From the NCBI GenBank assembly GCA_963662265.2, contig CAXXHA010000010.1, forward strand, positions 223,595 to 287,594: a stretch of 64,000 bases of DNA, read 5' to 3'. Below the pieces are notes generated by a model. It worked only from the letters and a program-made list of their open reading frames with translations. It was not told where the DNA came from and did no database searches. This DNA comes from Spirochaetia bacterium. GTDB lineage: Bacteria > Spirochaetota > Spirochaetia > CADAEX01. This document shows, piece by piece, positions 1 to 64,000 of this stretch. The position numbers and the translations under genes are program-made. The stretch's first letter is position 1, and each line of letters begins with the position of its first letter.

Positions 1-1359
1 GCCCCCTTCCTCACGCCTGTTAAGTATCTGTTTTCTGATATATTCTGTTGCACCGATATCAAGACCATATGTCGGATGAGAAGCAACAAGAAGAGCAGGC
101 TTGCTTTCTATCTCACGGCCGATAATAAGCTTCTGTATATTACCCCCTGAAAGGGATTTAACCGGCACATTTATGGAAGGCGCTGCAATATTGAATTTTT
201 CTACAATATTTGTTGTATGCTGTTTAATCAGGTCGTAATCGAGAAAGAGAAGCCTGGAAAAAGGGCTTGAATGGTGTTTTTTCAGAATTGCATTCTCATA
301 TATGAAGAGATTGGGAACAATCCCGAACTTGATCCTTTCCTCCGGGACATGTGTTATACCGCGTGTATTTACAACACGGGCAGACTGATTTGTAATTGAA
401 TCATCTTCAAGCATTATTTCCCCGGAATGAGCTTTTCTGAGCCCTGTAATTGATTCGACAAGCTCTCTCTGACCGTTACCCGATACACCGGCAATACCGA
501 AAACCTCGTTTCTGTAAACAGAGAAGTTAAGAGAATTAACAGCCTTGTTTCCCCTGTCTCCCAGGACAACAAGATCTTTGACTTCAAGGACTTTTTCCCC
601 CCTGGGCATAGGCTTCTTGTCAAAGGTAAGAAAGACATCACGGCCAACCATCATTCTGGCAAGAGCTTTCTTATCTATATCCTTTACAAAAGCCTCACCT
701 ACAGTTTCCCCTTTTCTGAGAACTGTTACCCTGTTGCAGATATTCATAATCTCATCAAGTTTATGGCTTATGAGAATAATTGAATGTCCCTCAAGGGTCA
801 TCCTCCGGATTATTTCAAACAGATCATCTGACTCCTGAGGAGTCAGAACACTTGTCGGTTCATCCATGATAAGAAGATCTGCTTCAAGAAAAAGCGCTTT
901 CAGAATCTCAACCTTCTGCTGCTCACCTGCCGAAAGCTGCCAGATTTTCTTATCAGGATCAACTTCCATTCCATACTGCCTGGAAATTCTGAATATCTTT
1001 TCCCTGATATATTTTTTGGGAAAAAAGAAAGGAACATCCTTGAATCCGAGAGCAATATTCTCCGCTACTGTATGATTCTGAACAAGCATGAAATGCTGAT
1101 GAATCATTCCTATCCCGGAACCCATACTGTCTTTCGGGGATTTGATTCTGACAGATTCGCCATTTATACAAATTTCCCCCTCATCCGGCTTGTACAGGCC
1201 GTAGAGGATATTCATGAGCGTTGTTTTACCGGCCCCGTTCTCGCCAAGAAGACCAAGGACCTCCCCTGATTTGATCTTCAGGTTGATATTTTTATTTGCA
1301 TAAAATCCGTGGAAGGATTTGGAAATACCCTTCATTTCAAGGGTTTCTATTCTATGCAC
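1..1359 (-). CDS. ABC transporter ATP-binding protein with duplicated NBDs, BMP/nucleoside-uptake (CUT2) type; 3' end lies outside the window
   Basis: The minus-strand frame is open to the window edge, so it is absent from the ORF track. GTG at 1359-1357 has AGGAGA 7 nt upstream. Translation VHRIETLEMKGISKSF...GEVLGLLGENGAGKTTLMNILYGLY (Walker A), LSAGEQQKVEILKAL, LLIMDEPTS; second NBD has GVSGNGQREL and LSGGNIQK. Confidence 0.85.
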   Translation of the reverse strand, partial: MHRIETLEMKGISKSFHGFYANKNINLKIKSGEVLGLLGENGAGKTTLMNILYGLYKPDEGEICINGESVRIKSPKDSMGSGIGMIHQHFMLVQNHTVAENIALGFKDVPFFFPKKYIREKIFRISRQYGMEVDPDKKIWQLSAGEQQKVEILKALFLEADLLIMDEPTSVLTPQESDDLFEIIRRMTLEGHSIILISHKLDEIMNICNRVTVLRKGETVGEAFVKDIDKKALARMMVGRDVFLTFDKKPMPRGEKVLEVKDLVVLGDRGNKAVNSLNFSVYRNEVFGIAGVSGNGQRELVESITGLRKAHSGEIMLEDDSITNQSARVVNTRGITHVPEERIKFGIVPNLFIYENAILKKHHSSPFSRLLFLDYDLIKQHTTNIVEKFNIAAPSINVPVKSLSGGNIQKLIIGREIESKPALLVASHPTYGLDIGATEYIRKQILNRREEGG

Positions 1360-1552
1360 AAGATTTTCTCCTGATTTTTGTTGTTGAAGGCAATATAACC
1401 CGGACAGCACTGAAACCAGAACACAATGCTGAAAACTGCTGATTATTATCCAGCATGGCCGGGGTACCCCCCTCACAGTTCTCCCGGCTTTATGGTTTCA
1501 GGAAGTATAAGTAAAATAAATCACTTACAGATAAAGAGATATACATATCCGG

Positions 1553-1573
1553 GAATATTATCAAATAATATTC
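1553..1573. promoter_or_regulatory. Perfect 9-bp inverted repeat GAATATTAT-caa-ATAATATTC, followed by more AT-rich palindromes up to about 1615; candidate operator upstream of the ABC ATPase gene
   Basis: Read directly. The arms are exact reverse complements. CAAATATTTG (10-bp palindrome) and AATAATATT/AATATTATT arms follow. It lies about 200 bp upstream of the GTG start at 1359. Confidence 0.35.
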
Positions 1574-1757
1574 AAATATTTGATATTCTGCAATAATAAG
1601 AAATATTATTTAGGAATAAATGAAGTATCAGAAACTGTTATTTAGCAGAAAACTGACGTCACGACATGGAAAATACAGAATAGTTTATTTTAGACTTTTA
1701 AAATTTGATTTCAGAACAGGCTTTTATAAATTGAATCAATAACCCCTCTAGCTGTAC

Positions 1758-1834
1758 GTTCCGGTTGGTTTTACGCCTGTTCCGGCTGGTTTTTCGCCCG
1801 TTCCGTTGGTACGGGCTGGATATGGGCTGGATAC
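1758..1834. repeat. Helically phased direct repeats: GTTCCGGyTGGTTTT at 1758 and 1779 and GTTCCGTTGGT at 1800 (21-bp period), then GGGCTGGATA at 1813 and 1824 (11-bp period)
   Basis: Coordinates counted directly from the sequence. The repeats lie between the LysR stop (1899) and the ABC ATPase start (1359). Confidence 0.7.
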
Positions 1835-1898
1835 GGCTTTTTACAAACTGCGGAGTATCAGACCCGCCCTGCGAATAAAAAGCCGATGAATTTAATAA

Positions 1899-2804
1899 TT
1901 ATTTTGACTGTTTAAAATCTTTTCCCCAGTCAAAAATATCTTCTATCAAACTGCTTACAGTTTTTTTCATTATCTTCTGGGAATTGTATGCCAGGTAAAA
2001 CTTTCTCTTCAGTTCCGGGTCATTTATTCTTACTGCATGAATTTCGCCCCGTTCAATTTCATTTTTAATAACATTTTCCGCGATGAATCCAAATCCCATC
2101 CCGTTTTTGACAAAATTCTTCAACATTTCGCTGTTTGAAAAATCGCCTCTGACATTTACTGTTATCTTGTTTCTTGTGAGGAATTTCTTTACAGAGTCTA
2201 TTGTTCCGCAGCTTTTTTCCATGAAGAAAACATTTTCAAGCCCGTCTATCTCTTCAGGGTCCACAAAATCTCTATCTGAAAATTTACTTTCCTTCGGACA
2301 GATAAGAACAATTCTGTCTTCAAGTATCTCTGTTACTGTCAAACAGGAGTCCTTGATTTTTTTGGAAATAATTCCGAAATCACACTTGAGATCTATAAGG
2401 TTCATTATGACCTGGCTATCCGGCAGAATATCAAGCGACACATAATTATCTGGATTGCTGGACAGGAAATCGGGATAAATATAGGAAAAATAATGTATTG
2501 CAAAAGTTTCAGTTGAATATATTTTTATCCGGCTCTGATTCTGCTTTATTAAATCATTGATTTCAGCAGCAACCTTTATTTCATTTTCAAAAAAATCTTT
2601 TGCAATTTCAAAAATCCGGGATCCCTCATTAGTCAACTCTACATGCTTCTTGCTTTTATTTATCAAAGACAGCTGAAGTTCGTTCTGCAGCTCCTGAACC
2701 TGTCTGGTCACTGTAGGCTGCGATGTTTCGAGATATTTTGCAGCATTACTGAAACTTTTAAACTTTGCAGTATAATAAAACGTTTTTAGCAAATTTATAT
2801 TCAT
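1899..2804 (-). CDS. LysR-family transcriptional regulator
   Basis: MNINLLKTFYYTAKFKSFSNAAKYLETSQPTVTRQVQELQNEL is a typical LTTR N-terminal wHTH, and the length is about 300 aa. ATG at 2804 is preferred over the TTG at 2813 reported in the track. Confidence 0.85.
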   Translation of the reverse strand: MNINLLKTFYYTAKFKSFSNAAKYLETSQPTVTRQVQELQNELQLSLINKSKKHVELTNEGSRIFEIAKDFFENEIKVAAEINDLIKQNQSRIKIYSTETFAIHYFSYIYPDFLSSNPDNYVSLDILPDSQVIMNLIDLKCDFGIISKKIKDSCLTVTEILEDRIVLICPKESKFSDRDFVDPEEIDGLENVFFMEKSCGTIDSVKKFLTRNKITVNVRGDFSNSEMLKNFVKNGMGFGFIAENVIKNEIERGEIHAVRINDPELKRKFYLAYNSQKIMKKTVSSLIEDIFDWGKDFKQSK

Positions 2805-2917
2805 ACAACGCAACCTTATTTTATATTATTAAACAGATATCTGACTTCTAAGTCAGTTTTCATAACAAGCACAAGTATATATTATTATTTAAAACAATAC
2901 TCTGAATAAAAACAATT

Positions 2918-4396
2918 TTAACTTCCTATGATTCTATCAACAGCTTTTTCCCATCTTTCAAACTTCCGGATATTATCCATGTATTTCTCATGCCTGATAA
3001 TTTCCTTTTGTTTTTCAATCTTTTGTATTTCATCAAGATCAGACCAGATTCCAAGGCCTAATCCGGCAAGATAACAACCGCCGAGAGCTGTTATTTCATT
3101 CTCCCTGGGCTTGATTATTTCAATTCCCAGAAGTTTTGAAAGATAATCAATTAAAAAAGCATTATTTGTAACACCGCCGTCTATTGAAAGAGATCTGATT
3201 GACTGGATTCCATTTTTCTCAATCAGGTTCACTATCTGGTAAATACGAAATGCTATTGATTCAAGCACAGATTTTACCAGTTGATTCCTGCTTGTATCAA
3301 GCCCCATGCCTGTAAATGCAGCATTGCTTTCAGTAGTCCAGTATGGAACAGATAATCCAGCAAGAGCCGGAATAAAAAAGACTTCACTGTCGCCATCCTT
3401 AACCATCTCTTCCAGTTCGCTGTTTGATTCAAAGACACCGATTTTATTCTTAAGCCAGTCAATTGCAGATCCGACTGTATATATCCCGCCGTCGATTATA
3501 TAACCTTTTTCATCTTTCAACTGGGGACAAACTGTTGTAATCAGCTTATCCTTTTTAAAAGGTATTTCATAACCTACATTAACAAGTAAAAATCCGCCTG
3601 TACCCAATGTAAGTTTAGCCTCGCCCTTATTGAAACACCTGTGCCCGAACAATGCAGACTGCTGATCCACTACTGAAGAGATAATAGGCGCTTCTATTCC
3701 GGAGCATATTTCAGGATCAGTTATTCCATAGTCAAAAATAGTTGATGCTGTCTCCGGTAGCAGATTCATATTTAAGCCGAAGAAATCAACAATTTTTTCA
3801 TCCCATTTATATTTATCAATATCAAACAGAAGTGTCCTGGAAGCTGTAGTCACATCTGTGCAGTAGTTTTTCTTTTTAATCAGTTTATTTATAAGCCATA
3901 CTTCAGAAGTAGCAATAATAAGATTGTTTTTTTTATTTTCTGCTTCAATTTCAGAAATATTATCCAGAAGCCATTTCATTTTAGGAGCTGAAAAATAAGA
4001 ATCCATGAAAAGCCCTGTTGTTTTTTCTATATAATTTTCAATCGCAGGGTTTTTATAGATATTCAAATCCTCTGAAGTTCTGTTATCCTGCCAGACAATA
4101 GCATTATAGAGGGGTTCGAGAGTTGTCTTGTTAAACGGAATAATTGTCTCGCCCTGATTATCTATCGCTACAGCAGCTATTTCTTTAGGCGAAACATCAT
4201 AATTATTTAAGACATCTTTAATTCCGTCTGTAATACTTAAAAATATATCCTGAGGATTATGTTCAACCCAGTTTCTTTTCGGAGTAATTGTTTTAAACGG
4301 TTTTATAATTTTTACTATTTCGTTGGTTTTGAAATCATAGAGGACTACTTTAGTAGATGTTGTTCCCTGATCAATAGATAAAATATATTCATTCAT
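2918..4396 (-). CDS. FGGY-family carbohydrate kinase, glycerol-kinase-like
   Basis: MNEYILSIDQGTTSTKVVLYDF...WVEHNPQDI...NAIVWQDNRTSE parallels GlpK motifs (DQGTTS, WVEHDP, NAIVWQ). GAGGTG RBS lies 5 nt before the ATG at 4396. Confidence 0.8.
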   Translation of the reverse strand: MNEYILSIDQGTTSTKVVLYDFKTNEIVKIIKPFKTITPKRNWVEHNPQDIFLSITDGIKDVLNNYDVSPKEIAAVAIDNQGETIIPFNKTTLEPLYNAIVWQDNRTSEDLNIYKNPAIENYIEKTTGLFMDSYFSAPKMKWLLDNISEIEAENKKNNLIIATSEVWLINKLIKKKNYCTDVTTASRTLLFDIDKYKWDEKIVDFFGLNMNLLPETASTIFDYGITDPEICSGIEAPIISSVVDQQSALFGHRCFNKGEAKLTLGTGGFLLVNVGYEIPFKKDKLITTVCPQLKDEKGYIIDGGIYTVGSAIDWLKNKIGVFESNSELEEMVKDGDSEVFFIPALAGLSVPYWTTESNAAFTGMGLDTSRNQLVKSVLESIAFRIYQIVNLIEKNGIQSIRSLSIDGGVTNNAFLIDYLSKLLGIEIIKPRENEITALGGCYLAGLGLGIWSDLDEIQKIEKQKEIIRHEKYMDNIRKFERWEKAVDRIIGS

Positions 4397-4578
4397 ATAC
4401 ACCTCTACAAAAATTATTAGAAATTATCAGATATTTAGAGACTCTTTCGCATGAACTTGTTTATTCTGTAAATCTGACTAAGTGCCCTGTAACAGAAACT
4501 TCCACAGATGAAACTGCAGAAGTTTCCAAACCAGATAAAAAAGTTCTCAATAAAGTTATTCAAACTTTGAATAATTTT

Positions 4579-5898
4579 CTATTTTGCAAAATACAGGTCA
4601 GGCAGCCATGTAGCAATTTCCGGGAAAATAATCAGAATTGCTATTGTTGCAACCATAAGCAGGATGAAAGGAACAATGGAACGGTATATATCACCAAGAG
4701 TTATTTCCTTAGGAGCCATTGCCTTCATGAGAAACAGGTTATATCCGAACGGAGGTGTCAGGTAAGCTATCTGACATGTTATTGTATAGAGAACCCCGTA
4801 CCATATCGGGTTAAAACCCATTTTAACTACCAGCGGTATATAAAGCGGAGCTACAATAATAAGCATAGCTGTATCATCCAGGAAAGTTCCAAGCAGCAGG
4901 AATGAAACCTGCATGGCAATAATAGTCCCTATAGGACCGAAACCATGGCTCAGGAATAATGATGCAATAGCATGTACAGCTCCGAGACCGTCAAAAATTC
5001 CTGCAAAAGCCATAGCAGACATTGCAACCCACATGAACATAACACTTACACTTACTGTCTGTGTCAGAACTTTGTTCAGGATTTCCCAGTTAAATCTTTT
5101 CTTGATAATTGCTGCAATTACAGTTGCAATTGCACCGATCGCAGAACTCTCAACAAGACTTGTTACACCAAGAAGGAAAAGACCGGACATCATTAAAATA
5201 ATAAATAATGGAAGAAGACCGCCCTGCAGAGCTTTAATCTTTTCTTTCATCGGGAGGTCCCATTCTTCTCTCGGCAGTACAGGTCCCAGGTCAGGCTGAA
5301 GGTGACATCTTACAATGATATATGCAATGAACATTCCAGACATGAGAAGACCAGGAAAAACACCTGCGAGCCAGAGATGACCTACCGGCTGTCTTGCAAT
5401 CATTCCGTAAAGCACAAGAACTACACTTGGCGGTATCAGAATACCAAGGGAACTTCCGGCCTGGATTACACCTGTTACCATCTTTTTGTCATACTTCCTT
5501 TTAAGCATTTCCGGCAGAGCTACACTGCTGCCAACGCTCATCCCGGCAACACTTAAACCGTTAATTGCGGATATAACAGCCATCAGACAAATAGTCCCGA
5601 TTGCCAGTCCCCCTTTCAGAGGCCCGGTTAGAATATGTATCAGTTTATACAAATCTTCTGATATTTTTGATTCAGAAAACAAATATCCGATAAATACAAA
5701 AATCGGCAGAGTAACCAGAGGATACCAGTTAATAAGTTTGAAAGCAGAATGAAACCCCATTTCCATTCCGCCGGCACCCCAGAGGGCTATAGCGAAAATA
5801 CTTGCAACTCCCCCTATAACAGCATATATATGACGTCCCGATAAGAGAGTAACAAACATGGTAAGAAACATTAATAGTGCAATATACTCATAACTCAT
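4579..5898 (-). CDS. TRAP transporter large permease (DctM family)
   Basis: About 440 aa polytopic membrane protein, MSYEYIALLMFLTMFVTLLSG... GGAGG RBS precedes the ATG at 5898. It overlaps the DctQ stop by 11 nt. Confidence 0.85.
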   Translation of the reverse strand: MSYEYIALLMFLTMFVTLLSGRHIYAVIGGVASIFAIALWGAGGMEMGFHSAFKLINWYPLVTLPIFVFIGYLFSESKISEDLYKLIHILTGPLKGGLAIGTICLMAVISAINGLSVAGMSVGSSVALPEMLKRKYDKKMVTGVIQAGSSLGILIPPSVVLVLYGMIARQPVGHLWLAGVFPGLLMSGMFIAYIIVRCHLQPDLGPVLPREEWDLPMKEKIKALQGGLLPLFIILMMSGLFLLGVTSLVESSAIGAIATVIAAIIKKRFNWEILNKVLTQTVSVSVMFMWVAMSAMAFAGIFDGLGAVHAIASLFLSHGFGPIGTIIAMQVSFLLLGTFLDDTAMLIIVAPLYIPLVVKMGFNPIWYGVLYTITCQIAYLTPPFGYNLFLMKAMAPKEITLGDIYRSIVPFILLMVATIAILIIFPEIATWLPDLYFAK

Positions 5899-6442
5899 CG
5901 TCAAACCTCCAGTCTTTAATCCAGGATGTATCTTTGCCGAATGCAAGTACTATATCTTTAATAATTTCAGAAATATTCTGTAACAGCATAAGAGCTACAC
6001 CTGCAGTAGCAATAATTTTCATCGGGGCTATAGGCGGAGCCCATGCTGAATAATTAGTCTGATTATATTTCAACGCATAAGCTGAACTTGAAAAACCGCC
6101 AATTAAAAGCCAAATTAAAAATGCAAGGCTTAATGCAAAAGTAAGAATATCAAAGACAGTTTTTTTCCTCTGAGACCATTCATGATAAAAATAGTCCATA
6201 CGAACATGCCCGCCTATCAGATATACATAAGCTCCGCCCAGCAGATAATAGGTTCCATTAATAAACTGAGTAATTTCCAGTGACCATTTATTGGAAATAT
6301 CAAAAAAATTCCTACACATGGCTTCATATGCCAAAACTGCAATCATTAATAAAACCAGAAATTTAACCACATTGCCGAGTGCTGCGCTTATGGAATCTAT
6401 AGACTTTACATAAATTTTAATCGGCTTCATTATAAAATCCAT
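5888..6442 (-). CDS. TRAP transporter small permease (DctQ family)
   Basis: 184 aa, about 4 TM segments, positioned between the SBP and DctM genes. Confidence 0.8.
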   Translation of the reverse strand: MDFIMKPIKIYVKSIDSISAALGNVVKFLVLLMIAVLAYEAMCRNFFDISNKWSLEITQFINGTYYLLGGAYVYLIGGHVRMDYFYHEWSQRKKTVFDILTFALSLAFLIWLLIGGFSSSAYALKYNQTNYSAWAPPIAPMKIIATAGVALMLLQNISEIIKDIVLAFGKDTSWIKDWRFDDEL

Positions 6443-6555
6443 TTCTCTTTTCCTTCTAAAAAATTATGCTGTATTCCCTTCGAAATGAGCAGAGAATACA
6501 GCCTGAAGATATTTTAATCTGATTTTCATCAGATTAAAATATCAAAGTTTCATTC

Positions 6556-7650
6556 TTATTTTCCGCCTGTGTAAGGAGCGCCTGCTTTCTGTCTGATCTC
6601 TGCATACTCTTTAAATGCTTTGATAATTCTTTCAGATCTTGGGCTTTTCTTGGAAAATTCATCCCAGTATTTAGCAGCCTGCGCTTCTACGCCTGTCCAC
6701 TGGTCTTCTGGAATTGAAGTAAGTTCCATTTTAGCACCTTCAGCTCTGTACTTAGCTTCTCCCCACCAGTACCAGTGAAGTCTGTAATAGTTGGATGCCT
6801 GAATTGTCATTTTTAATAGTCTCTGGAGGTGATCAGGAAGAGCTTCCCATGACTTTGTGTTAACAAAGAAACCGCCTGACCATGCACCTGAAATAGGGTT
6901 TGTTAAAAGGTAATCACATACATCAGCAATACCTGTTGTATAAAGTTCAGTAGCGCCTGACCATGTTACACCATCAAGCATTCCTGTCTGAAGAGCCATC
7001 TGTACATCTTCTACAGGCATAACTACAGGAACAATACCGTATTCTGCCTCAAGGAATTTACCGTTGAAAAGAGAAGTAAAAAGTCTCATACCTTTAAGAT
7101 CTTCTACACTTCTTACAGGTTTTGTACTTGCTACAAGACAAGGGTCCCAGCTTCCCTGAGAAAGCCATGTAACACCTTCGATTTCATCATAAGCTTCTTT
7201 CCAGATTTCATTAAGGCCGTATCTGTTCCATAAAACATCAATATCAAGACCGATTCTTCCTGCTGCAGGAAAATAAGCTGAGAATGTTGCAACATCTGCA
7301 GGTGAACCCATTGATTCATCATCACTGAGAGCCATATCTACAGTACCGCTCTGAACAGCATTAAAAAGTTCTCCATGAGGTACAAGCTGGTCAGCCCCGA
7401 AAATTTCGATTACCATTTCACCGTTTGCAATCTCATTGAATTCCTTGATCATGTTGCCGATGATTTCATCATTCATTGAAGGCCCTGCATATGTCTGAAG
7501 CCTCCATCTGATTGTTTCTTTCTTTGCATTTCCGCCTGCATCTCCAGAGCCGGCATTATTACCGCAGCCGGTAAAAATCAAAGAAGCCATTACTACCATT
7601 GCAGTAAGTCCGATAACAAAGAAAAATCTTCCAACGTTCTTCTTTTTCAC
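6556..7650 (-). CDS. TRAP transporter substrate-binding lipoprotein (DctP-type); ligand unknown
   Basis: Signal peptide with lipobox LIFTGC, 364 aa, directly upstream of the DctQ/DctM genes. Confidence 0.8.
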   Translation of the reverse strand: MKKKNVGRFFFVIGLTAMVVMASLIFTGCGNNAGSGDAGGNAKKETIRWRLQTYAGPSMNDEIIGNMIKEFNEIANGEMVIEIFGADQLVPHGELFNAVQSGTVDMALSDDESMGSPADVATFSAYFPAAGRIGLDIDVLWNRYGLNEIWKEAYDEIEGVTWLSQGSWDPCLVASTKPVRSVEDLKGMRLFTSLFNGKFLEAEYGIVPVVMPVEDVQMALQTGMLDGVTWSGATELYTTGIADVCDYLLTNPISGAWSGGFFVNTKSWEALPDHLQRLLKMTIQASNYYRLHWYWWGEAKYRAEGAKMELTSIPEDQWTGVEAQAAKYWDEFSKKSPRSERIIKAFKEYAEIRQKAGAPYTGGK

Positions 7651-7768
7651 AAAATCCCCCTAAACCAAACTTAAAACTAAAATATTCACAGGCAAAATGC
7701 CTGTTGTTAGAAAATAGAAACTACCGGGCAAATACGACAATTTCTAATTACTACCGAAATAAGTATTC

Positions 7769-8878
7769 TTAATTCCCTGACATATCCTTAAAAACACTTT
7801 CCAGAACTTTTACAAAAGCCCTGCAGTCATCAGGAAAAATCAGACCCATATTTGCTATCTGAAACATGTTTTTCTCGAGAAAAGGCCCTTTTCCCAGATA
7901 TAACACATATCCTTCCTCTTCCATTCTATCAATAAAATCATGTACAGGAATCGAATCCGGAAGAAAAACAGATGTTACTGTATTTGATGAAACTTTATCA
8001 TCAAGAAGAACTTTAAGCCCCATATCTGCAACATACTTTCTGATTATTCCGGCATTTTCTCTGTATCTTGCAATACGTCTGTCCATCCCCTCTTCCAGCA
8101 GTTCCCTGACTGACTCAAGAAATGTATTAAACATAACAACTGACGGCGTATTAAGTGTCTGGTTGATTGATTCAGCAAGCTCTATATGCTTCTGAAGCCT
8201 CAGATATGTATTTCTTACAGGTGTATTCGCAATTTCGCTGATTCTCTCTCTTTTTGTAATAACAAAAGAAGCACCCGGCTGTCCTCCGACCGCTTTATTG
8301 GGAACTCCTGTACAGAAATCAACACTCCAGTCATCAAGATAAATAGCTTCTCCCCCTACCGCACTTACTGCATCCAGATGGAAAAGAACATTATATTTTT
8401 TTGTAAGCTCAGAAACTTCCTTAACCGGGTTAATCATACCGGAACTTGTTTCATGCATAACCATCAGCAGATGTGTAATTGAAGAATCATTTTTAAGAGC
8501 ATCTTCAATTTTGCTGATATCAGGATATCCCCCCCAGTCAAAATCCAGTACTGTGTTGGAAATACCGTAGCAATCAACAAATTTTGCAAGCCTGCTTCCA
8601 AATTCACCATTGCTGATAACAAGAGCCTTTGAATCTTCCGAAAAAACAGAAGAGATGACACATTCATTGGCAGCACTTCCAGAACCTGTAAGTACAACCG
8701 AAGAATAGTTTTCTTCAGAAGCATTAACAATTTTAAGAATACCCTGTCTTAATTCAGAATATATTTTTTCAAAATCTCCCCTTCGATGACACAAATCAGG
8801 GATTAACGCCGCATTTTTTACTTTATCAGTAGTTAATACCGGCCCCGGGGCAAATAAGTATTTTTTTTGCATTATCAC
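7769..8878 (-). CDS. Class V aminotransferase, PhnW-like (2-aminoethylphosphonate:pyruvate transaminase family)
   Basis: Block-wise resemblance to PhnW as I recall it: FAPGPVLTT, SVVLTGSGSAANE, VISNGEFGSRL, MHETSSGMINP, HLDAVSAVGG, PNKAVGGQPGASFVI (PLP lysine), IANMG. Confidence 0.7.
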   Translation of the reverse strand: MIMQKKYLFAPGPVLTTDKVKNAALIPDLCHRRGDFEKIYSELRQGILKIVNASEENYSSVVLTGSGSAANECVISSVFSEDSKALVISNGEFGSRLAKFVDCYGISNTVLDFDWGGYPDISKIEDALKNDSSITHLLMVMHETSSGMINPVKEVSELTKKYNVLFHLDAVSAVGGEAIYLDDWSVDFCTGVPNKAVGGQPGASFVITKRERISEIANTPVRNTYLRLQKHIELAESINQTLNTPSVVMFNTFLESVRELLEEGMDRRIARYRENAGIIRKYVADMGLKVLLDDKVSSNTVTSVFLPDSIPVHDFIDRMEEEGYVLYLGKGPFLEKNMFQIANMGLIFPDDCRAFVKVLESVFKDMSGN

Positions 8879-8938
8879 TCCATAATTTGCAGCATTATTT
8901 TAAAAACAATGCTGCTATATATTCTACAACGAATAATA

Positions 8939-9026
8939 ATATTTATTTATGTATAATAATAAATATACTAAAGGGATTTTGTCAAGATATATTCATTTTT
9001 AGATATCGTTATTTATTTATGTATAA
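8939..9026. promoter_or_regulatory. Promoter/operator region of the aminotransferase-TRAP operon: 9-bp inverted repeat, 17-nt perfect direct repeat, and a TTGACA -35 box on the minus strand
   Basis: ATATTTATT (8939-8947) and AATAAATAT (8958-8966) are exact reverse complements with a 10-nt spacer. TATTTATTTATGTATAA occurs at 8940-8956 and again at 9010-9026 (70 bp apart). Minus-strand TTGACA at 8985-8980, with TATTAT about 18 nt downstream. Confidence 0.45.
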
Positions 9027-9160
9027 AGATGTATCGATATATACCAAATCCCGGTTCTATATGCTCTTCTCTACCTGATTAGGGCCTTATAATGCTGTCA
9101 GATCACTATCTCCTGCTTACTTCAAAACAGGGGACTTGTGCCTGTTACTTTCACAGGCAT

Positions 9161-9190
9161 AAAAAAAGCGCTGATCAGATGACCAGCGCT
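9161..9190 (-). terminator. Rho-independent terminator after the BMP lipoprotein gene (bidirectional shape)
   Basis: Stem AGCGCTG/CAGCGCT with a 10-nt loop, flanked by A7 on the plus strand, which gives a U7 tail on the minus-strand transcript. A second hairpin CCCCG/CGGGG lies at about 9201-9215. Confidence 0.8.
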
Positions 9191-9233
9191 TTTGTATATC
9201 CCCGTACACCGGGGTATTCATATTATTAAATTT

Positions 9234-10433
9234 CTAGTTGGTTTTAGGAAGCTTTGATGCAACATTATCCACATAATACATTATAGAAAGAAGGTGGTCC
9301 TTATCACCTCTCTCCCCTTCAGCAATCTGCAGGTTACCTTCATTGTCATAAACCGGGCCGTCATAAGGATCAAACTCGGGATTTTCCTGCTGCATCTGCT
9401 CGAGTCTTTTCTTGACAAGATCAAGAATGGATATTTCACCGAAATCCTTGCTGTTTGTCATGATACCTGCAAGGTCATCAATAAATTTGCTGTTGATCTG
9501 TTCTTCGAAATTTCCTCCAAGAGCTACAGCTTTTTTATTTACAAGCCACCAGAGATCTTCACTCTTCCAGTTTCCTTCGTAGAGATCTTTAAAGATTTTT
9601 TCATACATTACACCCCAGTTTGCAAGGTGACCGGAAACAACACTGTCTTCGCCGTACTGCTGCATAGGGCTGTAATGGCTGAATGTATAAATCTGGTTTC
9701 CTTTTTCTGTATGCTCCTGGCCTACTTCAATTACAGCAGGTGTATCTTCTGTAAAAGCAAGTGTATCACAGCCTTCTGCAATAAGAGCTTCAGCAGCTTC
9801 TCTGGCCTTGTCAGGTCCGTACCAGGAATAGATCCATTTTACATAAACTTTGGCTTCCGGATTGACTTCCTTGATACCACGGGAAAAAGCATTTATATGT
9901 CTGTAAAGTTCAGGAATAGGGAAAGCAGCAACATATCCGATTTTATTGCTTTTAGAAAGGGAACCAGCCATGAGTCCATTCAGGTAATACATCTGGTAGA
10001 GGTCTCCATAATATGTACCAACATTTTCAGACTGCTTGAAACCGGAACAGTGCATGAATTTTGTATCGGGATATTTTTCTCCTGCAGCAATAGTATCATC
10101 CATATAACCGAAACTTGTTGTAAAAACAATATCGCATTTTTCTTCCTGTACAAATCTGTCTATAATTCTTGAACTGTCAGATTCAGCAACACTTTCAACA
10201 TATACTGTATCAAGCCATGGAAATTTTGATTCTGCATACTCTTTGCCGACATGGTGGGCATATGACCATCCATAGTCCCCTACAGGGCCTACATAAACAA
10301 ATCCGGCCTTTATTCTTTTTTCCTCAGCAGCTGCAGCGCTTTTTTCCTCTTTTTTACAGCCTGTCACAGCTAAAACACTTAATGCAATTATCATTATTAA
10401 AACTATTTTAGATAATGCTTTCCCCATTTTCAT
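9234..10433 (-). CDS. BMP-family (PnrA/TmpC/Med-like) ABC substrate-binding lipoprotein, probably nucleoside-binding
   Basis: Lipobox LAVTGC; GFVYVGPVGDYGWSYAHHVG and the overall layout are typical of basic membrane protein family SBPs. Confidence 0.85.
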   Translation of the reverse strand: MKMGKALSKIVLIMIIALSVLAVTGCKKEEKSAAAAEEKRIKAGFVYVGPVGDYGWSYAHHVGKEYAESKFPWLDTVYVESVAESDSSRIIDRFVQEEKCDIVFTTSFGYMDDTIAAGEKYPDTKFMHCSGFKQSENVGTYYGDLYQMYYLNGLMAGSLSKSNKIGYVAAFPIPELYRHINAFSRGIKEVNPEAKVYVKWIYSWYGPDKAREAAEALIAEGCDTLAFTEDTPAVIEVGQEHTEKGNQIYTFSHYSPMQQYGEDSVVSGHLANWGVMYEKIFKDLYEGNWKSEDLWWLVNKKAVALGGNFEEQINSKFIDDLAGIMTNSKDFGEISILDLVKKRLEQMQQENPEFDPYDGPVYDNEGNLQIAEGERGDKDHLLSIMYYVDNVASKLPKTN

Positions 10434-10463
10434 AACACATTTCTCCTTTAAGGTTTATAAATC

Positions 10464-10492
10464 AACGTAAAATGAGTAGGAATTTTTGTCAA
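10464..10492 (-). promoter_or_regulatory. Sigma70-like promoter for the BMP lipoprotein gene
   Basis: Minus strand: TTGACA, 17 nt, TACGTT, then AGGAG RBS before the ATG at 10433. Confidence 0.5.
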
Positions 10493-10613
10493 TAGAAATC
10501 AATAATTCTTTATATACATGGGAAATAATTTAAAAAAAAAGCAAAATACATGTCTGCCGGGAAACAGGAGAATATACCGGTCTCCGGCAGCCTGAACTGT
10601 CAGAAAAAATCTG

Positions 10614-12557
10614 TCAGTCTGCCGATGATACAGTAATTCCCCCGAATATCTTTTCCGCTTCCCAGTCATATCCTGCATAAGCTGAAAAGATAACCGAGGT
10701 CAATCCTATAAATGAGACATCAAAATCAAGGGACATCCCTGTAGATATACCGTCATCATCTCTCTGAAAATAATCACAGAAAGCTGATGCCTCAATATCT
10801 TTTACAATAAGAATTTCCCCGAGAGAGATATCTGAATCTGCAAAGAAAGAGAAGTTGTTGTTTGTAACAATTATTCTGTCAAACCTGCCGTCTACCGAAT
10901 ATCCCCTGAGCCCGTCATTTCTGTAAAGCTCAAGAGTATCACTGCTATCCAGAGGCATCCTGACAGTTGTTTTCTGCCTTATCCCGAAATGATCAGTAAA
11001 CCTGATCTTGAAATTATCCCTGAATCCCATACCGGCAACAGATGTTTCACTGCCGATTTTCCCGTCCCCTTCATTGAACCAGAATCCGGAAAGGTAATAA
11101 TCACCTCTTGCAAAATAGAGATCAAGCCCGGATCTGAGCATTGATTTTTCTATCTCATAGGACGGATCAAATTCCGACTCAAATACAGCAAAGGGAAGGA
11201 TAGAAGTTTCCAGGGATGATGAAAGATTGAAATCTCCTCTCCCGTAATAATAGGAATATTCATAATCAAAATCTTCCCAGTTAAACAGCATCCTGTTCTT
11301 GAAACGGAGGAAATCAAAAAGGACAAAATTAAGCCTGTTGTCAAATCCGGCATTTTCTCCTCCCCAGTATTCACTCACCGATGCTTCAAGATACCTGTAT
11401 TCAAGTTTCTGCCTTAGATTGAGATAATTTATATCGTTAAGAAAATAATCATCTGCTGTTCCGCTGTACATCTGGAACCCTCCGGAGAAAGAGAAGGAAG
11501 GATCTTTCTGCGGAATGAATGATGTTTTTATATATTTTTTTCTGCTTATTTCATAACGCTTTTCAACAGACTTTCTTTCCTCAGAGAGAATCTTTATCAT
11601 ATTCACATTTCTGTTTTCAGATAAATTTATGGTTAAATCAGGCGGAAGCTCTGAAAGGGCGTGTTCAGCAGATTCATAGCCTATTTTTGAAAGTTCATCC
11701 ATTTTCTGAAAAGCCATGAATGAATAATTCTCTACATTACATCTTATAAGAACCGGTTTGAGTGTCTTCAGCTGATAAACACCTTTCCGGGTTTTTCCAA
11801 TGTCAAAAGCCCTGTTGATTACAGAAGTAAAGCTGTTGAAGCTGCTTTCAAGATTATAGAGTGCAGTTGAGACAATAATCCTGTCTGTATACTTTGCCGC
11901 GCCGTCAACAGGGACTAAATTCGTCACTCCCCCGTCAATAAGCTTCATACCGTTATACTCAACAGGAGGGAAACTGAAAGGCATTGAAATACTGCCCTGA
12001 AGGACTTTATAAAAATCTCCTTCCATAAAAACTATCTGTCTTCTGGAAACAAGATCCTCTGAAATAATAGCAACAGGTATTTTTAGATCTTTTATATCAA
12101 TATCGCCCAGAACTTCGTAAAGAACAGAAATGAACCGGCCGGAATCCAGAACTCCCCCGTCTACTGGCATTTTCAACTGGAAAAGCTCCTTTGTATCATA
12201 ATCAAGCATCATCTGCTGAATCATGTCGGGAGAAAATCCCGCAGCATAGAGAAGAGCCACAACTGATCCCATGGAATTTGCAACAATAAAATCAGGGTAT
12301 ATGTTTTCAGCTTCAAGTTTTTTAAGAACACCTATATGTGCAAAAGCTCTTGCCGCTCCGCCTGAGAAAACAAGACCGAGAGGTTTTTCACCTGTTTCAT
12401 GGCAGTTTATCCTCTTCCTGAAATTTTCCTCGCCATAATATACAGGCTGATCAGTAAGATAAAGATCCCCGTTCAGCGTCGTATAATCAAAAGCTTCAGA
12501 AAAAGCAAGACTGCATAAAATAAAGAAGATAAGTATAATAAATGTGTTTTTTTTCAT
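10614..12557 (-). CDS. Patatin-like phospholipase with a C-terminal beta-barrel-like region (PlpD/type Vd-like architecture)
   Basis: Signal peptide; GLVFSGGAARAFAHIGVLKKL (G-G-x-R oxyanion motif); ANSMGS (A-x-S-x-G nucleophile elbow); IDGGVTNLVP (catalytic DGG). The C-terminal ~300 aa are rich in alternating aromatic beta-strand-like segments. Confidence 0.7.
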   Translation of the reverse strand: MKKNTFIILIFFILCSLAFSEAFDYTTLNGDLYLTDQPVYYGEENFRKRINCHETGEKPLGLVFSGGAARAFAHIGVLKKLEAENIYPDFIVANSMGSVVALLYAAGFSPDMIQQMMLDYDTKELFQLKMPVDGGVLDSGRFISVLYEVLGDIDIKDLKIPVAIISEDLVSRRQIVFMEGDFYKVLQGSISMPFSFPPVEYNGMKLIDGGVTNLVPVDGAAKYTDRIIVSTALYNLESSFNSFTSVINRAFDIGKTRKGVYQLKTLKPVLIRCNVENYSFMAFQKMDELSKIGYESAEHALSELPPDLTINLSENRNVNMIKILSEERKSVEKRYEISRKKYIKTSFIPQKDPSFSFSGGFQMYSGTADDYFLNDINYLNLRQKLEYRYLEASVSEYWGGENAGFDNRLNFVLFDFLRFKNRMLFNWEDFDYEYSYYYGRGDFNLSSSLETSILPFAVFESEFDPSYEIEKSMLRSGLDLYFARGDYYLSGFWFNEGDGKIGSETSVAGMGFRDNFKIRFTDHFGIRQKTTVRMPLDSSDTLELYRNDGLRGYSVDGRFDRIIVTNNNFSFFADSDISLGEILIVKDIEASAFCDYFQRDDDGISTGMSLDFDVSFIGLTSVIFSAYAGYDWEAEKIFGGITVSSAD

Positions 12558-12563
12558 AAAAAG

Positions 12564-13769
12564 CTAAATCAGAGAAGATCCTTCAGAAGAAACATTTATA
12601 TTAAAAATCTTAAGTACAGTAGCCGCAATATCTGCAAAGGACTCTCTTATTCCCCCGTTATTCTTTTCAATGCTGTCCCCGCTTATTTGATCAGTAACAC
12701 CCTTTCTGTAAAAAAGGATAGGTACATATTCTCTTGTGTGATCAGTTCCTTTAAAAGAGGGATCACAGCCGTGGTCAGCAGTGATGATAAGGACATCTTT
12801 TTCAGAAAGAAGAGATACAACTTCATCTATTCTACTGTCTATTTCTGCAACAGCATCATGATAACCCTGAATATCTCTCCGGTGTCCGTATTTCATATCT
12901 GTATCAACTAGATTAACAAAAATCAACCTGTCAGAAGCCTCTTTATGCTTTAAAAGGTCAACTGTTCTGTCCATGCAGAGGAGATTTCCCTTATCATGGT
13001 AACTTTCATCAATTCCCTGTTCATTGAAAATATCGCCTATTTTGCCGACAGCAACTGTTTTAACACTGTTCTCTGACAGATGATCAAGCATTGTTTTTCC
13101 GGGAAGAGGAATACTGAAGTCCCGCCTTCTCTCAGTCCTTGTAAAACCGCCAGAGCTGTTTCCAATAAACGGACGGGCAATAACACGCCCTACCATGAAG
13201 TCATCACATATTACCCTGCTTTTCTCACAGATCTCATAGAGCTTATCAACAGGAATAACATCTTCATGGGCAGCTATCTGCAAAACAGAATCGGAAGAAG
13301 TATAAATTATCGGATACCCTGTTTTTATATGCTCGTCTCCGAGCTCCTGTATAATCTGCGTACCGGAGGCTGCCCTGTTTCCAAGATACCCCGGGCATAC
13401 ATCTTTTACAAAACGATCGAGAAGCTCCTCAGGGAAGGAGGGATAATCAGGGGGAAAAGTTCTGAATGCCTTATCAAGGACAGTTCCCGCAATTTCCCAG
13501 TGCCCGGTTGTTGTGTCTTTTCCGGGCGACTTTTCAGCAGCAGCAGCATATAAAGATACTGGATTATTATCAGGTCCGCACCCGGGAAGAGAATTTCCAA
13601 GGAGCATTGAAACATTGCCGAGTCCCATTTTTTTAAGAGCAGGCCACTTAACCTCTTTTACATTTTCACATATATGAAGGGCAGTATTTGATCCCCTGTC
13701 CCCGTATTTATCAGCATCAGGCAATTCCCCAATACCGAAACTGTCTATAACAAGAATTACTGCATCCAT
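12564..13769 (-). CDS. deoB: Phosphopentomutase
   Basis: MDAVILVIDSFGIGELPDADKYGDRGSNT, TTGHWE and ADHGCDP motifs; 401 aa. Confidence 0.9.
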   Translation of the reverse strand: MDAVILVIDSFGIGELPDADKYGDRGSNTALHICENVKEVKWPALKKMGLGNVSMLLGNSLPGCGPDNNPVSLYAAAAEKSPGKDTTTGHWEIAGTVLDKAFRTFPPDYPSFPEELLDRFVKDVCPGYLGNRAASGTQIIQELGDEHIKTGYPIIYTSSDSVLQIAAHEDVIPVDKLYEICEKSRVICDDFMVGRVIARPFIGNSSGGFTRTERRRDFSIPLPGKTMLDHLSENSVKTVAVGKIGDIFNEQGIDESYHDKGNLLCMDRTVDLLKHKEASDRLIFVNLVDTDMKYGHRRDIQGYHDAVAEIDSRIDEVVSLLSEKDVLIITADHGCDPSFKGTDHTREYVPILFYRKGVTDQISGDSIEKNNGGIRESFADIAATVLKIFNINVSSEGSSLI

Positions 13770-13919
13770 ATTCCGCCGCCTTATCCATAGTATTTTAAAT
13801 AAATTATTATGCCTTTCTTACCAATTAAGTTTAATACAATTAATTTAATAAATTTCAGATGACAGGTAAATGAGAATTTCTTTTCAGTTGAACTGATTTT
13901 TTCTTAAGATATAGAATAT

Positions 13920-15227
13920 TTACTCATCCAGTATTGTATATATGAGCGGCAGTTCATCCGGCTGCTCAGCCCCTATTTTATAGGCATCAAGAAACCGGCG
14001 GACAGCAGCATCAAGGTTTGTCCCGTCATTCACATGGAAATCAGCAATCACATCACCTTTTTCCACATATTCCCCCAGTCTTTTTCTCAGCCATATTCCG
14101 ACTGAATGATCTATCTCATCCTCTTTCCTGACACGGCCGGCGCCGAGAAGCATTGCAGAGTACCCTACCTCGGGAGTGTTTATCTCCCTGATATAGCCGC
14201 TTTCTGCAGCTTTAACAGGAATTATTTCCGAAGCCCGGGGAATAAGCGATATATCATTGACAATATCAGGATTTCCCCCCTGTGCTTCTATCATCTGCGC
14301 AAGTTTAAAAAGAGCTTTCCCTGATTTTAAAGCATCCTCAAGCATATCAACCGCACTGCTTTCTGTATCGCAGATACCTGATGAAATCAGCATGCGGGAG
14401 GCAAGAGTAAAAGCAACAACTTTAAGATCTGATTCATACTGACCCTGGAGGATTTCAACAGCTTCCCTCACTTCAAGTGTATTTCCCACACTGAAACCCA
14501 GAGGCTGGTTCATATCAGTTACCACCGCAATAGTTTTCCGTCCTGCAAGCTTCCCGATATCAACCATTGATTCGGCAAGCCTGATAGAATCGCTTATCCG
14601 GTTCATGAATGCCCCGTTGCCGGTTTTAATATCCAGGACAATTGCATCGCTTCCCGATGCAATTTTTTTGCTCATAATACTCGATGCAATAAGCGAGATA
14701 TTATCGATAGTTCCTGTAACATCCCTCAAAGCATAGAGTTTCTTGTCTGCGGGAACAAGGTTATCTGTCTGGCCTATAACAGAAAGACCTATTTCAGATA
14801 CAGTTCTGATAAATTTATCCATACTCTGCATAACGGAAAACCCGGGTATTGATTCAAGCTTATCCAGGGTTCCCCCGGTATGCCCGAGTCCCCGACCCGA
14901 CATCTTTGCAACCTTGCCTCCGCAGGCAGCTACAAGAGGAGCAACAACAAGAGTAGTACCGTCACTCACCCCTCCTGTAGAATGTTTATCGACTTTAATA
15001 CCCTCAATCGCGGAGAGATCCACCTGGTCACCCGATTCTGCCATTGCAATTGTAAGGTCTGCAGTTTCCTGCCTGTCCATACCGCTGAACCATATTGCCA
15101 TCAGAAGCGCTGATATCTGGTAATCAGGTATTGTTCCGTCAACATACCCGTTAATGAAAAAGCTGATTTCCTCTTTTGAAAGGGACTCTGAGTGTTTTTT
15201 CTTATTTAGCAAATCTGTTATAAGCAT
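13920..15227 (-). CDS. pdp: Pyrimidine-nucleoside (thymidine) phosphorylase
   Basis: EEISFFINGYVDGTIPDYQISALLMAIWFSGM, DKHSTGGVSD, SGRGLGHTGGTLDKLESIPG; 435 aa. Confidence 0.9.
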   Translation of the reverse strand: MLITDLLNKKKHSESLSKEEISFFINGYVDGTIPDYQISALLMAIWFSGMDRQETADLTIAMAESGDQVDLSAIEGIKVDKHSTGGVSDGTTLVVAPLVAACGGKVAKMSGRGLGHTGGTLDKLESIPGFSVMQSMDKFIRTVSEIGLSVIGQTDNLVPADKKLYALRDVTGTIDNISLIASSIMSKKIASGSDAIVLDIKTGNGAFMNRISDSIRLAESMVDIGKLAGRKTIAVVTDMNQPLGFSVGNTLEVREAVEILQGQYESDLKVVAFTLASRMLISSGICDTESSAVDMLEDALKSGKALFKLAQMIEAQGGNPDIVNDISLIPRASEIIPVKAAESGYIREINTPEVGYSAMLLGAGRVRKEDEIDHSVGIWLRKRLGEYVEKGDVIADFHVNDGTNLDAAVRRFLDAYKIGAEQPDELPLIYTILDE

Positions 15228-15326
15228 ACAGTAATTTTAAAGCCAATATCTCAGGAATTCAACTGCTGTTTTCCGATGACAACAAAAGATCCTTTAAACA
15301 GACAGGTATACAGAATATAATAGTTT

Positions 15327-15728
15327 TTATTTATGAAAGGATAATCCTTTTGTCATCCTGTCGATATGATTCTTTTTTCCGCACATGGCAATCCCTGCAA
15401 GATTTAAATCATCTGTTTTAAATAAACTGACTGACTTTCTGTTATCAGCATCGTTAAATGTCTGAAAGAGTTCCTGTGTAAAAATACTTATTACAACATC
15501 TTTATTTAAGCCCTTTTTTAAAATATCTTTTATGACTTCTCTTTCTGATGAATAAATCATTACTGGCTGACCGCTCATTGGAAGATATTCTATTCCGGAA
15601 GCATCAACATAAGGATCACCGATTATATCCTGAGTAGCTATCCCGCTCATTAAAAATGCAGTAACATTCATTTTCTGCCATGTTAATAAATCTTCATCGA
15701 TAATTATTACTATTTTTGTATTTTCCAT
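15327..15728 (-). CDS. DUF2000-family protein
   Basis: KIVIIIDEDLLTWQKMNVTAFLMSGIA...ELFQTFNDADNR matches my recollection of the DUF2000 pattern. ATG at 15728 with GAGGAG upstream is preferred over 15752. Confidence 0.6.
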   Translation of the reverse strand: MENTKIVIIIDEDLLTWQKMNVTAFLMSGIATQDIIGDPYVDASGIEYLPMSGQPVMIYSSEREVIKDILKKGLNKDVVISIFTQELFQTFNDADNRKSVSLFKTDDLNLAGIAMCGKKNHIDRMTKGLSFHK

Positions 15729-15789
15729 TATGTAATTACTCCTCGGCTGCATGGACGAGCAGCAAGCTTTGCTTGCGACCAGTCCTTTT

Positions 15790-16623
15790 TCAGCTTATAC
15801 ATGAAACATATTCTGATGCAGTAACACCGTAAATCCGTTTAAAATGCCTGTTAAGATGGGTAAGATCTGTAAAATCAAGTTCCGCAACAGCAGAGTATGC
15901 ATCCCTGTATTTATCAAGAATGTCCCGCGCTTTCACAATCTTACTGTTTATATAATACTGATAGGGGGAAAGTCCCGATCCTGCCTTGAAAGCTCTTATA
16001 AACTGATATTTTGATAATCCGAATTCATCAGAAATTCTGTCCAGCTTTAAAATTTCATTCAGGGAACTGTTAATTATCTCTTTTGATTTTTTTATAAGCC
16101 TGTCATCTGAACCAATCCTCCGGCTTATCAGCGATCCGGAAAAATTATTCATCAGAGTTACAAGAGATTCGCTGCAGAGAGCATCCTCGTGTTCATAGAT
16201 TACAGATGATGTAAAATCCATAATATTTTTCATCAGTTTTCTGTCATGAATAATTGGATCAGAAAATTTCATCATTTCGGGAGATTCGCGAAGTTCGAGA
16301 AATTTGTCAGCCTTTATATAGACCATAACATAATCAAGCCTGTTCTGTTCCCATGACCAGCCATCATGCATTTCCTCGGGATTTATAAGCATTATACAGC
16401 TCTGTCTGGAAGACTGAAAACTTCCTGCAAGATTATAATTCTGCACTCCATGGAGAGTCACCCCGAAAGCATATTCCTCATGACAGTGTTTCTTATAACG
16501 AAAATCACTTATACTTGCAGAGAGAACTGTAATACCATCGAATTTTTTATAGATAAACTTATCCAGAGAAATACCCCTTAATAATATCTGCAGCTCCAGA
16601 AACCGTAACAGCCGAATATGCAA
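15790..16623 (-). CDS. AraC-family transcriptional regulator (cupin-like N-terminal domain plus HTH); start uncertain
   Basis: C-terminal LDRISDEFGLSKYQFIRAFKAGSGLSPYQYY...THLNRHFKRIYGVTASEY. The only in-frame start in the track is a TTG that overlaps the LysE 3' end by 65 nt. Confidence 0.75.
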   Translation of the reverse strand: MHIRLLRFLELQILLRGISLDKFIYKKFDGITVLSASISDFRYKKHCHEEYAFGVTLHGVQNYNLAGSFQSSRQSCIMLINPEEMHDGWSWEQNRLDYVMVYIKADKFLELRESPEMMKFSDPIIHDRKLMKNIMDFTSSVIYEHEDALCSESLVTLMNNFSGSLISRRIGSDDRLIKKSKEIINSSLNEILKLDRISDEFGLSKYQFIRAFKAGSGLSPYQYYINSKIVKARDILDKYRDAYSAVAELDFTDLTHLNRHFKRIYGVTASEYVSCIS

Positions 16624-17188
16624 GAAAAAAAGCCATAATCCGGTTCAAAGCTGTTCTGTATTTTATCATGACATTCCTGAACACTGTGCCGAATGCAACC
16701 CAGAGAATGCAGGAAACAAATCCGATGCATGTTACAGCAGCAGCAAATAGAAGCTGTACTGATACAGATTTATAAAAAGGCATAACAAATGCCGGGAGAA
16801 CTGTCAGTGTAAATATTACAACTTTTGGATTTAAATACTGCATCAGAACAGCTGAAATAAATGTACCTTTTCCAGATAAATCCGAACTTCCGGATTTATC
16901 TGTGTTTTCAGAAAACTTCATATTATAAATTTTCCAGGCAAGATAAAGCATATATGATGCTCCTGTGGCCTGCATAAGAGTAATAATCCATGGAAATGAA
17001 TCAAGAAGTGCATTGCCAATAAATACAGATGAAAAAATCAGAGAGGCAAATGCAACTGTGACTCCGAGAGTAAATTCAAACCCTTTACCTGTTCCAGAAT
17101 TATTTACAGTTGAAAGGATCATAACAACAGCAGGACCCGGGGTAGCTGTTACAATAAAACAGTATAATATAAAGGATAAAATACTCAT
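16559..17188 (-). CDS. LysE/RhtB-family amino-acid exporter
   Basis: MSILSFILYCFIVTATPGPAVVMILS... about 6 TM segments. AGGAGA RBS before the ATG at 17188. Confidence 0.8.
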   Translation of the reverse strand: MSILSFILYCFIVTATPGPAVVMILSTVNNSGTGKGFEFTLGVTVAFASLIFSSVFIGNALLDSFPWIITLMQATGASYMLYLAWKIYNMKFSENTDKSGSSDLSGKGTFISAVLMQYLNPKVVIFTLTVLPAFVMPFYKSVSVQLLFAAAVTCIGFVSCILWVAFGTVFRNVMIKYRTALNRIMAFFLAYSAVTVSGAADIIKGYFSG

Positions 17189-17301
17189 TAAGCTGTCTCC
17201 TTTTTTATCAAAATAATATGAATAAATTAAAGAAGCATAGTACATTATTGCAGCAGAAATTATTCTTTACTATTTCTATAAAATTCCTTAACTTTTTAAT
17301 T

Positions 17302-18000
17302 ATGAATAAAGTTCAGAAATCAACCTCTTTTCAGGCTTTTAAAGCTACAATACCTGTTTTATTCGGATACGTACCTATAGGAATGGCATATGGTTTTCTT
17401 CTTGTAAAAACAGGCCTTCAGTGGTACTGGGCCCCGCTTATGTGTATCTTTGTATTTGCAGGAGCTGCGCAGTTTCTGTTTCTGACAATGTTTACACAGC
17501 AGAAAACTGTTCCGGAAATGGCGCTTGCTGTATTTCTCATGAATTCCCGCCACATGGTATACGGCTTCTCCCTGATAGAAAGATTTTCAATATTCAAATG
17601 GGCAAAACCTTACCTTATATACGGACTCACCGATGAGACATATGCACTGCTGACAACTGTGGAACCTCCTGAAGGCAGCAGCAAAGAAAAATTCGATTTC
17701 TTGATAACTCTTTTCAACCAGTCTTACTGGACACTTGGAAGCACTATAGGGGCTTTATTGGGATCTGTAATTATGTGGGATGCACCGGGACTTGATTTTG
17801 CACTGACAGCCCTCTTTGTCGTCCTGCTTGTCGAACAGGTAAAATCACTTAAAAGACCGGGGCCGTTTCTTGCGGCAGCAGCAGGAGTACTTTTCTTTAC
17901 CCTGATAGGGCTTACAGATCAGGCGCTTACAGGCGGTATAGTTATCGGGTCTGCATCATGTTTTTTCATGGCAAAAAAGGGAGCTACAGTAAATGAATAA
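17302..18000 (+). CDS. azlC: AzlC-family branched-chain amino-acid permease component
   Basis: MNKVQKSTSFQAFKATIPVLFGYVPIGMAYGFL... The ATG at 17302 is preferred because the ATG at 17218 would leave only 29 nt of divergent intergenic space. Confidence 0.75.
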   Translation: MNKVQKSTSFQAFKATIPVLFGYVPIGMAYGFLLVKTGLQWYWAPLMCIFVFAGAAQFLFLTMFTQQKTVPEMALAVFLMNSRHMVYGFSLIERFSIFKWAKPYLIYGLTDETYALLTTVEPPEGSSKEKFDFLITLFNQSYWTLGSTIGALLGSVIMWDAPGLDFALTALFVVLLVEQVKSLKRPGPFLAAAAGVLFFTLIGLTDQALTGGIVIGSASCFFMAKKGATVNE

Positions 18001-18310
18001 GGTATTAATCGCAGCAATAACAATGGGTATTGTAACTCTTTTTACAAGAGCATTTCCTTTTCTCCTTTTTTCCGGAAGAAAAGCTCCTGAAAAATTCCTG
18101 AGAGGGGCAAGACTTATACCAGGAGCAGTAATGGCAGTTCTTGTGCTGACAAGCCTCCCCTTGAGTCTTGAAATTACAGAAAACTCAGTTATATTTCCGT
18201 GGATAGGAGCTGCAGTTGTTGTTGCCGTACATCTTAAATTCAGGAATGCTCTCTTAAGCATCTTCGGGGGGACTGCCGTCTACATGTCGCTGCTTCATTT
18301 TTTCGGGTAA
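17993..18310 (+). CDS. azlD: AzlD-family branched-chain amino-acid transport protein
   Basis: 105 aa, hydrophobic, overlaps the azlC stop by 8 nt, which is the usual azlCD arrangement. Confidence 0.75.
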   Translation: MNKVLIAAITMGIVTLFTRAFPFLLFSGRKAPEKFLRGARLIPGAVMAVLVLTSLPLSLEITENSVIFPWIGAAVVVAVHLKFRNALLSIFGGTAVYMSLLHFFG

Positions 18311-18326
18311 ACAACAGGCTGACAGA

Positions 18327-19076
18327 CTATTTATATTTATCTATTATTTTCTGAAACTCTCCGTTCTTCTTCATTACATCCAATTCAAAATTGAAAAAAG
18401 GGACAAATTCCGCCCACTTTCTGTTGAAAGCAATACACAGATCGGCGCTGTCGACAGCTTTACTGGATCTTATGAATTTATTTTTAAATAAATTACTGTG
18501 TGTTTCAACCAGATTATTATAAATCAATTCATTTACAATAACAGCATCCACTCTTTTTCTCAGAAGTTTAAGAAGGCTCTGATACTCTCTCAGTGCATCA
18601 TCCCGGATAATTTTTCCTGATTCAAAAAAAGAATTTATAAACTTGTATCTGTAGCCAAGCCTGGTTCCTATCCTTCTTCCGAAAAGATCTTCAGTTTTTC
18701 TGAAAACAACAGCATCCTCTCTCAATGAATACAGATAATCATGACTGGTATCAATTACTTCTGTCCATATATAGTTTTCATGCTTTTCAAGATAAGTTCT
18801 TGATGTTGCATAGGCATCAATTGAACCGCCAGATAAAGCTTTTTCAGCCCTTTTGCGCGGTAAAATCCTGTAAATTACCTTTATACCCTGTTTTTCCGCA
18901 ATCTGTTCAAGCAGTTCAACCATAATGCCGGAAGCCTTGCCATCTTTATCAGCATAGGCATGAGGAGCTATTTCTGAGGGGGGATCCAGCTGCATGATGA
19001 TTACAGTTTCAGCATAAGCAAAAGAGATAATCGAAATAAACAATAAAAAAAGTATTATTCTTTTTCTGTAATTCAT
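18327..19076 (-). CDS. Periplasmic solute-binding protein, family 3 (orphan; no adjacent permease)
   Basis: Signal peptide, 249 aa, two-lobe SBP_bac_3-like pattern (GIMVELLEQIAEKQGIKV..., DAVIVNE). Confidence 0.6.
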   Translation of the reverse strand: MNYRKRIILFLLFISIISFAYAETVIIMQLDPPSEIAPHAYADKDGKASGIMVELLEQIAEKQGIKVIYRILPRKRAEKALSGGSIDAYATSRTYLEKHENYIWTEVIDTSHDYLYSLREDAVVFRKTEDLFGRRIGTRLGYRYKFINSFFESGKIIRDDALREYQSLLKLLRKRVDAVIVNELIYNNLVETHSNLFKNKFIRSSKAVDSADLCIAFNRKWAEFVPFFNFELDVMKKNGEFQKIIDKYK

Positions 19077-19132
19077 GAATTAATCAGCCTGTAAACAGTA
19101 TACTCCGAAAACATGCAATTCATAAAGAAATA

Positions 19133-19324
19133 TCAGCTGTTTTTTACTTTACCTGACAGCTTGAACGCGGGACAGTTTTTACCTGTATTTCTTAAGACAA
19201 CAACAGAAGGGAGTTCCCTGCTTTTAATGTTGAAAACAGAGCATGAGCGGGGAAATCGCTTATCCCAGGTCACTTTAAAGTAAATACATTTCAGACAGTC
19301 TGGGGGGGTGTTTATTTCTGCCAT
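19133..19324 (-). CDS. Small Cys-rich hypothetical protein
   Basis: MAEINTPPDCLKCIYFKVTW...RSCSVF...GKNCPAFK (CxxC plus two more Cys). Divergent from hflX. Start (19324 or 19360) uncertain. Confidence 0.4.
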   Translation of the reverse strand: MAEINTPPDCLKCIYFKVTWDKRFPRSCSVFNIKSRELPSVVVLRNTGKNCPAFKLSGKVKNS

Positions 19325-19403
19325 GTATTCATGATACCAGATATTTTTTAACGTAATCAATCCTTGATTATATTTTAATGATAATTCAGAATAGCATCAC
19401 TGT

Positions 19404-20669
19404 ATGGAAGAAAAAGAATTAACTGCTGTACTGGTCGGGATAGACTATAACAGGGAAAGCGAAACTGTAAAACGGCATCTCGATGAGCTTGAAGCTCTTG
19501 CAGCGACCATAGGCATCAATACTGTGGAAAAAATAATTGCACCTCTTAAATCGCCGACTCCGAGGTTTCTCGTAGGAACAGGAAAGGCAGAAGAGATTAA
19601 ATTCGCAGCTGAAAATTTTGAAGCTGATTATATTATTTTCGATGATGAACTTAGCCCCAGCCAGCAGAGAAACTGGGAAAAGTTTACAGAAAGACAAACT
19701 GCAGACAGGCAGGAGATAATAATAAACATCTTCTCAGACAGGGCAGTCACAAAAGAGGCCTCTCTCCAGGTTGAACTTGCCAGGCTTTCCTATTCACTGC
19801 CCCGCCTCACAGGCGCATGGACACACTTTTCAAAGCAGAAAGGTGGAGTTTCAGGGACAAGGGGAGAAGGGGAAAAACAGCTTGAGCTTGACAGGCGCAT
19901 GATTCTCCACAGGATCAGCAGGCTTAAAAGAGATCTCAAGGCTGTTGAAAAACAGAGAAGTACTCAGAGGAAACTGAGAAGCAGCAGGAAAACAGCATCC
20001 TGCGCTATCGCCGGTTACACAAATGCAGGAAAATCCACCCTTCTGAACAGGCTTACTCTTTCTGATGTGGATGCGAACGACAGGGTTTTCGATACCCTTG
20101 ATCCCGCAACACGCAAGATGAAACTTCCCGGTGGAAAGGAAATACTCCTTACCGATACTGTCGGCTTCATAAGAAAACTCCCGCACCAGCTTGTCGAAGC
20201 ATTTAAATCGACCCTTGAAGAGACAGTTCTTTCCGATTTAATAATTCTTCTTCTCGACGGTTCTGATCCTGAAGTACTGAGCCATTACAGGACTTCAATG
20301 GAAGTCCTTGATGAAATAGGCGCGTCTGAAAAACCGGTGCTGAAGGTTGTAAACAAGACTGATTCGGAATCCGATCCATTCCTCAGGAACATGCTTGAAA
20401 ATGAACTTGGGGAGGCTGTCTTTATCTCGGCAAGGAGCGGAGAAAATATTGATATGTTTCTGAGGAAAGTCGAAGAAATTCTGAAGAGCGGGGAAAAAAT
20501 ACTTACATTCAGAATTCCTCTCAGCAAATACAATATTATTGCAAAGATAAAATCATCGGGAACTGTATATAATGAGGAATATCTTGATGATGCTGTAATA
20601 ATTGAAGCGTCCGTACCGGAAAGTCTTGCAGGAAAACTCAGTCAGTATTCTATTGAAAATGTCCTGTAA
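19404..20669 (+). CDS. hflX: GTPase HflX
   Basis: HflX N-terminal domain; G1 GYTNAGKSTLLNRL, DTVGFI, NKTD; 421 aa. Confidence 0.9.
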   Translation: MEEKELTAVLVGIDYNRESETVKRHLDELEALAATIGINTVEKIIAPLKSPTPRFLVGTGKAEEIKFAAENFEADYIIFDDELSPSQQRNWEKFTERQTADRQEIIINIFSDRAVTKEASLQVELARLSYSLPRLTGAWTHFSKQKGGVSGTRGEGEKQLELDRRMILHRISRLKRDLKAVEKQRSTQRKLRSSRKTASCAIAGYTNAGKSTLLNRLTLSDVDANDRVFDTLDPATRKMKLPGGKEILLTDTVGFIRKLPHQLVEAFKSTLEETVLSDLIILLLDGSDPEVLSHYRTSMEVLDEIGASEKPVLKVVNKTDSESDPFLRNMLENELGEAVFISARSGENIDMFLRKVEEILKSGEKILTFRIPLSKYNIIAKIKSSGTVYNEEYLDDAVIIEASVPESLAGKLSQYSIENVL

Positions 20670-20938
20670 TATCCCTGGTAGGGTCTTTCATGCTTCCTGA
20701 TTTCCAGGATTCTTGCACTTGGAGGACCGCCCTGCTCCAGCCAGAGGAGGAAATTGTCGATGTTTTCTATCTCACCCTCACATTCAAGCTGAACAGTTCC
20801 GTCAGATTTATTCCTGACCCATCCGAAAACATTGTATCTTGCGGCTGCCCGTACTGTATAGTAACGGAATCCTACACCCTGAACTGTTCCGAAAACTGTT
20901 ACAGAGTATCTTTTTTTAGATTTATTTTTTTGCTCCAT
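20642..20938 (-). CDS. acyP: Acylphosphatase
   Basis: YSVTVFGTVQGVGFRYYTVRAAARYNVFGWVRNKSDGTVQLECEG is the classic acylphosphatase signature. Internal ATG at 20938 preferred. Confidence 0.85.
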   Translation of the reverse strand: MEQKNKSKKRYSVTVFGTVQGVGFRYYTVRAAARYNVFGWVRNKSDGTVQLECEGEIENIDNFLLWLEQGGPPSARILEIRKHERPYQGYYRTFSIEY

Positions 20939-21527
20939 TTCTTTTCTTTCCGGAATTGCTGTCAATATGATCAAACAGCACATTGAAATCCACTGGATGT
21001 TTCATGGTTATATCACTGTGACTGCTGTGTTCAACATCTGTAGTATCAGTAATTGTAATAATAAAGGGAACAGATATTTTCTCTTTCTCAAAAAAACTTT
21101 TAAGTTTTTCAGGATCTGTATCACGGAATGATGTTTTCAGAATTATTGTTTCAGGAGACAGCTTTGCGCACTGATATCCTGTTTCCATGTTATTGAGGGA
21201 AATTCTGATTTCATATTCTTTTTTTTCAAGGGAGACTTTTTCTTTCAGCAGATTTCCGAACAGGGGATCCGAATCAATAACAAGTATCCTGCATCCGGAA
21301 TTTTTTACCGCTTTATAGGGAACAAGTTCCTCGGGAAGGATCATTCCCCGGTTTTCGATGAATTCAATGAGATTCTCGGCATATACACGGTACTGTCCCC
21401 CGGGAGTTGTAAAAGCCTTAAGATAACCGTTTTTAATCCAGTTAATAGCTGTCTGATTAACAACACCGCAGAGGTTTGCAACCTCGAGAGCAGAAAAGAT
21501 TTTAAGTTTTTTCCCCTTTTTTCCCAT
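20922..21527 (-). CDS. Excisionase/MerR-type HTH protein fused to a receiver-like domain that lacks the phospho-acceptor Asp
   Basis: IFSALEVANLCGVVNQTAINWIKNGYLKAFTTPGGQYRV (HTH_17-like). The receiver-like part has RILVIDSDP...IILKTSF (Lys where the acceptor Asp should be)...IITITD...MKHP. Confidence 0.65.
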   Translation of the reverse strand: MGKKGKKLKIFSALEVANLCGVVNQTAINWIKNGYLKAFTTPGGQYRVYAENLIEFIENRGMILPEELVPYKAVKNSGCRILVIDSDPLFGNLLKEKVSLEKKEYEIRISLNNMETGYQCAKLSPETIILKTSFRDTDPEKLKSFFEKEKISVPFIITITDTTDVEHSSHSDITMKHPVDFNVLFDHIDSNSGKKRNGAKK

Positions 21528-21610
21528 AAAAGACCTTTCTGATTATTCAACAGTTAAATTATTCTAGCATATTATCAGAAACATCTGTGTTACTTTTTTA
21601 CCCTGAATAT

Positions 21611-21636
21611 AAAAAACCTGCCTGAAGACAGGCAGG
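21611..21636 (-). terminator. Rho-independent terminator after glgC
   Basis: Minus strand: CCTGCCTG-tctt-CAGGCAGG followed by T6. Confidence 0.85.
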
Positions 21637-21658
21637 AATAGCTGCTAAATTAAATTAC

Positions 21659-22924
21659 TTATATTTCTGTCCCGTCACGGAGAACAGCAGCTTTATTTAT
21701 AATTATTATTCCGTCCCGGATCGAATGATTTTCATAATTACCGTCCGGACGGTCTTTACGGTCAATACCTATCCTACAGCCTCTTCCTATCCGGGCATTC
21801 TTGTCAACAAGAGCATTTCTGATTATCGTGCCGGATGAAATACCTATATTCGGTATCCCTCTTTCATTGTTTTCCCATTTTTCCCTTTCTGTTTCATAAT
21901 GGTCAGCGCCCATGCAGTAGACATTTTCAAGGCTTGCCCCGGAATCAATTATTGTACGTATTCCTATCAGCGAATTGCTGATAAAGGCATTTGTAATGAT
22001 AGAGCCCTGCCCGGTGAGAGAATTCTGGAATGTACAGGAATTAACCTTGGAAGGGGGAAGATAATTTTTACTGGCATAGATTGGATACATTTCATCATAC
22101 ATGTTGAACTGCGGTTTATTTGAGGCAAGCATAAGGTTTGCTTCATAGAAATTCCTTATTGTTCCTATATCTTCCCAGTAGCCGTCATATACAAATCCCT
22201 TGACCTTGTAAGTTCCTATGGCAGTAGGGATGATTTCCTTTCCGAAGTCCTCAGACCCTGAAGAGAGCGCCTTTTCCAGAATATCGGCATTGAAAATATA
22301 TATCCCCATAGAGGCAAGATAATCCTTATCACCGCCGCGGGTTTTATTGGGAAGCTTCATATCAGAGATATCCCTGTCAGGACCTGGTTTTTCAAGGAAA
22401 CTGCTGATAAACCCTTTTTCATCAACACTCAGTATTCCCAGCTGGGAAGCATCATTTCTTGTAACAGTAGTGGCGGCAATGCTGATCTCGGCCCCTGATT
22501 CCTTGTGTTCTTTCAGAAACTGCTTAAGATCCATTCTGTAAAGCTGATCGCCCGAAAGTATCATGTAATAATCAGGATTCTGGCTCCTGAATGACGGGAA
22601 GTTTTTCCTAATAGCATCTGCAGTCCCTGTATACCAGCCGGTTTCGCTGCCGTAAGACTGCTTTGCTGCAATGATTTTTACATATCCTTTCGAGAACGAA
22701 TCAAACCAGTATGCAGATGCAATATGGTTGTTGAGTGAATCAGAATTAAACTGGGTAAGTATACTGATATTTCTGATCCCGGCATGAATACTGTTTGAAA
22801 GAGGGATATCAATCAGCCTGTAGCTGCAGCCGAACGGAACTGCAGGTTTAGCACGTTCCTTAGTTAAAGGGTAAAGTCTCTCCCCTTTTCCGCCTCCTAA
22901 AATAACACAAGAAACATTATCCAT
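21659..22924 (-). CDS. glgC: Glucose-1-phosphate adenylyltransferase
   Basis: CVILGGGKGERLYPLTKERAKPAVPFG; C-terminal left-handed beta-helix repeats; 421 aa. Confidence 0.9.
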   Translation of the reverse strand: MDNVSCVILGGGKGERLYPLTKERAKPAVPFGCSYRLIDIPLSNSIHAGIRNISILTQFNSDSLNNHIASAYWFDSFSKGYVKIIAAKQSYGSETGWYTGTADAIRKNFPSFRSQNPDYYMILSGDQLYRMDLKQFLKEHKESGAEISIAATTVTRNDASQLGILSVDEKGFISSFLEKPGPDRDISDMKLPNKTRGGDKDYLASMGIYIFNADILEKALSSGSEDFGKEIIPTAIGTYKVKGFVYDGYWEDIGTIRNFYEANLMLASNKPQFNMYDEMYPIYASKNYLPPSKVNSCTFQNSLTGQGSIITNAFISNSLIGIRTIIDSGASLENVYCMGADHYETEREKWENNERGIPNIGISSGTIIRNALVDKNARIGRGCRIGIDRKDRPDGNYENHSIRDGIIIINKAAVLRDGTEI

Positions 22925-22958
22925 TTACTCGCCCCTTAAAAATTATTTTAATACAAAT

Positions 22959-24428
22959 TCATCTGTTTTTCGAAATATTTGCATAAAGTTCCAGATACCT
23001 GTCTGCCGACTTTTTCCAGGAATAGTCCTTCAGCATCCCTTTTTTCCGCATCCTGGTTATATCCTTTCTTCTGTCATACCATGTTGATACAGCCCAGCCC
23101 AGAACGTTGTAGAGCACATGGGGGTTCAGATCATTGAACACAAAGCCTGTACCCTCCCCTGTCTCCTGGTTGTAGTTTTCAACTGTATCTGCAAGGCCTC
23201 CTGTATGTCTCACAATCGGAATAGCTCCGTATTTAAGAGAATAAAGCTGATTAAGGCCACACGGTTCATACCTGCTGGGCATGAGAAAAAAGTCGCTTCC
23301 CCCCTCGATAAGGTGTGCAAGCTTTTCATTGTAGCCAATCCACACCTTCAGGTTGGGAAAAACAGAGGACAGATGGGAAAGCTCTTTCTCACACCAGTTT
23401 TCACCGGAACCGAGTATTGCAAACTGAACATTCATATCGTTAAGTATTGAATAAAGGCTTCCCTCTTTAGGGGCAGCAAGTTCACGTATCCCCTTCTGCG
23501 CTACAAGCCGTGTTACCATCCCGACAACCGGGACCGTGCTGTCAACAGGAAGCCCCAACTCCTGCTGCAGTCTTTTCTTGACCCTTGCCTTTGCAGCTGT
23601 TTTCTGCGGGGAATAATTATCAGGGGCAAGATAGATATCAGTTTCAGGATTCCAGTGATTATAATCAGCCCCGTTGAGAATTCCGTGAAGATCTTCCTGT
23701 CTGTAGCGGAGAATGCCGTCAAGACCGTATCCGTAGTAATCTGTTTTGATCTCCTCCGAATATGTCGGGGAAACAGTTGTTATCTGGTTAGCGCTAATGA
23801 TGCCTGCTTTGAGAAAATTCAATGCTCCACTGAATTCCAGTGTCGAGACAGAATAAAGATCCCTTTCATGCTGGATATAGGAAACATCATCAAGGGAGAA
23901 AACCCCCTGGTATCCGAGGTTGTGGATTGTAAGGACAGAAGATGATGATGAAAATTCCCTGAACCTTTCCTCCCTCTTCAGAAAGTAGGGGACGAGAGAA
24001 GAGGCCCAGTCATGGCAGTGGAAAATATCAGGAATCCAGTTGATTGCCCTGCATACCTGAAAAACAGCCCTGTTAAAAATAGCAAACCGCTTTGCATTAT
24101 CTTCAAAACCCTCCTGCCCGGCATGGCTGTATATCCCGTCTCTTCCGAAAGCCTCTTCATGGTCTACAAAATATACAGGTATATCTGTTCCCGGCAGTAC
24201 AGTTTCATAAAGACCTGCCCATTCCTCACCATACGGGACTGGTATGCCCAGAGGATAGGGATGTTTTTCAAGCCCGGCACGGTCTATGCTGTAATACCTG
24301 GGAATTATTATCCTTATATCTGTATGATCCTTTTTCAGCTCGGCAGAAAGAGCTGTAACCATATCTGCAAGTCCTCCGGTCTTTGCATAAGGCAGAAGTT
24401 CAGTAGTTACCATGAGAATTTTTATCAT
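22959..24428 (-). CDS. glgA: Glycogen synthase (ADP-glucose type)
   Basis: MIKILMVTTELLPYAKTGGLADMV (KTGGL motif); 489 aa. The ATG overlaps the upstream stop (TAATG). Confidence 0.9.
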   Translation of the reverse strand: MIKILMVTTELLPYAKTGGLADMVTALSAELKKDHTDIRIIIPRYYSIDRAGLEKHPYPLGIPVPYGEEWAGLYETVLPGTDIPVYFVDHEEAFGRDGIYSHAGQEGFEDNAKRFAIFNRAVFQVCRAINWIPDIFHCHDWASSLVPYFLKREERFREFSSSSSVLTIHNLGYQGVFSLDDVSYIQHERDLYSVSTLEFSGALNFLKAGIISANQITTVSPTYSEEIKTDYYGYGLDGILRYRQEDLHGILNGADYNHWNPETDIYLAPDNYSPQKTAAKARVKKRLQQELGLPVDSTVPVVGMVTRLVAQKGIRELAAPKEGSLYSILNDMNVQFAILGSGENWCEKELSHLSSVFPNLKVWIGYNEKLAHLIEGGSDFFLMPSRYEPCGLNQLYSLKYGAIPIVRHTGGLADTVENYNQETGEGTGFVFNDLNPHVLYNVLGWAVSTWYDRRKDITRMRKKGMLKDYSWKKSADRYLELYANISKNR

Positions 24429-26107
24429 TAATTCATTCCTTTTATTTTAAAAATCATTATACCGCAGGGCTCCAGTGTGAAGCCGAAAATCATATCAGAA
24501 ACAGAGATCTCCCTCCCTGAAATAATATCTTCAAGAACAAACATCCTGATCGGAAGGTTGAAATCCCGCTGATGGAGTTCAATTGATGCATTGTTGTGAA
24601 TATCGAAATTGGCAAGAAGAAGCCAGGCATCTTCTCCCCTTATGTCGCTTCTGAGAGCGGCAAGAACTGAGGGGTGATTATTGTCGACAAACCTGAGATT
24701 CCCTATATCATGAAAAACATGCTCCTTCTCGAGCAGCTTGTTGACAGCAAATATTTCCCTGGTATAGTCATTTTCCCCTGAATCGTCCAGAACATTGTTT
24801 CTTCCTATGAATTTTATCTTATCCTTTATTCCTGTCTCTGAGCCCTGGACTATTCCGGTCTGTCCGGTTCCGCAGAGTGCATATGACATGTACCTGGGAA
24901 CAGTAGAACATGGACTTCCGTATTCCATTGAAGGAGTTCCTGTATCATGGGTTGTAAGGGGTAGCAGGTACTTGAGTCCCCCCTCGTTGTGTATGCTTTT
25001 TATATATTTTCTCAGGTCAGGAAGAAGTCTGTATTCCCAGGGGTTACCCAGTACAAGGTTAAGCTGCCAGTGGGGAACATTTTTCAGAAAATTCTCGGTT
25101 GAGGTGAAATACTCCCCCAGGAGAATCAGGTCGGGATAATCATTTTTAAGCTTGCCGGAAAGGAAGACCATGAACAGGGAGTTGGAGCTGTGAAGATTAT
25201 CAAACCGCAATCCCCCGCCTGTGTAATCTGCATAGTTTGCCCAGAAATCAACATAATGGTACATGTAGTTCCAGATTTCATAATTCACTTTCGGATCAGG
25301 ATGGTCATAGTCTATAAGAACAAGGTCATCCCACCTTATCCAGGAGTTATGATGATAGCATCCGGCCCTCTTGAAACCATCCTTCTCGCCGCTGTCCTTC
25401 TTTATCCATTCCCTGCATTCAACAGCCGGGATACTCTCGGGATTGATGTGGTTTATCACTATATCCAGATAGAGCCTTATGCCCAGTTTTTTCGCCTTTT
25501 CGACAAACTCTTCAAACTGATCAAGGCCGCTCTCCTCCCGGGAGGGATCAAGGTATGAGGGATCAATATCAAAGAGGTCAAATGCGGAATAGGGGCTCTC
25601 TGATTTTCCCATTTTTGTGACAGGAAGCAGATGAACCGCATTAAAGCCGAGCTTCTTGATATCAGTAAGCTTTTTCTTCCAATCTGTAATACTTCCTGAA
25701 GAATTGGGGATAAGGGTATAGATCCTGAGGTTTTTCATACCCGGGGGATCCACCAGGATTTTCCTATCAGGGATGCTGTTCCACAGCCATTTTTTCCCTC
25801 CGTCATATGAATACCTGATTTTCAGCTCATAAATTCCGCATTTTGAGAAAATAATATCCATGTAAAAACGGTCACCGCTGTTTTCCATCCTGTAATAGGA
25901 CCACCGTGTCTTCCGGTCCATGTCGGGAAAATCAGCATATATTTCCGCAACAGTATCAGAATTGGCTCTGCTGATTTCAATTTCTATATGAAGATTCCTG
26001 TCACGGTATGTCCTGATTATAGTTTCATTCCTGTAGGGATAAAGAAACATTATATCATCTGCTTCCCCTTTCTCTGTTCTGAGTACTGGTACAGATCTTC
26101 TTTCCAT
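24428..26107 (-). CDS. GH13 alpha-amylase-family enzyme with an N-terminal beta-sandwich; specificity unresolved
   Basis: GH13 regions I-IV: LDIVINH, GGLRFDNLHS, LLGEYFT, LTTHDT. Confidence 0.8.
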   Translation of the reverse strand: MERRSVPVLRTEKGEADDIMFLYPYRNETIIRTYRDRNLHIEIEISRANSDTVAEIYADFPDMDRKTRWSYYRMENSGDRFYMDIIFSKCGIYELKIRYSYDGGKKWLWNSIPDRKILVDPPGMKNLRIYTLIPNSSGSITDWKKKLTDIKKLGFNAVHLLPVTKMGKSESPYSAFDLFDIDPSYLDPSREESGLDQFEEFVEKAKKLGIRLYLDIVINHINPESIPAVECREWIKKDSGEKDGFKRAGCYHHNSWIRWDDLVLIDYDHPDPKVNYEIWNYMYHYVDFWANYADYTGGGLRFDNLHSSNSLFMVFLSGKLKNDYPDLILLGEYFTSTENFLKNVPHWQLNLVLGNPWEYRLLPDLRKYIKSIHNEGGLKYLLPLTTHDTGTPSMEYGSPCSTVPRYMSYALCGTGQTGIVQGSETGIKDKIKFIGRNNVLDDSGENDYTREIFAVNKLLEKEHVFHDIGNLRFVDNNHPSVLAALRSDIRGEDAWLLLANFDIHNNASIELHQRDFNLPIRMFVLEDIISGREISVSDMIFGFTLEPCGIMIFKIKGMN

Positions 26108-26207
26108 AGTTCAACCCCGTAATTTCCGGAGGATTACCCCTCCTGAAGTAATTAATCAAATCCCCTGTTATGCAGCCTTATTGATTTGTCAGCAGAAAAA
26201 TTTCCTG

Positions 26208-28697
26208 CTAATCAACAAGCGGCTTGATATTCCATATCTTCTCAGCATATTCCCTTATTGTTCTGTCACTGGAAAACTTGCCGGCATTTGCAATATTGAA
26301 AAGAGACATTTTCATCCATTTTTTCCTGTCTGAATATGCTTTTTCTACATCTTCATGAACCCTGATATAATCATCAAAATCAGCAAGATGCATGTATGTA
26401 TCTTGCTGCAGAAGAAGGTTTTTTATCGGTTCAAAAACACCCTGCTCATTGAGGTCGAAATGGCCTTTGAAGAGAAGATCGAGTGTCTCCTTAATAACAG
26501 GATTTGAGTCGTAAAGGTCATGAGGATTATAGTTTTTCTTCCTTTCAGCAACTTCTTCTGCTGTCATTCCGAATATAAAAACATTTTCACTCCCCGCTTC
26601 TTCCTTTATTTCTATATTCGCGCCGTCAAGTGTTCCCACAGTCAAAGCCCCGTTCAGCATGAATTTCATGTTGCTTGTTCCTGAGGCCTCTGTCCCTGCT
26701 GTTGAAATCTGTTCAGAAATATCTGCGGCAGGAATTATTTTTTCAGCCTGGGAAACCCCGTAATCCCAGAGAAAGCAGACTTTCAGAGAGTCATATACAT
26801 GAGGGTTCCTGTTTATGACATAACCCACATTATTGATCAGTTTTATGATAAGCTTTGCCATGTAGTATCCGGGAGCAGCCTTGCCTCCGAATATGAAAGT
26901 CCTTGGTATAATTTTTCGGCCTGTTCTTATCTGGTTATAGAGATAGACAATATGAAGAATATTAAGAAGCTGCCTCTTGTATTCATGAATCCTCTTTACG
27001 TGAATATCAAAGACTGTTTCCGGATCTAATTCTATGCCGAAAGATTTTCTGCAGTGTTTCTGAAGACTCATCTTTGCCTTCTGCTTTACTTCGAAAAGGC
27101 TTTCAAGGAATGATGAGTCATCAACATATTTTTCGAGCTTTTTAAGTTCATAGAGGTCTGTAATCCATTTATCCCCGATTGTATCTGTTATCAGTGATGC
27201 CAGCGGGGGATTGGCCTTGAGAAGCCACCTTCTCTGTGTTATCCCGTTTGTCATGTTTACGAAGCGGTCAGGATACAGATGGTAAAAATCGGGAGTGAGT
27301 TTTTCCTTTATAAGCTTTGTGTGAAGCTCTGCAACACCATTAACCCTGTGTGATCCTGCGATGGAAACATTGGCCATCCTGACATGTTTCCCCCCCCCTT
27401 CACCTATCAGGCTGATATTGGCAATCTTGTCATGATCATCCGGATATTTCTTTGATATTTTATCAATCAGCTCATAGTTTATCCTGTAAATGATATCAAG
27501 GTGCCGGGGAAGCAGGTTTTCAAACATTGACAGAGACCATGTTTCCAGTGCTTCAGGCATGAGAGTATGGTTTGTATAACTGAATGTCTTTCGGGTAATG
27601 CTCCATGCAACATCCCATGTAAGATGTTCCTTGTCCACAAGAATTCTCATCAGTTCGGGAACTGCCAGAGCGGGATGAGTGTCATTGAGCTGAACAGCTG
27701 CCTTGTCAGGCAGATTTGTAAAAGGAAGACCAAGCCCCTTGAAGCGCCTTATAATATCCTGGATGGAACATGAAACAAAGAAATATTCCTGTTTGAAACG
27801 GAGCTCCTTCCCTTCATAGAGATTATCATCGGGATAGAGAATTTTTGTAAGGCTTTCGGCTTTTGCCTGCTTGTTTACAGAGTAGTAGTATTCACCCCTG
27901 TTAAACCTGTCATAATTAAACTGCTCAAGGCTTCTTGCCTTCCAGAGCCTGAGTGTATTTATAGTCTTTCCCCCGTATCCGACAACAGGCATATCATACG
28001 GGATGCCGACAATATCATCTGTAGCAACCCACCTGATTTCCCCGCTGTCATCCCTTTCGAGTCTTCCGCCGAACTGGACTGTACACGGGATATCAGGGCG
28101 TTTGATTTCCCAGGGATTACCGTTCTTGAGCCAGTCATCAGGTTTCTCCACCTGGTACCCGTTGATAATTTCCTGTCTGAAAATACCGTATTCATATCTC
28201 AGCCCGTAGCCTATGGCCTGGTAATTCATTGTTGCAAGAGAATCAAGAAAACAGGCGGCAAGCCTTCCGAGCCCCCCGTTTCCAAGCCCTTCGTCCCTCT
28301 CAAGGGCTCTAAGCTCCTTCCATGGTATGCCGTTTTTCTCCATAGCCTCTTTGAGAACATCTTCATATCCAAGGTTGATCACATTGTTTCCTATTGCCCT
28401 TCCCATCAGGTACTCGATAGAAAGGTAATAGAGCTGCTTTGATTCAGCTTCTTCCTGCTTTTTTTTTGTCTCTACCCATCTGTCGATAAGCCTGTCCCTT
28501 ATTGTAAGAACAAGAGCATTATACATATCATACCTGCTTGCAGTTTCAGGATTGGCTGCAAGGGAAAACCTGAGGTGCTCATCAAATCCAGCATAGAAAG
28601 AGAGAGGATCAGCGCCCCGCCGTGAAGATGTTATTTTTTCAGCATCTTTATTTACGCTGTTATTGTTTTTTACGGATTCCGATTTTTTATCACTCAT
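26208..28697 (-). CDS. glgP: Glycogen/maltodextrin phosphorylase
   Basis: EGLGNGGLGRLAACFLDS; PLP site ISTAGTEASGTSNMKFMLNG. ATG at 28697 (MSDKKSES) forms an ATGA overlap with the upstream stop. Confidence 0.9.
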   Translation of the reverse strand: MSDKKSESVKNNNSVNKDAEKITSSRRGADPLSFYAGFDEHLRFSLAANPETASRYDMYNALVLTIRDRLIDRWVETKKKQEEAESKQLYYLSIEYLMGRAIGNNVINLGYEDVLKEAMEKNGIPWKELRALERDEGLGNGGLGRLAACFLDSLATMNYQAIGYGLRYEYGIFRQEIINGYQVEKPDDWLKNGNPWEIKRPDIPCTVQFGGRLERDDSGEIRWVATDDIVGIPYDMPVVGYGGKTINTLRLWKARSLEQFNYDRFNRGEYYYSVNKQAKAESLTKILYPDDNLYEGKELRFKQEYFFVSCSIQDIIRRFKGLGLPFTNLPDKAAVQLNDTHPALAVPELMRILVDKEHLTWDVAWSITRKTFSYTNHTLMPEALETWSLSMFENLLPRHLDIIYRINYELIDKISKKYPDDHDKIANISLIGEGGGKHVRMANVSIAGSHRVNGVAELHTKLIKEKLTPDFYHLYPDRFVNMTNGITQRRWLLKANPPLASLITDTIGDKWITDLYELKKLEKYVDDSSFLESLFEVKQKAKMSLQKHCRKSFGIELDPETVFDIHVKRIHEYKRQLLNILHIVYLYNQIRTGRKIIPRTFIFGGKAAPGYYMAKLIIKLINNVGYVINRNPHVYDSLKVCFLWDYGVSQAEKIIPAADISEQISTAGTEASGTSNMKFMLNGALTVGTLDGANIEIKEEAGSENVFIFGMTAEEVAERKKNYNPHDLYDSNPVIKETLDLLFKGHFDLNEQGVFEPIKNLLLQQDTYMHLADFDDYIRVHEDVEKAYSDRKKWMKMSLFNIANAGKFSSDRTIREYAEKIWNIKPLVD

Positions 28698-30757
28698 ATG
28701 CTTTCCCCCCTTTTTATCCTGTCTATCAGTGAATAACTTCGAATAATTTCTGCACTGCTCCAAGCCTGTGCAAAAGTGCCCTTTCCCCTGCCGGGATTCA
28801 TCCCGTCAAAGACTTCAGAAACAAATCCGGCCCCCTCTTTGAAAAGGTGCTGTTCAAGAAAACTGTCAAGAAATGCCTTTATCTCTTCAGCAGATTTTTC
28901 CTTATCATCAGATGCTCTGAGAGAAGCTTCTGTATAAATTCCGAAAAGCCAGGGCCAAACAGTCCCCTGATGGTATCTGCTGTCCCGTTCATTTCCCCCG
29001 CCTGAATACTCACCCTTAAACTCAGGATGATCAGGGCTCAGAGTTCTAAGACCGGATGATGTCAGAAGCTTTTCCCTGCAAACCTCAACCACAGAGCTCT
29101 TTTCAGCCTCCCCTATCGGGGAAAAGGGGAGAGAAACAGCCCACAGCATATTGGGTCTTACTGAAAAATCTTTTCCTGATTTGCTTACAGTATCAGCAAG
29201 ATAGCCTTCAGAAATTTTCCTCTTCTTATCTGAACTGTAAGCTTCTGAGGAGGCTTCTTGACTGATATAAGTAGAAGATCCACCAGATTCCACCCAGTAT
29301 CTTTCCCTGAAAACACTCCTGATTTTATCTGCAGTTGATTTATATTTTGCAGGGATATCAGCTTTCATGAATTCAGAAAGTTCAACGAAAAAAAGGAGGG
29401 CATTGTACCATAGCGCATTTATATCGACAGGGGATCCTCCCCGGGGAGTTACAGGGATATTGTTGACCATGGCATCCATCCATGTAAGCTGTGTATTTTC
29501 ACTTCCTGCAGTCAGAAGCCCATCCTCACTGACTGAAACATCAGTGGCACTTCCATCGAAAAATGCATCGAGAATCCCTTTTATATATTCACGGAATTCC
29601 GAAGCAGCCTTCCTGCCTCCCCTGACATTTCTGTAAAGCTGCTGCACTGCATAAACATACAGAAGAGAGGCATCCACCGAATTATAGGATTCAAAACCCT
29701 GTGTACCTGAAAGAGTGTTTGGAAGAAGCCCATTTCGTATAAGATTTGAATATGACCTGAGTATCTCTATGCCTGTTTCAGTCCTTCCGTTGTAAAATGT
29801 CAGCCCGGGAAGGGAAATCATTGTATCCCTGCCCCATTCACCGAACCATGGATATCCTGCAACAATGGAACTCAAGCCGCTGCTGTTTACAATTATGAAA
29901 CAGCCGGCCTTTTCCCTGAGAACTCTCAGAAGGCTGTTTTTCTCATTGCTGTATTTTCTTCTTTCCTTCTGCCTGTTCTTTTTTTCCTCTTCATAAATTT
30001 TCCCGAAATCTGAAGGAGAGATTATTTCATTATTTCTAATGGAAACTCCCATGAATATTTCATCGCCTGTATTAAAGTCAGATGAAAATGTTCCCGGCAT
30101 TATTCTGTCTTCCCTGAAATCAAATCCCCTCTCCAGTTCCTTCAGATATTCAGTATCTTTTATCCAGTATGAGGTATCAGCAAAATCTGTTTCCCTGCTG
30201 AAGCTGATATTGATACCGGGAAATGAATCATAACAGGAAAAAGAATAGCTGCTGCCGGTTTTCCGCATTCTGATATCAGCATCACTGTTTTCCTTTGCCA
30301 GATGATGGGAATTCCTGAGACTGAAAAGAAGATTAAGCTTTAGAGAATACTTTTTCTCCTTTCCGGAACTGTTTTTCATCCTGACAACAAGCCCGTTTTC
30401 AGGTGTCATCAGAATTTCAAGAGTGAATTCACAGTCGCCTTTTCTGTATTTCCATGAAGGAAAGGGATAATCGGAAAATGACTCAAGGTAGCAGTATCCG
30501 TCAGGATGTATTTCGCCGGGATACTGGCTGTTTGAAAATTCACACCCGGAATCCCCGTCTTCAATCACCGGCTCTATACCTGAGAGCAGAAGAAACCTCC
30601 CCTCAAGCCCCTCTACCGGAACAACATACAGCCCGTGATATTTTCTTGTATTGCAGAGAGAAACTGTTGATGAGGCATATCCCCCCTTTCCGTCAGTTTC
30701 AAGCCATTCAATATCAGTTACAGGATATTCGCCTTTAAAAGAAATTTTATTATCCAT
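28694..30757 (-). CDS. Amylo-alpha-1,6-glucosidase-type glycogen debranching enzyme (GDE family)
   Basis: N-terminal GDE_N-like domain (TDGKGGYASSTV...TRKYHGL); C-terminal (alpha/alpha)6 domain (GYPWFGEWGRDTMISL, YHQGTVWPWL). Confidence 0.8.
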   Translation of the reverse strand: MDNKISFKGEYPVTDIEWLETDGKGGYASSTVSLCNTRKYHGLYVVPVEGLEGRFLLLSGIEPVIEDGDSGCEFSNSQYPGEIHPDGYCYLESFSDYPFPSWKYRKGDCEFTLEILMTPENGLVVRMKNSSGKEKKYSLKLNLLFSLRNSHHLAKENSDADIRMRKTGSSYSFSCYDSFPGINISFSRETDFADTSYWIKDTEYLKELERGFDFREDRIMPGTFSSDFNTGDEIFMGVSIRNNEIISPSDFGKIYEEEKKNRQKERRKYSNEKNSLLRVLREKAGCFIIVNSSGLSSIVAGYPWFGEWGRDTMISLPGLTFYNGRTETGIEILRSYSNLIRNGLLPNTLSGTQGFESYNSVDASLLYVYAVQQLYRNVRGGRKAASEFREYIKGILDAFFDGSATDVSVSEDGLLTAGSENTQLTWMDAMVNNIPVTPRGGSPVDINALWYNALLFFVELSEFMKADIPAKYKSTADKIRSVFRERYWVESGGSSTYISQEASSEAYSSDKKRKISEGYLADTVSKSGKDFSVRPNMLWAVSLPFSPIGEAEKSSVVEVCREKLLTSSGLRTLSPDHPEFKGEYSGGGNERDSRYHQGTVWPWLFGIYTEASLRASDDKEKSAEEIKAFLDSFLEQHLFKEGAGFVSEVFDGMNPGRGKGTFAQAWSSAEIIRSYSLIDRIKRGESI

Positions 30758-30901
30758 ACCTTATTTCCCAGCTCATAGCTTTTCAATAGATACTGGAGCC
30801 TTAATATCCTGAAGTCATTATCAGGATCAGTAAAATCATCAGCCCTGTTTCTGATATAACAGTAAATGCCTATCAGATATTTAAAATGCCTTTCAAGGCC
30901 C

Positions 30902-32935
30902 TCATAATTTACGAAAAACCAAAGCAGTCCTTGTGGGAAGATAGAGTGGAAGATAATAATCATCTCCCCGCTTCTGTGCTTCAAGTTCCAGTTTTTCCGG
31001 AATCCTGCCGTATCCTCCGAACTGCTCTGAATCTGAATCAAGCACAAGAGAGTATTTTCCCTTTCCGATTTGAAAACTGTAATCAACATATGAATCAGAA
31101 GGATCTGTATTTATAAAATAAAACAGCCCCCCCCTGCTGTATGCAAGGACATGATCACTGTTGTGGACATGGATAAGTTCTGCATATCCGCAGTCGACAG
31201 AGCTGCTGCATTCCCTTATCATTGCCTGGTCAAAATTAAGCAGCAGATGGTATTTAAGCTCCCTGTTCTCTGCAAGAGACCACTGGCGCCTGGCATAATG
31301 ATACGACCAGTTGTTACCTTCCCTGGGAAAATCAATCCATTCAGGATGACCGAATTCATTCCCCATGAAATTCATATAACTGTTTCCGGCGCATGAAAAA
31401 GTCAGGAGCCTTATTATCTTGTGAAGCGCCATACCGCGAGAGATTAAAACAGAGTCATCGCCGATTTTCATATGGTAATACATCTCGGCATCCATCAGCC
31501 TGAAAGCAATTGTCTTGTCCCCTACAAGGGCCTGGTCATGTGATTCACAGTAGGCAATGTTTTTTTCACTCCACCTTCTGTTTGAAAGCTGGTTCCAGAT
31601 TTCCTCGAGGTTCCAGTCCTCATCCCTTTTTTCCTTGATAATTTTAATCCAGAAATCGGGAATCCCCATTCCCAGCCTGTAGTCAAACCCGATTCCCCCT
31701 TTTTCAACAGGGAATGCCATCCCGGGATAGCCGCTCATATCTTCAGCAATTGTAATGAAGTCAGGATTAACTTCATGCATCATCCTGTTGGCCAGGGTAA
31801 GATATGTAAGCGCCTCAACATCGGTGTTCTCAGAAAAGTAGTAATCATAATTTGAAAAACTGCTTTCAAGGCCGTGATTGTGGTATATCATGCTTGTAAC
31901 ACCGTCAAACCGGAATCCGTCAATTCTGTACTCATCCGCCCAGAACATGCAGTTTGAAAGGAGAAAATGGAGAACTTCAGGTTTCTTATAATCAAACAGC
32001 TTGGAGTCCCATGCAGGATGGTCACCCTTTCCCCCCTCATGAAAATACTGGTATGTTGTGCCGTCAAAACTCCTCAGCCCCTCGTTGTCATTCTTTACAG
32101 AATGGGAGTGAATCAGGTCCATTATGACTTTGAGTCCGTGTTTATGGCATTTATCAACCAGCGACTTGAACTCTTCAGGTGTCCCGAACCTTGAGGATAG
32201 TGCAAAAAAGTTTGACACCTGGTATCCGAAAGAACCGTAATAGGGATGCTCCATAAGCGCCATGAACTGGACAGCGGTATAACCACCCCTGACAATATGG
32301 GGAATGACATGTTTCGCGAATTCAGAAAAACTGCCTACACAGTATTTTTCCGTGGCCATTCCGACATGGGCCTCGTAAATAAGGAGGGGAACTGATGAAT
32401 CAGAGGGCATATCTTTTTCTGAAACAGAATCTTCTTTCTTTTCTGTATCCTTTTTTACAGGAGAATATTTCCATCTGTATTTTTTTTCAGGATCCCAGAA
32501 CTGGGAGGAGAAAATATGAGTCTTCTCATCCTGGAGAACACGCCTCGCATAGGGGGAAATCCTTTCTCCCTCGCCTCCCGGCCACTTCAGATAATACTTA
32601 TACAGTGTCCCGTGTTTCATAACGGAACTTTCAAGTTCAAGTTCCCAGTCGCCTCTCCTATTTATCCTGGAAAACCTGTATTTTTCGATCGGCTTCCAGT
32701 CAGAGAAATTTCCGATAAGAAAAACTTCTTCAGCATTGGGCGCCCATTCCCTTATGACAGTCTTTTTACCACTCTTATGGACACCGTAGAAAAGATGGGC
32801 AGAAGCAAATCCGTGCAGATTTCCGTCCGGAGCAATCCTTTTCTCTGTGTCAAGAAAATTTCCAATCCGGTATTCGATAGAAGACCTGTATGGTTCAAGA
32901 TACGGGTCTGTAGCAATCAGTTCAAGACTGCCCAT
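30902..32935 (-). CDS. glgB: 1,4-alpha-glucan branching enzyme (GH13, eukaryote-like subgroup)
   Basis: CBM48-like N-terminus; DLIHSHS, GFRFDGVTSM, ITIAEDMSG, YCESHDQALVG. Confidence 0.85.
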   Translation of the reverse strand: MGSLELIATDPYLEPYRSSIEYRIGNFLDTEKRIAPDGNLHGFASAHLFYGVHKSGKKTVIREWAPNAEEVFLIGNFSDWKPIEKYRFSRINRRGDWELELESSVMKHGTLYKYYLKWPGGEGERISPYARRVLQDEKTHIFSSQFWDPEKKYRWKYSPVKKDTEKKEDSVSEKDMPSDSSVPLLIYEAHVGMATEKYCVGSFSEFAKHVIPHIVRGGYTAVQFMALMEHPYYGSFGYQVSNFFALSSRFGTPEEFKSLVDKCHKHGLKVIMDLIHSHSVKNDNEGLRSFDGTTYQYFHEGGKGDHPAWDSKLFDYKKPEVLHFLLSNCMFWADEYRIDGFRFDGVTSMIYHNHGLESSFSNYDYYFSENTDVEALTYLTLANRMMHEVNPDFITIAEDMSGYPGMAFPVEKGGIGFDYRLGMGIPDFWIKIIKEKRDEDWNLEEIWNQLSNRRWSEKNIAYCESHDQALVGDKTIAFRLMDAEMYYHMKIGDDSVLISRGMALHKIIRLLTFSCAGNSYMNFMGNEFGHPEWIDFPREGNNWSYHYARRQWSLAENRELKYHLLLNFDQAMIRECSSSVDCGYAELIHVHNSDHVLAYSRGGLFYFINTDPSDSYVDYSFQIGKGKYSLVLDSDSEQFGGYGRIPEKLELEAQKRGDDYYLPLYLPTRTALVFRKL

Positions 32936-33021
32936 AATATCTCCTCTTACCTGTACAGTAATTACATAGATATGGTTTAAATTTTATCCTGTGTTTTTAA
33001 TTATAGTCTGTTAAAAAAATA

Positions 33022-33666
33022 TTACAAATTATTAGAAAAGTATTTTCTTATCTCTTTCATTGAGAAGCCTTTTGAGATGAGTTTTCTGATTATTTTTTCG
33101 TCTGTATTGTTTTTATTTCGCCTGAGTTTTTCGACCTGCCTGGTAACAGCATCTTCGGCTGTTTCTTCGGTAAAAATTTCATTAACAACAGATTCCGCAG
33201 TCTCCCTGTCCACTCCGCGTGAAGAAAGCATCCCTTTCAGTATATAGGGACCTGCAGGATTTTTCCTGAGACGTGAACTGACCCATTGATGGGCATATTC
33301 CCTGTCATTTATTAGATTTTTATTCCTGAGATATAAACAGGCAGCTTCCGAAGCTTCCCTGGAGAAACCTCTTTTCAGGAGCTTCATTTTCAGCAGGTAT
33401 TCTGTCTGGGGAGAAATTGAGAGCAGGCTGATGGATTTGTTTACCGCACTTCTTTTTTCATCAAGATTTTTTAATTCACTGTACTTGTCGAGAGATATTT
33501 CATCGCCCTCTGTAATTCCGGCCTCATTAAAATCCTCATTCAGTAATAAAAAAGGGGAACTGTATGAGAACTTAATCTCAACTGCAGAACCCCTTTCTGA
33601 TATATTCTGAATAAAGAAATTATCGTTTTGAGAACTGGAACTTTCTTCTTGCACCTTTCTGGCCAA
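33022..33666 (-). CDS. recX: RecX-family regulatory protein
   Basis: YLLKMKLLKRGFSREASEAACLYLRNKNLINDREYAHQWV...ILKGMLSSRGVD shows the three-helix repeat pattern. The only canonical start (ATG 33666) lies 47 nt inside rpsI. Confidence 0.7.
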   Translation of the reverse strand: MARKVQEESSSSQNDNFFIQNISERGSAVEIKFSYSSPFLLLNEDFNEAGITEGDEISLDKYSELKNLDEKRSAVNKSISLLSISPQTEYLLKMKLLKRGFSREASEAACLYLRNKNLINDREYAHQWVSSRLRKNPAGPYILKGMLSSRGVDRETAESVVNEIFTEETAEDAVTRQVEKLRRNKNNTDEKIIRKLISKGFSMKEIRKYFSNNL

Positions 33667-34012
33667 ATTTCTTTCTTTCCACCATTCTCGGGTCTCTTGT
33701 AAGAAAGCCGTTTGCTCTTAATGTTGAAATATTAGTTTCATCATTGTGAGCAAGAGCTCTTGCAATCCCATGTCTGCAGGCACCAGCCTGTCCAGTAATA
33801 CCGCCGCCGACTACATTTATAACAAGATCAAACTTTCCTTCACAGTCAAGTGCTGCAAGAGGCTGTTTGAGAACATAAACATGCTCGGGGTTTACAAAAT
33901 ATTCTTCTACAGTTTTTCCGTTTACTGTTATAGCTCCGTTACCGCTTCTGAGGTATACACGTGCTACAGCAGTTTTTCTTCGTCCTGTTCCTAAAGCAAG
34001 ATTTTTTACCAC
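33620..34012 (-). CDS. rpsI: 30S ribosomal protein S9
   Basis: GTGRRKTAVARVYL...GGGITGQAGACRHGIARAL...KFQFSKR. Confidence 0.95.
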   Translation of the reverse strand: MVKNLALGTGRRKTAVARVYLRSGNGAITVNGKTVEEYFVNPEHVYVLKQPLAALDCEGKFDLVINVVGGGITGQAGACRHGIARALAHNDETNISTLRANGFLTRDPRMVERKKFGQKGARRKFQFSKR

Positions 34013-34028
34013 TTATACACTCCTAATC

Positions 34029-34457
34029 CTATAACTCATACTTTTCAGGGTTCTGAGCTGCATGCGGGTGATCCGCTCCGGCATAAATCTTAACATTTCT
34101 GTACATTGTGTTGCCGAGAGCTCCCTTGGGAAGCATTCCTCTTACAGCTTTTTCCATTGGGAAAGTAGGTTTTCTTGCGATTACCTTTCTATAGCTTTCC
34201 ACTTTTAACCCGCCCGGATAACCGGTGTGTTTGTAGTAAAGTTTCTTGTCTTCTTTACCGCCTGTTACTACTGCTTTTTCCGCATTTACAATAATAACAT
34301 AATCTCCTAGCGCCTGATGAGGGACAAAGCATGCTTTGTGCTTGCCTCTTAAAAGGTTTACAGCTTTTACAGCTACCCTGCCGAGTTTCTCGCCCTCAGC
34401 ATCTATAATAAACCATTTTCTTTCAACATCTTTCGGCTTTACGAAAATTGTTTTCAT
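34029..34457 (-). CDS. rplM: 50S ribosomal protein L13
   Basis: WFIIDAEGEKLGRVA...LRGKHK...GDYVIIVNAEK...KLYYKHTGYPGG. Confidence 0.95.
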   Translation of the reverse strand: MKTIFVKPKDVERKWFIIDAEGEKLGRVAVKAVNLLRGKHKACFVPHQALGDYVIIVNAEKAVVTGGKEDKKLYYKHTGYPGGLKVESYRKVIARKPTFPMEKAVRGMLPKGALGNTMYRNVKIYAGADHPHAAQNPEKYEL

Positions 34458-34795
34458 AAAAATCAGCCCTTGTATTCAAATTTATTTTTTCAGGTTCGGT
34501 TATTGCACAGCTAAGCTGAGTGTAACGGGTCGCAGAGCTCTGGAAAAATACCTGCACCTGATATATAGCACTTATACAGTACTAAAAGTTTATTAAAATA
34601 TCCTCTTTAGTCAAGAGGCGGAGTATTGAATTTGCTTGATTAAAACGTTTCTTTACAGGTAAAATAACCTGATTTAAGGATATAGATAATTATTGATAAT
34701 TAAAATATATAATCGATAACATTATTTAATTAAAACAATAAAGAAGTCCTTAAAGCCCATAATAATTTAATCTTTCTCTGCAAAGGAGATATTAC

Positions 34796-35239
34796 GTGGA
34801 TATTGATTTCAGAGCCATAAAAAGGCAGGATATTGAAGAACTTGTAAAAATATGTTCAGGAATCGGCGGATACAACATCAGATATGAGCACATGTCGGAA
34901 CGGGTCAGAGATGTGATGAAATCCCATCAGGGAACTGTTATTGTTGCAGTTGATAATTCAAACTCAGTTATAGGATGGATTCAGCTGGAAATATGTTCTT
35001 CCATTCTCCAGGATAAATGCTGCAATATCACAGGTGTCTATGTAATTCCAAACTACAGGGGAAGAAAAATAGGTAAAATGCTTATTGAGAAAGGAAAGGA
35101 ATGGAGCCAGGAGCAGGACTGCTCAAGCCTTACCATATTATCAGAACACAATAGAATTGATTCCCATAATTTTTACAAGCATCTCGGATTCAAACACCTG
35201 AAAACCGAAGAAAGTTTTCATATGGAAATAGAAGAATAA
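34796..35239 (+). CDS. GNAT-family N-acetyltransferase
   Basis: GTG start with AGGAGA upstream; ITGVYVIPNYRGRKIGKMLIEKG is an acetyl-CoA binding motif A. Confidence 0.8.
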   Translation: MDIDFRAIKRQDIEELVKICSGIGGYNIRYEHMSERVRDVMKSHQGTVIVAVDNSNSVIGWIQLEICSSILQDKCCNITGVYVIPNYRGRKIGKMLIEKGKEWSQEQDCSSLTILSEHNRIDSHNFYKHLGFKHLKTEESFHMEIEE

Positions 35240-35267
35240 TTTTTATAAAAACTGACAATAAAATACG

Positions 35268-35303
35268 GCCCGGAATTGTATATCAGCAATCCGGGCTTTT
35301 TTT
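35268..35303 (+). terminator. Terminator shared by the convergent GNAT gene and the 98-aa membrane protein gene
   Basis: GCCCGGA...TCCGGGC stem followed by T7. The T tract overlaps the stop codon of the minus-strand gene. Confidence 0.75.
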
Positions 35304-35598
35304 ATCTCCGGAGGTTTTTTACAGCCTTGATAATCAAGGCAATCAGAAGCATGAGAACAGGAAATATTTCAGAAACAACAGAAAGAATATCAATTTCCCT
35401 GTAGATAAGAAGTCCAGGCAGAATAATACCGAAAAAGATCAGGGTTCTGTATACCACTGATACATAGAAAGCAATAACCGAAAGAATAATGAAAATCCAG
35501 CAGCTGTCTCTAGCCCTGGTCCATATAATAATTGCTGTAAATACAGCGGCAGCCCAGAATATATTATTCAGAAGCATTGACACCATATGTGTACTCAT
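35302..35598 (-). CDS. Small integral membrane protein (3 predicted TM segments)
   Basis: 98 aa, strongly hydrophobic. The ATG overlaps the upstream stop (TAATG), implying coupling. Confidence 0.55.
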   Translation of the reverse strand: MSTHMVSMLLNNIFWAAAVFTAIIIWTRARDSCWIFIILSVIAFYVSVVYRTLIFFGIILPGLLIYREIDILSVVSEIFPVLMLLIALIIKAVKNLRR

Positions 35599-36407
35599 TA
35601 TTTAATCTCTCCCGATATTTTATTGACCGTAATCATGAAATTTTCCATCTCTCCTCTGGAAATCTCTCCGGGGAGAACAGAAGGAACACTGTAAACAGGG
35701 GAAAGAAGATATCCCCGTTCAAGAAAAGCTTTAAAAACCTTTTCATGATTTTTTTCATCATAACATGGAATCAGATATGCCCCTTTCCTTTCCCAGAGTT
35801 TTTTTATTTCTTCTGCCTCAGCATCCCATATTTCATACAGATTGCTTTTCAAAGATTCAATCAGTTTATAAATTACATTAATAAAAGGGGCTAGAAGTAC
35901 AGGAGAGACAGAATCACCTGAAGGGAATTCAGGCAGCTGTTTGAGGCTTAATACAAGAGCAGGTGAAAAACTTCCCGACATGGGAATAACAGGTATTACA
36001 TATCTGTATTTTTCAAGAAGATCAGAAATAGAATAACCGGAAAAGGGATGCCAGAAAACAGTATCTGCTGAAGGATTTTCAGGTACAGGGAAAAAACAAG
36101 GTTCTTCCCTGCCGAGTCCCGCAAAAAGTGTTCTGTAGTCAGTAAAAACAGAAAAAAAGACAGAGTCCCCTGCAAAGGCCTTAACCGCGTTTTTCAAACG
36201 GATATCATACCTGGTTCTGCAGGAAAAAAAGACACCCTTATCCACTGCCTGTTTCATGGAAAGGGAAGTGCCGGAAACACGGTGCCCCAGAACAGCTTTC
36301 CCGCTGTCCTGATAAAAATCTATAATTCTTTTTCCATTATTACAATATAATCTGTAACCGCGAGCACGGCTTATTTCAGGAAGCTGTTCCAGTAAACCTC
36401 TGTTCAT
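35598..36407 (-). CDS. Hypothetical protein whose N- and C-terminal ends resemble a class III aminotransferase; the PLP core is missing
   Basis: ARGYRLYCNNGKRIIDFYQDSGKAVLGH resembles the N-terminus of HemL-type enzymes, and GYLLSPVYSVPSVLPGEISRGEMENF resembles their C-terminus. It is only 269 aa and I see no PLP-lysine block. Confidence 0.5.
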   Translation of the reverse strand: MNRGLLEQLPEISRARGYRLYCNNGKRIIDFYQDSGKAVLGHRVSGTSLSMKQAVDKGVFFSCRTRYDIRLKNAVKAFAGDSVFFSVFTDYRTLFAGLGREEPCFFPVPENPSADTVFWHPFSGYSISDLLEKYRYVIPVIPMSGSFSPALVLSLKQLPEFPSGDSVSPVLLAPFINVIYKLIESLKSNLYEIWDAEAEEIKKLWERKGAYLIPCYDEKNHEKVFKAFLERGYLLSPVYSVPSVLPGEISRGEMENFMITVNKISGEIK

Positions 36408-36486
36408 AATCCGATATTATCAGTTATATACAGTTTTTACCACAGAAATCAGAGTTTCAGGTAACTGTTTTATGACTGAATTGATT

Positions 36487-36873
36487 TCAGCAGGCTTTTA
36501 TAGCCAGGTATTGGTAAACTTTATCAAGTTTTCTCTTTATCAGAACAAATACGACTTCCGGAAGTCCTGCATCTCTGACCTTGTCTTCAAAAAACTTATA
36601 GACATCTTTGACAAGGTCATCCAGGGAATCATATTTATCTATAAGATTGTCAATTTCATTTTCCATTTCCCTGATTCCGAGAAGTTCTGATTTAAATGTG
36701 GAGAGATTTTCCAAGAAAACATAATCAGTAATTTTATGCTCATCATGTTTCTGCCGGAGCAATTCCTCACTGAATGAAATATCATTTTCCAGATCTTCAA
36801 GTTCAATTTTCAGGATTTTCAGATATCTTTCAATTTTATGCTTCATTGCAACCTCCATAATGCTTTCGAGCAC
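36487..36873 (-). CDS. Hypothetical acidic coiled-coil protein
   Basis: 128-aa ORF, Glu/Lys/Leu-rich heptad-like sequence; no recognisable family. Confidence 0.45.
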   Translation of the reverse strand: MLESIMEVAMKHKIERYLKILKIELEDLENDISFSEELLRQKHDEHKITDYVFLENLSTFKSELLGIREMENEIDNLIDKYDSLDDLVKDVYKFFEDKVRDAGLPEVVFVLIKRKLDKVYQYLAIKAC

Positions 36874-37083
36874 TTTCCTCCGGAAAGTCTCTGCCGCTAA
36901 TGATAAAAACAGGTTTTTATCATTTCTCTATATATAAATATAGGGCGTTACTTACTATATATGCAAATTTTTTATTCCTGTTATTAAATTTCAAAAGCGG
37001 CATGCCTTCATGGCAGCTTTTCATATTTTTAGAGTATGGATTTGAAGATTATTTTCCTGAAGGTTTGGAAGATAAAAAAGCAA

Positions 37084-39195
37084 TTACCAGTCTGTATCGG
37101 CAAGTTTTTCAAGTCGGCAGTATTTTTCAAGAAAAACAGCATTCCGGCCTGTCTCAAAAACCACCTTTATACAGTTTTCACCGTTTTTTGGTTCAATGCT
37201 CATTACAACGCCGCTTCCGTAATCATCATGATAAACCCTGTCTCCCCGGGAGTAGGATTCAGATATTGAGGAACTGGAAAATCCGGATGATTCATAAAGT
37301 TCTGAAGGGATTTCAGAGAGAAACCTTGACGGGGAGAAGAAATTTATCTTACCCCATATAAGGCGGCTTCTGCAGGAGGTTATATAAAGCTCTTTTCTCG
37401 CCCTTGTAATACTGACATAGAAGATCCGTCTCTCCTCTTCAATAAGATCTTCAGATTCCATGCTTCTGAACCCGGGGAAAAGCCCCTCTTCCATACCGGT
37501 TATTATTACCCTGTCAAACTCAAGCCCCTTGGTGTTGTGCATTGTTATAAGGGTAACACCTTCATCTTCCTGATTTTCACCTGATGCAAGAGTTGTTCTG
37601 TCAAGTTCAATTTCTTCAAGAAGATTATTCAACCCATCCATGCTGTAGCTGTATTCGGAAGAGTGGTTAACAAGAGCTTCAATATTCTGGACTTTCTGTG
37701 TATCTGAATTCCTGTCAGTTTCCCTGTAATGGTCTGCAAAACCTGACCTTACAGCAACTTTCTTGATAAAGTCGGAAAGGTTTTCCTTTTCATCATCAAA
37801 TCTCATTTCCTCATTCAGATCAGAGATAATCTGAGAAAAGACCTCCATCCCTTTTGCAGCTTTTCCTTTAAGCGAAGGATAAAGAGCGCCTACAGCTTTG
37901 AACAGGTCGCCTCCTGTTTCAAGAGAAGCATTAATTATCTTTTCCTGGCTGCTCTTTCCTATCCCTCTTGAAGGCTTGTTTATTATCCTCTTGAAAGAGA
38001 CAATATCTTTTGTATTAAGAAGAAATGAAAGATATGCCAGAATATCCTTGATCTCCTCCCTGTCGTAGAATTTCAGAGCACCCACAATCCTGTAGGGAAT
38101 TCCAAGCCTCGGGAAAAGAGATTCAAACGCAAGAGACTGGGCATTTGTCCTGTAAAGAACAGCAGTTCTGTTCAGATTGCTTTTATCCAGAAGAGTCGCA
38201 CAGTATGATGCCTCCTCATTCTGGGAATTAAAAACAGAAATTACTGTTTTTGCCCCTCCCTTCTTTCTGGTCCAGAGGGTCTTGCCAAGTCTTCCTGTAT
38301 TGTTGCTGACAACAGCAGATGCTATATCAAGTATATTTTCTGTCGAGCGGTAGTTTTCTTCAAGCTTTATAATTTTCGTGTTTTTGAACGAATCTGGAAA
38401 GGTGAGTATGTTTTTCACCTCAGCACCCCTGAACCGGTATATTGACTGGTCATCATCACCAACAACAGTAAGGTTCTTCCCCTCTCCGCAGAGCTCTTTA
38501 AGCATTTCAAACTGGGCTACATTGGAATCCTGGTACTCATCGACAAGCACATACTTAAACCGCTGTCTCATTCTTTCCCTGATCTCGGGATGATTTTTAA
38601 ACAGGAGATATGGTTTCAATATAAGGTCCCCGAAATCAACATTTCCTATTTTATCAAGCTCTGTCTGATACTTCTGGTACATATCAGGGAAATCAGGATC
38701 AAATGATATGGCTGAAAGATCATCCCCCGGAAGCAGGGCATAATCCTTTGCCCTGCTTATCATGGAGGCATAGGGTTTCAGTTCTTTCTTTGTCCTTGTG
38801 CTGTAAAGCCCCTGAAGAAGTGTGAGTACATCCTCGTCATCGTAAATAGTAAAATTAGGTTCAAGACCTGCATAGTAACTGTTTCGCCTGAGAACCCATG
38901 CACCGAATGAATGGAAAGTTCTTATCATCGGGGGATAGTCAGGTTCTGTGTCTGAATAACTGTGAAGCAGCGCAGAAACTCTTTCATTCATCTCCCTGGC
39001 AGCCTTGTTTGTAAATGTTACAGCAAGAATTGATGATGGGTGGACATTCTGTATATCCATCATATATGCGATTTTTGAAGTTATTACCCTGGTTTTTCCG
39101 GATCCTGCTCCGGCAAGTATAAGCAGGGGTGTATTCATGTGAACAGCAGCATCATACTGCATATCATTAAGTTCTTTAAGATATCCGGGAATCAT
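37084..39195 (-). CDS. pcrA: ATP-dependent DNA helicase PcrA/UvrD
   Basis: LNDMQYDAAVH...LILAGAGSGKTRV, TFTNKAAREM, VLVDEYQDSN, TMHNTKGLEF, YVSITRARKELY. Confidence 0.9.
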   Translation of the reverse strand: MIPGYLKELNDMQYDAAVHMNTPLLILAGAGSGKTRVITSKIAYMMDIQNVHPSSILAVTFTNKAAREMNERVSALLHSYSDTEPDYPPMIRTFHSFGAWVLRRNSYYAGLEPNFTIYDDEDVLTLLQGLYSTRTKKELKPYASMISRAKDYALLPGDDLSAISFDPDFPDMYQKYQTELDKIGNVDFGDLILKPYLLFKNHPEIRERMRQRFKYVLVDEYQDSNVAQFEMLKELCGEGKNLTVVGDDDQSIYRFRGAEVKNILTFPDSFKNTKIIKLEENYRSTENILDIASAVVSNNTGRLGKTLWTRKKGGAKTVISVFNSQNEEASYCATLLDKSNLNRTAVLYRTNAQSLAFESLFPRLGIPYRIVGALKFYDREEIKDILAYLSFLLNTKDIVSFKRIINKPSRGIGKSSQEKIINASLETGGDLFKAVGALYPSLKGKAAKGMEVFSQIISDLNEEMRFDDEKENLSDFIKKVAVRSGFADHYRETDRNSDTQKVQNIEALVNHSSEYSYSMDGLNNLLEEIELDRTTLASGENQEDEGVTLITMHNTKGLEFDRVIITGMEEGLFPGFRSMESEDLIEEERRIFYVSITRARKELYITSCRSRLIWGKINFFSPSRFLSEIPSELYESSGFSSSSISESYSRGDRVYHDDYGSGVVMSIEPKNGENCIKVVFETGRNAVFLEKYCRLEKLADTDW

Positions 39196-39203
39196 ATCCT
39201 GTA

Positions 39204-40544
39204 TCAGTCCTGCACAACTGCTTCGAGATCAACACTGTTTACTTTGACTATTCTGCATTCAACAACCTGTCCCGGAAGGAATACAGTCCCGCCTGAATGA
39301 AGCACGACAAGGCCGTCAATATCAGGGGCATTCATATAACCTCTGCAGAGGAATAACTCCTCACCTTCCACAGCTTCCTCGACAATCACTTTTATATTTT
39401 TCCCAACAAAGCGGGAGAGTCTTTTTTCAGAAATCGAATGCTGAAGTTTTTCCAGATCTTTTTTCTTTTTTTCAGCCCTTTTTACAGAAAGATACCGCCC
39501 TAATGGGTTGCTGAAATTGTATGCGGCAGTGCCCTCTTCCCTTGAATAAACAAAAAAACCTGCCCAGTCAATTTCAGCCTCTTTTATGAATTTTTCGAGA
39601 ATATCAAGATCTTTTCCCGTCTCGCCCGGAAAACCTAGAAGAAAGGTAGACCTGATAACAGCATTATCAAGCTTCTCCCTTATTCCGGCTATAGTCTCCA
39701 GGTATGAAGCGCTGTTCCCGGTCCTTCCCATTTTCCTCAGGATTTTTTCAGAAGCATGCTGGAAAGGGATATCAAAATAGGGAACAATCCGGGGCTCCTT
39801 CCTGCAGATATCCGCAACCCGGATATCGAACCGGTCCGGGTGCATATAGAGGAGCCTTATCCAGAAATCACCTTCAATTTCTGATATTTCCTCAAGAAGG
39901 GGAATCAGCTCGCTTTTTCCGCTGTCTGAACCGAATGAGGCAAGATCCTGAGCAATAAGATTTATTTCAAAAAACCCTTCACTGAGAAGAGTCTTAATCT
40001 CATTCAGCACCTTGTCTTTTTTCCGGCTCTTGAGAGGCCCTTTTATCAGCGGAATGGCACAGTATGAACAGTTGTTGTTGCACCCTTCAGCAATTTTCAC
40101 ATAAGTGCTGCCTGCAAAAGAGAGAAATTCTGTCCTGTTGTCTGCTTCCGGAAGTTCCCTGTCCAGAGAGCTGTCAGCTTCCTCGGGAAAAAAAACCTTC
40201 CCCCCTTTTTCAAAAAAATCAACAGCATCTGTCACTGCTTCAGGATTCCTGTTCCCGAAAATACCGTCAAGCTCTGAGAAACTGTCTGCAAAAGTTTCTC
40301 CATACCTCTGGGCAAGGCATCCTGCCATTATTATCTTCTTATCAGGATAATTTTTTTTAAAGTCGAGAGTTGTGCTTATTGATTCTTCTTTGGCTGGTTT
40401 TATGAAACCGCAGGTATTTACGATTATTATATCTGATTCTTCGACAGAGCAGTATTCCCACCCTTTTTTCTTCAGGGAGGTAATAATCTGCTCAGCATCA
40501 ACCTGGTTTTTGGCACATCCAAGGTTTTCCAAATAAAATTTCAT
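39204..40544 (-). CDS. rimO: Ribosomal protein S12 methylthiotransferase
   Basis: MTTase N-terminal domain (LGCAKNQVDAE), radical SAM CNNNCSYCAIP, C-terminal TRAM domain. Confidence 0.85.
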   Translation of the reverse strand: MKFYLENLGCAKNQVDAEQIITSLKKKGWEYCSVEESDIIIVNTCGFIKPAKEESISTTLDFKKNYPDKKIIMAGCLAQRYGETFADSFSELDGIFGNRNPEAVTDAVDFFEKGGKVFFPEEADSSLDRELPEADNRTEFLSFAGSTYVKIAEGCNNNCSYCAIPLIKGPLKSRKKDKVLNEIKTLLSEGFFEINLIAQDLASFGSDSGKSELIPLLEEISEIEGDFWIRLLYMHPDRFDIRVADICRKEPRIVPYFDIPFQHASEKILRKMGRTGNSASYLETIAGIREKLDNAVIRSTFLLGFPGETGKDLDILEKFIKEAEIDWAGFFVYSREEGTAAYNFSNPLGRYLSVKRAEKKKKDLEKLQHSISEKRLSRFVGKNIKVIVEEAVEGEELFLCRGYMNAPDIDGLVVLHSGGTVFLPGQVVECRIVKVNSVDLEAVVQD

Positions 40545-40545
40545 A

Positions 40546-41700
40546 TTAATACATCGGGACAGAAATTATTGAATTGCTTCCGTCTGAAGCACTGTCCCAT
40601 TTTATATATTTTGCAGCTACCTGGCCGCTGCTTCCTGCAGAATATTCCTGCCCGTTGATATTTATCAGGGCTGATCCCGCATTGGAAAGCCAGAGCCTTA
40701 CTGATTCATTCACATCAAGCCGGAAGGTCTCCCCTTTATGGAAATATCTTTCATCCCTCTGGTTTTCATCCACAAGATACCTCATCAGGCAGTATCCCCT
40801 GAAAACAATGCTCAGGGTAAAAGGCTCAGCCTTTTCTGCTGACAGTATTTTTTCAGTTTTCTGTTTTCTTGAATCGTGATTTGAGGAACCGTTGGGAGTA
40901 CTCACTTCAGATGCAATTCTGGATACTTCGGAAAGCTCCTCAGAGCTGTTGATTTCTGAAGCTGCTATAGATGGAGCTTCTGTCGACCGGTCAAACTTGA
41001 TGACAGCCCCTTTCCCCTTTTTATCTATATCTCTGATTATGATTCTTATATCAGTTTTATTATCGCCGGTCAGATCAAAAAGAGAATCATTGCCTGCAGC
41101 AAGCTCGGCTACCTTGTCTGGAAGACCAAGCTTTACAACACTTCCTATTGAAGAACAGACAACATTGTAAAATTTTCCGTCAAGCGCAATTTTTATAACA
41201 TCGCCTTCTTCAAAACGTCTTTCAATGAAAGCGTCCGACATAGTATATTCACTTCCTGACACAGGAGTATTTTTTTCAGAAATTTTCACATCTTTTTCTT
41301 CTGAACTGCCTGCCTCAACCATTTCCACGCTTTTTTCACCATCATTGCCAAGGAGAAGGAACCCTGCAGCTCCGGCTGCAACTGCCAGCACAGCAATCAG
41401 AACAATAAGAACAGGCGCAGACAACCCTTTTTTCGCAGGTATAAGCTCTTCAGGTACAGGCTGCTCCTGTATTTTTGTGTTTTTATATATTGAAACAATT
41501 TCTTCAGGATCAATATCCAGGTATTCCGCATAAGATCTCAGGAAACCTATAAGATAGGCTTCGCCGGGCATTTCAGAAAAGTTTTCATTCTCAATTGCAT
41601 CAATGTATTTTTTTGAAATATTTGTATCCCTTGCAATCTGTTCAACAAATAATCCTTTTTCTTCTCTTCTTTTTTTAAATTTTTCACCAATTGATTCCAT
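40546..41700 (-). CDS. RodZ-like protein (XRE-type HTH, one TM segment, C-terminal DUF4115-like domain)
   Basis: GEKFKKRREEKGLFVEQIARDTNISKKYIDAIENENF; TM LIVLIAVLAVAAGAAGFLLL; C-terminal beta-rich domain. Confidence 0.7.
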   Translation of the reverse strand: MESIGEKFKKRREEKGLFVEQIARDTNISKKYIDAIENENFSEMPGEAYLIGFLRSYAEYLDIDPEEIVSIYKNTKIQEQPVPEELIPAKKGLSAPVLIVLIAVLAVAAGAAGFLLLGNDGEKSVEMVEAGSSEEKDVKISEKNTPVSGSEYTMSDAFIERRFEEGDVIKIALDGKFYNVVCSSIGSVVKLGLPDKVAELAAGNDSLFDLTGDNKTDIRIIIRDIDKKGKGAVIKFDRSTEAPSIAASEINSSEELSEVSRIASEVSTPNGSSNHDSRKQKTEKILSAEKAEPFTLSIVFRGYCLMRYLVDENQRDERYFHKGETFRLDVNESVRLWLSNAGSALININGQEYSAGSSGQVAAKYIKWDSASDGSNSIISVPMY

Positions 41701-41806
41701 AGTCTTTCCTGTTGTAAATATTTTTCAATTTAGTCCTGTTATTCGCAGGCGGGCCTAATACCCTAAAGAGCAAAATCTATCCCGCTGAAATCAGCAGGGT
41801 TATAGA

Positions 41807-42523
41807 TTAATTCTCCGGTTCAAAAAGAAAATTTTCATAAACATTTGCAGATGCAGGGCCGTCAAATTCAAACCTTGCATCCGGAATATTCTGATTTACA
41901 ATTATATTTGTAAAATCAAACTGAATTTCATTATACTCTTCGTCGTAACCTATCATCCGCCTGATCAGGCCATTTTCCCCTATTGAGAGATCAATCTGCC
42001 TGAAACTTTCATCGGTGGACCGCCAGATAAGTTTGAGCTTGACTACTTTCTCAGAAGACGGATCATCCTCTTCAAGGCTAACCGGTTCAGGACTTTTCAG
42101 ATAAGCTATTGAGTAGTTTCTCTTGAGAAGCTTTAACCCTTCCCTGTTTACTACAGATGCGCCCCCGGCTACCGTACTGTCCTTTTCAATCTTCTGCTCC
42201 ATAATTACACGGTACTGCGGAATATATATAGACAGCTGCTCCCCGTCCAGTGCAAGGACCTGCTCTTTCGGCTCTGTAAAATTAATTCTTATCATGTCGG
42301 GACTCTTGTAAAAGAGTACTCCTGACATATTTGTTTTTTCCCGTTTAATCACGATATCTGCCTGGTAATCTTCAACTACCGCGTAATTTTCAGAAACAGT
42401 ATCGAAATATGCTGTAGCAGTCATAATATCCTGTGAGAATGATACGAAAGATACAGTCAGAAAAATTACTGCTGTTATTATGTATTTAATTAGATTTTTC
42501 ACTCTGTTCATCAACTCTGTCAT
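41807..42523 (-). CDS. LolA-like outer-membrane lipoprotein carrier family protein
   Basis: Signal peptide; about 210 aa mature; ...ADIVIKREKT...LFYKSPDMIRINFTEP fits the LolA/DUF4367-like pattern. Confidence 0.55.
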   Translation of the reverse strand: MTELMNRVKNLIKYIITAVIFLTVSFVSFSQDIMTATAYFDTVSENYAVVEDYQADIVIKREKTNMSGVLFYKSPDMIRINFTEPKEQVLALDGEQLSIYIPQYRVIMEQKIEKDSTVAGGASVVNREGLKLLKRNYSIAYLKSPEPVSLEEDDPSSEKVVKLKLIWRSTDESFRQIDLSIGENGLIRRMIGYDEEYNEIQFDFTNIIVNQNIPDARFEFDGPASANVYENFLFEPEN

Positions 42524-42707
42524 TACTGATTATTTTGCCGATAAGTATTTTCAGCATTTAATATTTCAGGAGCAATATCTGAATTATAACATTAATAATC
42601 TGAATTGAATAATTTCTTATTCAGACTAAAAATATTTGCAGCTATCATATTAATGATGAAATCGAACCGGTCTTTAAACAACATAGTTACTTAAACAATG
42701 CTGTTTG

Positions 42708-45152
42708 TCAAGATAATTGAGATTTTGTTATATTTTCCGCATATTTGAATACAAGATACCTCAGGTGGTCATCATTGAGCTTGAGATATTCCCTGCAGTC
42801 AGGACATGTGAAACGCTGACCTTCAAGCCACTGCATTGCACATTCCACACAGAATATTTTACCGCAGGAGGGACATTTTCCGGCGGGGGAAGCAGGGTCA
42901 GGTTCCCCGACAATTCTGACCGGCTTGTTCATAACAGCGTTCTTAAGAATTTTCCACTCTCTTTCACAGTTTGAACAGGAAAGAACCACTTCCGCCTCTC
43001 TGCATATTCTTGAATAAATCCGGTCATATCTTTCTCTGAGACTCTCCGGGATCTCTTTTTCACTGAGATATTCATTTATCTTTTTATATGCCTCAGTATA
43101 ATCCTGTTTATCACAGAGTCCCTCAATATAGTTGAGAACAACCACAGGATTGAAATCAAGTTCAAGGCTTCTCAGATATGCAGCCTCTGCCCGGGAAAAT
43201 TCCCCTTTCAGCTTTGCGGTATTTCCGATCATATTATAAACAATACTGTCAGGCGTCTTTTCTTCGAGAAGATACAGAAGCTCTTCACATCTGCTCAGCT
43301 TTTCAGACTCATAGCAGACTTCTGCTAGCTTCTTAATTATTTCCATGTTTTCAGGATCATCTTTATAGGCGGATTCAAGATATTCTGAAGCTTCCTCATA
43401 TCTGCCTGATGAAGAGAAGACTTCTCCTTTTCTGATTATTATTTCAGGTGTTTCTTCTACTGTTTCAAGAACAGACAGTGCCTTTTCATAATCTTCAGAC
43501 CTGATAAGGGCTTCGGAGAAATTGAGAACAATATTTAAATCAGATTTTTTTCCAAATGCCTTTTCAAAACACCTTAAAGCTGATTCAAGATTATCCTGTT
43601 CGAGATAAATCACTCCTGCAAGATTATTAATCCATTCATCGTCCGGATCCAGAGAAAGCGCTTTCTCAAGAGCTTCCGAAGGATCAAGAGAAGCTGCAAA
43701 CTGATATTCTGCAAGTCTGAAATAATAAAGCGCAAATCCGCTTTCCATGCTGCAGCTTGTTTTCAGATTTTCAATGCTTTCACTGATTTCGCCTTTTCTG
43801 TACATCAGAAGAGCATTCAGGTAATAGATCTCGCTCTCTGCCTGGCCCTTTTCAATGAGCTTCTCAAATACTTTTTCAGCCTCTTCAAAATTACTGCTGC
43901 TGAAATAAAGCTTGCCCCGTATGCTTTCTACATCAGAATCCTCATACTGACGGCTGTCAAACCATGAGAGAAGATTTTCAACATCCTCCAGGCTGTCCTG
44001 TCTGTAAAAAAGAGACAGAGCTTTCTTATAAAACCCGGCAGCTTCCTCAACATCATCCTGTTCAGAACACTTACCCGCGTTATAAATATACAGAGGATTA
44101 TCAGGATCATATTCCGAAGCTTTCATGTAATACTCAAGCGCTTCGCTGTAACGCCCCAGGAAATATGAAGCATGTCCGTTGAGATCCTGAAAAACAGGAT
44201 TTTTGAAACAGTATTTTTTATTTTTATCGAGGAATTCAAGAAGATCCAGATATCTTCCCTGCTGGTAGAGAAGATTTCCCTTTTCAAGAATAATCATTTC
44301 ATCGCCCGGATCATCACAAAGCGCCCTGTCAAAGCATTTCAGCGCATCATCATACATTCCCAGGTTAAGAAGGATTTCTCCATACAATGTGAAAAAAGAG
44401 GCAGGGAGATCGCTGTCCCCGGTACTCCTGATTATGTTTTCCATCCAGACTGCGGCTGTCTCAAATTTACCCCTCTCAAAGAGCGACTTTGCAAGGCTGT
44501 ATTTCTGGTCTGTACTGATATCATTTTCATCAGAGTATGCTGATTCAACATCGAAACTGACCGAATTGACAAGAAAACGACTGAGACTGACTTCAGAAAG
44601 CTCTGAACTGTCATAATTCTGGCCGCAGAATGTAATATCCCCTTTCCCGATTACCTCATCATGCAGGGAACATACTTTTTCCCCGTTAACATGAAAATTG
44701 AAATATCCGCCAAGTCCGACAATTTTAATAAAAACCTCTTTATCAACATCTGTGCTTAAAGCGGTCCATTCAACCAGGGGCATGGGTTTGCCGTTGAAAA
44801 CACAGTCAATCCTGAAATACCCCCTGTTTGAGACCAGGAAGTAATAATAGTTGAATTCACTCCCTTTTCTGAATATTACACCAGCTGATGTATATGCTCC
44901 TTCTGTTTCAAAACTGAAATCTGCTTCTGCAATGAAATCTGTGCAGCTGAAAAAGCGGCTTTCACACCAGGCGAAAAGGTTCTTTTTCAGGAAGCGGAGA
45001 GTCAGGTTGTGTTTGTGGATTTCTGTAATATAGGAACTGTTTCTTTCAGGAATAAACCTGCTTTTTTTAATTCGGGCAAATTTTTCCTCAGCCTTTTCCT
45101 CTACAGCAATGCCGGGCTCATAGTTGTTATTTTTCTTGAAAAACCAGAACAT
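42708..45152 (-). CDS. Multidomain protein: LamG/DUF1080-like N-terminus, long TPR array, C-terminal 8-Cys zinc finger
   Basis: Repeated 34-aa TPR-like units across residues ~210-690. C-terminus: CSNC-x29-CPSC-x4-CVEC-x11-CPDC. Confidence 0.7.
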   Translation of the reverse strand: MFWFFKKNNNYEPGIAVEEKAEEKFARIKKSRFIPERNSSYITEIHKHNLTLRFLKKNLFAWCESRFFSCTDFIAEADFSFETEGAYTSAGVIFRKGSEFNYYYFLVSNRGYFRIDCVFNGKPMPLVEWTALSTDVDKEVFIKIVGLGGYFNFHVNGEKVCSLHDEVIGKGDITFCGQNYDSSELSEVSLSRFLVNSVSFDVESAYSDENDISTDQKYSLAKSLFERGKFETAAVWMENIIRSTGDSDLPASFFTLYGEILLNLGMYDDALKCFDRALCDDPGDEMIILEKGNLLYQQGRYLDLLEFLDKNKKYCFKNPVFQDLNGHASYFLGRYSEALEYYMKASEYDPDNPLYIYNAGKCSEQDDVEEAAGFYKKALSLFYRQDSLEDVENLLSWFDSRQYEDSDVESIRGKLYFSSSNFEEAEKVFEKLIEKGQAESEIYYLNALLMYRKGEISESIENLKTSCSMESGFALYYFRLAEYQFAASLDPSEALEKALSLDPDDEWINNLAGVIYLEQDNLESALRCFEKAFGKKSDLNIVLNFSEALIRSEDYEKALSVLETVEETPEIIIRKGEVFSSSGRYEEASEYLESAYKDDPENMEIIKKLAEVCYESEKLSRCEELLYLLEEKTPDSIVYNMIGNTAKLKGEFSRAEAAYLRSLELDFNPVVVLNYIEGLCDKQDYTEAYKKINEYLSEKEIPESLRERYDRIYSRICREAEVVLSCSNCEREWKILKNAVMNKPVRIVGEPDPASPAGKCPSCGKIFCVECAMQWLEGQRFTCPDCREYLKLNDDHLRYLVFKYAENITKSQLS

Positions 45153-45200
45153 ATCAGTTAGTAATTATTTCTCCAGATCATAGGATTATCCAATAATAAG

Positions 45201-45938
45201 CTATTCAATCTCTTTAGACAATTGCTTTATTCTGTCACGGAGCTCTGCAGCTTTTTCAAAGTCCTCAGATTCAACAGCAGCCAGAAGCTCTCTTTTCATA
45301 CAATCGATTGAATCTGATTTACAGTAGCCCAGCTGTTTAAGAGCTGTTTCCAGGTAATTTATGGAACGGCTTTTTTCCATAAGAAAGATGGAAGAGTCAA
45401 CTTCAGGCAGAGATTTCAGCGTAACAATCGCCGATTCCAGAATATCCCTGGCAAGTTCTTTTACATTTTTCTGAAGAGAAATCATTGCACGGGATATTGC
45501 ATTCATTTTAACGATGAAAGGGCGGTACTGAAGAATACTGATTCTGAACTTATTGTCTGAGCTGTAGGTTTCAGTCAGATCACAGATTTTCAGATTATGC
45601 TCCGTATCTCTGACAACCCTCCCGAAATCGCTTATCTGGAAACAGAGAAGATAACGGTAATAAAACATCCTTGCTTCCTTATCAAGAAGCTCGAGATCTT
45701 TATCAGTAAGAATAAATTCTTTTTCCGAAACATCCAGCCTGTTCTGTATCTGATCCAGAACAGTATCAAACCCCATGTATTTGCTGCCGTCAGGCCTTCC
45801 TTCGAGGACAAATTCACTTATCCCCATCATTTCCCTGACCTGCATCACAGGATTTCCGCGGCTGTCATTTATTATCCTGATGTTTTTAGTGGAATCATAT
45901 TTCCAATCATCAAGAAGCTTCCTTATACTCTGTGACAA
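45201..45938 (-). CDS. UvrB/UvrC-motif (UVR domain) containing protein
   Basis: C-terminal MKRELLAAVESEDFEKAAELRDRIKQL is a UVR motif; 245 aa. Confidence 0.65.
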   Translation of the reverse strand: MSQSIRKLLDDWKYDSTKNIRIINDSRGNPVMQVREMMGISEFVLEGRPDGSKYMGFDTVLDQIQNRLDVSEKEFILTDKDLELLDKEARMFYYRYLLCFQISDFGRVVRDTEHNLKICDLTETYSSDNKFRISILQYRPFIVKMNAISRAMISLQKNVKELARDILESAIVTLKSLPEVDSSIFLMEKSRSINYLETALKQLGYCKSDSIDCMKRELLAAVESEDFEKAAELRDRIKQLSKEIE

Positions 45939-46118
45939 TTAAATTCACCCCATCTTTATCATCTCTTTCCGAAAACAATATCCTCTATATGAATTTATTG
46001 TTAATAAATCAAAAAGTAAAGTGATTTCTGTATATAGTTGTAAGTTCTTAACATTCTCTCAACTCATGCAGCCCGGCTGCTTATTGATGAATTGAGACCT
46101 TCTTTATATAATAATTTT

Positions 46119-46814
46119 ATGGTTAAAGTAATATCATTAGGGGGCTCTATTGTTGCCCCGGAACAGGTTGATACAGCCTTTTTAAAAGAATTTCATTCAC
46201 TGATAAAGAAATATCTTGAGGAAGATAAAAGCAGAAAACTCATCCTTGTAATTGGAGGAGGGGGACCTGCAAGAAGCTATCAGAAAGCATACAGGGAAAT
46301 TGCCGATACACCATCCAGCGACAGGCAGGATTGGATCGGCATTGCAGCAACAAGGCTTAACGGAGAACTTCTCAAGTCTGTATTCGGTGAATTCTGTAAG
46401 AATGCTGTTGTTGCAGATCCTACAGCTGTAAAGGAATTCAATGACAGAATTCTTGTGGCTGCCGGATGGAAACCCGGATTCTCAACAGATTTCGATGCAG
46501 TTCTTCTCGCGGAAAAATTCAATGCGAAAACTGTAATCAATCTCTCAAACATTTCAAAGGTTTATTCTGAAGATCCTAAAATCAATCCATCGGCAGTTCC
46601 AATGGATAAGATGAACTGGGGAGAATTCAAAAAGCTTGTCGGTGAAGAATGGATACCAGGCAAAAATGTTCCGTTTGATCCTGTAGCAACAAAAAAAGCG
46701 GCTGAACTCGGCATGCAGGTTATTGTTGCAGGCGGCAGGGACATACAGAACCTTGATCTGATCCTTCAGGACAGACACGATGAGATTGAAGGGACTCTTA
46801 TAGGTCCGGAATAG
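46119..46814 (+). CDS. pyrH: Amino-acid-kinase-fold protein, archaeal-type UMP kinase-like
   Basis: MVKVISLGGSIVAPE...LILVIGGGGPAR...GWKPGFSTDFDAVLLAE...VIVAGG. ATG at 46119 is preferred to the TTG at 46092. Confidence 0.65.
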   Translation: MVKVISLGGSIVAPEQVDTAFLKEFHSLIKKYLEEDKSRKLILVIGGGGPARSYQKAYREIADTPSSDRQDWIGIAATRLNGELLKSVFGEFCKNAVVADPTAVKEFNDRILVAAGWKPGFSTDFDAVLLAEKFNAKTVINLSNISKVYSEDPKINPSAVPMDKMNWGEFKKLVGEEWIPGKNVPFDPVATKKAAELGMQVIVAGGRDIQNLDLILQDRHDEIEGTLIGPE

Positions 46815-46871
46815 GAAACTCAGGAGATAGAATCTAAGACTCTTAAACTGCAGTAAATCCACGGTATTCAG

Positions 46872-46905
46872 CAGCCTGTATAATTTATTTTATGCAGGCT
46901 GTTTT
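46872..46905 (+). terminator. Probable terminator after the pyrH-like gene
   Basis: CAGCCTG...CAGGCTG stem (7 bp, 16-nt loop) followed by TTTT. Confidence 0.5.
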
Positions 46906-46910
46906 GCATA

Positions 46911-47046
46911 CAGGACGTATGCATGCCGGGCTGGCATGGACGCCCGTTAACGAGGCGAATGACAGGATGTCATTCCCGCAAGGGGACAGGTGTATACCGG
47001 GCTGGCATGGACGCCCGCAAACGAGGTATATGACAGGAGATCATCC
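46911..47046. repeat. Two tandem copies of a GC-rich unit of about 71 nt, with the perfect 21-nt core CCGGGCTGGCATGGACGCCCG
   Basis: Core at 46926-46946 and 46997-47017. Over 46926-46975 versus 46997-47046 I count 42/50 identities. Confidence 0.8.
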
Positions 47047-47316
47047 ACTTTCGCATGAACCGAAGGTATTGGAATGCCCCGGCAATACAGATGACACCGG
47101 GCAGACAGGGCCGCCTTTTTATACTGCGTACAAAACCAGATAGATATTCAGGTTTAGGAACAGGACGCCTGCCCTGAGACATGAATGATATACGGCACTG
47201 ATGATTTAACACGAAGACCTGAGGAACACACAAATTCATACATTTAACTGTTTTTCAGAAAAAAACAGCAGATAATCAGCGATATTCGATGGATATTATA
47301 TTCTTCAGTTAAGCAT

Positions 47317-48390
47317 TTACCTGATAAATCCCTCTCTCCAGTGCCAGACAGTGTTTTTATCTGATCCCCCGGGAAAAGGCATTGCATTATTAAAATCAGG
47401 GATCCAGTCACTGCTGTCTTCAAGCTCCTGAATAAATCCGTTTTCAATACCATGGAAATCAAGAAGATCATATACCCTGTCGCTTTCTTCAGAGGAAACT
47501 GACCGTTCAGGATTTTCTCCGTTTTTTCCTGCGGCAGATGGGGAATACTGGAACATCAGGGAAAGGATTGCCCTGTCCATGAATTTCTCAGCATATATTT
47601 TAATGAATTTTTCAGTCGATTCAATATAGCCGGGCATTACAAGATGCCTTATTATTACCCCTCCCCTGATCATTTCACCGGTTTCAAATATGGAAAAATC
47701 TGTCTTTTTAAGACTGCACATAAGGGAGACTGCTTTGAAGACAGCCTCGGGATAATCAGGCGCATTAAAAAAACGGGAGGAAAATGATGCATCAGCCGTT
47801 TTATAATCCGGGAGAAACAGATCAACCTGGGAGGAAAGCCTCTCAACAGCCTCTTCAGTCTCATAACCAGAGCTGTTCCATAAAACAGGGATCACAAGCC
47901 CGTTCTTTTTAGCAGCTGAAAGAGCATCAACCACAGAGGGAATAAAATGTGTCCCTGTAACAAGGTTTATATTTTCCGCACCCCGCTCCTGAAGATTAAG
48001 GCATATTTCAGCAAACTCATCTGTTGAAACTGTTCTGCCCATGCTTTCCCTGCTTATCTGGGAATTCTGACAGAAGGAACACTTCAGGGTACATCCGGTA
48101 AAGAAAACAGTTCCTGATCCATTTTTTCCGGAGACAGGAGGTTCCTCGCCGCCGTGGAGAAGAGCGGCTGCTATATTTATTTCTGATGACTGACCGCAGT
48201 ACCCCGTTTTACCGGCAGTTCTGTCTATACCGCATTTCCGGGGACATAATTTACATGACCTGTAATAAGCTGTTATATCTTTCACATGAAAATAATAGGG
48301 AAAATACAGGGATTTATCAAGAAAAGGAAATGCAGCAATTTTTTTACTCGGAATCTGAATGCATTTCAGCAATATCAAAACATGCAGCAT
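47317..48390 (-). CDS. Radical SAM protein, PflX-like (pyruvate formate-lyase activase homologue); start uncertain
   Basis: CKLCPRKCGIDRTAGKTGYCG followed by FFTGCTLKCSFCQN (CxxxCxxC). Confidence 0.75.
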   Translation of the reverse strand: MLHVLILLKCIQIPSKKIAAFPFLDKSLYFPYYFHVKDITAYYRSCKLCPRKCGIDRTAGKTGYCGQSSEINIAAALLHGGEEPPVSGKNGSGTVFFTGCTLKCSFCQNSQISRESMGRTVSTDEFAEICLNLQERGAENINLVTGTHFIPSVVDALSAAKKNGLVIPVLWNSSGYETEEAVERLSSQVDLFLPDYKTADASFSSRFFNAPDYPEAVFKAVSLMCSLKKTDFSIFETGEMIRGGVIIRHLVMPGYIESTEKFIKIYAEKFMDRAILSLMFQYSPSAAGKNGENPERSVSSEESDRVYDLLDFHGIENGFIQELEDSSDWIPDFNNAMPFPGGSDKNTVWHWREGFIR

Positions 48391-48591
48391 GTTTAAATAT
48401 TTTACATTTTGGCAGTTTGAAACAAAACGGCAAATCAAAGGATTCTATTCAGGCAGGAAATTCCTTTTCACACGTGATTATTAACAGATGCAAATCAACT
48501 AAAAACATGCAGGCAATTGACAAATCAGCAAGTATCGGGATATTTTAAATAAGCTTCTTAGCTGAACAGCAGATCAGAAGCTTTTATCTGT

Positions 48592-48675
48592 GCCGGCGTG
48601 GCGAAATTGGTAGACGCAGCAGACTCAAAATCTGCCGGGGGCAACCCTGTATCGGTTCAAGTCCGATCGCCGGTA
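48592..48675 (+). tRNA. tRNA-Leu (anticodon CAA), type II with long variable arm; no encoded CCA
   Basis: Hand-folded. Acceptor GCCGGCG/CGCCGGT (G1:U72); D-arm GTGGCGAAATTGGTAGACGC; anticodon stem GCAGA/TCTGC with loop CTCAAAA; variable arm; T-arm ATCGG-TTCAAGT-CCGAT. Confidence 0.9.
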
Positions 48676-48816
48676 ATATTTTAACCTATTTAAAAAATAA
48701 ATACTTTTTACTGTAATAATTATCCAAACATTTATTATTCAATTTCACAAAAAACATGCAAGAGTTTCAATAAAAGACTATTGCGGCTCAGCATTATCAG
48801 AAAATAAAAATAATCA

Positions 48817-48835
48817 TCTCTTTCACAGAAAGAGA
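48817..48835 (-). terminator. Terminator hairpin after the yccF-like gene
   Basis: TCTCTTTC-aca-GAAAGAGA, with a T-rich tail on the minus strand. Confidence 0.55.
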
Positions 48836-48841
48836 CATCCT

Positions 48842-49276
48842 TTACTTACTGATTCTGTCTGCTATCTTCTTTGCCATAACATCATCTTTCCCAACAACCT
48901 TGCAGCCTACTGGAAAGACAAGAAATTTTCCCATCCTTATATAAACTATTCCAACAGGTATTCCAATTATAGTAAAAAAGGCGAATATTCCTGATATCAG
49001 ATAGACAACAGCAGATACAATACCAACAGGGATCCAGATGATGTTGAGAATTATTCCTCCAACTCTTCTGACAGCTGAAACTTTATCCTTTATAAAGGTT
49101 TCCCGGACTATTGCCTTGCCATAGGGAAAAGCAGAGAGCCTTGAGAAGTTGAAGCATGCCTTACCAAGGGGAATACCTATTATTGTAATTGAAAACAGGA
49201 TTGATAATACAAAAAAAACAAGGGCCTGCCACCATCCAAAAAATATAAACCAGATAATGTTGAATAATGAAACCAT
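48842..49276 (-). CDS. YccF-domain inner membrane protein
   Basis: IIWFIFFGWWQALVFFVLSILFSITIIGIPLGKACF, repeated as IIWIPVGIVSAVVYLISGIFAFFTIIGIPVG (duplicated YccF motif). Confidence 0.75.
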   Translation of the reverse strand: MVSLFNIIWFIFFGWWQALVFFVLSILFSITIIGIPLGKACFNFSRLSAFPYGKAIVRETFIKDKVSAVRRVGGIILNIIWIPVGIVSAVVYLISGIFAFFTIIGIPVGIVYIRMGKFLVFPVGCKVVGKDDVMAKKIADRISK

Positions 49277-49305
49277 ATCTACTCCTTTTTAAATATATTC
49301 AGAAA

Positions 49306-49749
49306 TCAGTAATTATAATAAATATATTCCTGATCAATATTGTCCTCAATTTTTATTTTATTCAGCAGTGTTTCCGTAAAGCCGCCAAGGGGGTAGCCAG
49401 ATATGTCATCAAGCGAAACCCATACATATTCCTGGGCTTCATCATTTAAAACAACTTCATTGGAGCTGGTTCTGCATGTATAATCCATGAAAATAAAATG
49501 CCTGTCAGAATAATATTCGTTACTGTAGAAGCATTCCTTTAATCCGACAGGTTTTATATCGTAAATAGACAGCCCAGTTTCTTCAAGAATCTCTCTCCTG
49601 AGAGCATCTTCCATCTTTTCCAGGTGTTCAACATGACCGCCTGGGATTACATATTTATCATCCCATTTATGGGATTTGCAGAGCAATATTTTATTATCTG
49701 TATTGAAGATTACAGCACTTACTGTCAATTCCGGGTATTTCATAATCAA
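49306..49749 (-). CDS. NUDIX hydrolase
   Basis: Nudix box GGHVEHLEKMEDALRREILEETGL. Confidence 0.85.
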   Translation of the reverse strand: MIMKYPELTVSAVIFNTDNKILLCKSHKWDDKYVIPGGHVEHLEKMEDALRREILEETGLSIYDIKPVGLKECFYSNEYYSDRHFIFMDYTCRTSSNEVVLNDEAQEYVWVSLDDISGYPLGGFTETLLNKIKIEDNIDQEYIYYNY

Positions 49750-49947
49750 ATCATAACTTGTAACCTGATCCGAAGCAATATTACGAATGAGATCATTATT
49801 TTATTTCAAAGACTTTCTGTTCTTTCGTTTTTAAAAACCCAACTGATGCATAAAAACTATGTGTATTCACCCGGTTGCTGTTACACCGCACACGGGTTTT
49901 ATTTTCTTGTCTACTCGTATATTTCAAGATAAAATCATATATTAGTA

Positions 49948-51429
49948 ATGAACAGAACCATTATCAGATACAGATTAATTGAAATGTCTATCCCGTCATT
50001 GTTATTATATATTCTAATTCTTGCTTCATGCGCTCATGTAATTGTTCTGGATGTGGTCCCTCACGATGCGGATATAAAAATAAATAACAGAGAATATATC
50101 AGCAAAGAAGAATTCAAAACAAAAGAAAGAAACATATATGTATCTATAAACAAAGATGGATACATACCGGTAGAAACGGAACTTGCAAATATATCGGGGA
50201 AGAACAATGTATATAATTTCAGACTGGAGAAAATCAAATATCCCCTGCACATAAAAATGCTTTCACAGAACACCGAAGCGCATCTCCTGCTGAACTGTAA
50301 CGGGAAGAACATAAAAGGGAGTGAAATTAACCAGACAATAGAAAACGGGAATTACAGCTTATTCCTTATCAGCAATAATGAAAGACTTTCAATTCCAGTC
50401 ACAGTGGATCAGAAAATCTCCATGCTGATAAGGGATCCAGAAATACGAAACAATATCAGGAATATTGAGCTTACGCCTGAAGGTCTTTACACGTGCGGAA
50501 GTCAGCCGAAACAGGTAAACATATCGCCGGACAGCAGTTGTGCCTATATTACTTTATTGAATGGTACAGGTTTTCAGATTTTTGATATAAAAAGGAAAAA
50601 AATAATTAATACAATATCTCCGGGAACTGACGGGAAAAAGAAAGGTTTTGTAGAAGGATGTTTTATCCCTGATTTAAACACCTACCTTGTTTCCCAGATG
50701 ACAACAGGGAAGGTATATGAATATGATGTAAGCAACTGCAGGAAACCGGAACTTCGAAGAGTACTGAATACGAGAGGAAAATGGAGCAAGGTTGTTGCCT
50801 ACAACGATGAACTGGGAATAATAGCTGTATCCAACTGGCTCAGTAATACAATTTCCCTGATAAGTTATGAAAGCGGAAAAATTTTAAAACAGATAGATGA
50901 AATATCTGTACCGCGGGGTATAATTTTTTCCGGCAAAGGTGATTTCTTCTATGCGGCATCATACAATGATGGAACTGTAACAAAATACAGGACAAAAGAC
51001 TGGAAAAAGATTACAGAAATAAAAATTGAGGATTCCGCAATGCGGCACCTTGCCCTTACACAGGATGATTCAACGTTGTATGCAAGCGCCATGGGTATCG
51101 GAAAAATATACAGGATTGATACAAAAAGTTTCAAGGTTACAAAATCATTTTCAGGATTCACCAATCCAAATACAATAAAACTGACACCTGATAATAAATA
51201 CCTGGCTGTCTCGTCCCGGGGGAAAAACAATCCTGAGGGCTATCTCTTTAAAAGCAAAGAACCGGGATTTGTGACATTACTTGATCTGCATGGCAAAAAC
51301 AAAAAATGTGTAATTAAAGGGGGATTGCAGCCGACAGGCCTTGATATATCACCTGATGGCTCTTTCTTTATTTTCTCAAACTTTCAGGATGATACAATAG
51401 AAATATACAGGTTCAGAGAATATCCATAA
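49948..51429 (+). CDS. Lipoprotein with a PEGA-like domain and a YncE/YVTN-type beta-propeller
   Basis: Lipobox LILASC; the true start may be the ATG at 49984. Repeated motifs of the ...YASA...GKIYRID / LAVSSRG / ISPDGSF type. Confidence 0.6.
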   Translation: MNRTIIRYRLIEMSIPSLLLYILILASCAHVIVLDVVPHDADIKINNREYISKEEFKTKERNIYVSINKDGYIPVETELANISGKNNVYNFRLEKIKYPLHIKMLSQNTEAHLLLNCNGKNIKGSEINQTIENGNYSLFLISNNERLSIPVTVDQKISMLIRDPEIRNNIRNIELTPEGLYTCGSQPKQVNISPDSSCAYITLLNGTGFQIFDIKRKKIINTISPGTDGKKKGFVEGCFIPDLNTYLVSQMTTGKVYEYDVSNCRKPELRRVLNTRGKWSKVVAYNDELGIIAVSNWLSNTISLISYESGKILKQIDEISVPRGIIFSGKGDFFYAASYNDGTVTKYRTKDWKKITEIKIEDSAMRHLALTQDDSTLYASAMGIGKIYRIDTKSFKVTKSFSGFTNPNTIKLTPDNKYLAVSSRGKNNPEGYLFKSKEPGFVTLLDLHGKNKKCVIKGGLQPTGLDISPDGSFFIFSNFQDDTIEIYRFREYP

Positions 51430-51457
51430 TCTGTCTTAATATTTTAAGGATATAAGG

Positions 51458-51487
51458 AACAGCAGGTAATGTGCTTTACCTGCTGTT
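51458..51487. terminator. 11-bp stem hairpin between the convergent propeller and MCP genes
   Basis: AACAGCAGGTA-atgtgctt-TACCTGCTGTT. No long T tract on either side. Confidence 0.5.
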
Positions 51488-51495
51488 ATATATTG

Positions 51496-53448
51496 TTAAT
51501 CAATTTTGAAAAAGTCTATAACTCTTATCAGTTCCTTTGCTTCATTGGTAAGCTCTCCCGATGTGCCGGAAAGTTCTTCAGAGGCTGCCGCATTCTGCTG
51601 AATAACATTATCAAGTTCAATGAGAGCCCTGTTAATCTGTTCAACTCCTGTTGTCTGCTCTCCGCTTGCAGAGCTTATTTCCTGTACAAGCTCTGAAGTC
51701 TTTTCTATTTCAGGAACAAGTGCCATCAGAAGATCGCTGCTTTCCTTTGCTGTTCCCATTGTCTGGGTTGAAAGCTCTGTTATCTCACTTGCAGCTACCT
51801 GGCTTCTTTCAGCAAGCTTCCTGACTTCAGATGCAACAACAGCAAACCCCTTACCGTGCTCCCCGGCTCTTGCAGCTTCTATAGCGGCATTGAGGGCAAG
51901 CATGTTTGTCTGCCTGGCAATATCTTCAATAATTGAAATCTTCTCAACTATATCCTGCATTGCTTCAAGAGACTTTCCAAGCTGAGTTGCGTTACCAGCC
52001 GCATCAACCGCAACTTTCTTGGCTATATCGCCTGTTGTCCTGGAATTGTCCGCATTCTGCTTAATCGAAGCATTCATCTCTTCCATTGAAGCTGATACCT
52101 CTTCAGAGGAGGATGCCTGCTCAGAGGCTCCTGTTGCTATCTGCTGAGAGGAACCGTTTATCTGTTCACTGCTTGTGGAAAGCCTTTCTCCCGCCTCTTT
52201 TATCCGGCTTACTATACTTCTGAGAGAATCAAGCATGGTATTGAGAGATCTTCCCAGTTCCCCGAACTCATCCTTCTTCCTGAGGAATTCCTCAGGCGGA
52301 TCAAAGGTAAGGTCTCCGTTTGCAATGTGAGAAGCAAGAGATACTGCATCGCCGATAGGCTTTATTGTCCTGCTTATGAAAAAGAAAATCAGGACTGATA
52401 CTACTGCCAGTATGATTAGGCTGACAATAATAAACTGTGCAAGCTGCTGTCTTACAGGGGCCATGATCCGGTCTTTGTTTACAACAAGAAATACCGGCCA
52501 TCCAGTCTGCTCAATTACTTCAGGGAATATAATATAGTTTTTGCCGTCATCTCCATGATATTCAATTGTCTCCCTGCTACCCGCTTTAACACCTTCAAAA
52601 GCACTCTTCAGTTCATCAGGAAAGACATCGCTTTCAAGTATATTGCCTTTAAGAATAAGTTCCTTATCCGGGTGGGCAATTACTGTACCGTCTGTATCTA
52701 CAAGGTATGCAAAACTGTCATCATGAAGCTTCAATGAATCCACAAGCTGGAGGATTATGTCTATGGACAGGTCAATTGCGGTCACACCGAGAAGTATCCC
52801 GTTGTCCCTTACAGGAGTAATCGGGCTGACAACAACTGTCCCGGTAATCCCGTCAATATAGGGACTTGTAATTGATGTATAATCCTTTTCTATTGCTCCG
52901 GAATACCATGGCCTGTTTCTGAGAAAATAATACCTGTCTCCGGCATAATCCTCAGGATCAGCAATAAAGTCCTGAGTCTTTTCAAAACCGACATATGTGA
53001 GCATGATGGAATCGTCACTCTTCTTTATATTCCGGAATGTTTCAACCGCGTTATAATAAAGTCCCATTATTTCAGGATCCCTCTCCATATCAGGGGTGGC
53101 AACTTTAATTGTTGATGCAAGCTTCTTGATATGATCCGGAAGAGAATCATATTCAGTATCTATCGGGGATTCATAGAAATACTCTCTGTATTCCTTCTTT
53201 CTCATCAGATCAATTATCCATTGATTTTTAGACATGCTGTCCGGTATTGCCATCTTCCTGGCAAGAAACCCTTCAACATTATTTACAGTTGCCTCAAGTG
53301 TTGCAGATGCCTCACTGAATGTGGATTCAAGGAGAGTTTTGCTGAAATTCGTGAAAGTGATATACCCGTTCACAACAAAAAGGAAAATTACAGTCAAAAG
53401 AACAATAAATGTTATTTTAAGTTTCAGTGAATTTAAATTGATCTTCAT
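51496..53448 (-). CDS. Methyl-accepting chemotaxis protein (Cache-type periplasmic sensor, HAMP, signalling domain)
   Basis: Two TM segments flank a ~300-aa periplasmic domain. Signalling hairpin [40 protein letters not shown]. Confidence 0.9.
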
Positions 53449-53667
53449 GTTAAACCTCTCATGTTATTTCTATTCTGATTCCAGCAAAAATAAATTGAAC
53501 AAACAGCCTGAAGCATCAAATTCCGGTAAATAACTTAAAATAATTTTTTTCCTTTTTTAATTGATTATTTAAAAATGAAATCAGAATTAATATTATATAA
53601 TAATGATAACTCACGGTGGGAACAAAAACAAATACAATATTCAGATTTTTATATTAACGGTTTTTTT

Positions 53668-56472
53668 TCAGAAACCTTTCCGCTCCATTTTTCCCCAGCC
53701 GGAAACATTTCTCAGGCTGCTGATATATCCCTTGAGCCGGACAAGACCCAGCACCTGCCTGAAACCGAAATTCTCAAGGAAAGCATAGAAAACAAGGATT
53801 ATCTTATCAGAAATGCTGTAATACCTGGCCCTGTATTCCGCAATAAACAATGAACAGAGAGAAACAAAAATTCCAAGAAGAACAGAAGCTGAGAATATTA
53901 CAGCAATGGATGGAAGCTGAAGAGAATCTGAAAGAACAGCAATAAGGAAAACTGCAGCCCCCTGCACTTCAAACCAAGGTCCCATCATTTCAAAGAAGAA
54001 GAAGTACGGGAATGCAATAACACCAGCAGCCCCGTATGAGCGGTTGAAAAACATCTTGAAATGATAGCTCATTATATCAATAAGACCGCGCTGCCACCTG
54101 TCACGCTGACGTACCAGCACTTTCCAGCTTTCAGGAACTTCTGTCCAGCAGTTTGCATTGTAAATATATTTAATATCATAATCCCTTTTCTGCTCATTCA
54201 GCATCCTGGTTATCCGGACAACAAGCTCCATATCCTCGCCCACTGTATCTTTTTCAAAAAACTCACTGCCGGTAAGATATCCATGGACATCTATTACCCT
54301 GTTTCTCTTAAAAACACCGAAAGCACCGGATATTATAAGCAGTGCAATTTCAGACCAGCCAACTCTTCCTGCCATGAAAGACCTTATATATTCTACAGTC
54401 TGAAATTTGACAAGAGGGGATTTCCCAAGCCTTATCCTGCTTATGAATCCGTTTTCCACAGTGCAACCGTTTACCGGGAATATATTGCCGCCTGCCGCAA
54501 CAACCTCTTTGTCAGAATCGAGGAAGCTGCCCATTATTCTTAACAGGGCATCCCGTTCAAGGAGTGAATCTGAATCTATACCGACAAAATATTCACCGGA
54601 GGCAGCATTGATACCGCAGTTAAGGGAATCCGCTTTTCCCCCGTTGATTTTATCAACAAGCAGAAGTTCAGGATATTTTTTCCCCTTGTAAAGTGCCCTG
54701 ATACCCCTGGTTTTCAGGGATTCCATCACAGCAATATCTGTTTTTTCAAGTTCAAAATAATCTATCACTTTTTTAAGCGTGTTGTCTTTCGAACCGTCAT
54801 TGACAACAATAAGCTCATATTCGGGATACCTGAGATTCAGAAGAGAGTTAATACTTTCTATAATTGTATTCTCCTCGTTGAAAGCAGGAGCTATTATTGA
54901 AAGGGAGGGAAGTATGTTTTCCCTGAAAAGAAAGGAAAGCTGTTTTAGTTCCTGGTACCGGGCCTGTTTTACAACCCCTTTGAATGAGAATAAGAGCACT
55001 ATGAGATATATACTGTTAAGAGATACTGAATACACAGCAAACAGCCAGCTGAAAAAAGCAGAATAATTCCGAAAATGGAATTCAAAAGGATAACGCCCCT
55101 CCCAGAAATGGTGAAAGATCATATACAGAATTGGAGTTGTTACAAATGTAAGAATCAGGGCTGTATAAAGGAATTTCAGGCGGCTCTCTTCTCTGCTCTT
55201 TTTCTTCCTCTCCTTGAAATTTCTCCGCTTGAGTCCGGCCTTTATAATGAGTCTTTCATCGAGATAAAACTCAAAATCCCGTTTCAGTTCAGGGTTGTCA
55301 ACACTGTTGAGTACTGAAATTATCTCATCCTCAAGCTCCCGGTTGCTGTTCTTGTTCATAAAATTAATAAGACTGCTGACTTTTTTTCTGTAGACAAGTT
55401 TCTTGACAATAATATCTATCCTGCTTTTATCAACAGCAAGAAGAGATTCAAGAACATACTCAAGCCGGTTTGATATTACATCAAGCAGCCCTTCTGAAAT
55501 TTCCTCACTGATATCATTGAAAAAATACTCTGTTATGACTTTAAAATACTGGGGAGATTTCTTGATAATATTGGAAAGCGCAACAACTGCGTTTTCCTGG
55601 ACACAGCAGTCGGAAAGATATTTTATCAGAACTCCAACATTTTTCAGGTCCGGTTTTTCTGAAAGAGACTCGACAGCAAGCTTCCTGATTTCAAGATCGC
55701 TGTTATCCAGGTAGTTGTTAATATCTATAGCGGAAATATATTTTCTTGTAGCAGTTTCAAAAGCCATTCGTGATACGTGAATATCATCGGAATTTATTTT
55801 TTCAATAACATAATCTTCAAAAAGGAATGAAGGATAATACGACGCGTAACTCAAAAGAAGAAACTGGATTTCCTTTTCAGGCCTGTTTTTAAGGATTTCA
55901 AAATAATCAAGAAACCCGTCTTCAAAACCTGAAATAACACTTCGTATTTTTTCCTGCATCTTTTCAGGGACATCTCTGAGACTGTCAATAATCGAGGGGA
56001 TAACTGCAGAGTCTTTCTGTTCGACAAGAGAATTAATAATGTAAAGCTTGCGGGCACTGCTTTTTTCCCTGAGAAGGGACAGCATGAGGGCATTTACAGC
56101 TTTTGGAGATTTTACATATCCAAGGCATACAGCTGCATAAGTTTTCCTGTAGCCCCGGCCCCGCATCAGCATCTTGAGAAGCCTGTTGACTATCCCCCAT
56201 TTTTCAAGCAATTCAGATATTTCAACTTCAACACCGGAAGGAAAATCAACTGACTGCTTAAGCTCCATATATTCCTTCAGAATAATTTTCCAGTTTTGTT
56301 TCCTTAATATTAATCCGGTATCCCTGTTGTTTATTTTTCCGCTGAAATATTCCCTTATACTGCTTCTTTTCTTCATATTCAGTCTCTTTGAAACAAAGAG
56401 AATTACAAGCATCAGGACAGCGGCCGCATCAAGAAATAAAACTGTAAAAAAAATCAGGTATAACTGGGACAA
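53668..56472 (-). CDS. Processive family-2 glycosyltransferase (PgaC/IcaA-like synthase) fused to an N-terminal TM segment plus HEAT-repeat domain
   Basis: TTG start. HEAT-like units (YAAVCLGYVKSPKAVNALMLSL..., AVIPSIIDSL...). GT2 motifs SIIAPAFNEE, VVNDGSKDNT, GIDSDS, GEDMEL, QRDRWQRG. TM helices on both sides of the GT domain. Confidence 0.8.
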   Translation of the reverse strand: MSQLYLIFFTVLFLDAAAVLMLVILFVSKRLNMKKRSSIREYFSGKINNRDTGLILRKQNWKIILKEYMELKQSVDFPSGVEVEISELLEKWGIVNRLLKMLMRGRGYRKTYAAVCLGYVKSPKAVNALMLSLLREKSSARKLYIINSLVEQKDSAVIPSIIDSLRDVPEKMQEKIRSVISGFEDGFLDYFEILKNRPEKEIQFLLLSYASYYPSFLFEDYVIEKINSDDIHVSRMAFETATRKYISAIDINNYLDNSDLEIRKLAVESLSEKPDLKNVGVLIKYLSDCCVQENAVVALSNIIKKSPQYFKVITEYFFNDISEEISEGLLDVISNRLEYVLESLLAVDKSRIDIIVKKLVYRKKVSSLINFMNKNSNRELEDEIISVLNSVDNPELKRDFEFYLDERLIIKAGLKRRNFKERKKKSREESRLKFLYTALILTFVTTPILYMIFHHFWEGRYPFEFHFRNYSAFFSWLFAVYSVSLNSIYLIVLLFSFKGVVKQARYQELKQLSFLFRENILPSLSIIAPAFNEENTIIESINSLLNLRYPEYELIVVNDGSKDNTLKKVIDYFELEKTDIAVMESLKTRGIRALYKGKKYPELLLVDKINGGKADSLNCGINAASGEYFVGIDSDSLLERDALLRIMGSFLDSDKEVVAAGGNIFPVNGCTVENGFISRIRLGKSPLVKFQTVEYIRSFMAGRVGWSEIALLIISGAFGVFKRNRVIDVHGYLTGSEFFEKDTVGEDMELVVRITRMLNEQKRDYDIKYIYNANCWTEVPESWKVLVRQRDRWQRGLIDIMSYHFKMFFNRSYGAAGVIAFPYFFFFEMMGPWFEVQGAAVFLIAVLSDSLQLPSIAVIFSASVLLGIFVSLCSLFIAEYRARYYSISDKIILVFYAFLENFGFRQVLGLVRLKGYISSLRNVSGWGKMERKGF

Positions 56473-56474
56473 AA

Positions 56475-58562
56475 CTAATCCGCCTCTTTCCTTGAAAGAT
56501 TTTCCAGCAGTCCGGAGACTTCTGTTATGGAATAAGGCTTTCTGAAATAATAGAGGATATTAAGCTTAATTGCTTTTTCTATATATTCCTCATTTTTCTT
56601 GTGTGATGTAAAAATAAAAGGAATATTATTCAAAGTGGAATCTGACAGCATACTCTCCTTGATTGCAAAACCGTTTATGCCGGGAACCATTGTTTCACAG
56701 ATAATTGCAAGAGGCCTTGTCTTTTTTATGAAGCGAATAGCATCATTGCCGTTATTAAGAATCCTGCTGTTGAATCCCATTTCCCTGAGCCGCCCGGTAA
56801 GAAGTTCAACATATTTCACATCAGGATCAATAATAACCACAGGGTCAGTCAGCCTGGTAAATTCACCGCTTTCCTCTGATTTATCACAGAGTGTATTGCC
56901 TCCCCCTTTTTTTGCTGTGTGAATTCTGGAATAACCTGTATCAATAATCTTGTTTATTATCTCTTCGGGAGGCATTGTATCGTTGAAATATTCATGCATA
57001 TAAATTATTCCGATTGAAGATGTAATTTCTTCAAGGAATGAAGTTGATTCAGCAATCTCCCGCCTGATATGGTCGGCTGTTTCAAGAGCAAACTGGACTG
57101 TACAGTCGGGAATATAATAAGCGAAGGCTGCGCTCCCCAGCTTGAAAAGGTAATGGGTTACCCTGCTGTAATCTGCAGATATGAAATTCTTTATAAGGAA
57201 TGAAACACCTCGCAGCGCTTCATCGCCCCCTTCCCTCCCGTGACGGGCATTAATATCCATGATGTTATCAACACCGATAAAAAAAACAGCACTGTTTGTT
57301 TCTGTTTCAAGAGCTCCGGTAATTTCCTTTACCATATAGTTCCTGAAAAACATCTCATTCCTGAGACCGGTAACAGGGCATTTGGTAAGAGAGTCTTCTG
57401 TTTCCTCCAGCTCTCTCCTCATCCTGTTTTTTGTACCGTGAAGACGGACAGCTTCTTTATCAAGTGCAACATCTTTCGATTTCAGGTTAATCAGTATCCT
57501 TTTAAATGCTGCCGGATACCTGATTGAATACTGCCTCGAAAATTTCCTTACAAGGGTTTCAATCATACTCAGATATTCCATCCCCTTGCTGTCGAGAATT
57601 ACCTGGAAAAGCTTTTCCCATAAAGACTCGCCGTCAATTTTCAAGCTTATATCTGAAAGGGATGAAGTTTCTGAACTTATATTTTTTTTACTGCCTGTGC
57701 TGATTATGCGGCATTTAGAATTTATATGAATACCGCCGCTTTCAAGCATGGCATCAATCTCATCAAATCCGTACAGAGAGACAAGCCGCTCTATAACCTC
57801 TTCACAGAGAGTTATATAATCCTGCGAGCCGTCAAATTTCATCCGCTCAACATTTTTAAAGCTTCCGCATTCAATTCTGCTTATTTTATTATAAAAAAAT
57901 GAAAAATCATTTTTTATGATCCCGCCTCTTGCCGGCGCTATCATGTCAACTTTAAGCTGCTTGATTTTTTCGACTGCGGAATTTACAAGATCTGTATTTG
58001 AAAAAAAATGCTCATGATAACTCTTCATCATTCCGTAATTTTCTTTTTCCATGTACAGATTATTCTCAAAGGAAAAGCTGCTGAACATGGAGGAGGAAAA
58101 AAGGATTTTCTGCTTTACCAGGTAAAGATGAATCTCTTCAGGGGAATAAAGGTTTGAAGCAGGAAGAAAAAGCAGTTTCTCCCTGTTGGCAGTATCATAT
58201 TCCCACCTGTTTTCATTAATCACAAAAAAGTCGCATTCTGGATAGCATTTTGATAATGTATTGTACCCTCTCCAGTGAAGTGCAACTTCTGCTTTTTTCA
58301 CTTCGTTCAAAAAGAGAGGAAGAGAGGAACTCATGTCAGGGGATACTGTTGTAAGAACAATTAAAGATATTTTCTGTATATCAGTCAGGGATTCAATACT
58401 GTCTCTGACAGATTCAAAGCTGCTGTAGGGGCCGGGATTTATAAGAATGAACTCTTTTCCGCATTCAACAAGAAAAATATTGGGAACAAGACTTTCACTA
58501 CTCCCGTTATTCACCCCGATCCTGTAGACTGAATCGGAAATTCTGAAAACAGCTTTATTCAA
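56475..58562 (-). CDS. Three-domain signalling-type protein: flavodiiron-type MBL-like N-terminus, degenerate GGDEF domain, receiver domain with Glu at the acceptor position
   Basis: TTG start with AGGAG 7 nt upstream. ISDSVYRIGVNN...LIVLTTVSPDM sits where HxExDH is expected. VDNIMDINARHGREGGDEAL...RVTHYLFKLGSAAF sits where RxxD...GGDEF is expected. VVIIDPD...AIICETMVPGINGF...IFTSH...FRKP forms the receiver. Confidence 0.7.
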   Translation of the reverse strand: MNKAVFRISDSVYRIGVNNGSSESLVPNIFLVECGKEFILINPGPYSSFESVRDSIESLTDIQKISLIVLTTVSPDMSSSLPLFLNEVKKAEVALHWRGYNTLSKCYPECDFFVINENRWEYDTANREKLLFLPASNLYSPEEIHLYLVKQKILFSSSMFSSFSFENNLYMEKENYGMMKSYHEHFFSNTDLVNSAVEKIKQLKVDMIAPARGGIIKNDFSFFYNKISRIECGSFKNVERMKFDGSQDYITLCEEVIERLVSLYGFDEIDAMLESGGIHINSKCRIISTGSKKNISSETSSLSDISLKIDGESLWEKLFQVILDSKGMEYLSMIETLVRKFSRQYSIRYPAAFKRILINLKSKDVALDKEAVRLHGTKNRMRRELEETEDSLTKCPVTGLRNEMFFRNYMVKEITGALETETNSAVFFIGVDNIMDINARHGREGGDEALRGVSFLIKNFISADYSRVTHYLFKLGSAAFAYYIPDCTVQFALETADHIRREIAESTSFLEEITSSIGIIYMHEYFNDTMPPEEIINKIIDTGYSRIHTAKKGGGNTLCDKSEESGEFTRLTDPVVIIDPDVKYVELLTGRLREMGFNSRILNNGNDAIRFIKKTRPLAIICETMVPGINGFAIKESMLSDSTLNNIPFIFTSHKKNEEYIEKAIKLNILYYFRKPYSITEVSGLLENLSRKEAD

Positions 58563-58644
58563 AAGAATACTCCTGGTATTGGTAAGAACCTGCTGAAATC
58601 ACTTTTTTTATGGAATATACCGAGGTCCGCTTAAATTATCGGTG

Positions 58645-60429
58645 TCAACGTGTCTCATTATTATAAATTCTGACTCTTCTGCCCTTTATTTCCGCTTTAT
58701 AGCCGGGAATTACCCCGTTTACATCAGAAACAGCAATCTCTGAATTTTCAAATCCCGAGACAATAAATCCGGCAGAATGATCAAAATCATCATTATCAAT
58801 TTTTATTGTAATTTTTCCGGCTGCTTCAAGAATTCTGAATTCGAGATGAGATCTCTTACGCCAGAATTCCCCGAATTCTGTCAGGTTTCCCATCCACCCG
58901 TCCTGTTTATCTACATATTTCATCAGCCTTTCCTGGGCAACAAGCTTGTGGTTACTGTCCCTTGTATCGGAAGGATGCACTAAAAGAACAGTTACAGCAG
59001 AGTTGTCGCTGTTCAGTTTTACAACACGCTTCCAGACAGTCACAGCCTTATCAACCGTATCAGGTGTAAGATAACCAAGAGAATCATCAAGAGTGACAGG
59101 TATTTCAATGATATCTGTCTCGGGAGATCCCGGCTGTCTCTCCCTGAACGCATAGTAGGGAAAAGAGGTGAGTACATCGTTTGATGAAAAAGTAGAATCA
59201 TAGAGATACCCGTATTCCTCAAGAACCTTTATAAGTGAGCTGTGGTATTCAAGGTCTCCTGCCCTGAAGCTTATTGTATCCTGCCCCGAAATATCCCTGT
59301 CCAGGAGCTCCTTGCTAACCGCGACCTCTCCCCGCAGGGTTTTTCTCTTCAGAGGATCATATGTGGCAAAGGTGACATCTTTTTCACCCATTTCCGCCTT
59401 CGAAAGCTTTTTGTAGTGGGAGACAGTGTGTGACCCGATATCCCATCCCATCTTTTTCAGTTTCCTGATAGCATCAACATTTTCCCCAATATTGTAATAA
59501 TCAATATCAAGGTAATCGGTAAAATACTTTGTATTTTCAAAGAAAGTACTTGTTACTCCATATTTTTTTTCTAGCGCGGCATATTTAAGAGAATCGACAA
59601 ACGAGGTCTGTGCATCGACATCATGGCTCAGAACCAGTACCGGATTTTTAAGATGAGGAGTTGTTCCGATTATCAGACTTTTTCTGCTGTAGTTCTGGTA
59701 GAGGGCCTTCATTATAAGCATTATCGCATCGGCGGAAGGTTCAAAGGAATTAACATATTTCCTCTGCGCCTCAAAATCATCCCCCACCTGGGGAAGCATT
59801 ATTGCCTCAACAAAAGAAAGCCCCAGTAGATATGCAGTACCCCTTCCATAGATGTTTTTTATAAAAGCAGCTGATTTATCGCTGAATTCGCCAAGCACAT
59901 CTGAATAACCGTCAGCTTCATAGCCGTGGGACCATATCACCTCTTCATAAAATCTGTCCTCGCCGTTCCCGAGAGATATTGTCTTTTCCGCTTCATGGTC
60001 AATATATTCAAACACAGGATCCCTGCCTTTGAAAGAAAGCCGGTACCTCTTTTTCGATGGTAAATAGTTTTTCACTCCGAACAGGGGATAAAGTCTCCTG
60101 GAAATCTGCCCTGCCGCAAAAAGAGTTCCCCCCCCTTCGACATAATCGTAGATAGTATTTATTATTTCTGATTTAATATTCTTTTCAATGAGCGGCCCTG
60201 AAACATATGCAACATCATAATCAAAAATATCCTCAATATCTTCAAGAATTCTGTATGGTATCCCCTGAATATCAAAAATCCTTCTCATTGCTGTAAATTC
60301 GGCAGAATAACCCTTTAATGTACCGGGTTTGTAAAGTGCGGCTTTTACCGATTCTGTTACATCTTTTTCACAGTATGCTGCAGCAGATATGAACAGAAGG
60401 AAGAGAACTGTAAAATTTCTTACTTTCAT
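58645..60429 (-). CDS. Secreted polysaccharide deacetylase (CE4/NodB domain) with an N-terminal GATase1-like domain
   Basis: Signal peptide. NodB motifs VLSHDVD (Asp pair) and GSHTVSH (His-x3-His metal ligands). Confidence 0.75.
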   Translation of the reverse strand: MKVRNFTVLFLLFISAAAYCEKDVTESVKAALYKPGTLKGYSAEFTAMRRIFDIQGIPYRILEDIEDIFDYDVAYVSGPLIEKNIKSEIINTIYDYVEGGGTLFAAGQISRRLYPLFGVKNYLPSKKRYRLSFKGRDPVFEYIDHEAEKTISLGNGEDRFYEEVIWSHGYEADGYSDVLGEFSDKSAAFIKNIYGRGTAYLLGLSFVEAIMLPQVGDDFEAQRKYVNSFEPSADAIMLIMKALYQNYSRKSLIIGTTPHLKNPVLVLSHDVDAQTSFVDSLKYAALEKKYGVTSTFFENTKYFTDYLDIDYYNIGENVDAIRKLKKMGWDIGSHTVSHYKKLSKAEMGEKDVTFATYDPLKRKTLRGEVAVSKELLDRDISGQDTISFRAGDLEYHSSLIKVLEEYGYLYDSTFSSNDVLTSFPYYAFRERQPGSPETDIIEIPVTLDDSLGYLTPDTVDKAVTVWKRVVKLNSDNSAVTVLLVHPSDTRDSNHKLVAQERLMKYVDKQDGWMGNLTEFGEFWRKRSHLEFRILEAAGKITIKIDNDDFDHSAGFIVSGFENSEIAVSDVNGVIPGYKAEIKGRRVRIYNNETR

Positions 60430-60450
60430 AAAGTCTCTCCATATTAATTT

Positions 60451-61801
60451 TTATTCACTCCAGAATAATTTATCAGGATCGCTGTAAAGCTCACACGCTA
60501 TGATAAACCAGGCAGTTCCGGCAACAGAGGGATAATCACTGAAAAGATACGGGAGATTAACAGAAGAATAAACAAGTCCGCCGTCCACCGACATTTCTGT
60601 CATGTTCCTTATGATCTCGAGTCCTTTTTCAGGGCTTCCCCCCCTTATCCATGCGGCAGCTGCGCCAAGCGAACCTTCAGACCATACAACATTTATATCA
60701 TCCCATTCTGTGTTTTCAGAACCGTCAAACTGGTGCCTGTTTAGAGCCTTGTTCTCATAAACCGGTTCATTATAATAGGGGCCATACCCTTTATAACCGT
60801 TCCCTTCTGTCATGAAATTCCGGTCCATAGTCTCCAGAGCTGTCCTGGTTTTTCCTTTAGCCCCTATGCTTTCAAGAAACAGAGCGCCCCAGGAAGCGCC
60901 GTCCAGCGGAAGTGCGGTATCTCTTTTACCGTCTATTTTAATCCCCCGAATAAACTGGCCGGAGCTGTTATCCCAGAATGCTTTAAGAATTGATTTTTTC
61001 AGCAGCTCTCCCCTGTTGAGAAAAAAACCTGTCGCCTGTTACAAGGTAGAGGCTCTTCAGGAGAAAATAGATATCAATGTTATGTTCGACACTTACCCAT
61101 CCGACAGGATCATAGTTGTAAACCTCTTCAATACTTTCTTTCTCGTTTGAATATTCTACCTTGTAAGTTCCCCTCCCTCCTGTGACAAGGCCGTAGCGGG
61201 AATCATTTTTTTCACGCACCTGGTTTTCAAGGAGGTATTTAGCAATTCTTTCAGAAGCCTCTGTATACCGCCTGCCTGCTATGTCATCTTTATAGAAACG
61301 GCTCTCCTCTGTATTCCTGACAGAGACATAATGGGAAAGAGCATAACCTGCCCAGGCAAGGGCACCGCTTCTGATCATTGCCCCCTCATGATCGTTTTCA
61401 TCAGGCCAGCTGTTATGTGTATTATACGAAAACCAGAGACTTCCGTTTTCCCGGACCAATCGTGAAAGGGAATTAAGTATTGATTCAGCTTCCCTGTATT
61501 TTCCCGCCATTGTAAAAGCGATTGCAGCAACAGCATTGTCATATGCAAAAGACCTTCTTGCCAGGTAGCGGTATGCGGGATCGTTTTCAGGTATTTTATA
61601 GCTGAGAATAAGTTTTCTCCTGTCGGGAGATGGATTTTCAACAACAGAATTTGGCACTATCTGTCTTTTAAGCCATCTCAGGGATTCTTCATATGCATTG
61701 TTGAGATCTGTATTTTCCGGCTTGTTGAAGGGGGAATCAGCAGAAACAGGGACAACAGCTGCTGAAATAAGTAAAATAAAATACAATAATCTGTTTTTCA
61801 T
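60451..61801 (-). pseudogene. Secreted (alpha/alpha)6-barrel-like glycoside-hydrolase-type gene, interrupted by a frameshift in a T7 tract (minus strand; A7 at 61021-61027)
   Basis: ORFs 60983-61801 and 60451-60828 are in different frames. Removing one T from the run gives a continuous reading ...GDRFFLNRGELLKKSILKAFWDNSSGQFIRGIKIDGKRDTALPLDGASWGALFLES...METMDRNF with no stops. Confidence 0.75.
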
Positions 61802-61888
61802 AAAATACCTTACCGATAATTTGATAACTTAATTATTATATATTAAAAATAATAATAAACAGTTTTTTTTCAAGAAAATGAGGTTGCA

Positions 61889-63227
61889 ATGAAAAAATTC
61901 ACTTTTTTATTATTCATATTATTATTCTCGATAATTTTTCCGCTCTTTTCACAGAATATTTATGAAAACAGGGATGTGGACAAGCTTGTGGAACGGGGAA
62001 TAAAGTATGAAAGAGATAATAATCTGTATGAAGCAATAAAGACATACAGACAGGTACTTCAGCTGGATGATAAAAATTTCCTTGCTCTTATCAGGCTTGC
62101 GAAGCTTCTGAGCTGGACAGAACAGACAGAGGAAGCTCTCTCAATACTGAACCGCCTGGAAAAGGAATATCCTGGCAACAGTGAAACGTATTTCAGGAAA
62201 GCCCAGGTTCTCAGCTGGCAGAAAAAACTATGATGAATCAATAAATTATTACAACAAATTCCTAGAAATGGAACCTGGAGATCTTGATGCAACAATGGGG
62301 CTGGGGAGGGTTTATTTCTGGTCAAAGAAATACAGGAAAGCGATAGACTACTTTAACCTTGCAATAGAAAACAACTACAGCGTAACAGAAGCCCGGCTGA
62401 ATCTTGCAAAGATATATTTCAACATGAATGAATCGGTAAAAGCTGAAGAAATACTGCTTATTATCCTGGAGGAGGATCCTGATAATCCCGAGGCAAAAGA
62501 ACTTTACGCAACCCTTCCCCAGTTCATGAAATTCGAAGCTTCCCCATCTATTTTAAAAATGGATTTTTACGAAGGGGGAGATTTCGGCCTTAAACTGTCT
62601 CCTTTTCTCAATTACAGGCTGAACAAGATGTGGGACCTGCGTGTAAAATATGATTTTCTTTCTGCTGACAGCAAATCAGACAGTATATTCTCTGCTGGAG
62701 CCACATTTAAAGGGGTTAAAAACCTTGCACTTGCTGCAGATATATCAGCGGCTGTCAATCCTGAACTGACTGAAGCCTTCAAGATTGCGGGGCAGGCCAA
62801 CTACAGTATAAACAGAAATATCGGAGCAGGAATGGTTGTAGAGCATCTTGCATTCAAGGATATAAACAATCCTGTACAGAGCAATGAGAACCTCACAATT
62901 CTTAAACCATCTTTCAGTTATTATTTTACAGATATAAGCTACACAACAATCCAGTATATTCAGTATCTTTACGGATCAGGATTCAGCACATCTGCTGTAA
63001 GCCTCAATATTACACTGGAATACTATAATAAAAATGCCCTCAGCTTTGCGGTAACATATGGCGGAGACTATGAATCAATGGATGAAGACAGGGAGCTTTT
63101 TGAAGCGGGGGGTGGCATTTCCTATCTCTTCAACAACAATTTCCAGCTGGGATTAGGATTTACACATATTGAATCTGAATACAGCACAACAAATCAGGTT
63201 ATTATATCGCCTGTAATAAGGTGGTAG
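61889..63227 (+). pseudogene. PgaA/BcsC/NfrA-like outer-membrane protein (signal peptide, TPR repeats, C-terminal beta-barrel), interrupted by a frameshift in an A6 tract at 62222-62227
   Basis: ORFs 61889-62233 and 62181-63227 overlap in different frames. An A5 tract would read ...AQVLSWQKNYDESINYYNKFLEMEPGD..., a continuous TPR. The C-terminus ends ...ISPVIRW (aromatic terminal residue). Confidence 0.75.
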
Positions 63228-63250
63228 GTAAATATATTATTCTGTAAAAA

Positions 63251-63291
63251 AGCTGATAAACCACTTCTGGAACAGGTTATCAGCTTTTTTT
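63251..63291 (+). terminator. Rho-independent terminator after the TPR/beta-barrel gene (bidirectional shape)
   Basis: AGCTGATAA...TTATCAGCT stem (9 bp) followed by T6 and preceded by A5. Confidence 0.8.
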
Positions 63292-63382
63292 ATATCCGGA
63301 AAACAACAGCTCTTCATGATAATTTCTCATGTATAGGATGATATTAAATATACCATTATTTTCCGGCAGTGTTTTAATCCTC

Positions 63383-63411
63383 TTGACTAAAAAGGGGTGA
63401 ATAATTATAAA
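63383..63411 (+). promoter_or_regulatory. Near-consensus sigma70 promoter placed for a leaderless or near-leaderless transcript
   Basis: TTGACT, 17 nt, TATAAA. The -10 box ends 8 nt before the ATG at 63420, and there is no Shine-Dalgarno sequence. Confidence 0.5.
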
Positions 63412-63419
63412 CTCACCCT

Positions 63420-63782
63420 ATGAGCGGAAAAATCAGAGACTTTGCAGAAAAAATACTCGGTATCAGCCACGATATTCTTAAAAGAAGGACTGTTCACATA
63501 AAATTCATTGTCACTCCCGGAAAAGTTGTTTTTGATCCCGAACTGTTTGTTAAATTCGAGGAAACTTACGGTGAGGGAAGCCTCTACCACAAGGATATTG
63601 CTGATGCAAATAATGTTCAGAGAGGAGCAGTCGCAGGCGGGGCCTATGTCTCTGTATCTCATGACAATGTTAAAATTACCGGATACAGCCAGGATTTCGG
63701 GTACATAACCGGCTATGAGGATCTTGTAGAAAACTACTTCAGAAACTATTTCGACTGTCCTGTTGAATTTGAATCAGCATAG
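63420..63782 (+). CDS. Hypothetical 120-aa protein
   Basis: The ORF has balanced, protein-like composition. No family recognised. Confidence 0.45.
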   Translation: MSGKIRDFAEKILGISHDILKRRTVHIKFIVTPGKVVFDPELFVKFEETYGEGSLYHKDIADANNVQRGAVAGGAYVSVSHDNVKITGYSQDFGYITGYEDLVENYFRNYFDCPVEFESA

Positions 63783-63916
63783 CTGAATCATGAAAGGATT
63801 TCAGGCATGGAATTTCTTCCCACTTCAGTAAAATAAATAGAATAAAACTCTTTTAATTTTTTAATAATTCAAACCCGGCAACTATACTGTTCCGGAACGG
63901 ATTTACTATCTCAATA

Positions 63917-64000
63917 CTATTCAAGAGCAACTGTTTCAGCAAAAATCTGCTCAAGATCTCCTGAGATCTCGGTAAAGACTTTATAGACATCCGGATCAAA
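63917..64000 (-). CDS. C-terminal fragment of an unidentified gene; the start lies outside the window
   Basis: The minus-strand frame is open from the window edge: ...FDPDVYKVFTEISGDLEQIFAETVALE, stop at 63919-63917. Confidence 0.3.
   Translation of the reverse strand, partial: FDPDVYKVFTEISGDLEQIFAETVALE

Follow-up and report, generated by a model that had tools for sequence, protein, structure and literature searches.

A probable synthase-dependent exopolysaccharide locus of Spirochaetia with a HEAT-like domain on its synthase

To our knowledge, c-di-GMP gates almost every one of the few synthase-dependent exopolysaccharide systems that are understood, namely alginate, cellulose, PNAG, Pel and Nfr. 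A five-part locus of a Spirochaetia bacterium, located at positions 53668-63227 of the 64,000-nucleotide stretch of DNA analyzed here (hereafter, the window), raises the question of which kind of system it encodes and how that system is controlled. The answer favored here, with a probability of roughly 0.7, is that it is a synthase-dependent exopolysaccharide system belonging to a class for which no description was located. Neither full-text searches of the literature nor a 2020 survey of synthase-dependent operons yielded a system of this kind, in agreement with a first-pass annotation of the window, whose author had known of no characterized system with the same composition.

Components of the locus and the state of its genes

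The first-pass annotation described five adjacent genes with the parts of a synthase-dependent machine: a GT2 synthase, a CE4 deacetylase, an (alpha/alpha)6 enzyme, a TPR-barrel protein and a 695-aa regulator. All five were recovered where they had been placed. Three genes are intact (synthase, regulator and CE4) and two are frameshifted (hydrolase and porin, each split into two open reading frames), so that the description of a five-gene machine stands for the parts and has to be amended for the reading frames.

53668..56472, minus strand: inner-membrane synthase, 934 aa (Pfam GT2 families, weak HEAT_2, motifs, TM-like segments)
56475..58562, minus strand: soluble pseudo-sensor/regulator, 695 aa (Pfam, alignment to ODP 6qrq)
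58645..60429, minus strand: secreted deacetylase, 594 aa (Polysacc_deac_1, 33.7 bits)
60451..61801, minus strand: secreted (alpha/alpha)6 glycoside-hydrolase-like enzyme (six-frame reading, AF2)
61021..61027: run of A7, read as T7 in the coding orientation, with a +1 insertion disrupting the hydrolase gene (comparison with loci L001 and L008)
61802..61888: divergent intergenic region, 87 bp, between the hydrolase (minus) and the porin (plus)
61889..63227, plus strand: predicted outer-membrane export protein, divergent (six-frame reading, AF2 of a homologue)
62222..62227: run of A6, with a +1 insertion disrupting the porin gene (comparison with orthologues and L008)

The synthase is formed by a TM helix (residues 6-24), a cytoplasmic HEAT-like solenoid (approximately 40-420), two TM helices (434-495), a processive GT2 domain (522-800) and, finally, further TM helices (approximately 810-880); its matches to the GT2 families of Pfam span residues 522-878. 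The motifs NDGS558, DSD633, GEDMEL745 and QRDRW789, with TM segments on either side, are unchanged across 10 orthologues and represent the D, DxD, (T/G)ED and QxxRW motifs of a membrane-embedded processive GT2, as the initial comparison with PgaC/IcaA had proposed. The TTG start is backed by the conservation of residues 1-20 in the orthologues. The N-terminal HEAT domain of approximately 400 aa, also proposed at first, is suggested by a weak HEAT_2 match at residues 110-168 (24.6 bits vs. a Pfam cutoff of 27.7), by profile matches to alphaRep HEAT proteins, and by a moderate hhalign match to a HEAT_2 protein encoded separately (probability 71%, E 4e-5). Pfam gave no PilZ or MshEN match in the synthase locus, and the 219-bp gap after the synthase gene, whose neighbors are the regulator and an MCP, holds no PgaD-like open reading frame of at least 80 aa; the reported lack of these three modules is borne out.

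The deacetylase has a signal peptide, an N-terminal domain, the CE4 domain (approximately 265-500) and a beta-rich C-terminal tail. Its Asp and His ligands had been described as intact, and residues H269, D270, D272, H334, H338, R389 and H485 are indeed invariant in eight homologues, down to 26% identity. The N-terminal domain weakly resembles the trimerization (GATase1-like) domain of GH42; profile comparison with the PDB gave weak matches to deacetylases and to residues 436-596 of a GH42 beta-galactosidase, and the CE4 homologue of L013 has a precomputed Glyco_hydro_42M match.

The hydrolase is present in the window as a 272-aa and a 125-aa open reading frame, and the repaired product (449 aa, with a signal peptide) is modeled as an (alpha/alpha)6 toroid (AF2 pLDDT 95.1, pTM 0.92), in line with the secreted enzyme that had been anticipated. 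It has no Pfam match and no sequence match in the PDB; Foldseek retrieves generic (alpha/alpha)6 enzymes only (TM 0.55-0.63, 10-13% identity), and among 112 homologues a Pfam domain is recorded for just one, P0095 (PF11984). Judging from sequences and models, the locus is predicted to supply both a periplasmic polymer-modifying enzyme (the CE4 protein) and a glycoside hydrolase or lyase (the (alpha/alpha)6 enzyme).

The porin gene, read as 114-aa and 348-aa open reading frames, gives after repair a product of 445 aa with a signal peptide, approximately 5.5 TPRs (28-207) and a 14-strand beta-barrel (215-444), the fold being that of the AF2 model of an intact homologue (P0273, 96% identical, pLDDT 88). 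Foldseek aligns this model over its whole length with BcsC (9b8h, E 6e-10) and its barrel with the 14-strand OmpG (TMt 0.78), and Pfam gives weak TPR_Slam matches. The model points to a small outer-membrane export protein of the TPR plus beta-barrel kind, encoded here by a frameshifted gene on the plus strand, which fits the divergent transcription noted before. The 87-bp region between the hydrolase and the porin presumably holds the promoters of both, given the gene arrangement; matches to consensus promoters are weak on both strands.

Since the hydrolase and porin genes are frameshifted, the export arm is off as sequenced. In the hydrolase run L001 has T6 where the window has T7, and L008 likewise lacks the inserted base; in the porin run the orthologues and L008 are one base shorter. 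Both events could be homopolymer errors of sequencing or assembly, in which case the locus would work fully in the source organism; we consider this a serious alternative and give it somewhat less than even odds. Each of them adds a single base to an A-run (A6 to A7 and A5 to A6), and the metagenome contig L008, 99.8% identical, has the two genes unbroken. Furthermore, at the seven amino-acid differences from L008 the window allele is mostly ancestral (five of seven are shared with most of the three outgroup orthologues), so there is no sign of extra decay in the window lineage. Against this explanation, no further split gene was seen among approximately 50 genes of the window, and the remaining 22 coding differences from L008 (15 synonymous, 7 non-synonymous) look like true divergence. 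Moreover, the window contains 178 A/T runs that are 6 bases or longer, of which the hydrolase and porin genes hold only 6, which makes two random hits there improbable (chance of about 0.001). If the lesions are real, they constitute a natural test, in which the export arm has been lost while the synthase has been kept.

Comparison with known exopolysaccharide systems

The PgaABCD system of E. coli shares with the locus a membrane GT2 with the same catalytic motifs (the synthase is 29% identical to PgaC over 367 aa, with all of them aligned), a periplasmic CE4 enzyme, a TPR plus beta-barrel export protein, and a glycoside hydrolase activity tied to the system, which is predicted here. The top NCBIfam match of the synthase is likewise PgaC_IcaA (TIGR03937). 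The locus might then be a divergent pgaABCD-type PNAG operon, with orthologues of PgaC, PgaB and PgaA bearing extra domains and poly-beta-1,6-GlcNAc as the polymer, but this is unlikely. The PgaC_IcaA match reaches 116.5 bits of a 422.3-bit cutoff and covers profile positions 97-352 only, failing the equivalog test, and an XrtG-associated GT profile follows closely at 100 bits. BLASTP gave no significant match to PgaB of E. coli (E 0.47), and a GH153-type domain is lacking; nor was there a significant match to PgaA (BLASTP E 0.13), and the porin scores 15-18 bits with PGA_TPR_OMP (TIGR03939) vs. a cutoff of 366.65.

The architecture also differs from that of PgaABCD: the synthase of the window has an additional N-terminal TM helix and the 400-aa HEAT domain, PgaD is absent, the CE4 protein has another N-terminal domain and lacks a GH153, and the hydrolase stands apart as an (alpha/alpha)6 protein of its own. 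The porin has 445 aa and, in the model, 14 strands, whereas PgaA has 807 aa and 16 strands, and no c-di-GMP module was detected in the locus. The term “pga-like” originally given to it therefore suits the synthase and not the rest, and no gene-for-gene match to a known system was found, pga failing for PgaA, PgaB and PgaD.

The cellulose (Bcs) system offers BcsC as the whole-length structural match of the porin and a soluble periplasmic (alpha/alpha)6 enzyme, BcsZ (GH8), beside the synthase. However, PilZ and BcsB are missing from the window locus, a CE4 enzyme is present in it, the TPR region of its porin is far shorter, and its hydrolase lacks a GH8 signature or Pfam match. By description, the Slam proteins of Neisseria are built similarly to the porin (N-terminal TPRs, a 14-strand DUF560 barrel and a similar size), a resemblance of architecture only, but the porin has no DUF560 match. 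Slam moves lipoproteins, not polysaccharide.

The regulator and the control of the synthase

The regulator gene ends 2 nt from the synthase start. Its product comprises an ODP domain (28-213), a helical linker (approximately 240-380), a GGDEF domain (396-557) and a pseudo-receiver (575-682), without any detected TM-like segment. All three domains are degenerate, as the first-pass annotation had stated. Pfam recognizes the second and third as GGDEF and Response_reg. The ODP domain matches PF19583 (105 bits), and residues 21-233 align (E 7e-14 with 6qrq) with the ODP of T. denticola (PDB 6qrq, 6qwo), which differs in standing alone beside a chemoreceptor instead of being fused to GGDEF-REC. In this alignment HQDPD is changed to TVSPD, and the His, Asp and His positions to S/Y, S and R. 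If the aligned His and Asp positions are, as we assume from the flavodiiron-type site, the metal ligands, all but one Asp are replaced, and the complete di-iron set of a functional O2/Fe(II) sensor is missing. The GGDEF motif reads GSAAF and the RxxD I-site RVTH. At the end of beta3, the phospho-acceptor Asp of the receiver is Glu (ICETMVPG). The degenerate motifs of the three domains are identical in four orthologues; at the acceptor position, Glu is found in all four and in L022, and Gly in L042.

A catalytically dead GGDEF protein encoded directly upstream of a polysaccharide synthase, and presumably acting as its regulatory subunit, recalls PelD, YdaK and PssE, and it is conceivable that the 695-aa protein activates the synthase through c-di-GMP bound at the I-site of its degenerate GGDEF domain. 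The GGDEF domain keeps N438 and D447, which by our placement on the canonical consensus we take to be guanine-contacting residues. Genes for REC-HD-GYP and HDOD-HD proteins lie a few kb off in L006 and L008, and in L002 a PAS-GAF-GGDEF-EAL gene lies upstream of the HEAT and GT2 genes. We nevertheless consider such a receptor improbable. PelD, YdaK and PssE have a membrane anchor; the regulator has neither an anchor nor an intact RxxD I-site, the Asp of which is a conserved His in the window clade and in L022 (RESH). In addition, it is fused to a pseudo-receiver and a dead ODP, while GGDEF is absent altogether from most systems of the family, in which the receiver is a plain one.

The alternative favored here is a control by receiver-domain proteins. 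HEAT is fused to GT2 in the window clade, L022 and L042 and is a separate gene in the other loci checked, where a HEAT_2 protein directly adjoins the split GT2 (11 of 11 loci: 8 of 8, plus L002, L009 and L013). The core of dead GGDEF and pseudo-receiver recurs upstream of the fused HEAT-GT2 in L022 and L042, and in the four loci in which the spacing was read (window, L001, L007 and L042) the pseudo-receiver, with Glu or Gly for Asp, and the dead GGDEF lie 2-4 nt upstream of the fused synthase. In split systems the receivers are canonical, with the Asp kept in L009 and L013. The conserved regulatory element appears from these sequences to be the receiver domain, GGDEF accompanying fused synthases only and ODP being confined to the window clade. 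Control probably comes from a receiver protein that targets the HEAT module, not from c-di-GMP, as co-occurrence and tight gene spacing suggest, even if some of the adjacency could be due to chance, receiver genes being common.

The sequences and models establish the domain content, the integrity of the motifs, the folds and the co-conservation of the parts. Regarding the identity of the polymer, the contact between HEAT and receiver, and the direction of regulation, we infer the following sequence of events. HEAT-GT2 would polymerize a UDP-sugar, probably an N-acetylhexosamine, while threading the product across the inner membrane; the CE4 enzyme would take off part of the acetyl groups in the periplasm, and the (alpha/alpha)6 enzyme would trim or clear the polymer; the TPR domain of the porin would receive the chain, and the 14-strand barrel would pass it across the outer membrane. 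A receiver-domain protein of the cytoplasm would determine the output via the HEAT solenoid: in most lineages a phosphorylatable receiver with HEAT as a separate protein, and in the fused lineages (window clade, L022 and L042) a non-phosphorylatable pseudo-receiver joined to a dead GGDEF and, in the window clade, to a dead ODP. Because this partner has no phosphorylatable receiver and its other domains are dead, it would be a permanent subunit or a ligand sensor, not a two-component output.

Distribution of the gene set

The gene order and content of the window are repeated gene for gene in four related Spirochaetia loci (L001, L006, L007 and L008; 66-100% identity), and distant loci (L009, L013, L017, L018, L020, L042 and L060) contain the parts in differing arrangements, so that the neighborhood passes the co-conservation check that had been suggested for it. 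In L009, REC, TPR-porin, HEAT and GT2 are on one strand and the hydrolase and CE4 on the other; L013, from a Kofleriaceae MAG, has GT2, REC, HEAT, a TPR protein, GH42M-CE4 and the hydrolase; L042 has all five genes collinear, and L081 and L086 have HEAT, GT2 and the hydrolase only. Among 16 independent loci seeded with the hydrolase, with at least 6 kb on each side, CE4 is present in 14, a TPR protein in 10, the family GT2 in 9 (and also in L013, where it extends past the end of the contig) and REC in 8. Of the 150 best representatives of clusters at 50% identity, 63 or more align over essentially the full HEAT-GT2 profile. The loci with the gene set span 37-70% GC, and the family extends from Spirochaetia to Myxococcota and to many soil, sediment and wastewater metagenomes. 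The locus had been called “re-wired”; it is no isolated case, belonging as it does to a widespread family.

A more ambitious proposal, which we advance tentatively and hold to be rather less probable than not, is that HEAT-partnered GT2, 14-strand TPR porin, new (alpha/alpha)6 family and GH42M-like CE4 define a distinct and broad Gram-negative class, switched not by c-di-GMP but by the phosphorylation-controlled docking of a receiver on HEAT, and that in the fused lineages the receiver turned into a permanent pseudo-receiver subunit, to which dead GGDEF and ODP domains were joined. Its confirmation would extend the synthase-dependent systems by a further class with a cytoplasmic HEAT module, receiver control and a minimal 14-strand porin, and would bring with it a new way of regulating the production of biofilm matrix, a new candidate CAZy family drawn from uncatalogued glycoside-hydrolase-like proteins, and a compact export porin suited to structural studies.

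The least probable explanation is that the hydrolase and CE4 form a separate glycan-degrading or glycan-remodeling module that only sometimes lies beside a synthase, the locus not being one machine: the pair does occur without a family GT2 within 9-10 kb (L010, L011, L035, L039 and L040), but the synthase gene may sit elsewhere in those genomes, in most long loci the pair is next to GT2, HEAT and TPR genes in several orders, and both enzymes have signal peptides and, in L042 as well as the window clade, share the operon of the synthase. Given its occurrence without a nearby synthase, the pair may nonetheless have an independent role.

Composition of the locus

The stretch 53668-63227 of the window holds seven open reading frames that correspond to five genes, four of them on the minus strand. 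All the parts of the five-gene exopolysaccharide (EPS) machine claimed here by the first-pass annotation have been identified:

53668-56472, minus strand: synthase, 934 aa; GT2 families at residues 522-878 and a sub-threshold HEAT_2 match
56475-58562, minus strand: signalling-domain protein (regulator), 695 aa; ODP (PF19583, 105 bits), GGDEF and Response_reg
58645-60429, minus strand: CE4 deacetylase, 594 aa; Polysacc_deac_1
60451-61801, minus strand: hydrolase-like protein; no match in Pfam or NCBIfam
61889-63227, plus strand: TPR/beta-barrel protein (porin); TPR families and a weak OMP_b-brl match

The synthase starts with a TTG codon 2 nt past the stop codon of the preceding regulator gene, and the porin gene diverges from the minus-strand genes across a spacer of 87 bp. 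Promoter and terminator scans of the locus were uninformative. PilZ, MshEN and PgaD, which had been reported as missing, were not found at the locus with Pfam and NCBIfam.

The synthase begins with a TM helix, continues with approximately 400 aa of helical repeats and a pair of TM helices, and ends with the GT2 domain followed by further TM helices. The motifs that had been named for it are present (NDGS558, DSD633, GEDMEL745 and QRDRW789), and the catalytic motifs are invariant across ten orthologues. It shares 29% identity with E. coli PgaC across 367 aa and scores 116 bits on the PgaC_IcaA model (cutoff 422), about the same as on the XrtG-associated GT model. The proposed N-terminal HEAT domain of about 400 aa is supported by the sub-threshold HEAT_2 match, by the match of the family profile to alphaRep HEAT proteins of the PDB, and by the alignment with the separate HEAT_2 protein of L009, a more distant locus (hhalign probability 71%, E 4e-5). 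Against the PDB, the synthase profile gave short GT-A N-terminal and alphaRep HEAT matches only, and no membrane synthase.

The Asp and His ligands of the CE4 deacetylase are intact, as had been read from the sequence: H269, D270, D272, H334, H338, R389 and H485 do not vary across eight homologues with identities as low as 26%. Its N-terminal domain marginally resembles a GH42 trimerisation domain, and matches of the protein to the PDB were marginal only. The porin model (pLDDT 88) has 11-12 TPR helices and 14 strands, which agrees with the divergent outer-membrane protein that had been described; in Foldseek it resembles BcsC along its full length, and its barrel matches the 14-strand OmpG. 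The repaired hydrolase is predicted to form an (alpha/alpha)6 toroid (pLDDT 95.1, pTM 0.92), the fold anticipated for it. Foldseek returned generic proteins of the same fold only (TM 0.55-0.63, 10-13% identity), namely MmpH, dextran dextrinase, AGE-type epimerases, GH76, GH63, GH94 and GH100, and the hydrolase profile matched no PDB sequence even at E 10. A Pfam domain is on record for one of the 112 homologues retrieved (PF11984 on P0095).

Directly downstream of the porin gene lies a 120-aa ORF (63420-63782, plus strand) with no Pfam match, signal peptide or TM segment. Its sequence is strongly conserved in the related Spirochaetia loci L001, L006, L007 and L008, with HMM scores of 244-253 bits, and is absent from distant system loci; being kept only in the close clade, it was left out of the system. 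On the other side, between the synthase and a radical-SAM gene (48591-53448), the content varies among relatives: the window holds a dCache-HAMP MCP, a beta-propeller protein, NUDIX, YccF and tRNA-Leu(CAA), L006 has the MCP alone and L007 none of these genes. The MCP adjoining the synthase is missing in L007 and was likewise left out of the system. Its position beside an ODP-domain protein is reminiscent of T. denticola, where ODP is paired with a chemoreceptor; the window ODP lacks the aligned ligand positions.

A few kb past the porin side of the locus, close relatives keep a REC-HD-GYP protein that is putatively a c-di-GMP phosphodiesterase, together with an HDOD-HD protein (L008 6804-7886 and 4290-5162, just past window end 64000; L006 548-1615; L007 26-898). 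The two could tie the locus to c-di-GMP turnover. Elsewhere in the window (26208-30757, minus strand), a glycogen phosphorylase-like ORF (851 aa) adjoins an amylo-alpha-1,6-glucosidase-like ORF (687 aa). Both were named by reading translations only, their calls overlap solely through an upstream TTG start, and they appear to be ordinary glycogen catabolism genes.

Conservation and spread of the system

The neighbourhood is conserved across related genomes, a point that had been put up for testing. The five genes are intact and in the same order in four related loci, one of them a Spirochaetia MAG chromosome, with synthase identities of 66-100%. More telling than these same-order relatives are the distant loci, in which the same parts are rearranged:

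L009: one strand carries REC, TPR-porin, a 409-aa HEAT protein and a 438-aa GT2, the opposite strand hydrolase and CE4
L013 (Kofleriaceae MAG): GT2, REC (126 aa), HEAT (1201 aa), TPR protein (455 aa), GH42M-CE4, hydrolase
L042: porin, degenerate GGDEF-REC protein, HEAT-GT2, hydrolase, CE4; all collinear
L060: REC-Hpt-REC, TPR protein, HEAT, GT2, hydrolase, CE4
L002 (Rhodothermales): PAS-GAF-GGDEF-EAL, HEAT, GT2

A scan of 80 hydrolase-seeded metagenome loci was carried out with HMMs built from the window proteins, and components were counted in those 16 loci that are independent and extend 6 kb or more to both sides. CE4 was found in 14 of the 16, a TPR protein in 10, the family GT2 in nine (plus L013, where the GT2 runs off the contig end) and REC in eight. 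The HEAT HMM, built from the clade in which HEAT and GT2 are fused in one protein, missed the HEAT proteins of split systems, and Pfam was used in its place; each of the eight split loci tested has a HEAT_2 protein immediately beside its GT2 (11/11 counting L002, L009 and L013). When the HEAT-GT2 profile was run against 1.84 billion cluster representatives, 1217 of them reached E < 1e-30, and at least 63 of the best 150 align over essentially the full length. The GC content of system loci ranges from 37 to 70%.

Some loci depart from this pattern: five (L010, L011, L035, L039 and L040) have the hydrolase-CE4 pair by itself, two others (L081 and L086) carry HEAT, GT2 and hydrolase only, and the hydrolase homologue of Rossellomorea (Bacillaceae) is solitary, with system genes absent nearby. 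The genes are nevertheless co-conserved in close and distant loci, so the lack of co-conservation that the first-pass annotation had named as evidence against its claim was not what was found.

The regulator and the comparison with known systems

The description of the 695-aa protein as three degenerate signalling domains proved correct, functional residues being lost in all of them. Compared with the T. denticola ODP structure (6qrq), HQDPD is replaced by TVSPD, and the aligned ODP H, D and H, positions that we take to be metal ligands (flavodiiron-type site), by S/Y, S and R. The GGDEF motif reads GSAAF, the I-site RxxD reads RVTH, and the receiver Asp is replaced by Glu (ICETMVPG). These motifs are identical in four orthologues (59-72% identity), which argues that the regulator is maintained as a non-catalytic subunit. 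No TM segment was found in it.

A dead GGDEF plus pseudo-receiver precedes the fused HEAT-GT2 synthases in three lineages: the window clade (receiver Asp to Glu), the high-GC L022 (GGDEF SGSMF, I-site RESH, receiver Asp to Glu) and L042 (GGDEF NGPRF, receiver Asp to Gly). Regulator and fused synthase lie 2-4 nt apart in the window, L001, L007 and L042, the four loci in which the spacing was read. The ODP domain is limited to the window clade. Receivers of the split systems L009 and L013 keep the canonical Asp, and the L060 regulator is the REC-Hpt-REC protein. The common denominator of the systems is a receiver-fold protein beside HEAT and GT2, which suggests that the receiver protein may act on the HEAT module.

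Judged by its sequence, the locus would work like a synthase-dependent EPS system, with the membrane-embedded processive GT2, the TPR/beta-barrel export protein and the periplasmic polymer-modifying and hydrolase-like enzymes of that general class. The label pga-like stands for the synthase, through its remote homology to PgaC, and falls for every other specific pga test. The hallmarks of Bcs are absent, and the I-site Asp and membrane anchor of PelD/YdaK/PssE are both missing from the GGDEF protein of the locus. As had been claimed, the locus does not match pga gene for gene, and it is best classed as a member of a broad uncharacterised family of synthase-dependent systems. The finding of the first-pass annotation is real and its interpretation is supported.

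In the literature covered, which was incomplete and included a 2020 survey of synthase-dependent operons, HEAT-linked synthases, synthase-dependent systems under receiver control and spirochaete examples were not found to be mentioned, which does not by itself establish novelty. Papers on Rubrivivax EmbRS and Actinoplanes wps/gsf were relevant by keyword, but their clusters are unrelated Wzx/Wzy or PEP-CTERM.

The two interrupted genes

The hydrolase frame is restored only by dropping one T from a T7 run (A7 on the forward strand, 61021-61027), and the porin frame only by dropping one A from an A6 run (62222-62227); a DNA alignment with three orthologues shows one extra base at each site. L008, on a 1.14-Mb metagenome contig (ENA ERZ21831104), is 99.8% identical across window 50451-64000, differs by 24 substitutions and exactly two one-base insertions, at the two frameshift sites, and encodes an intact 449-aa hydrolase and an intact 445-aa porin. 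As the window sequence reads, the export arm of its copy of the system would be broken.

The balance tips slightly towards a recent knockout that is real, or a phase-off state, over an error of assembly. Split genes were not seen elsewhere in the window, and of its 178 A/T runs that are 6 bases or longer only six fall inside the two affected genes. Synonymous changes account for 15 of the 22 coding substitutions relative to L008, which resembles real divergence and not noise. Outgroup comparison indicates that amino-acid decay is not raised in the window lineage, so any inactivation would be recent. All seven amino-acid differences from L008 sit in CE4, hydrolase and porin; relaxed selection on the export arm in the window lineage was rejected, as the outgroups place most derived alleles in L008.

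Three of the 24 substitutions bunch within 5 bases (61000, 61003 and 61004; region 60997-61004), 17-21 nt from the hydrolase frameshift, and alter Leu266 of the window hydrolase (His in L008); a local burst of mutation, or noise in the L008 assembly, could account for this cluster. The regulator orthologue of L006 (6641-8560) is shortened to 639 aa, stops within the receiver domain and is separated from the synthase downstream by 118 nt, compared with the usual 2-4 nt; it may be another damaged copy. In the distant locus L017 (8161-9483, minus strand), the TPR and barrel parts of the porin match two adjoining ORFs (8764-9483 and 8161-8760), and this porin gene may also be interrupted.
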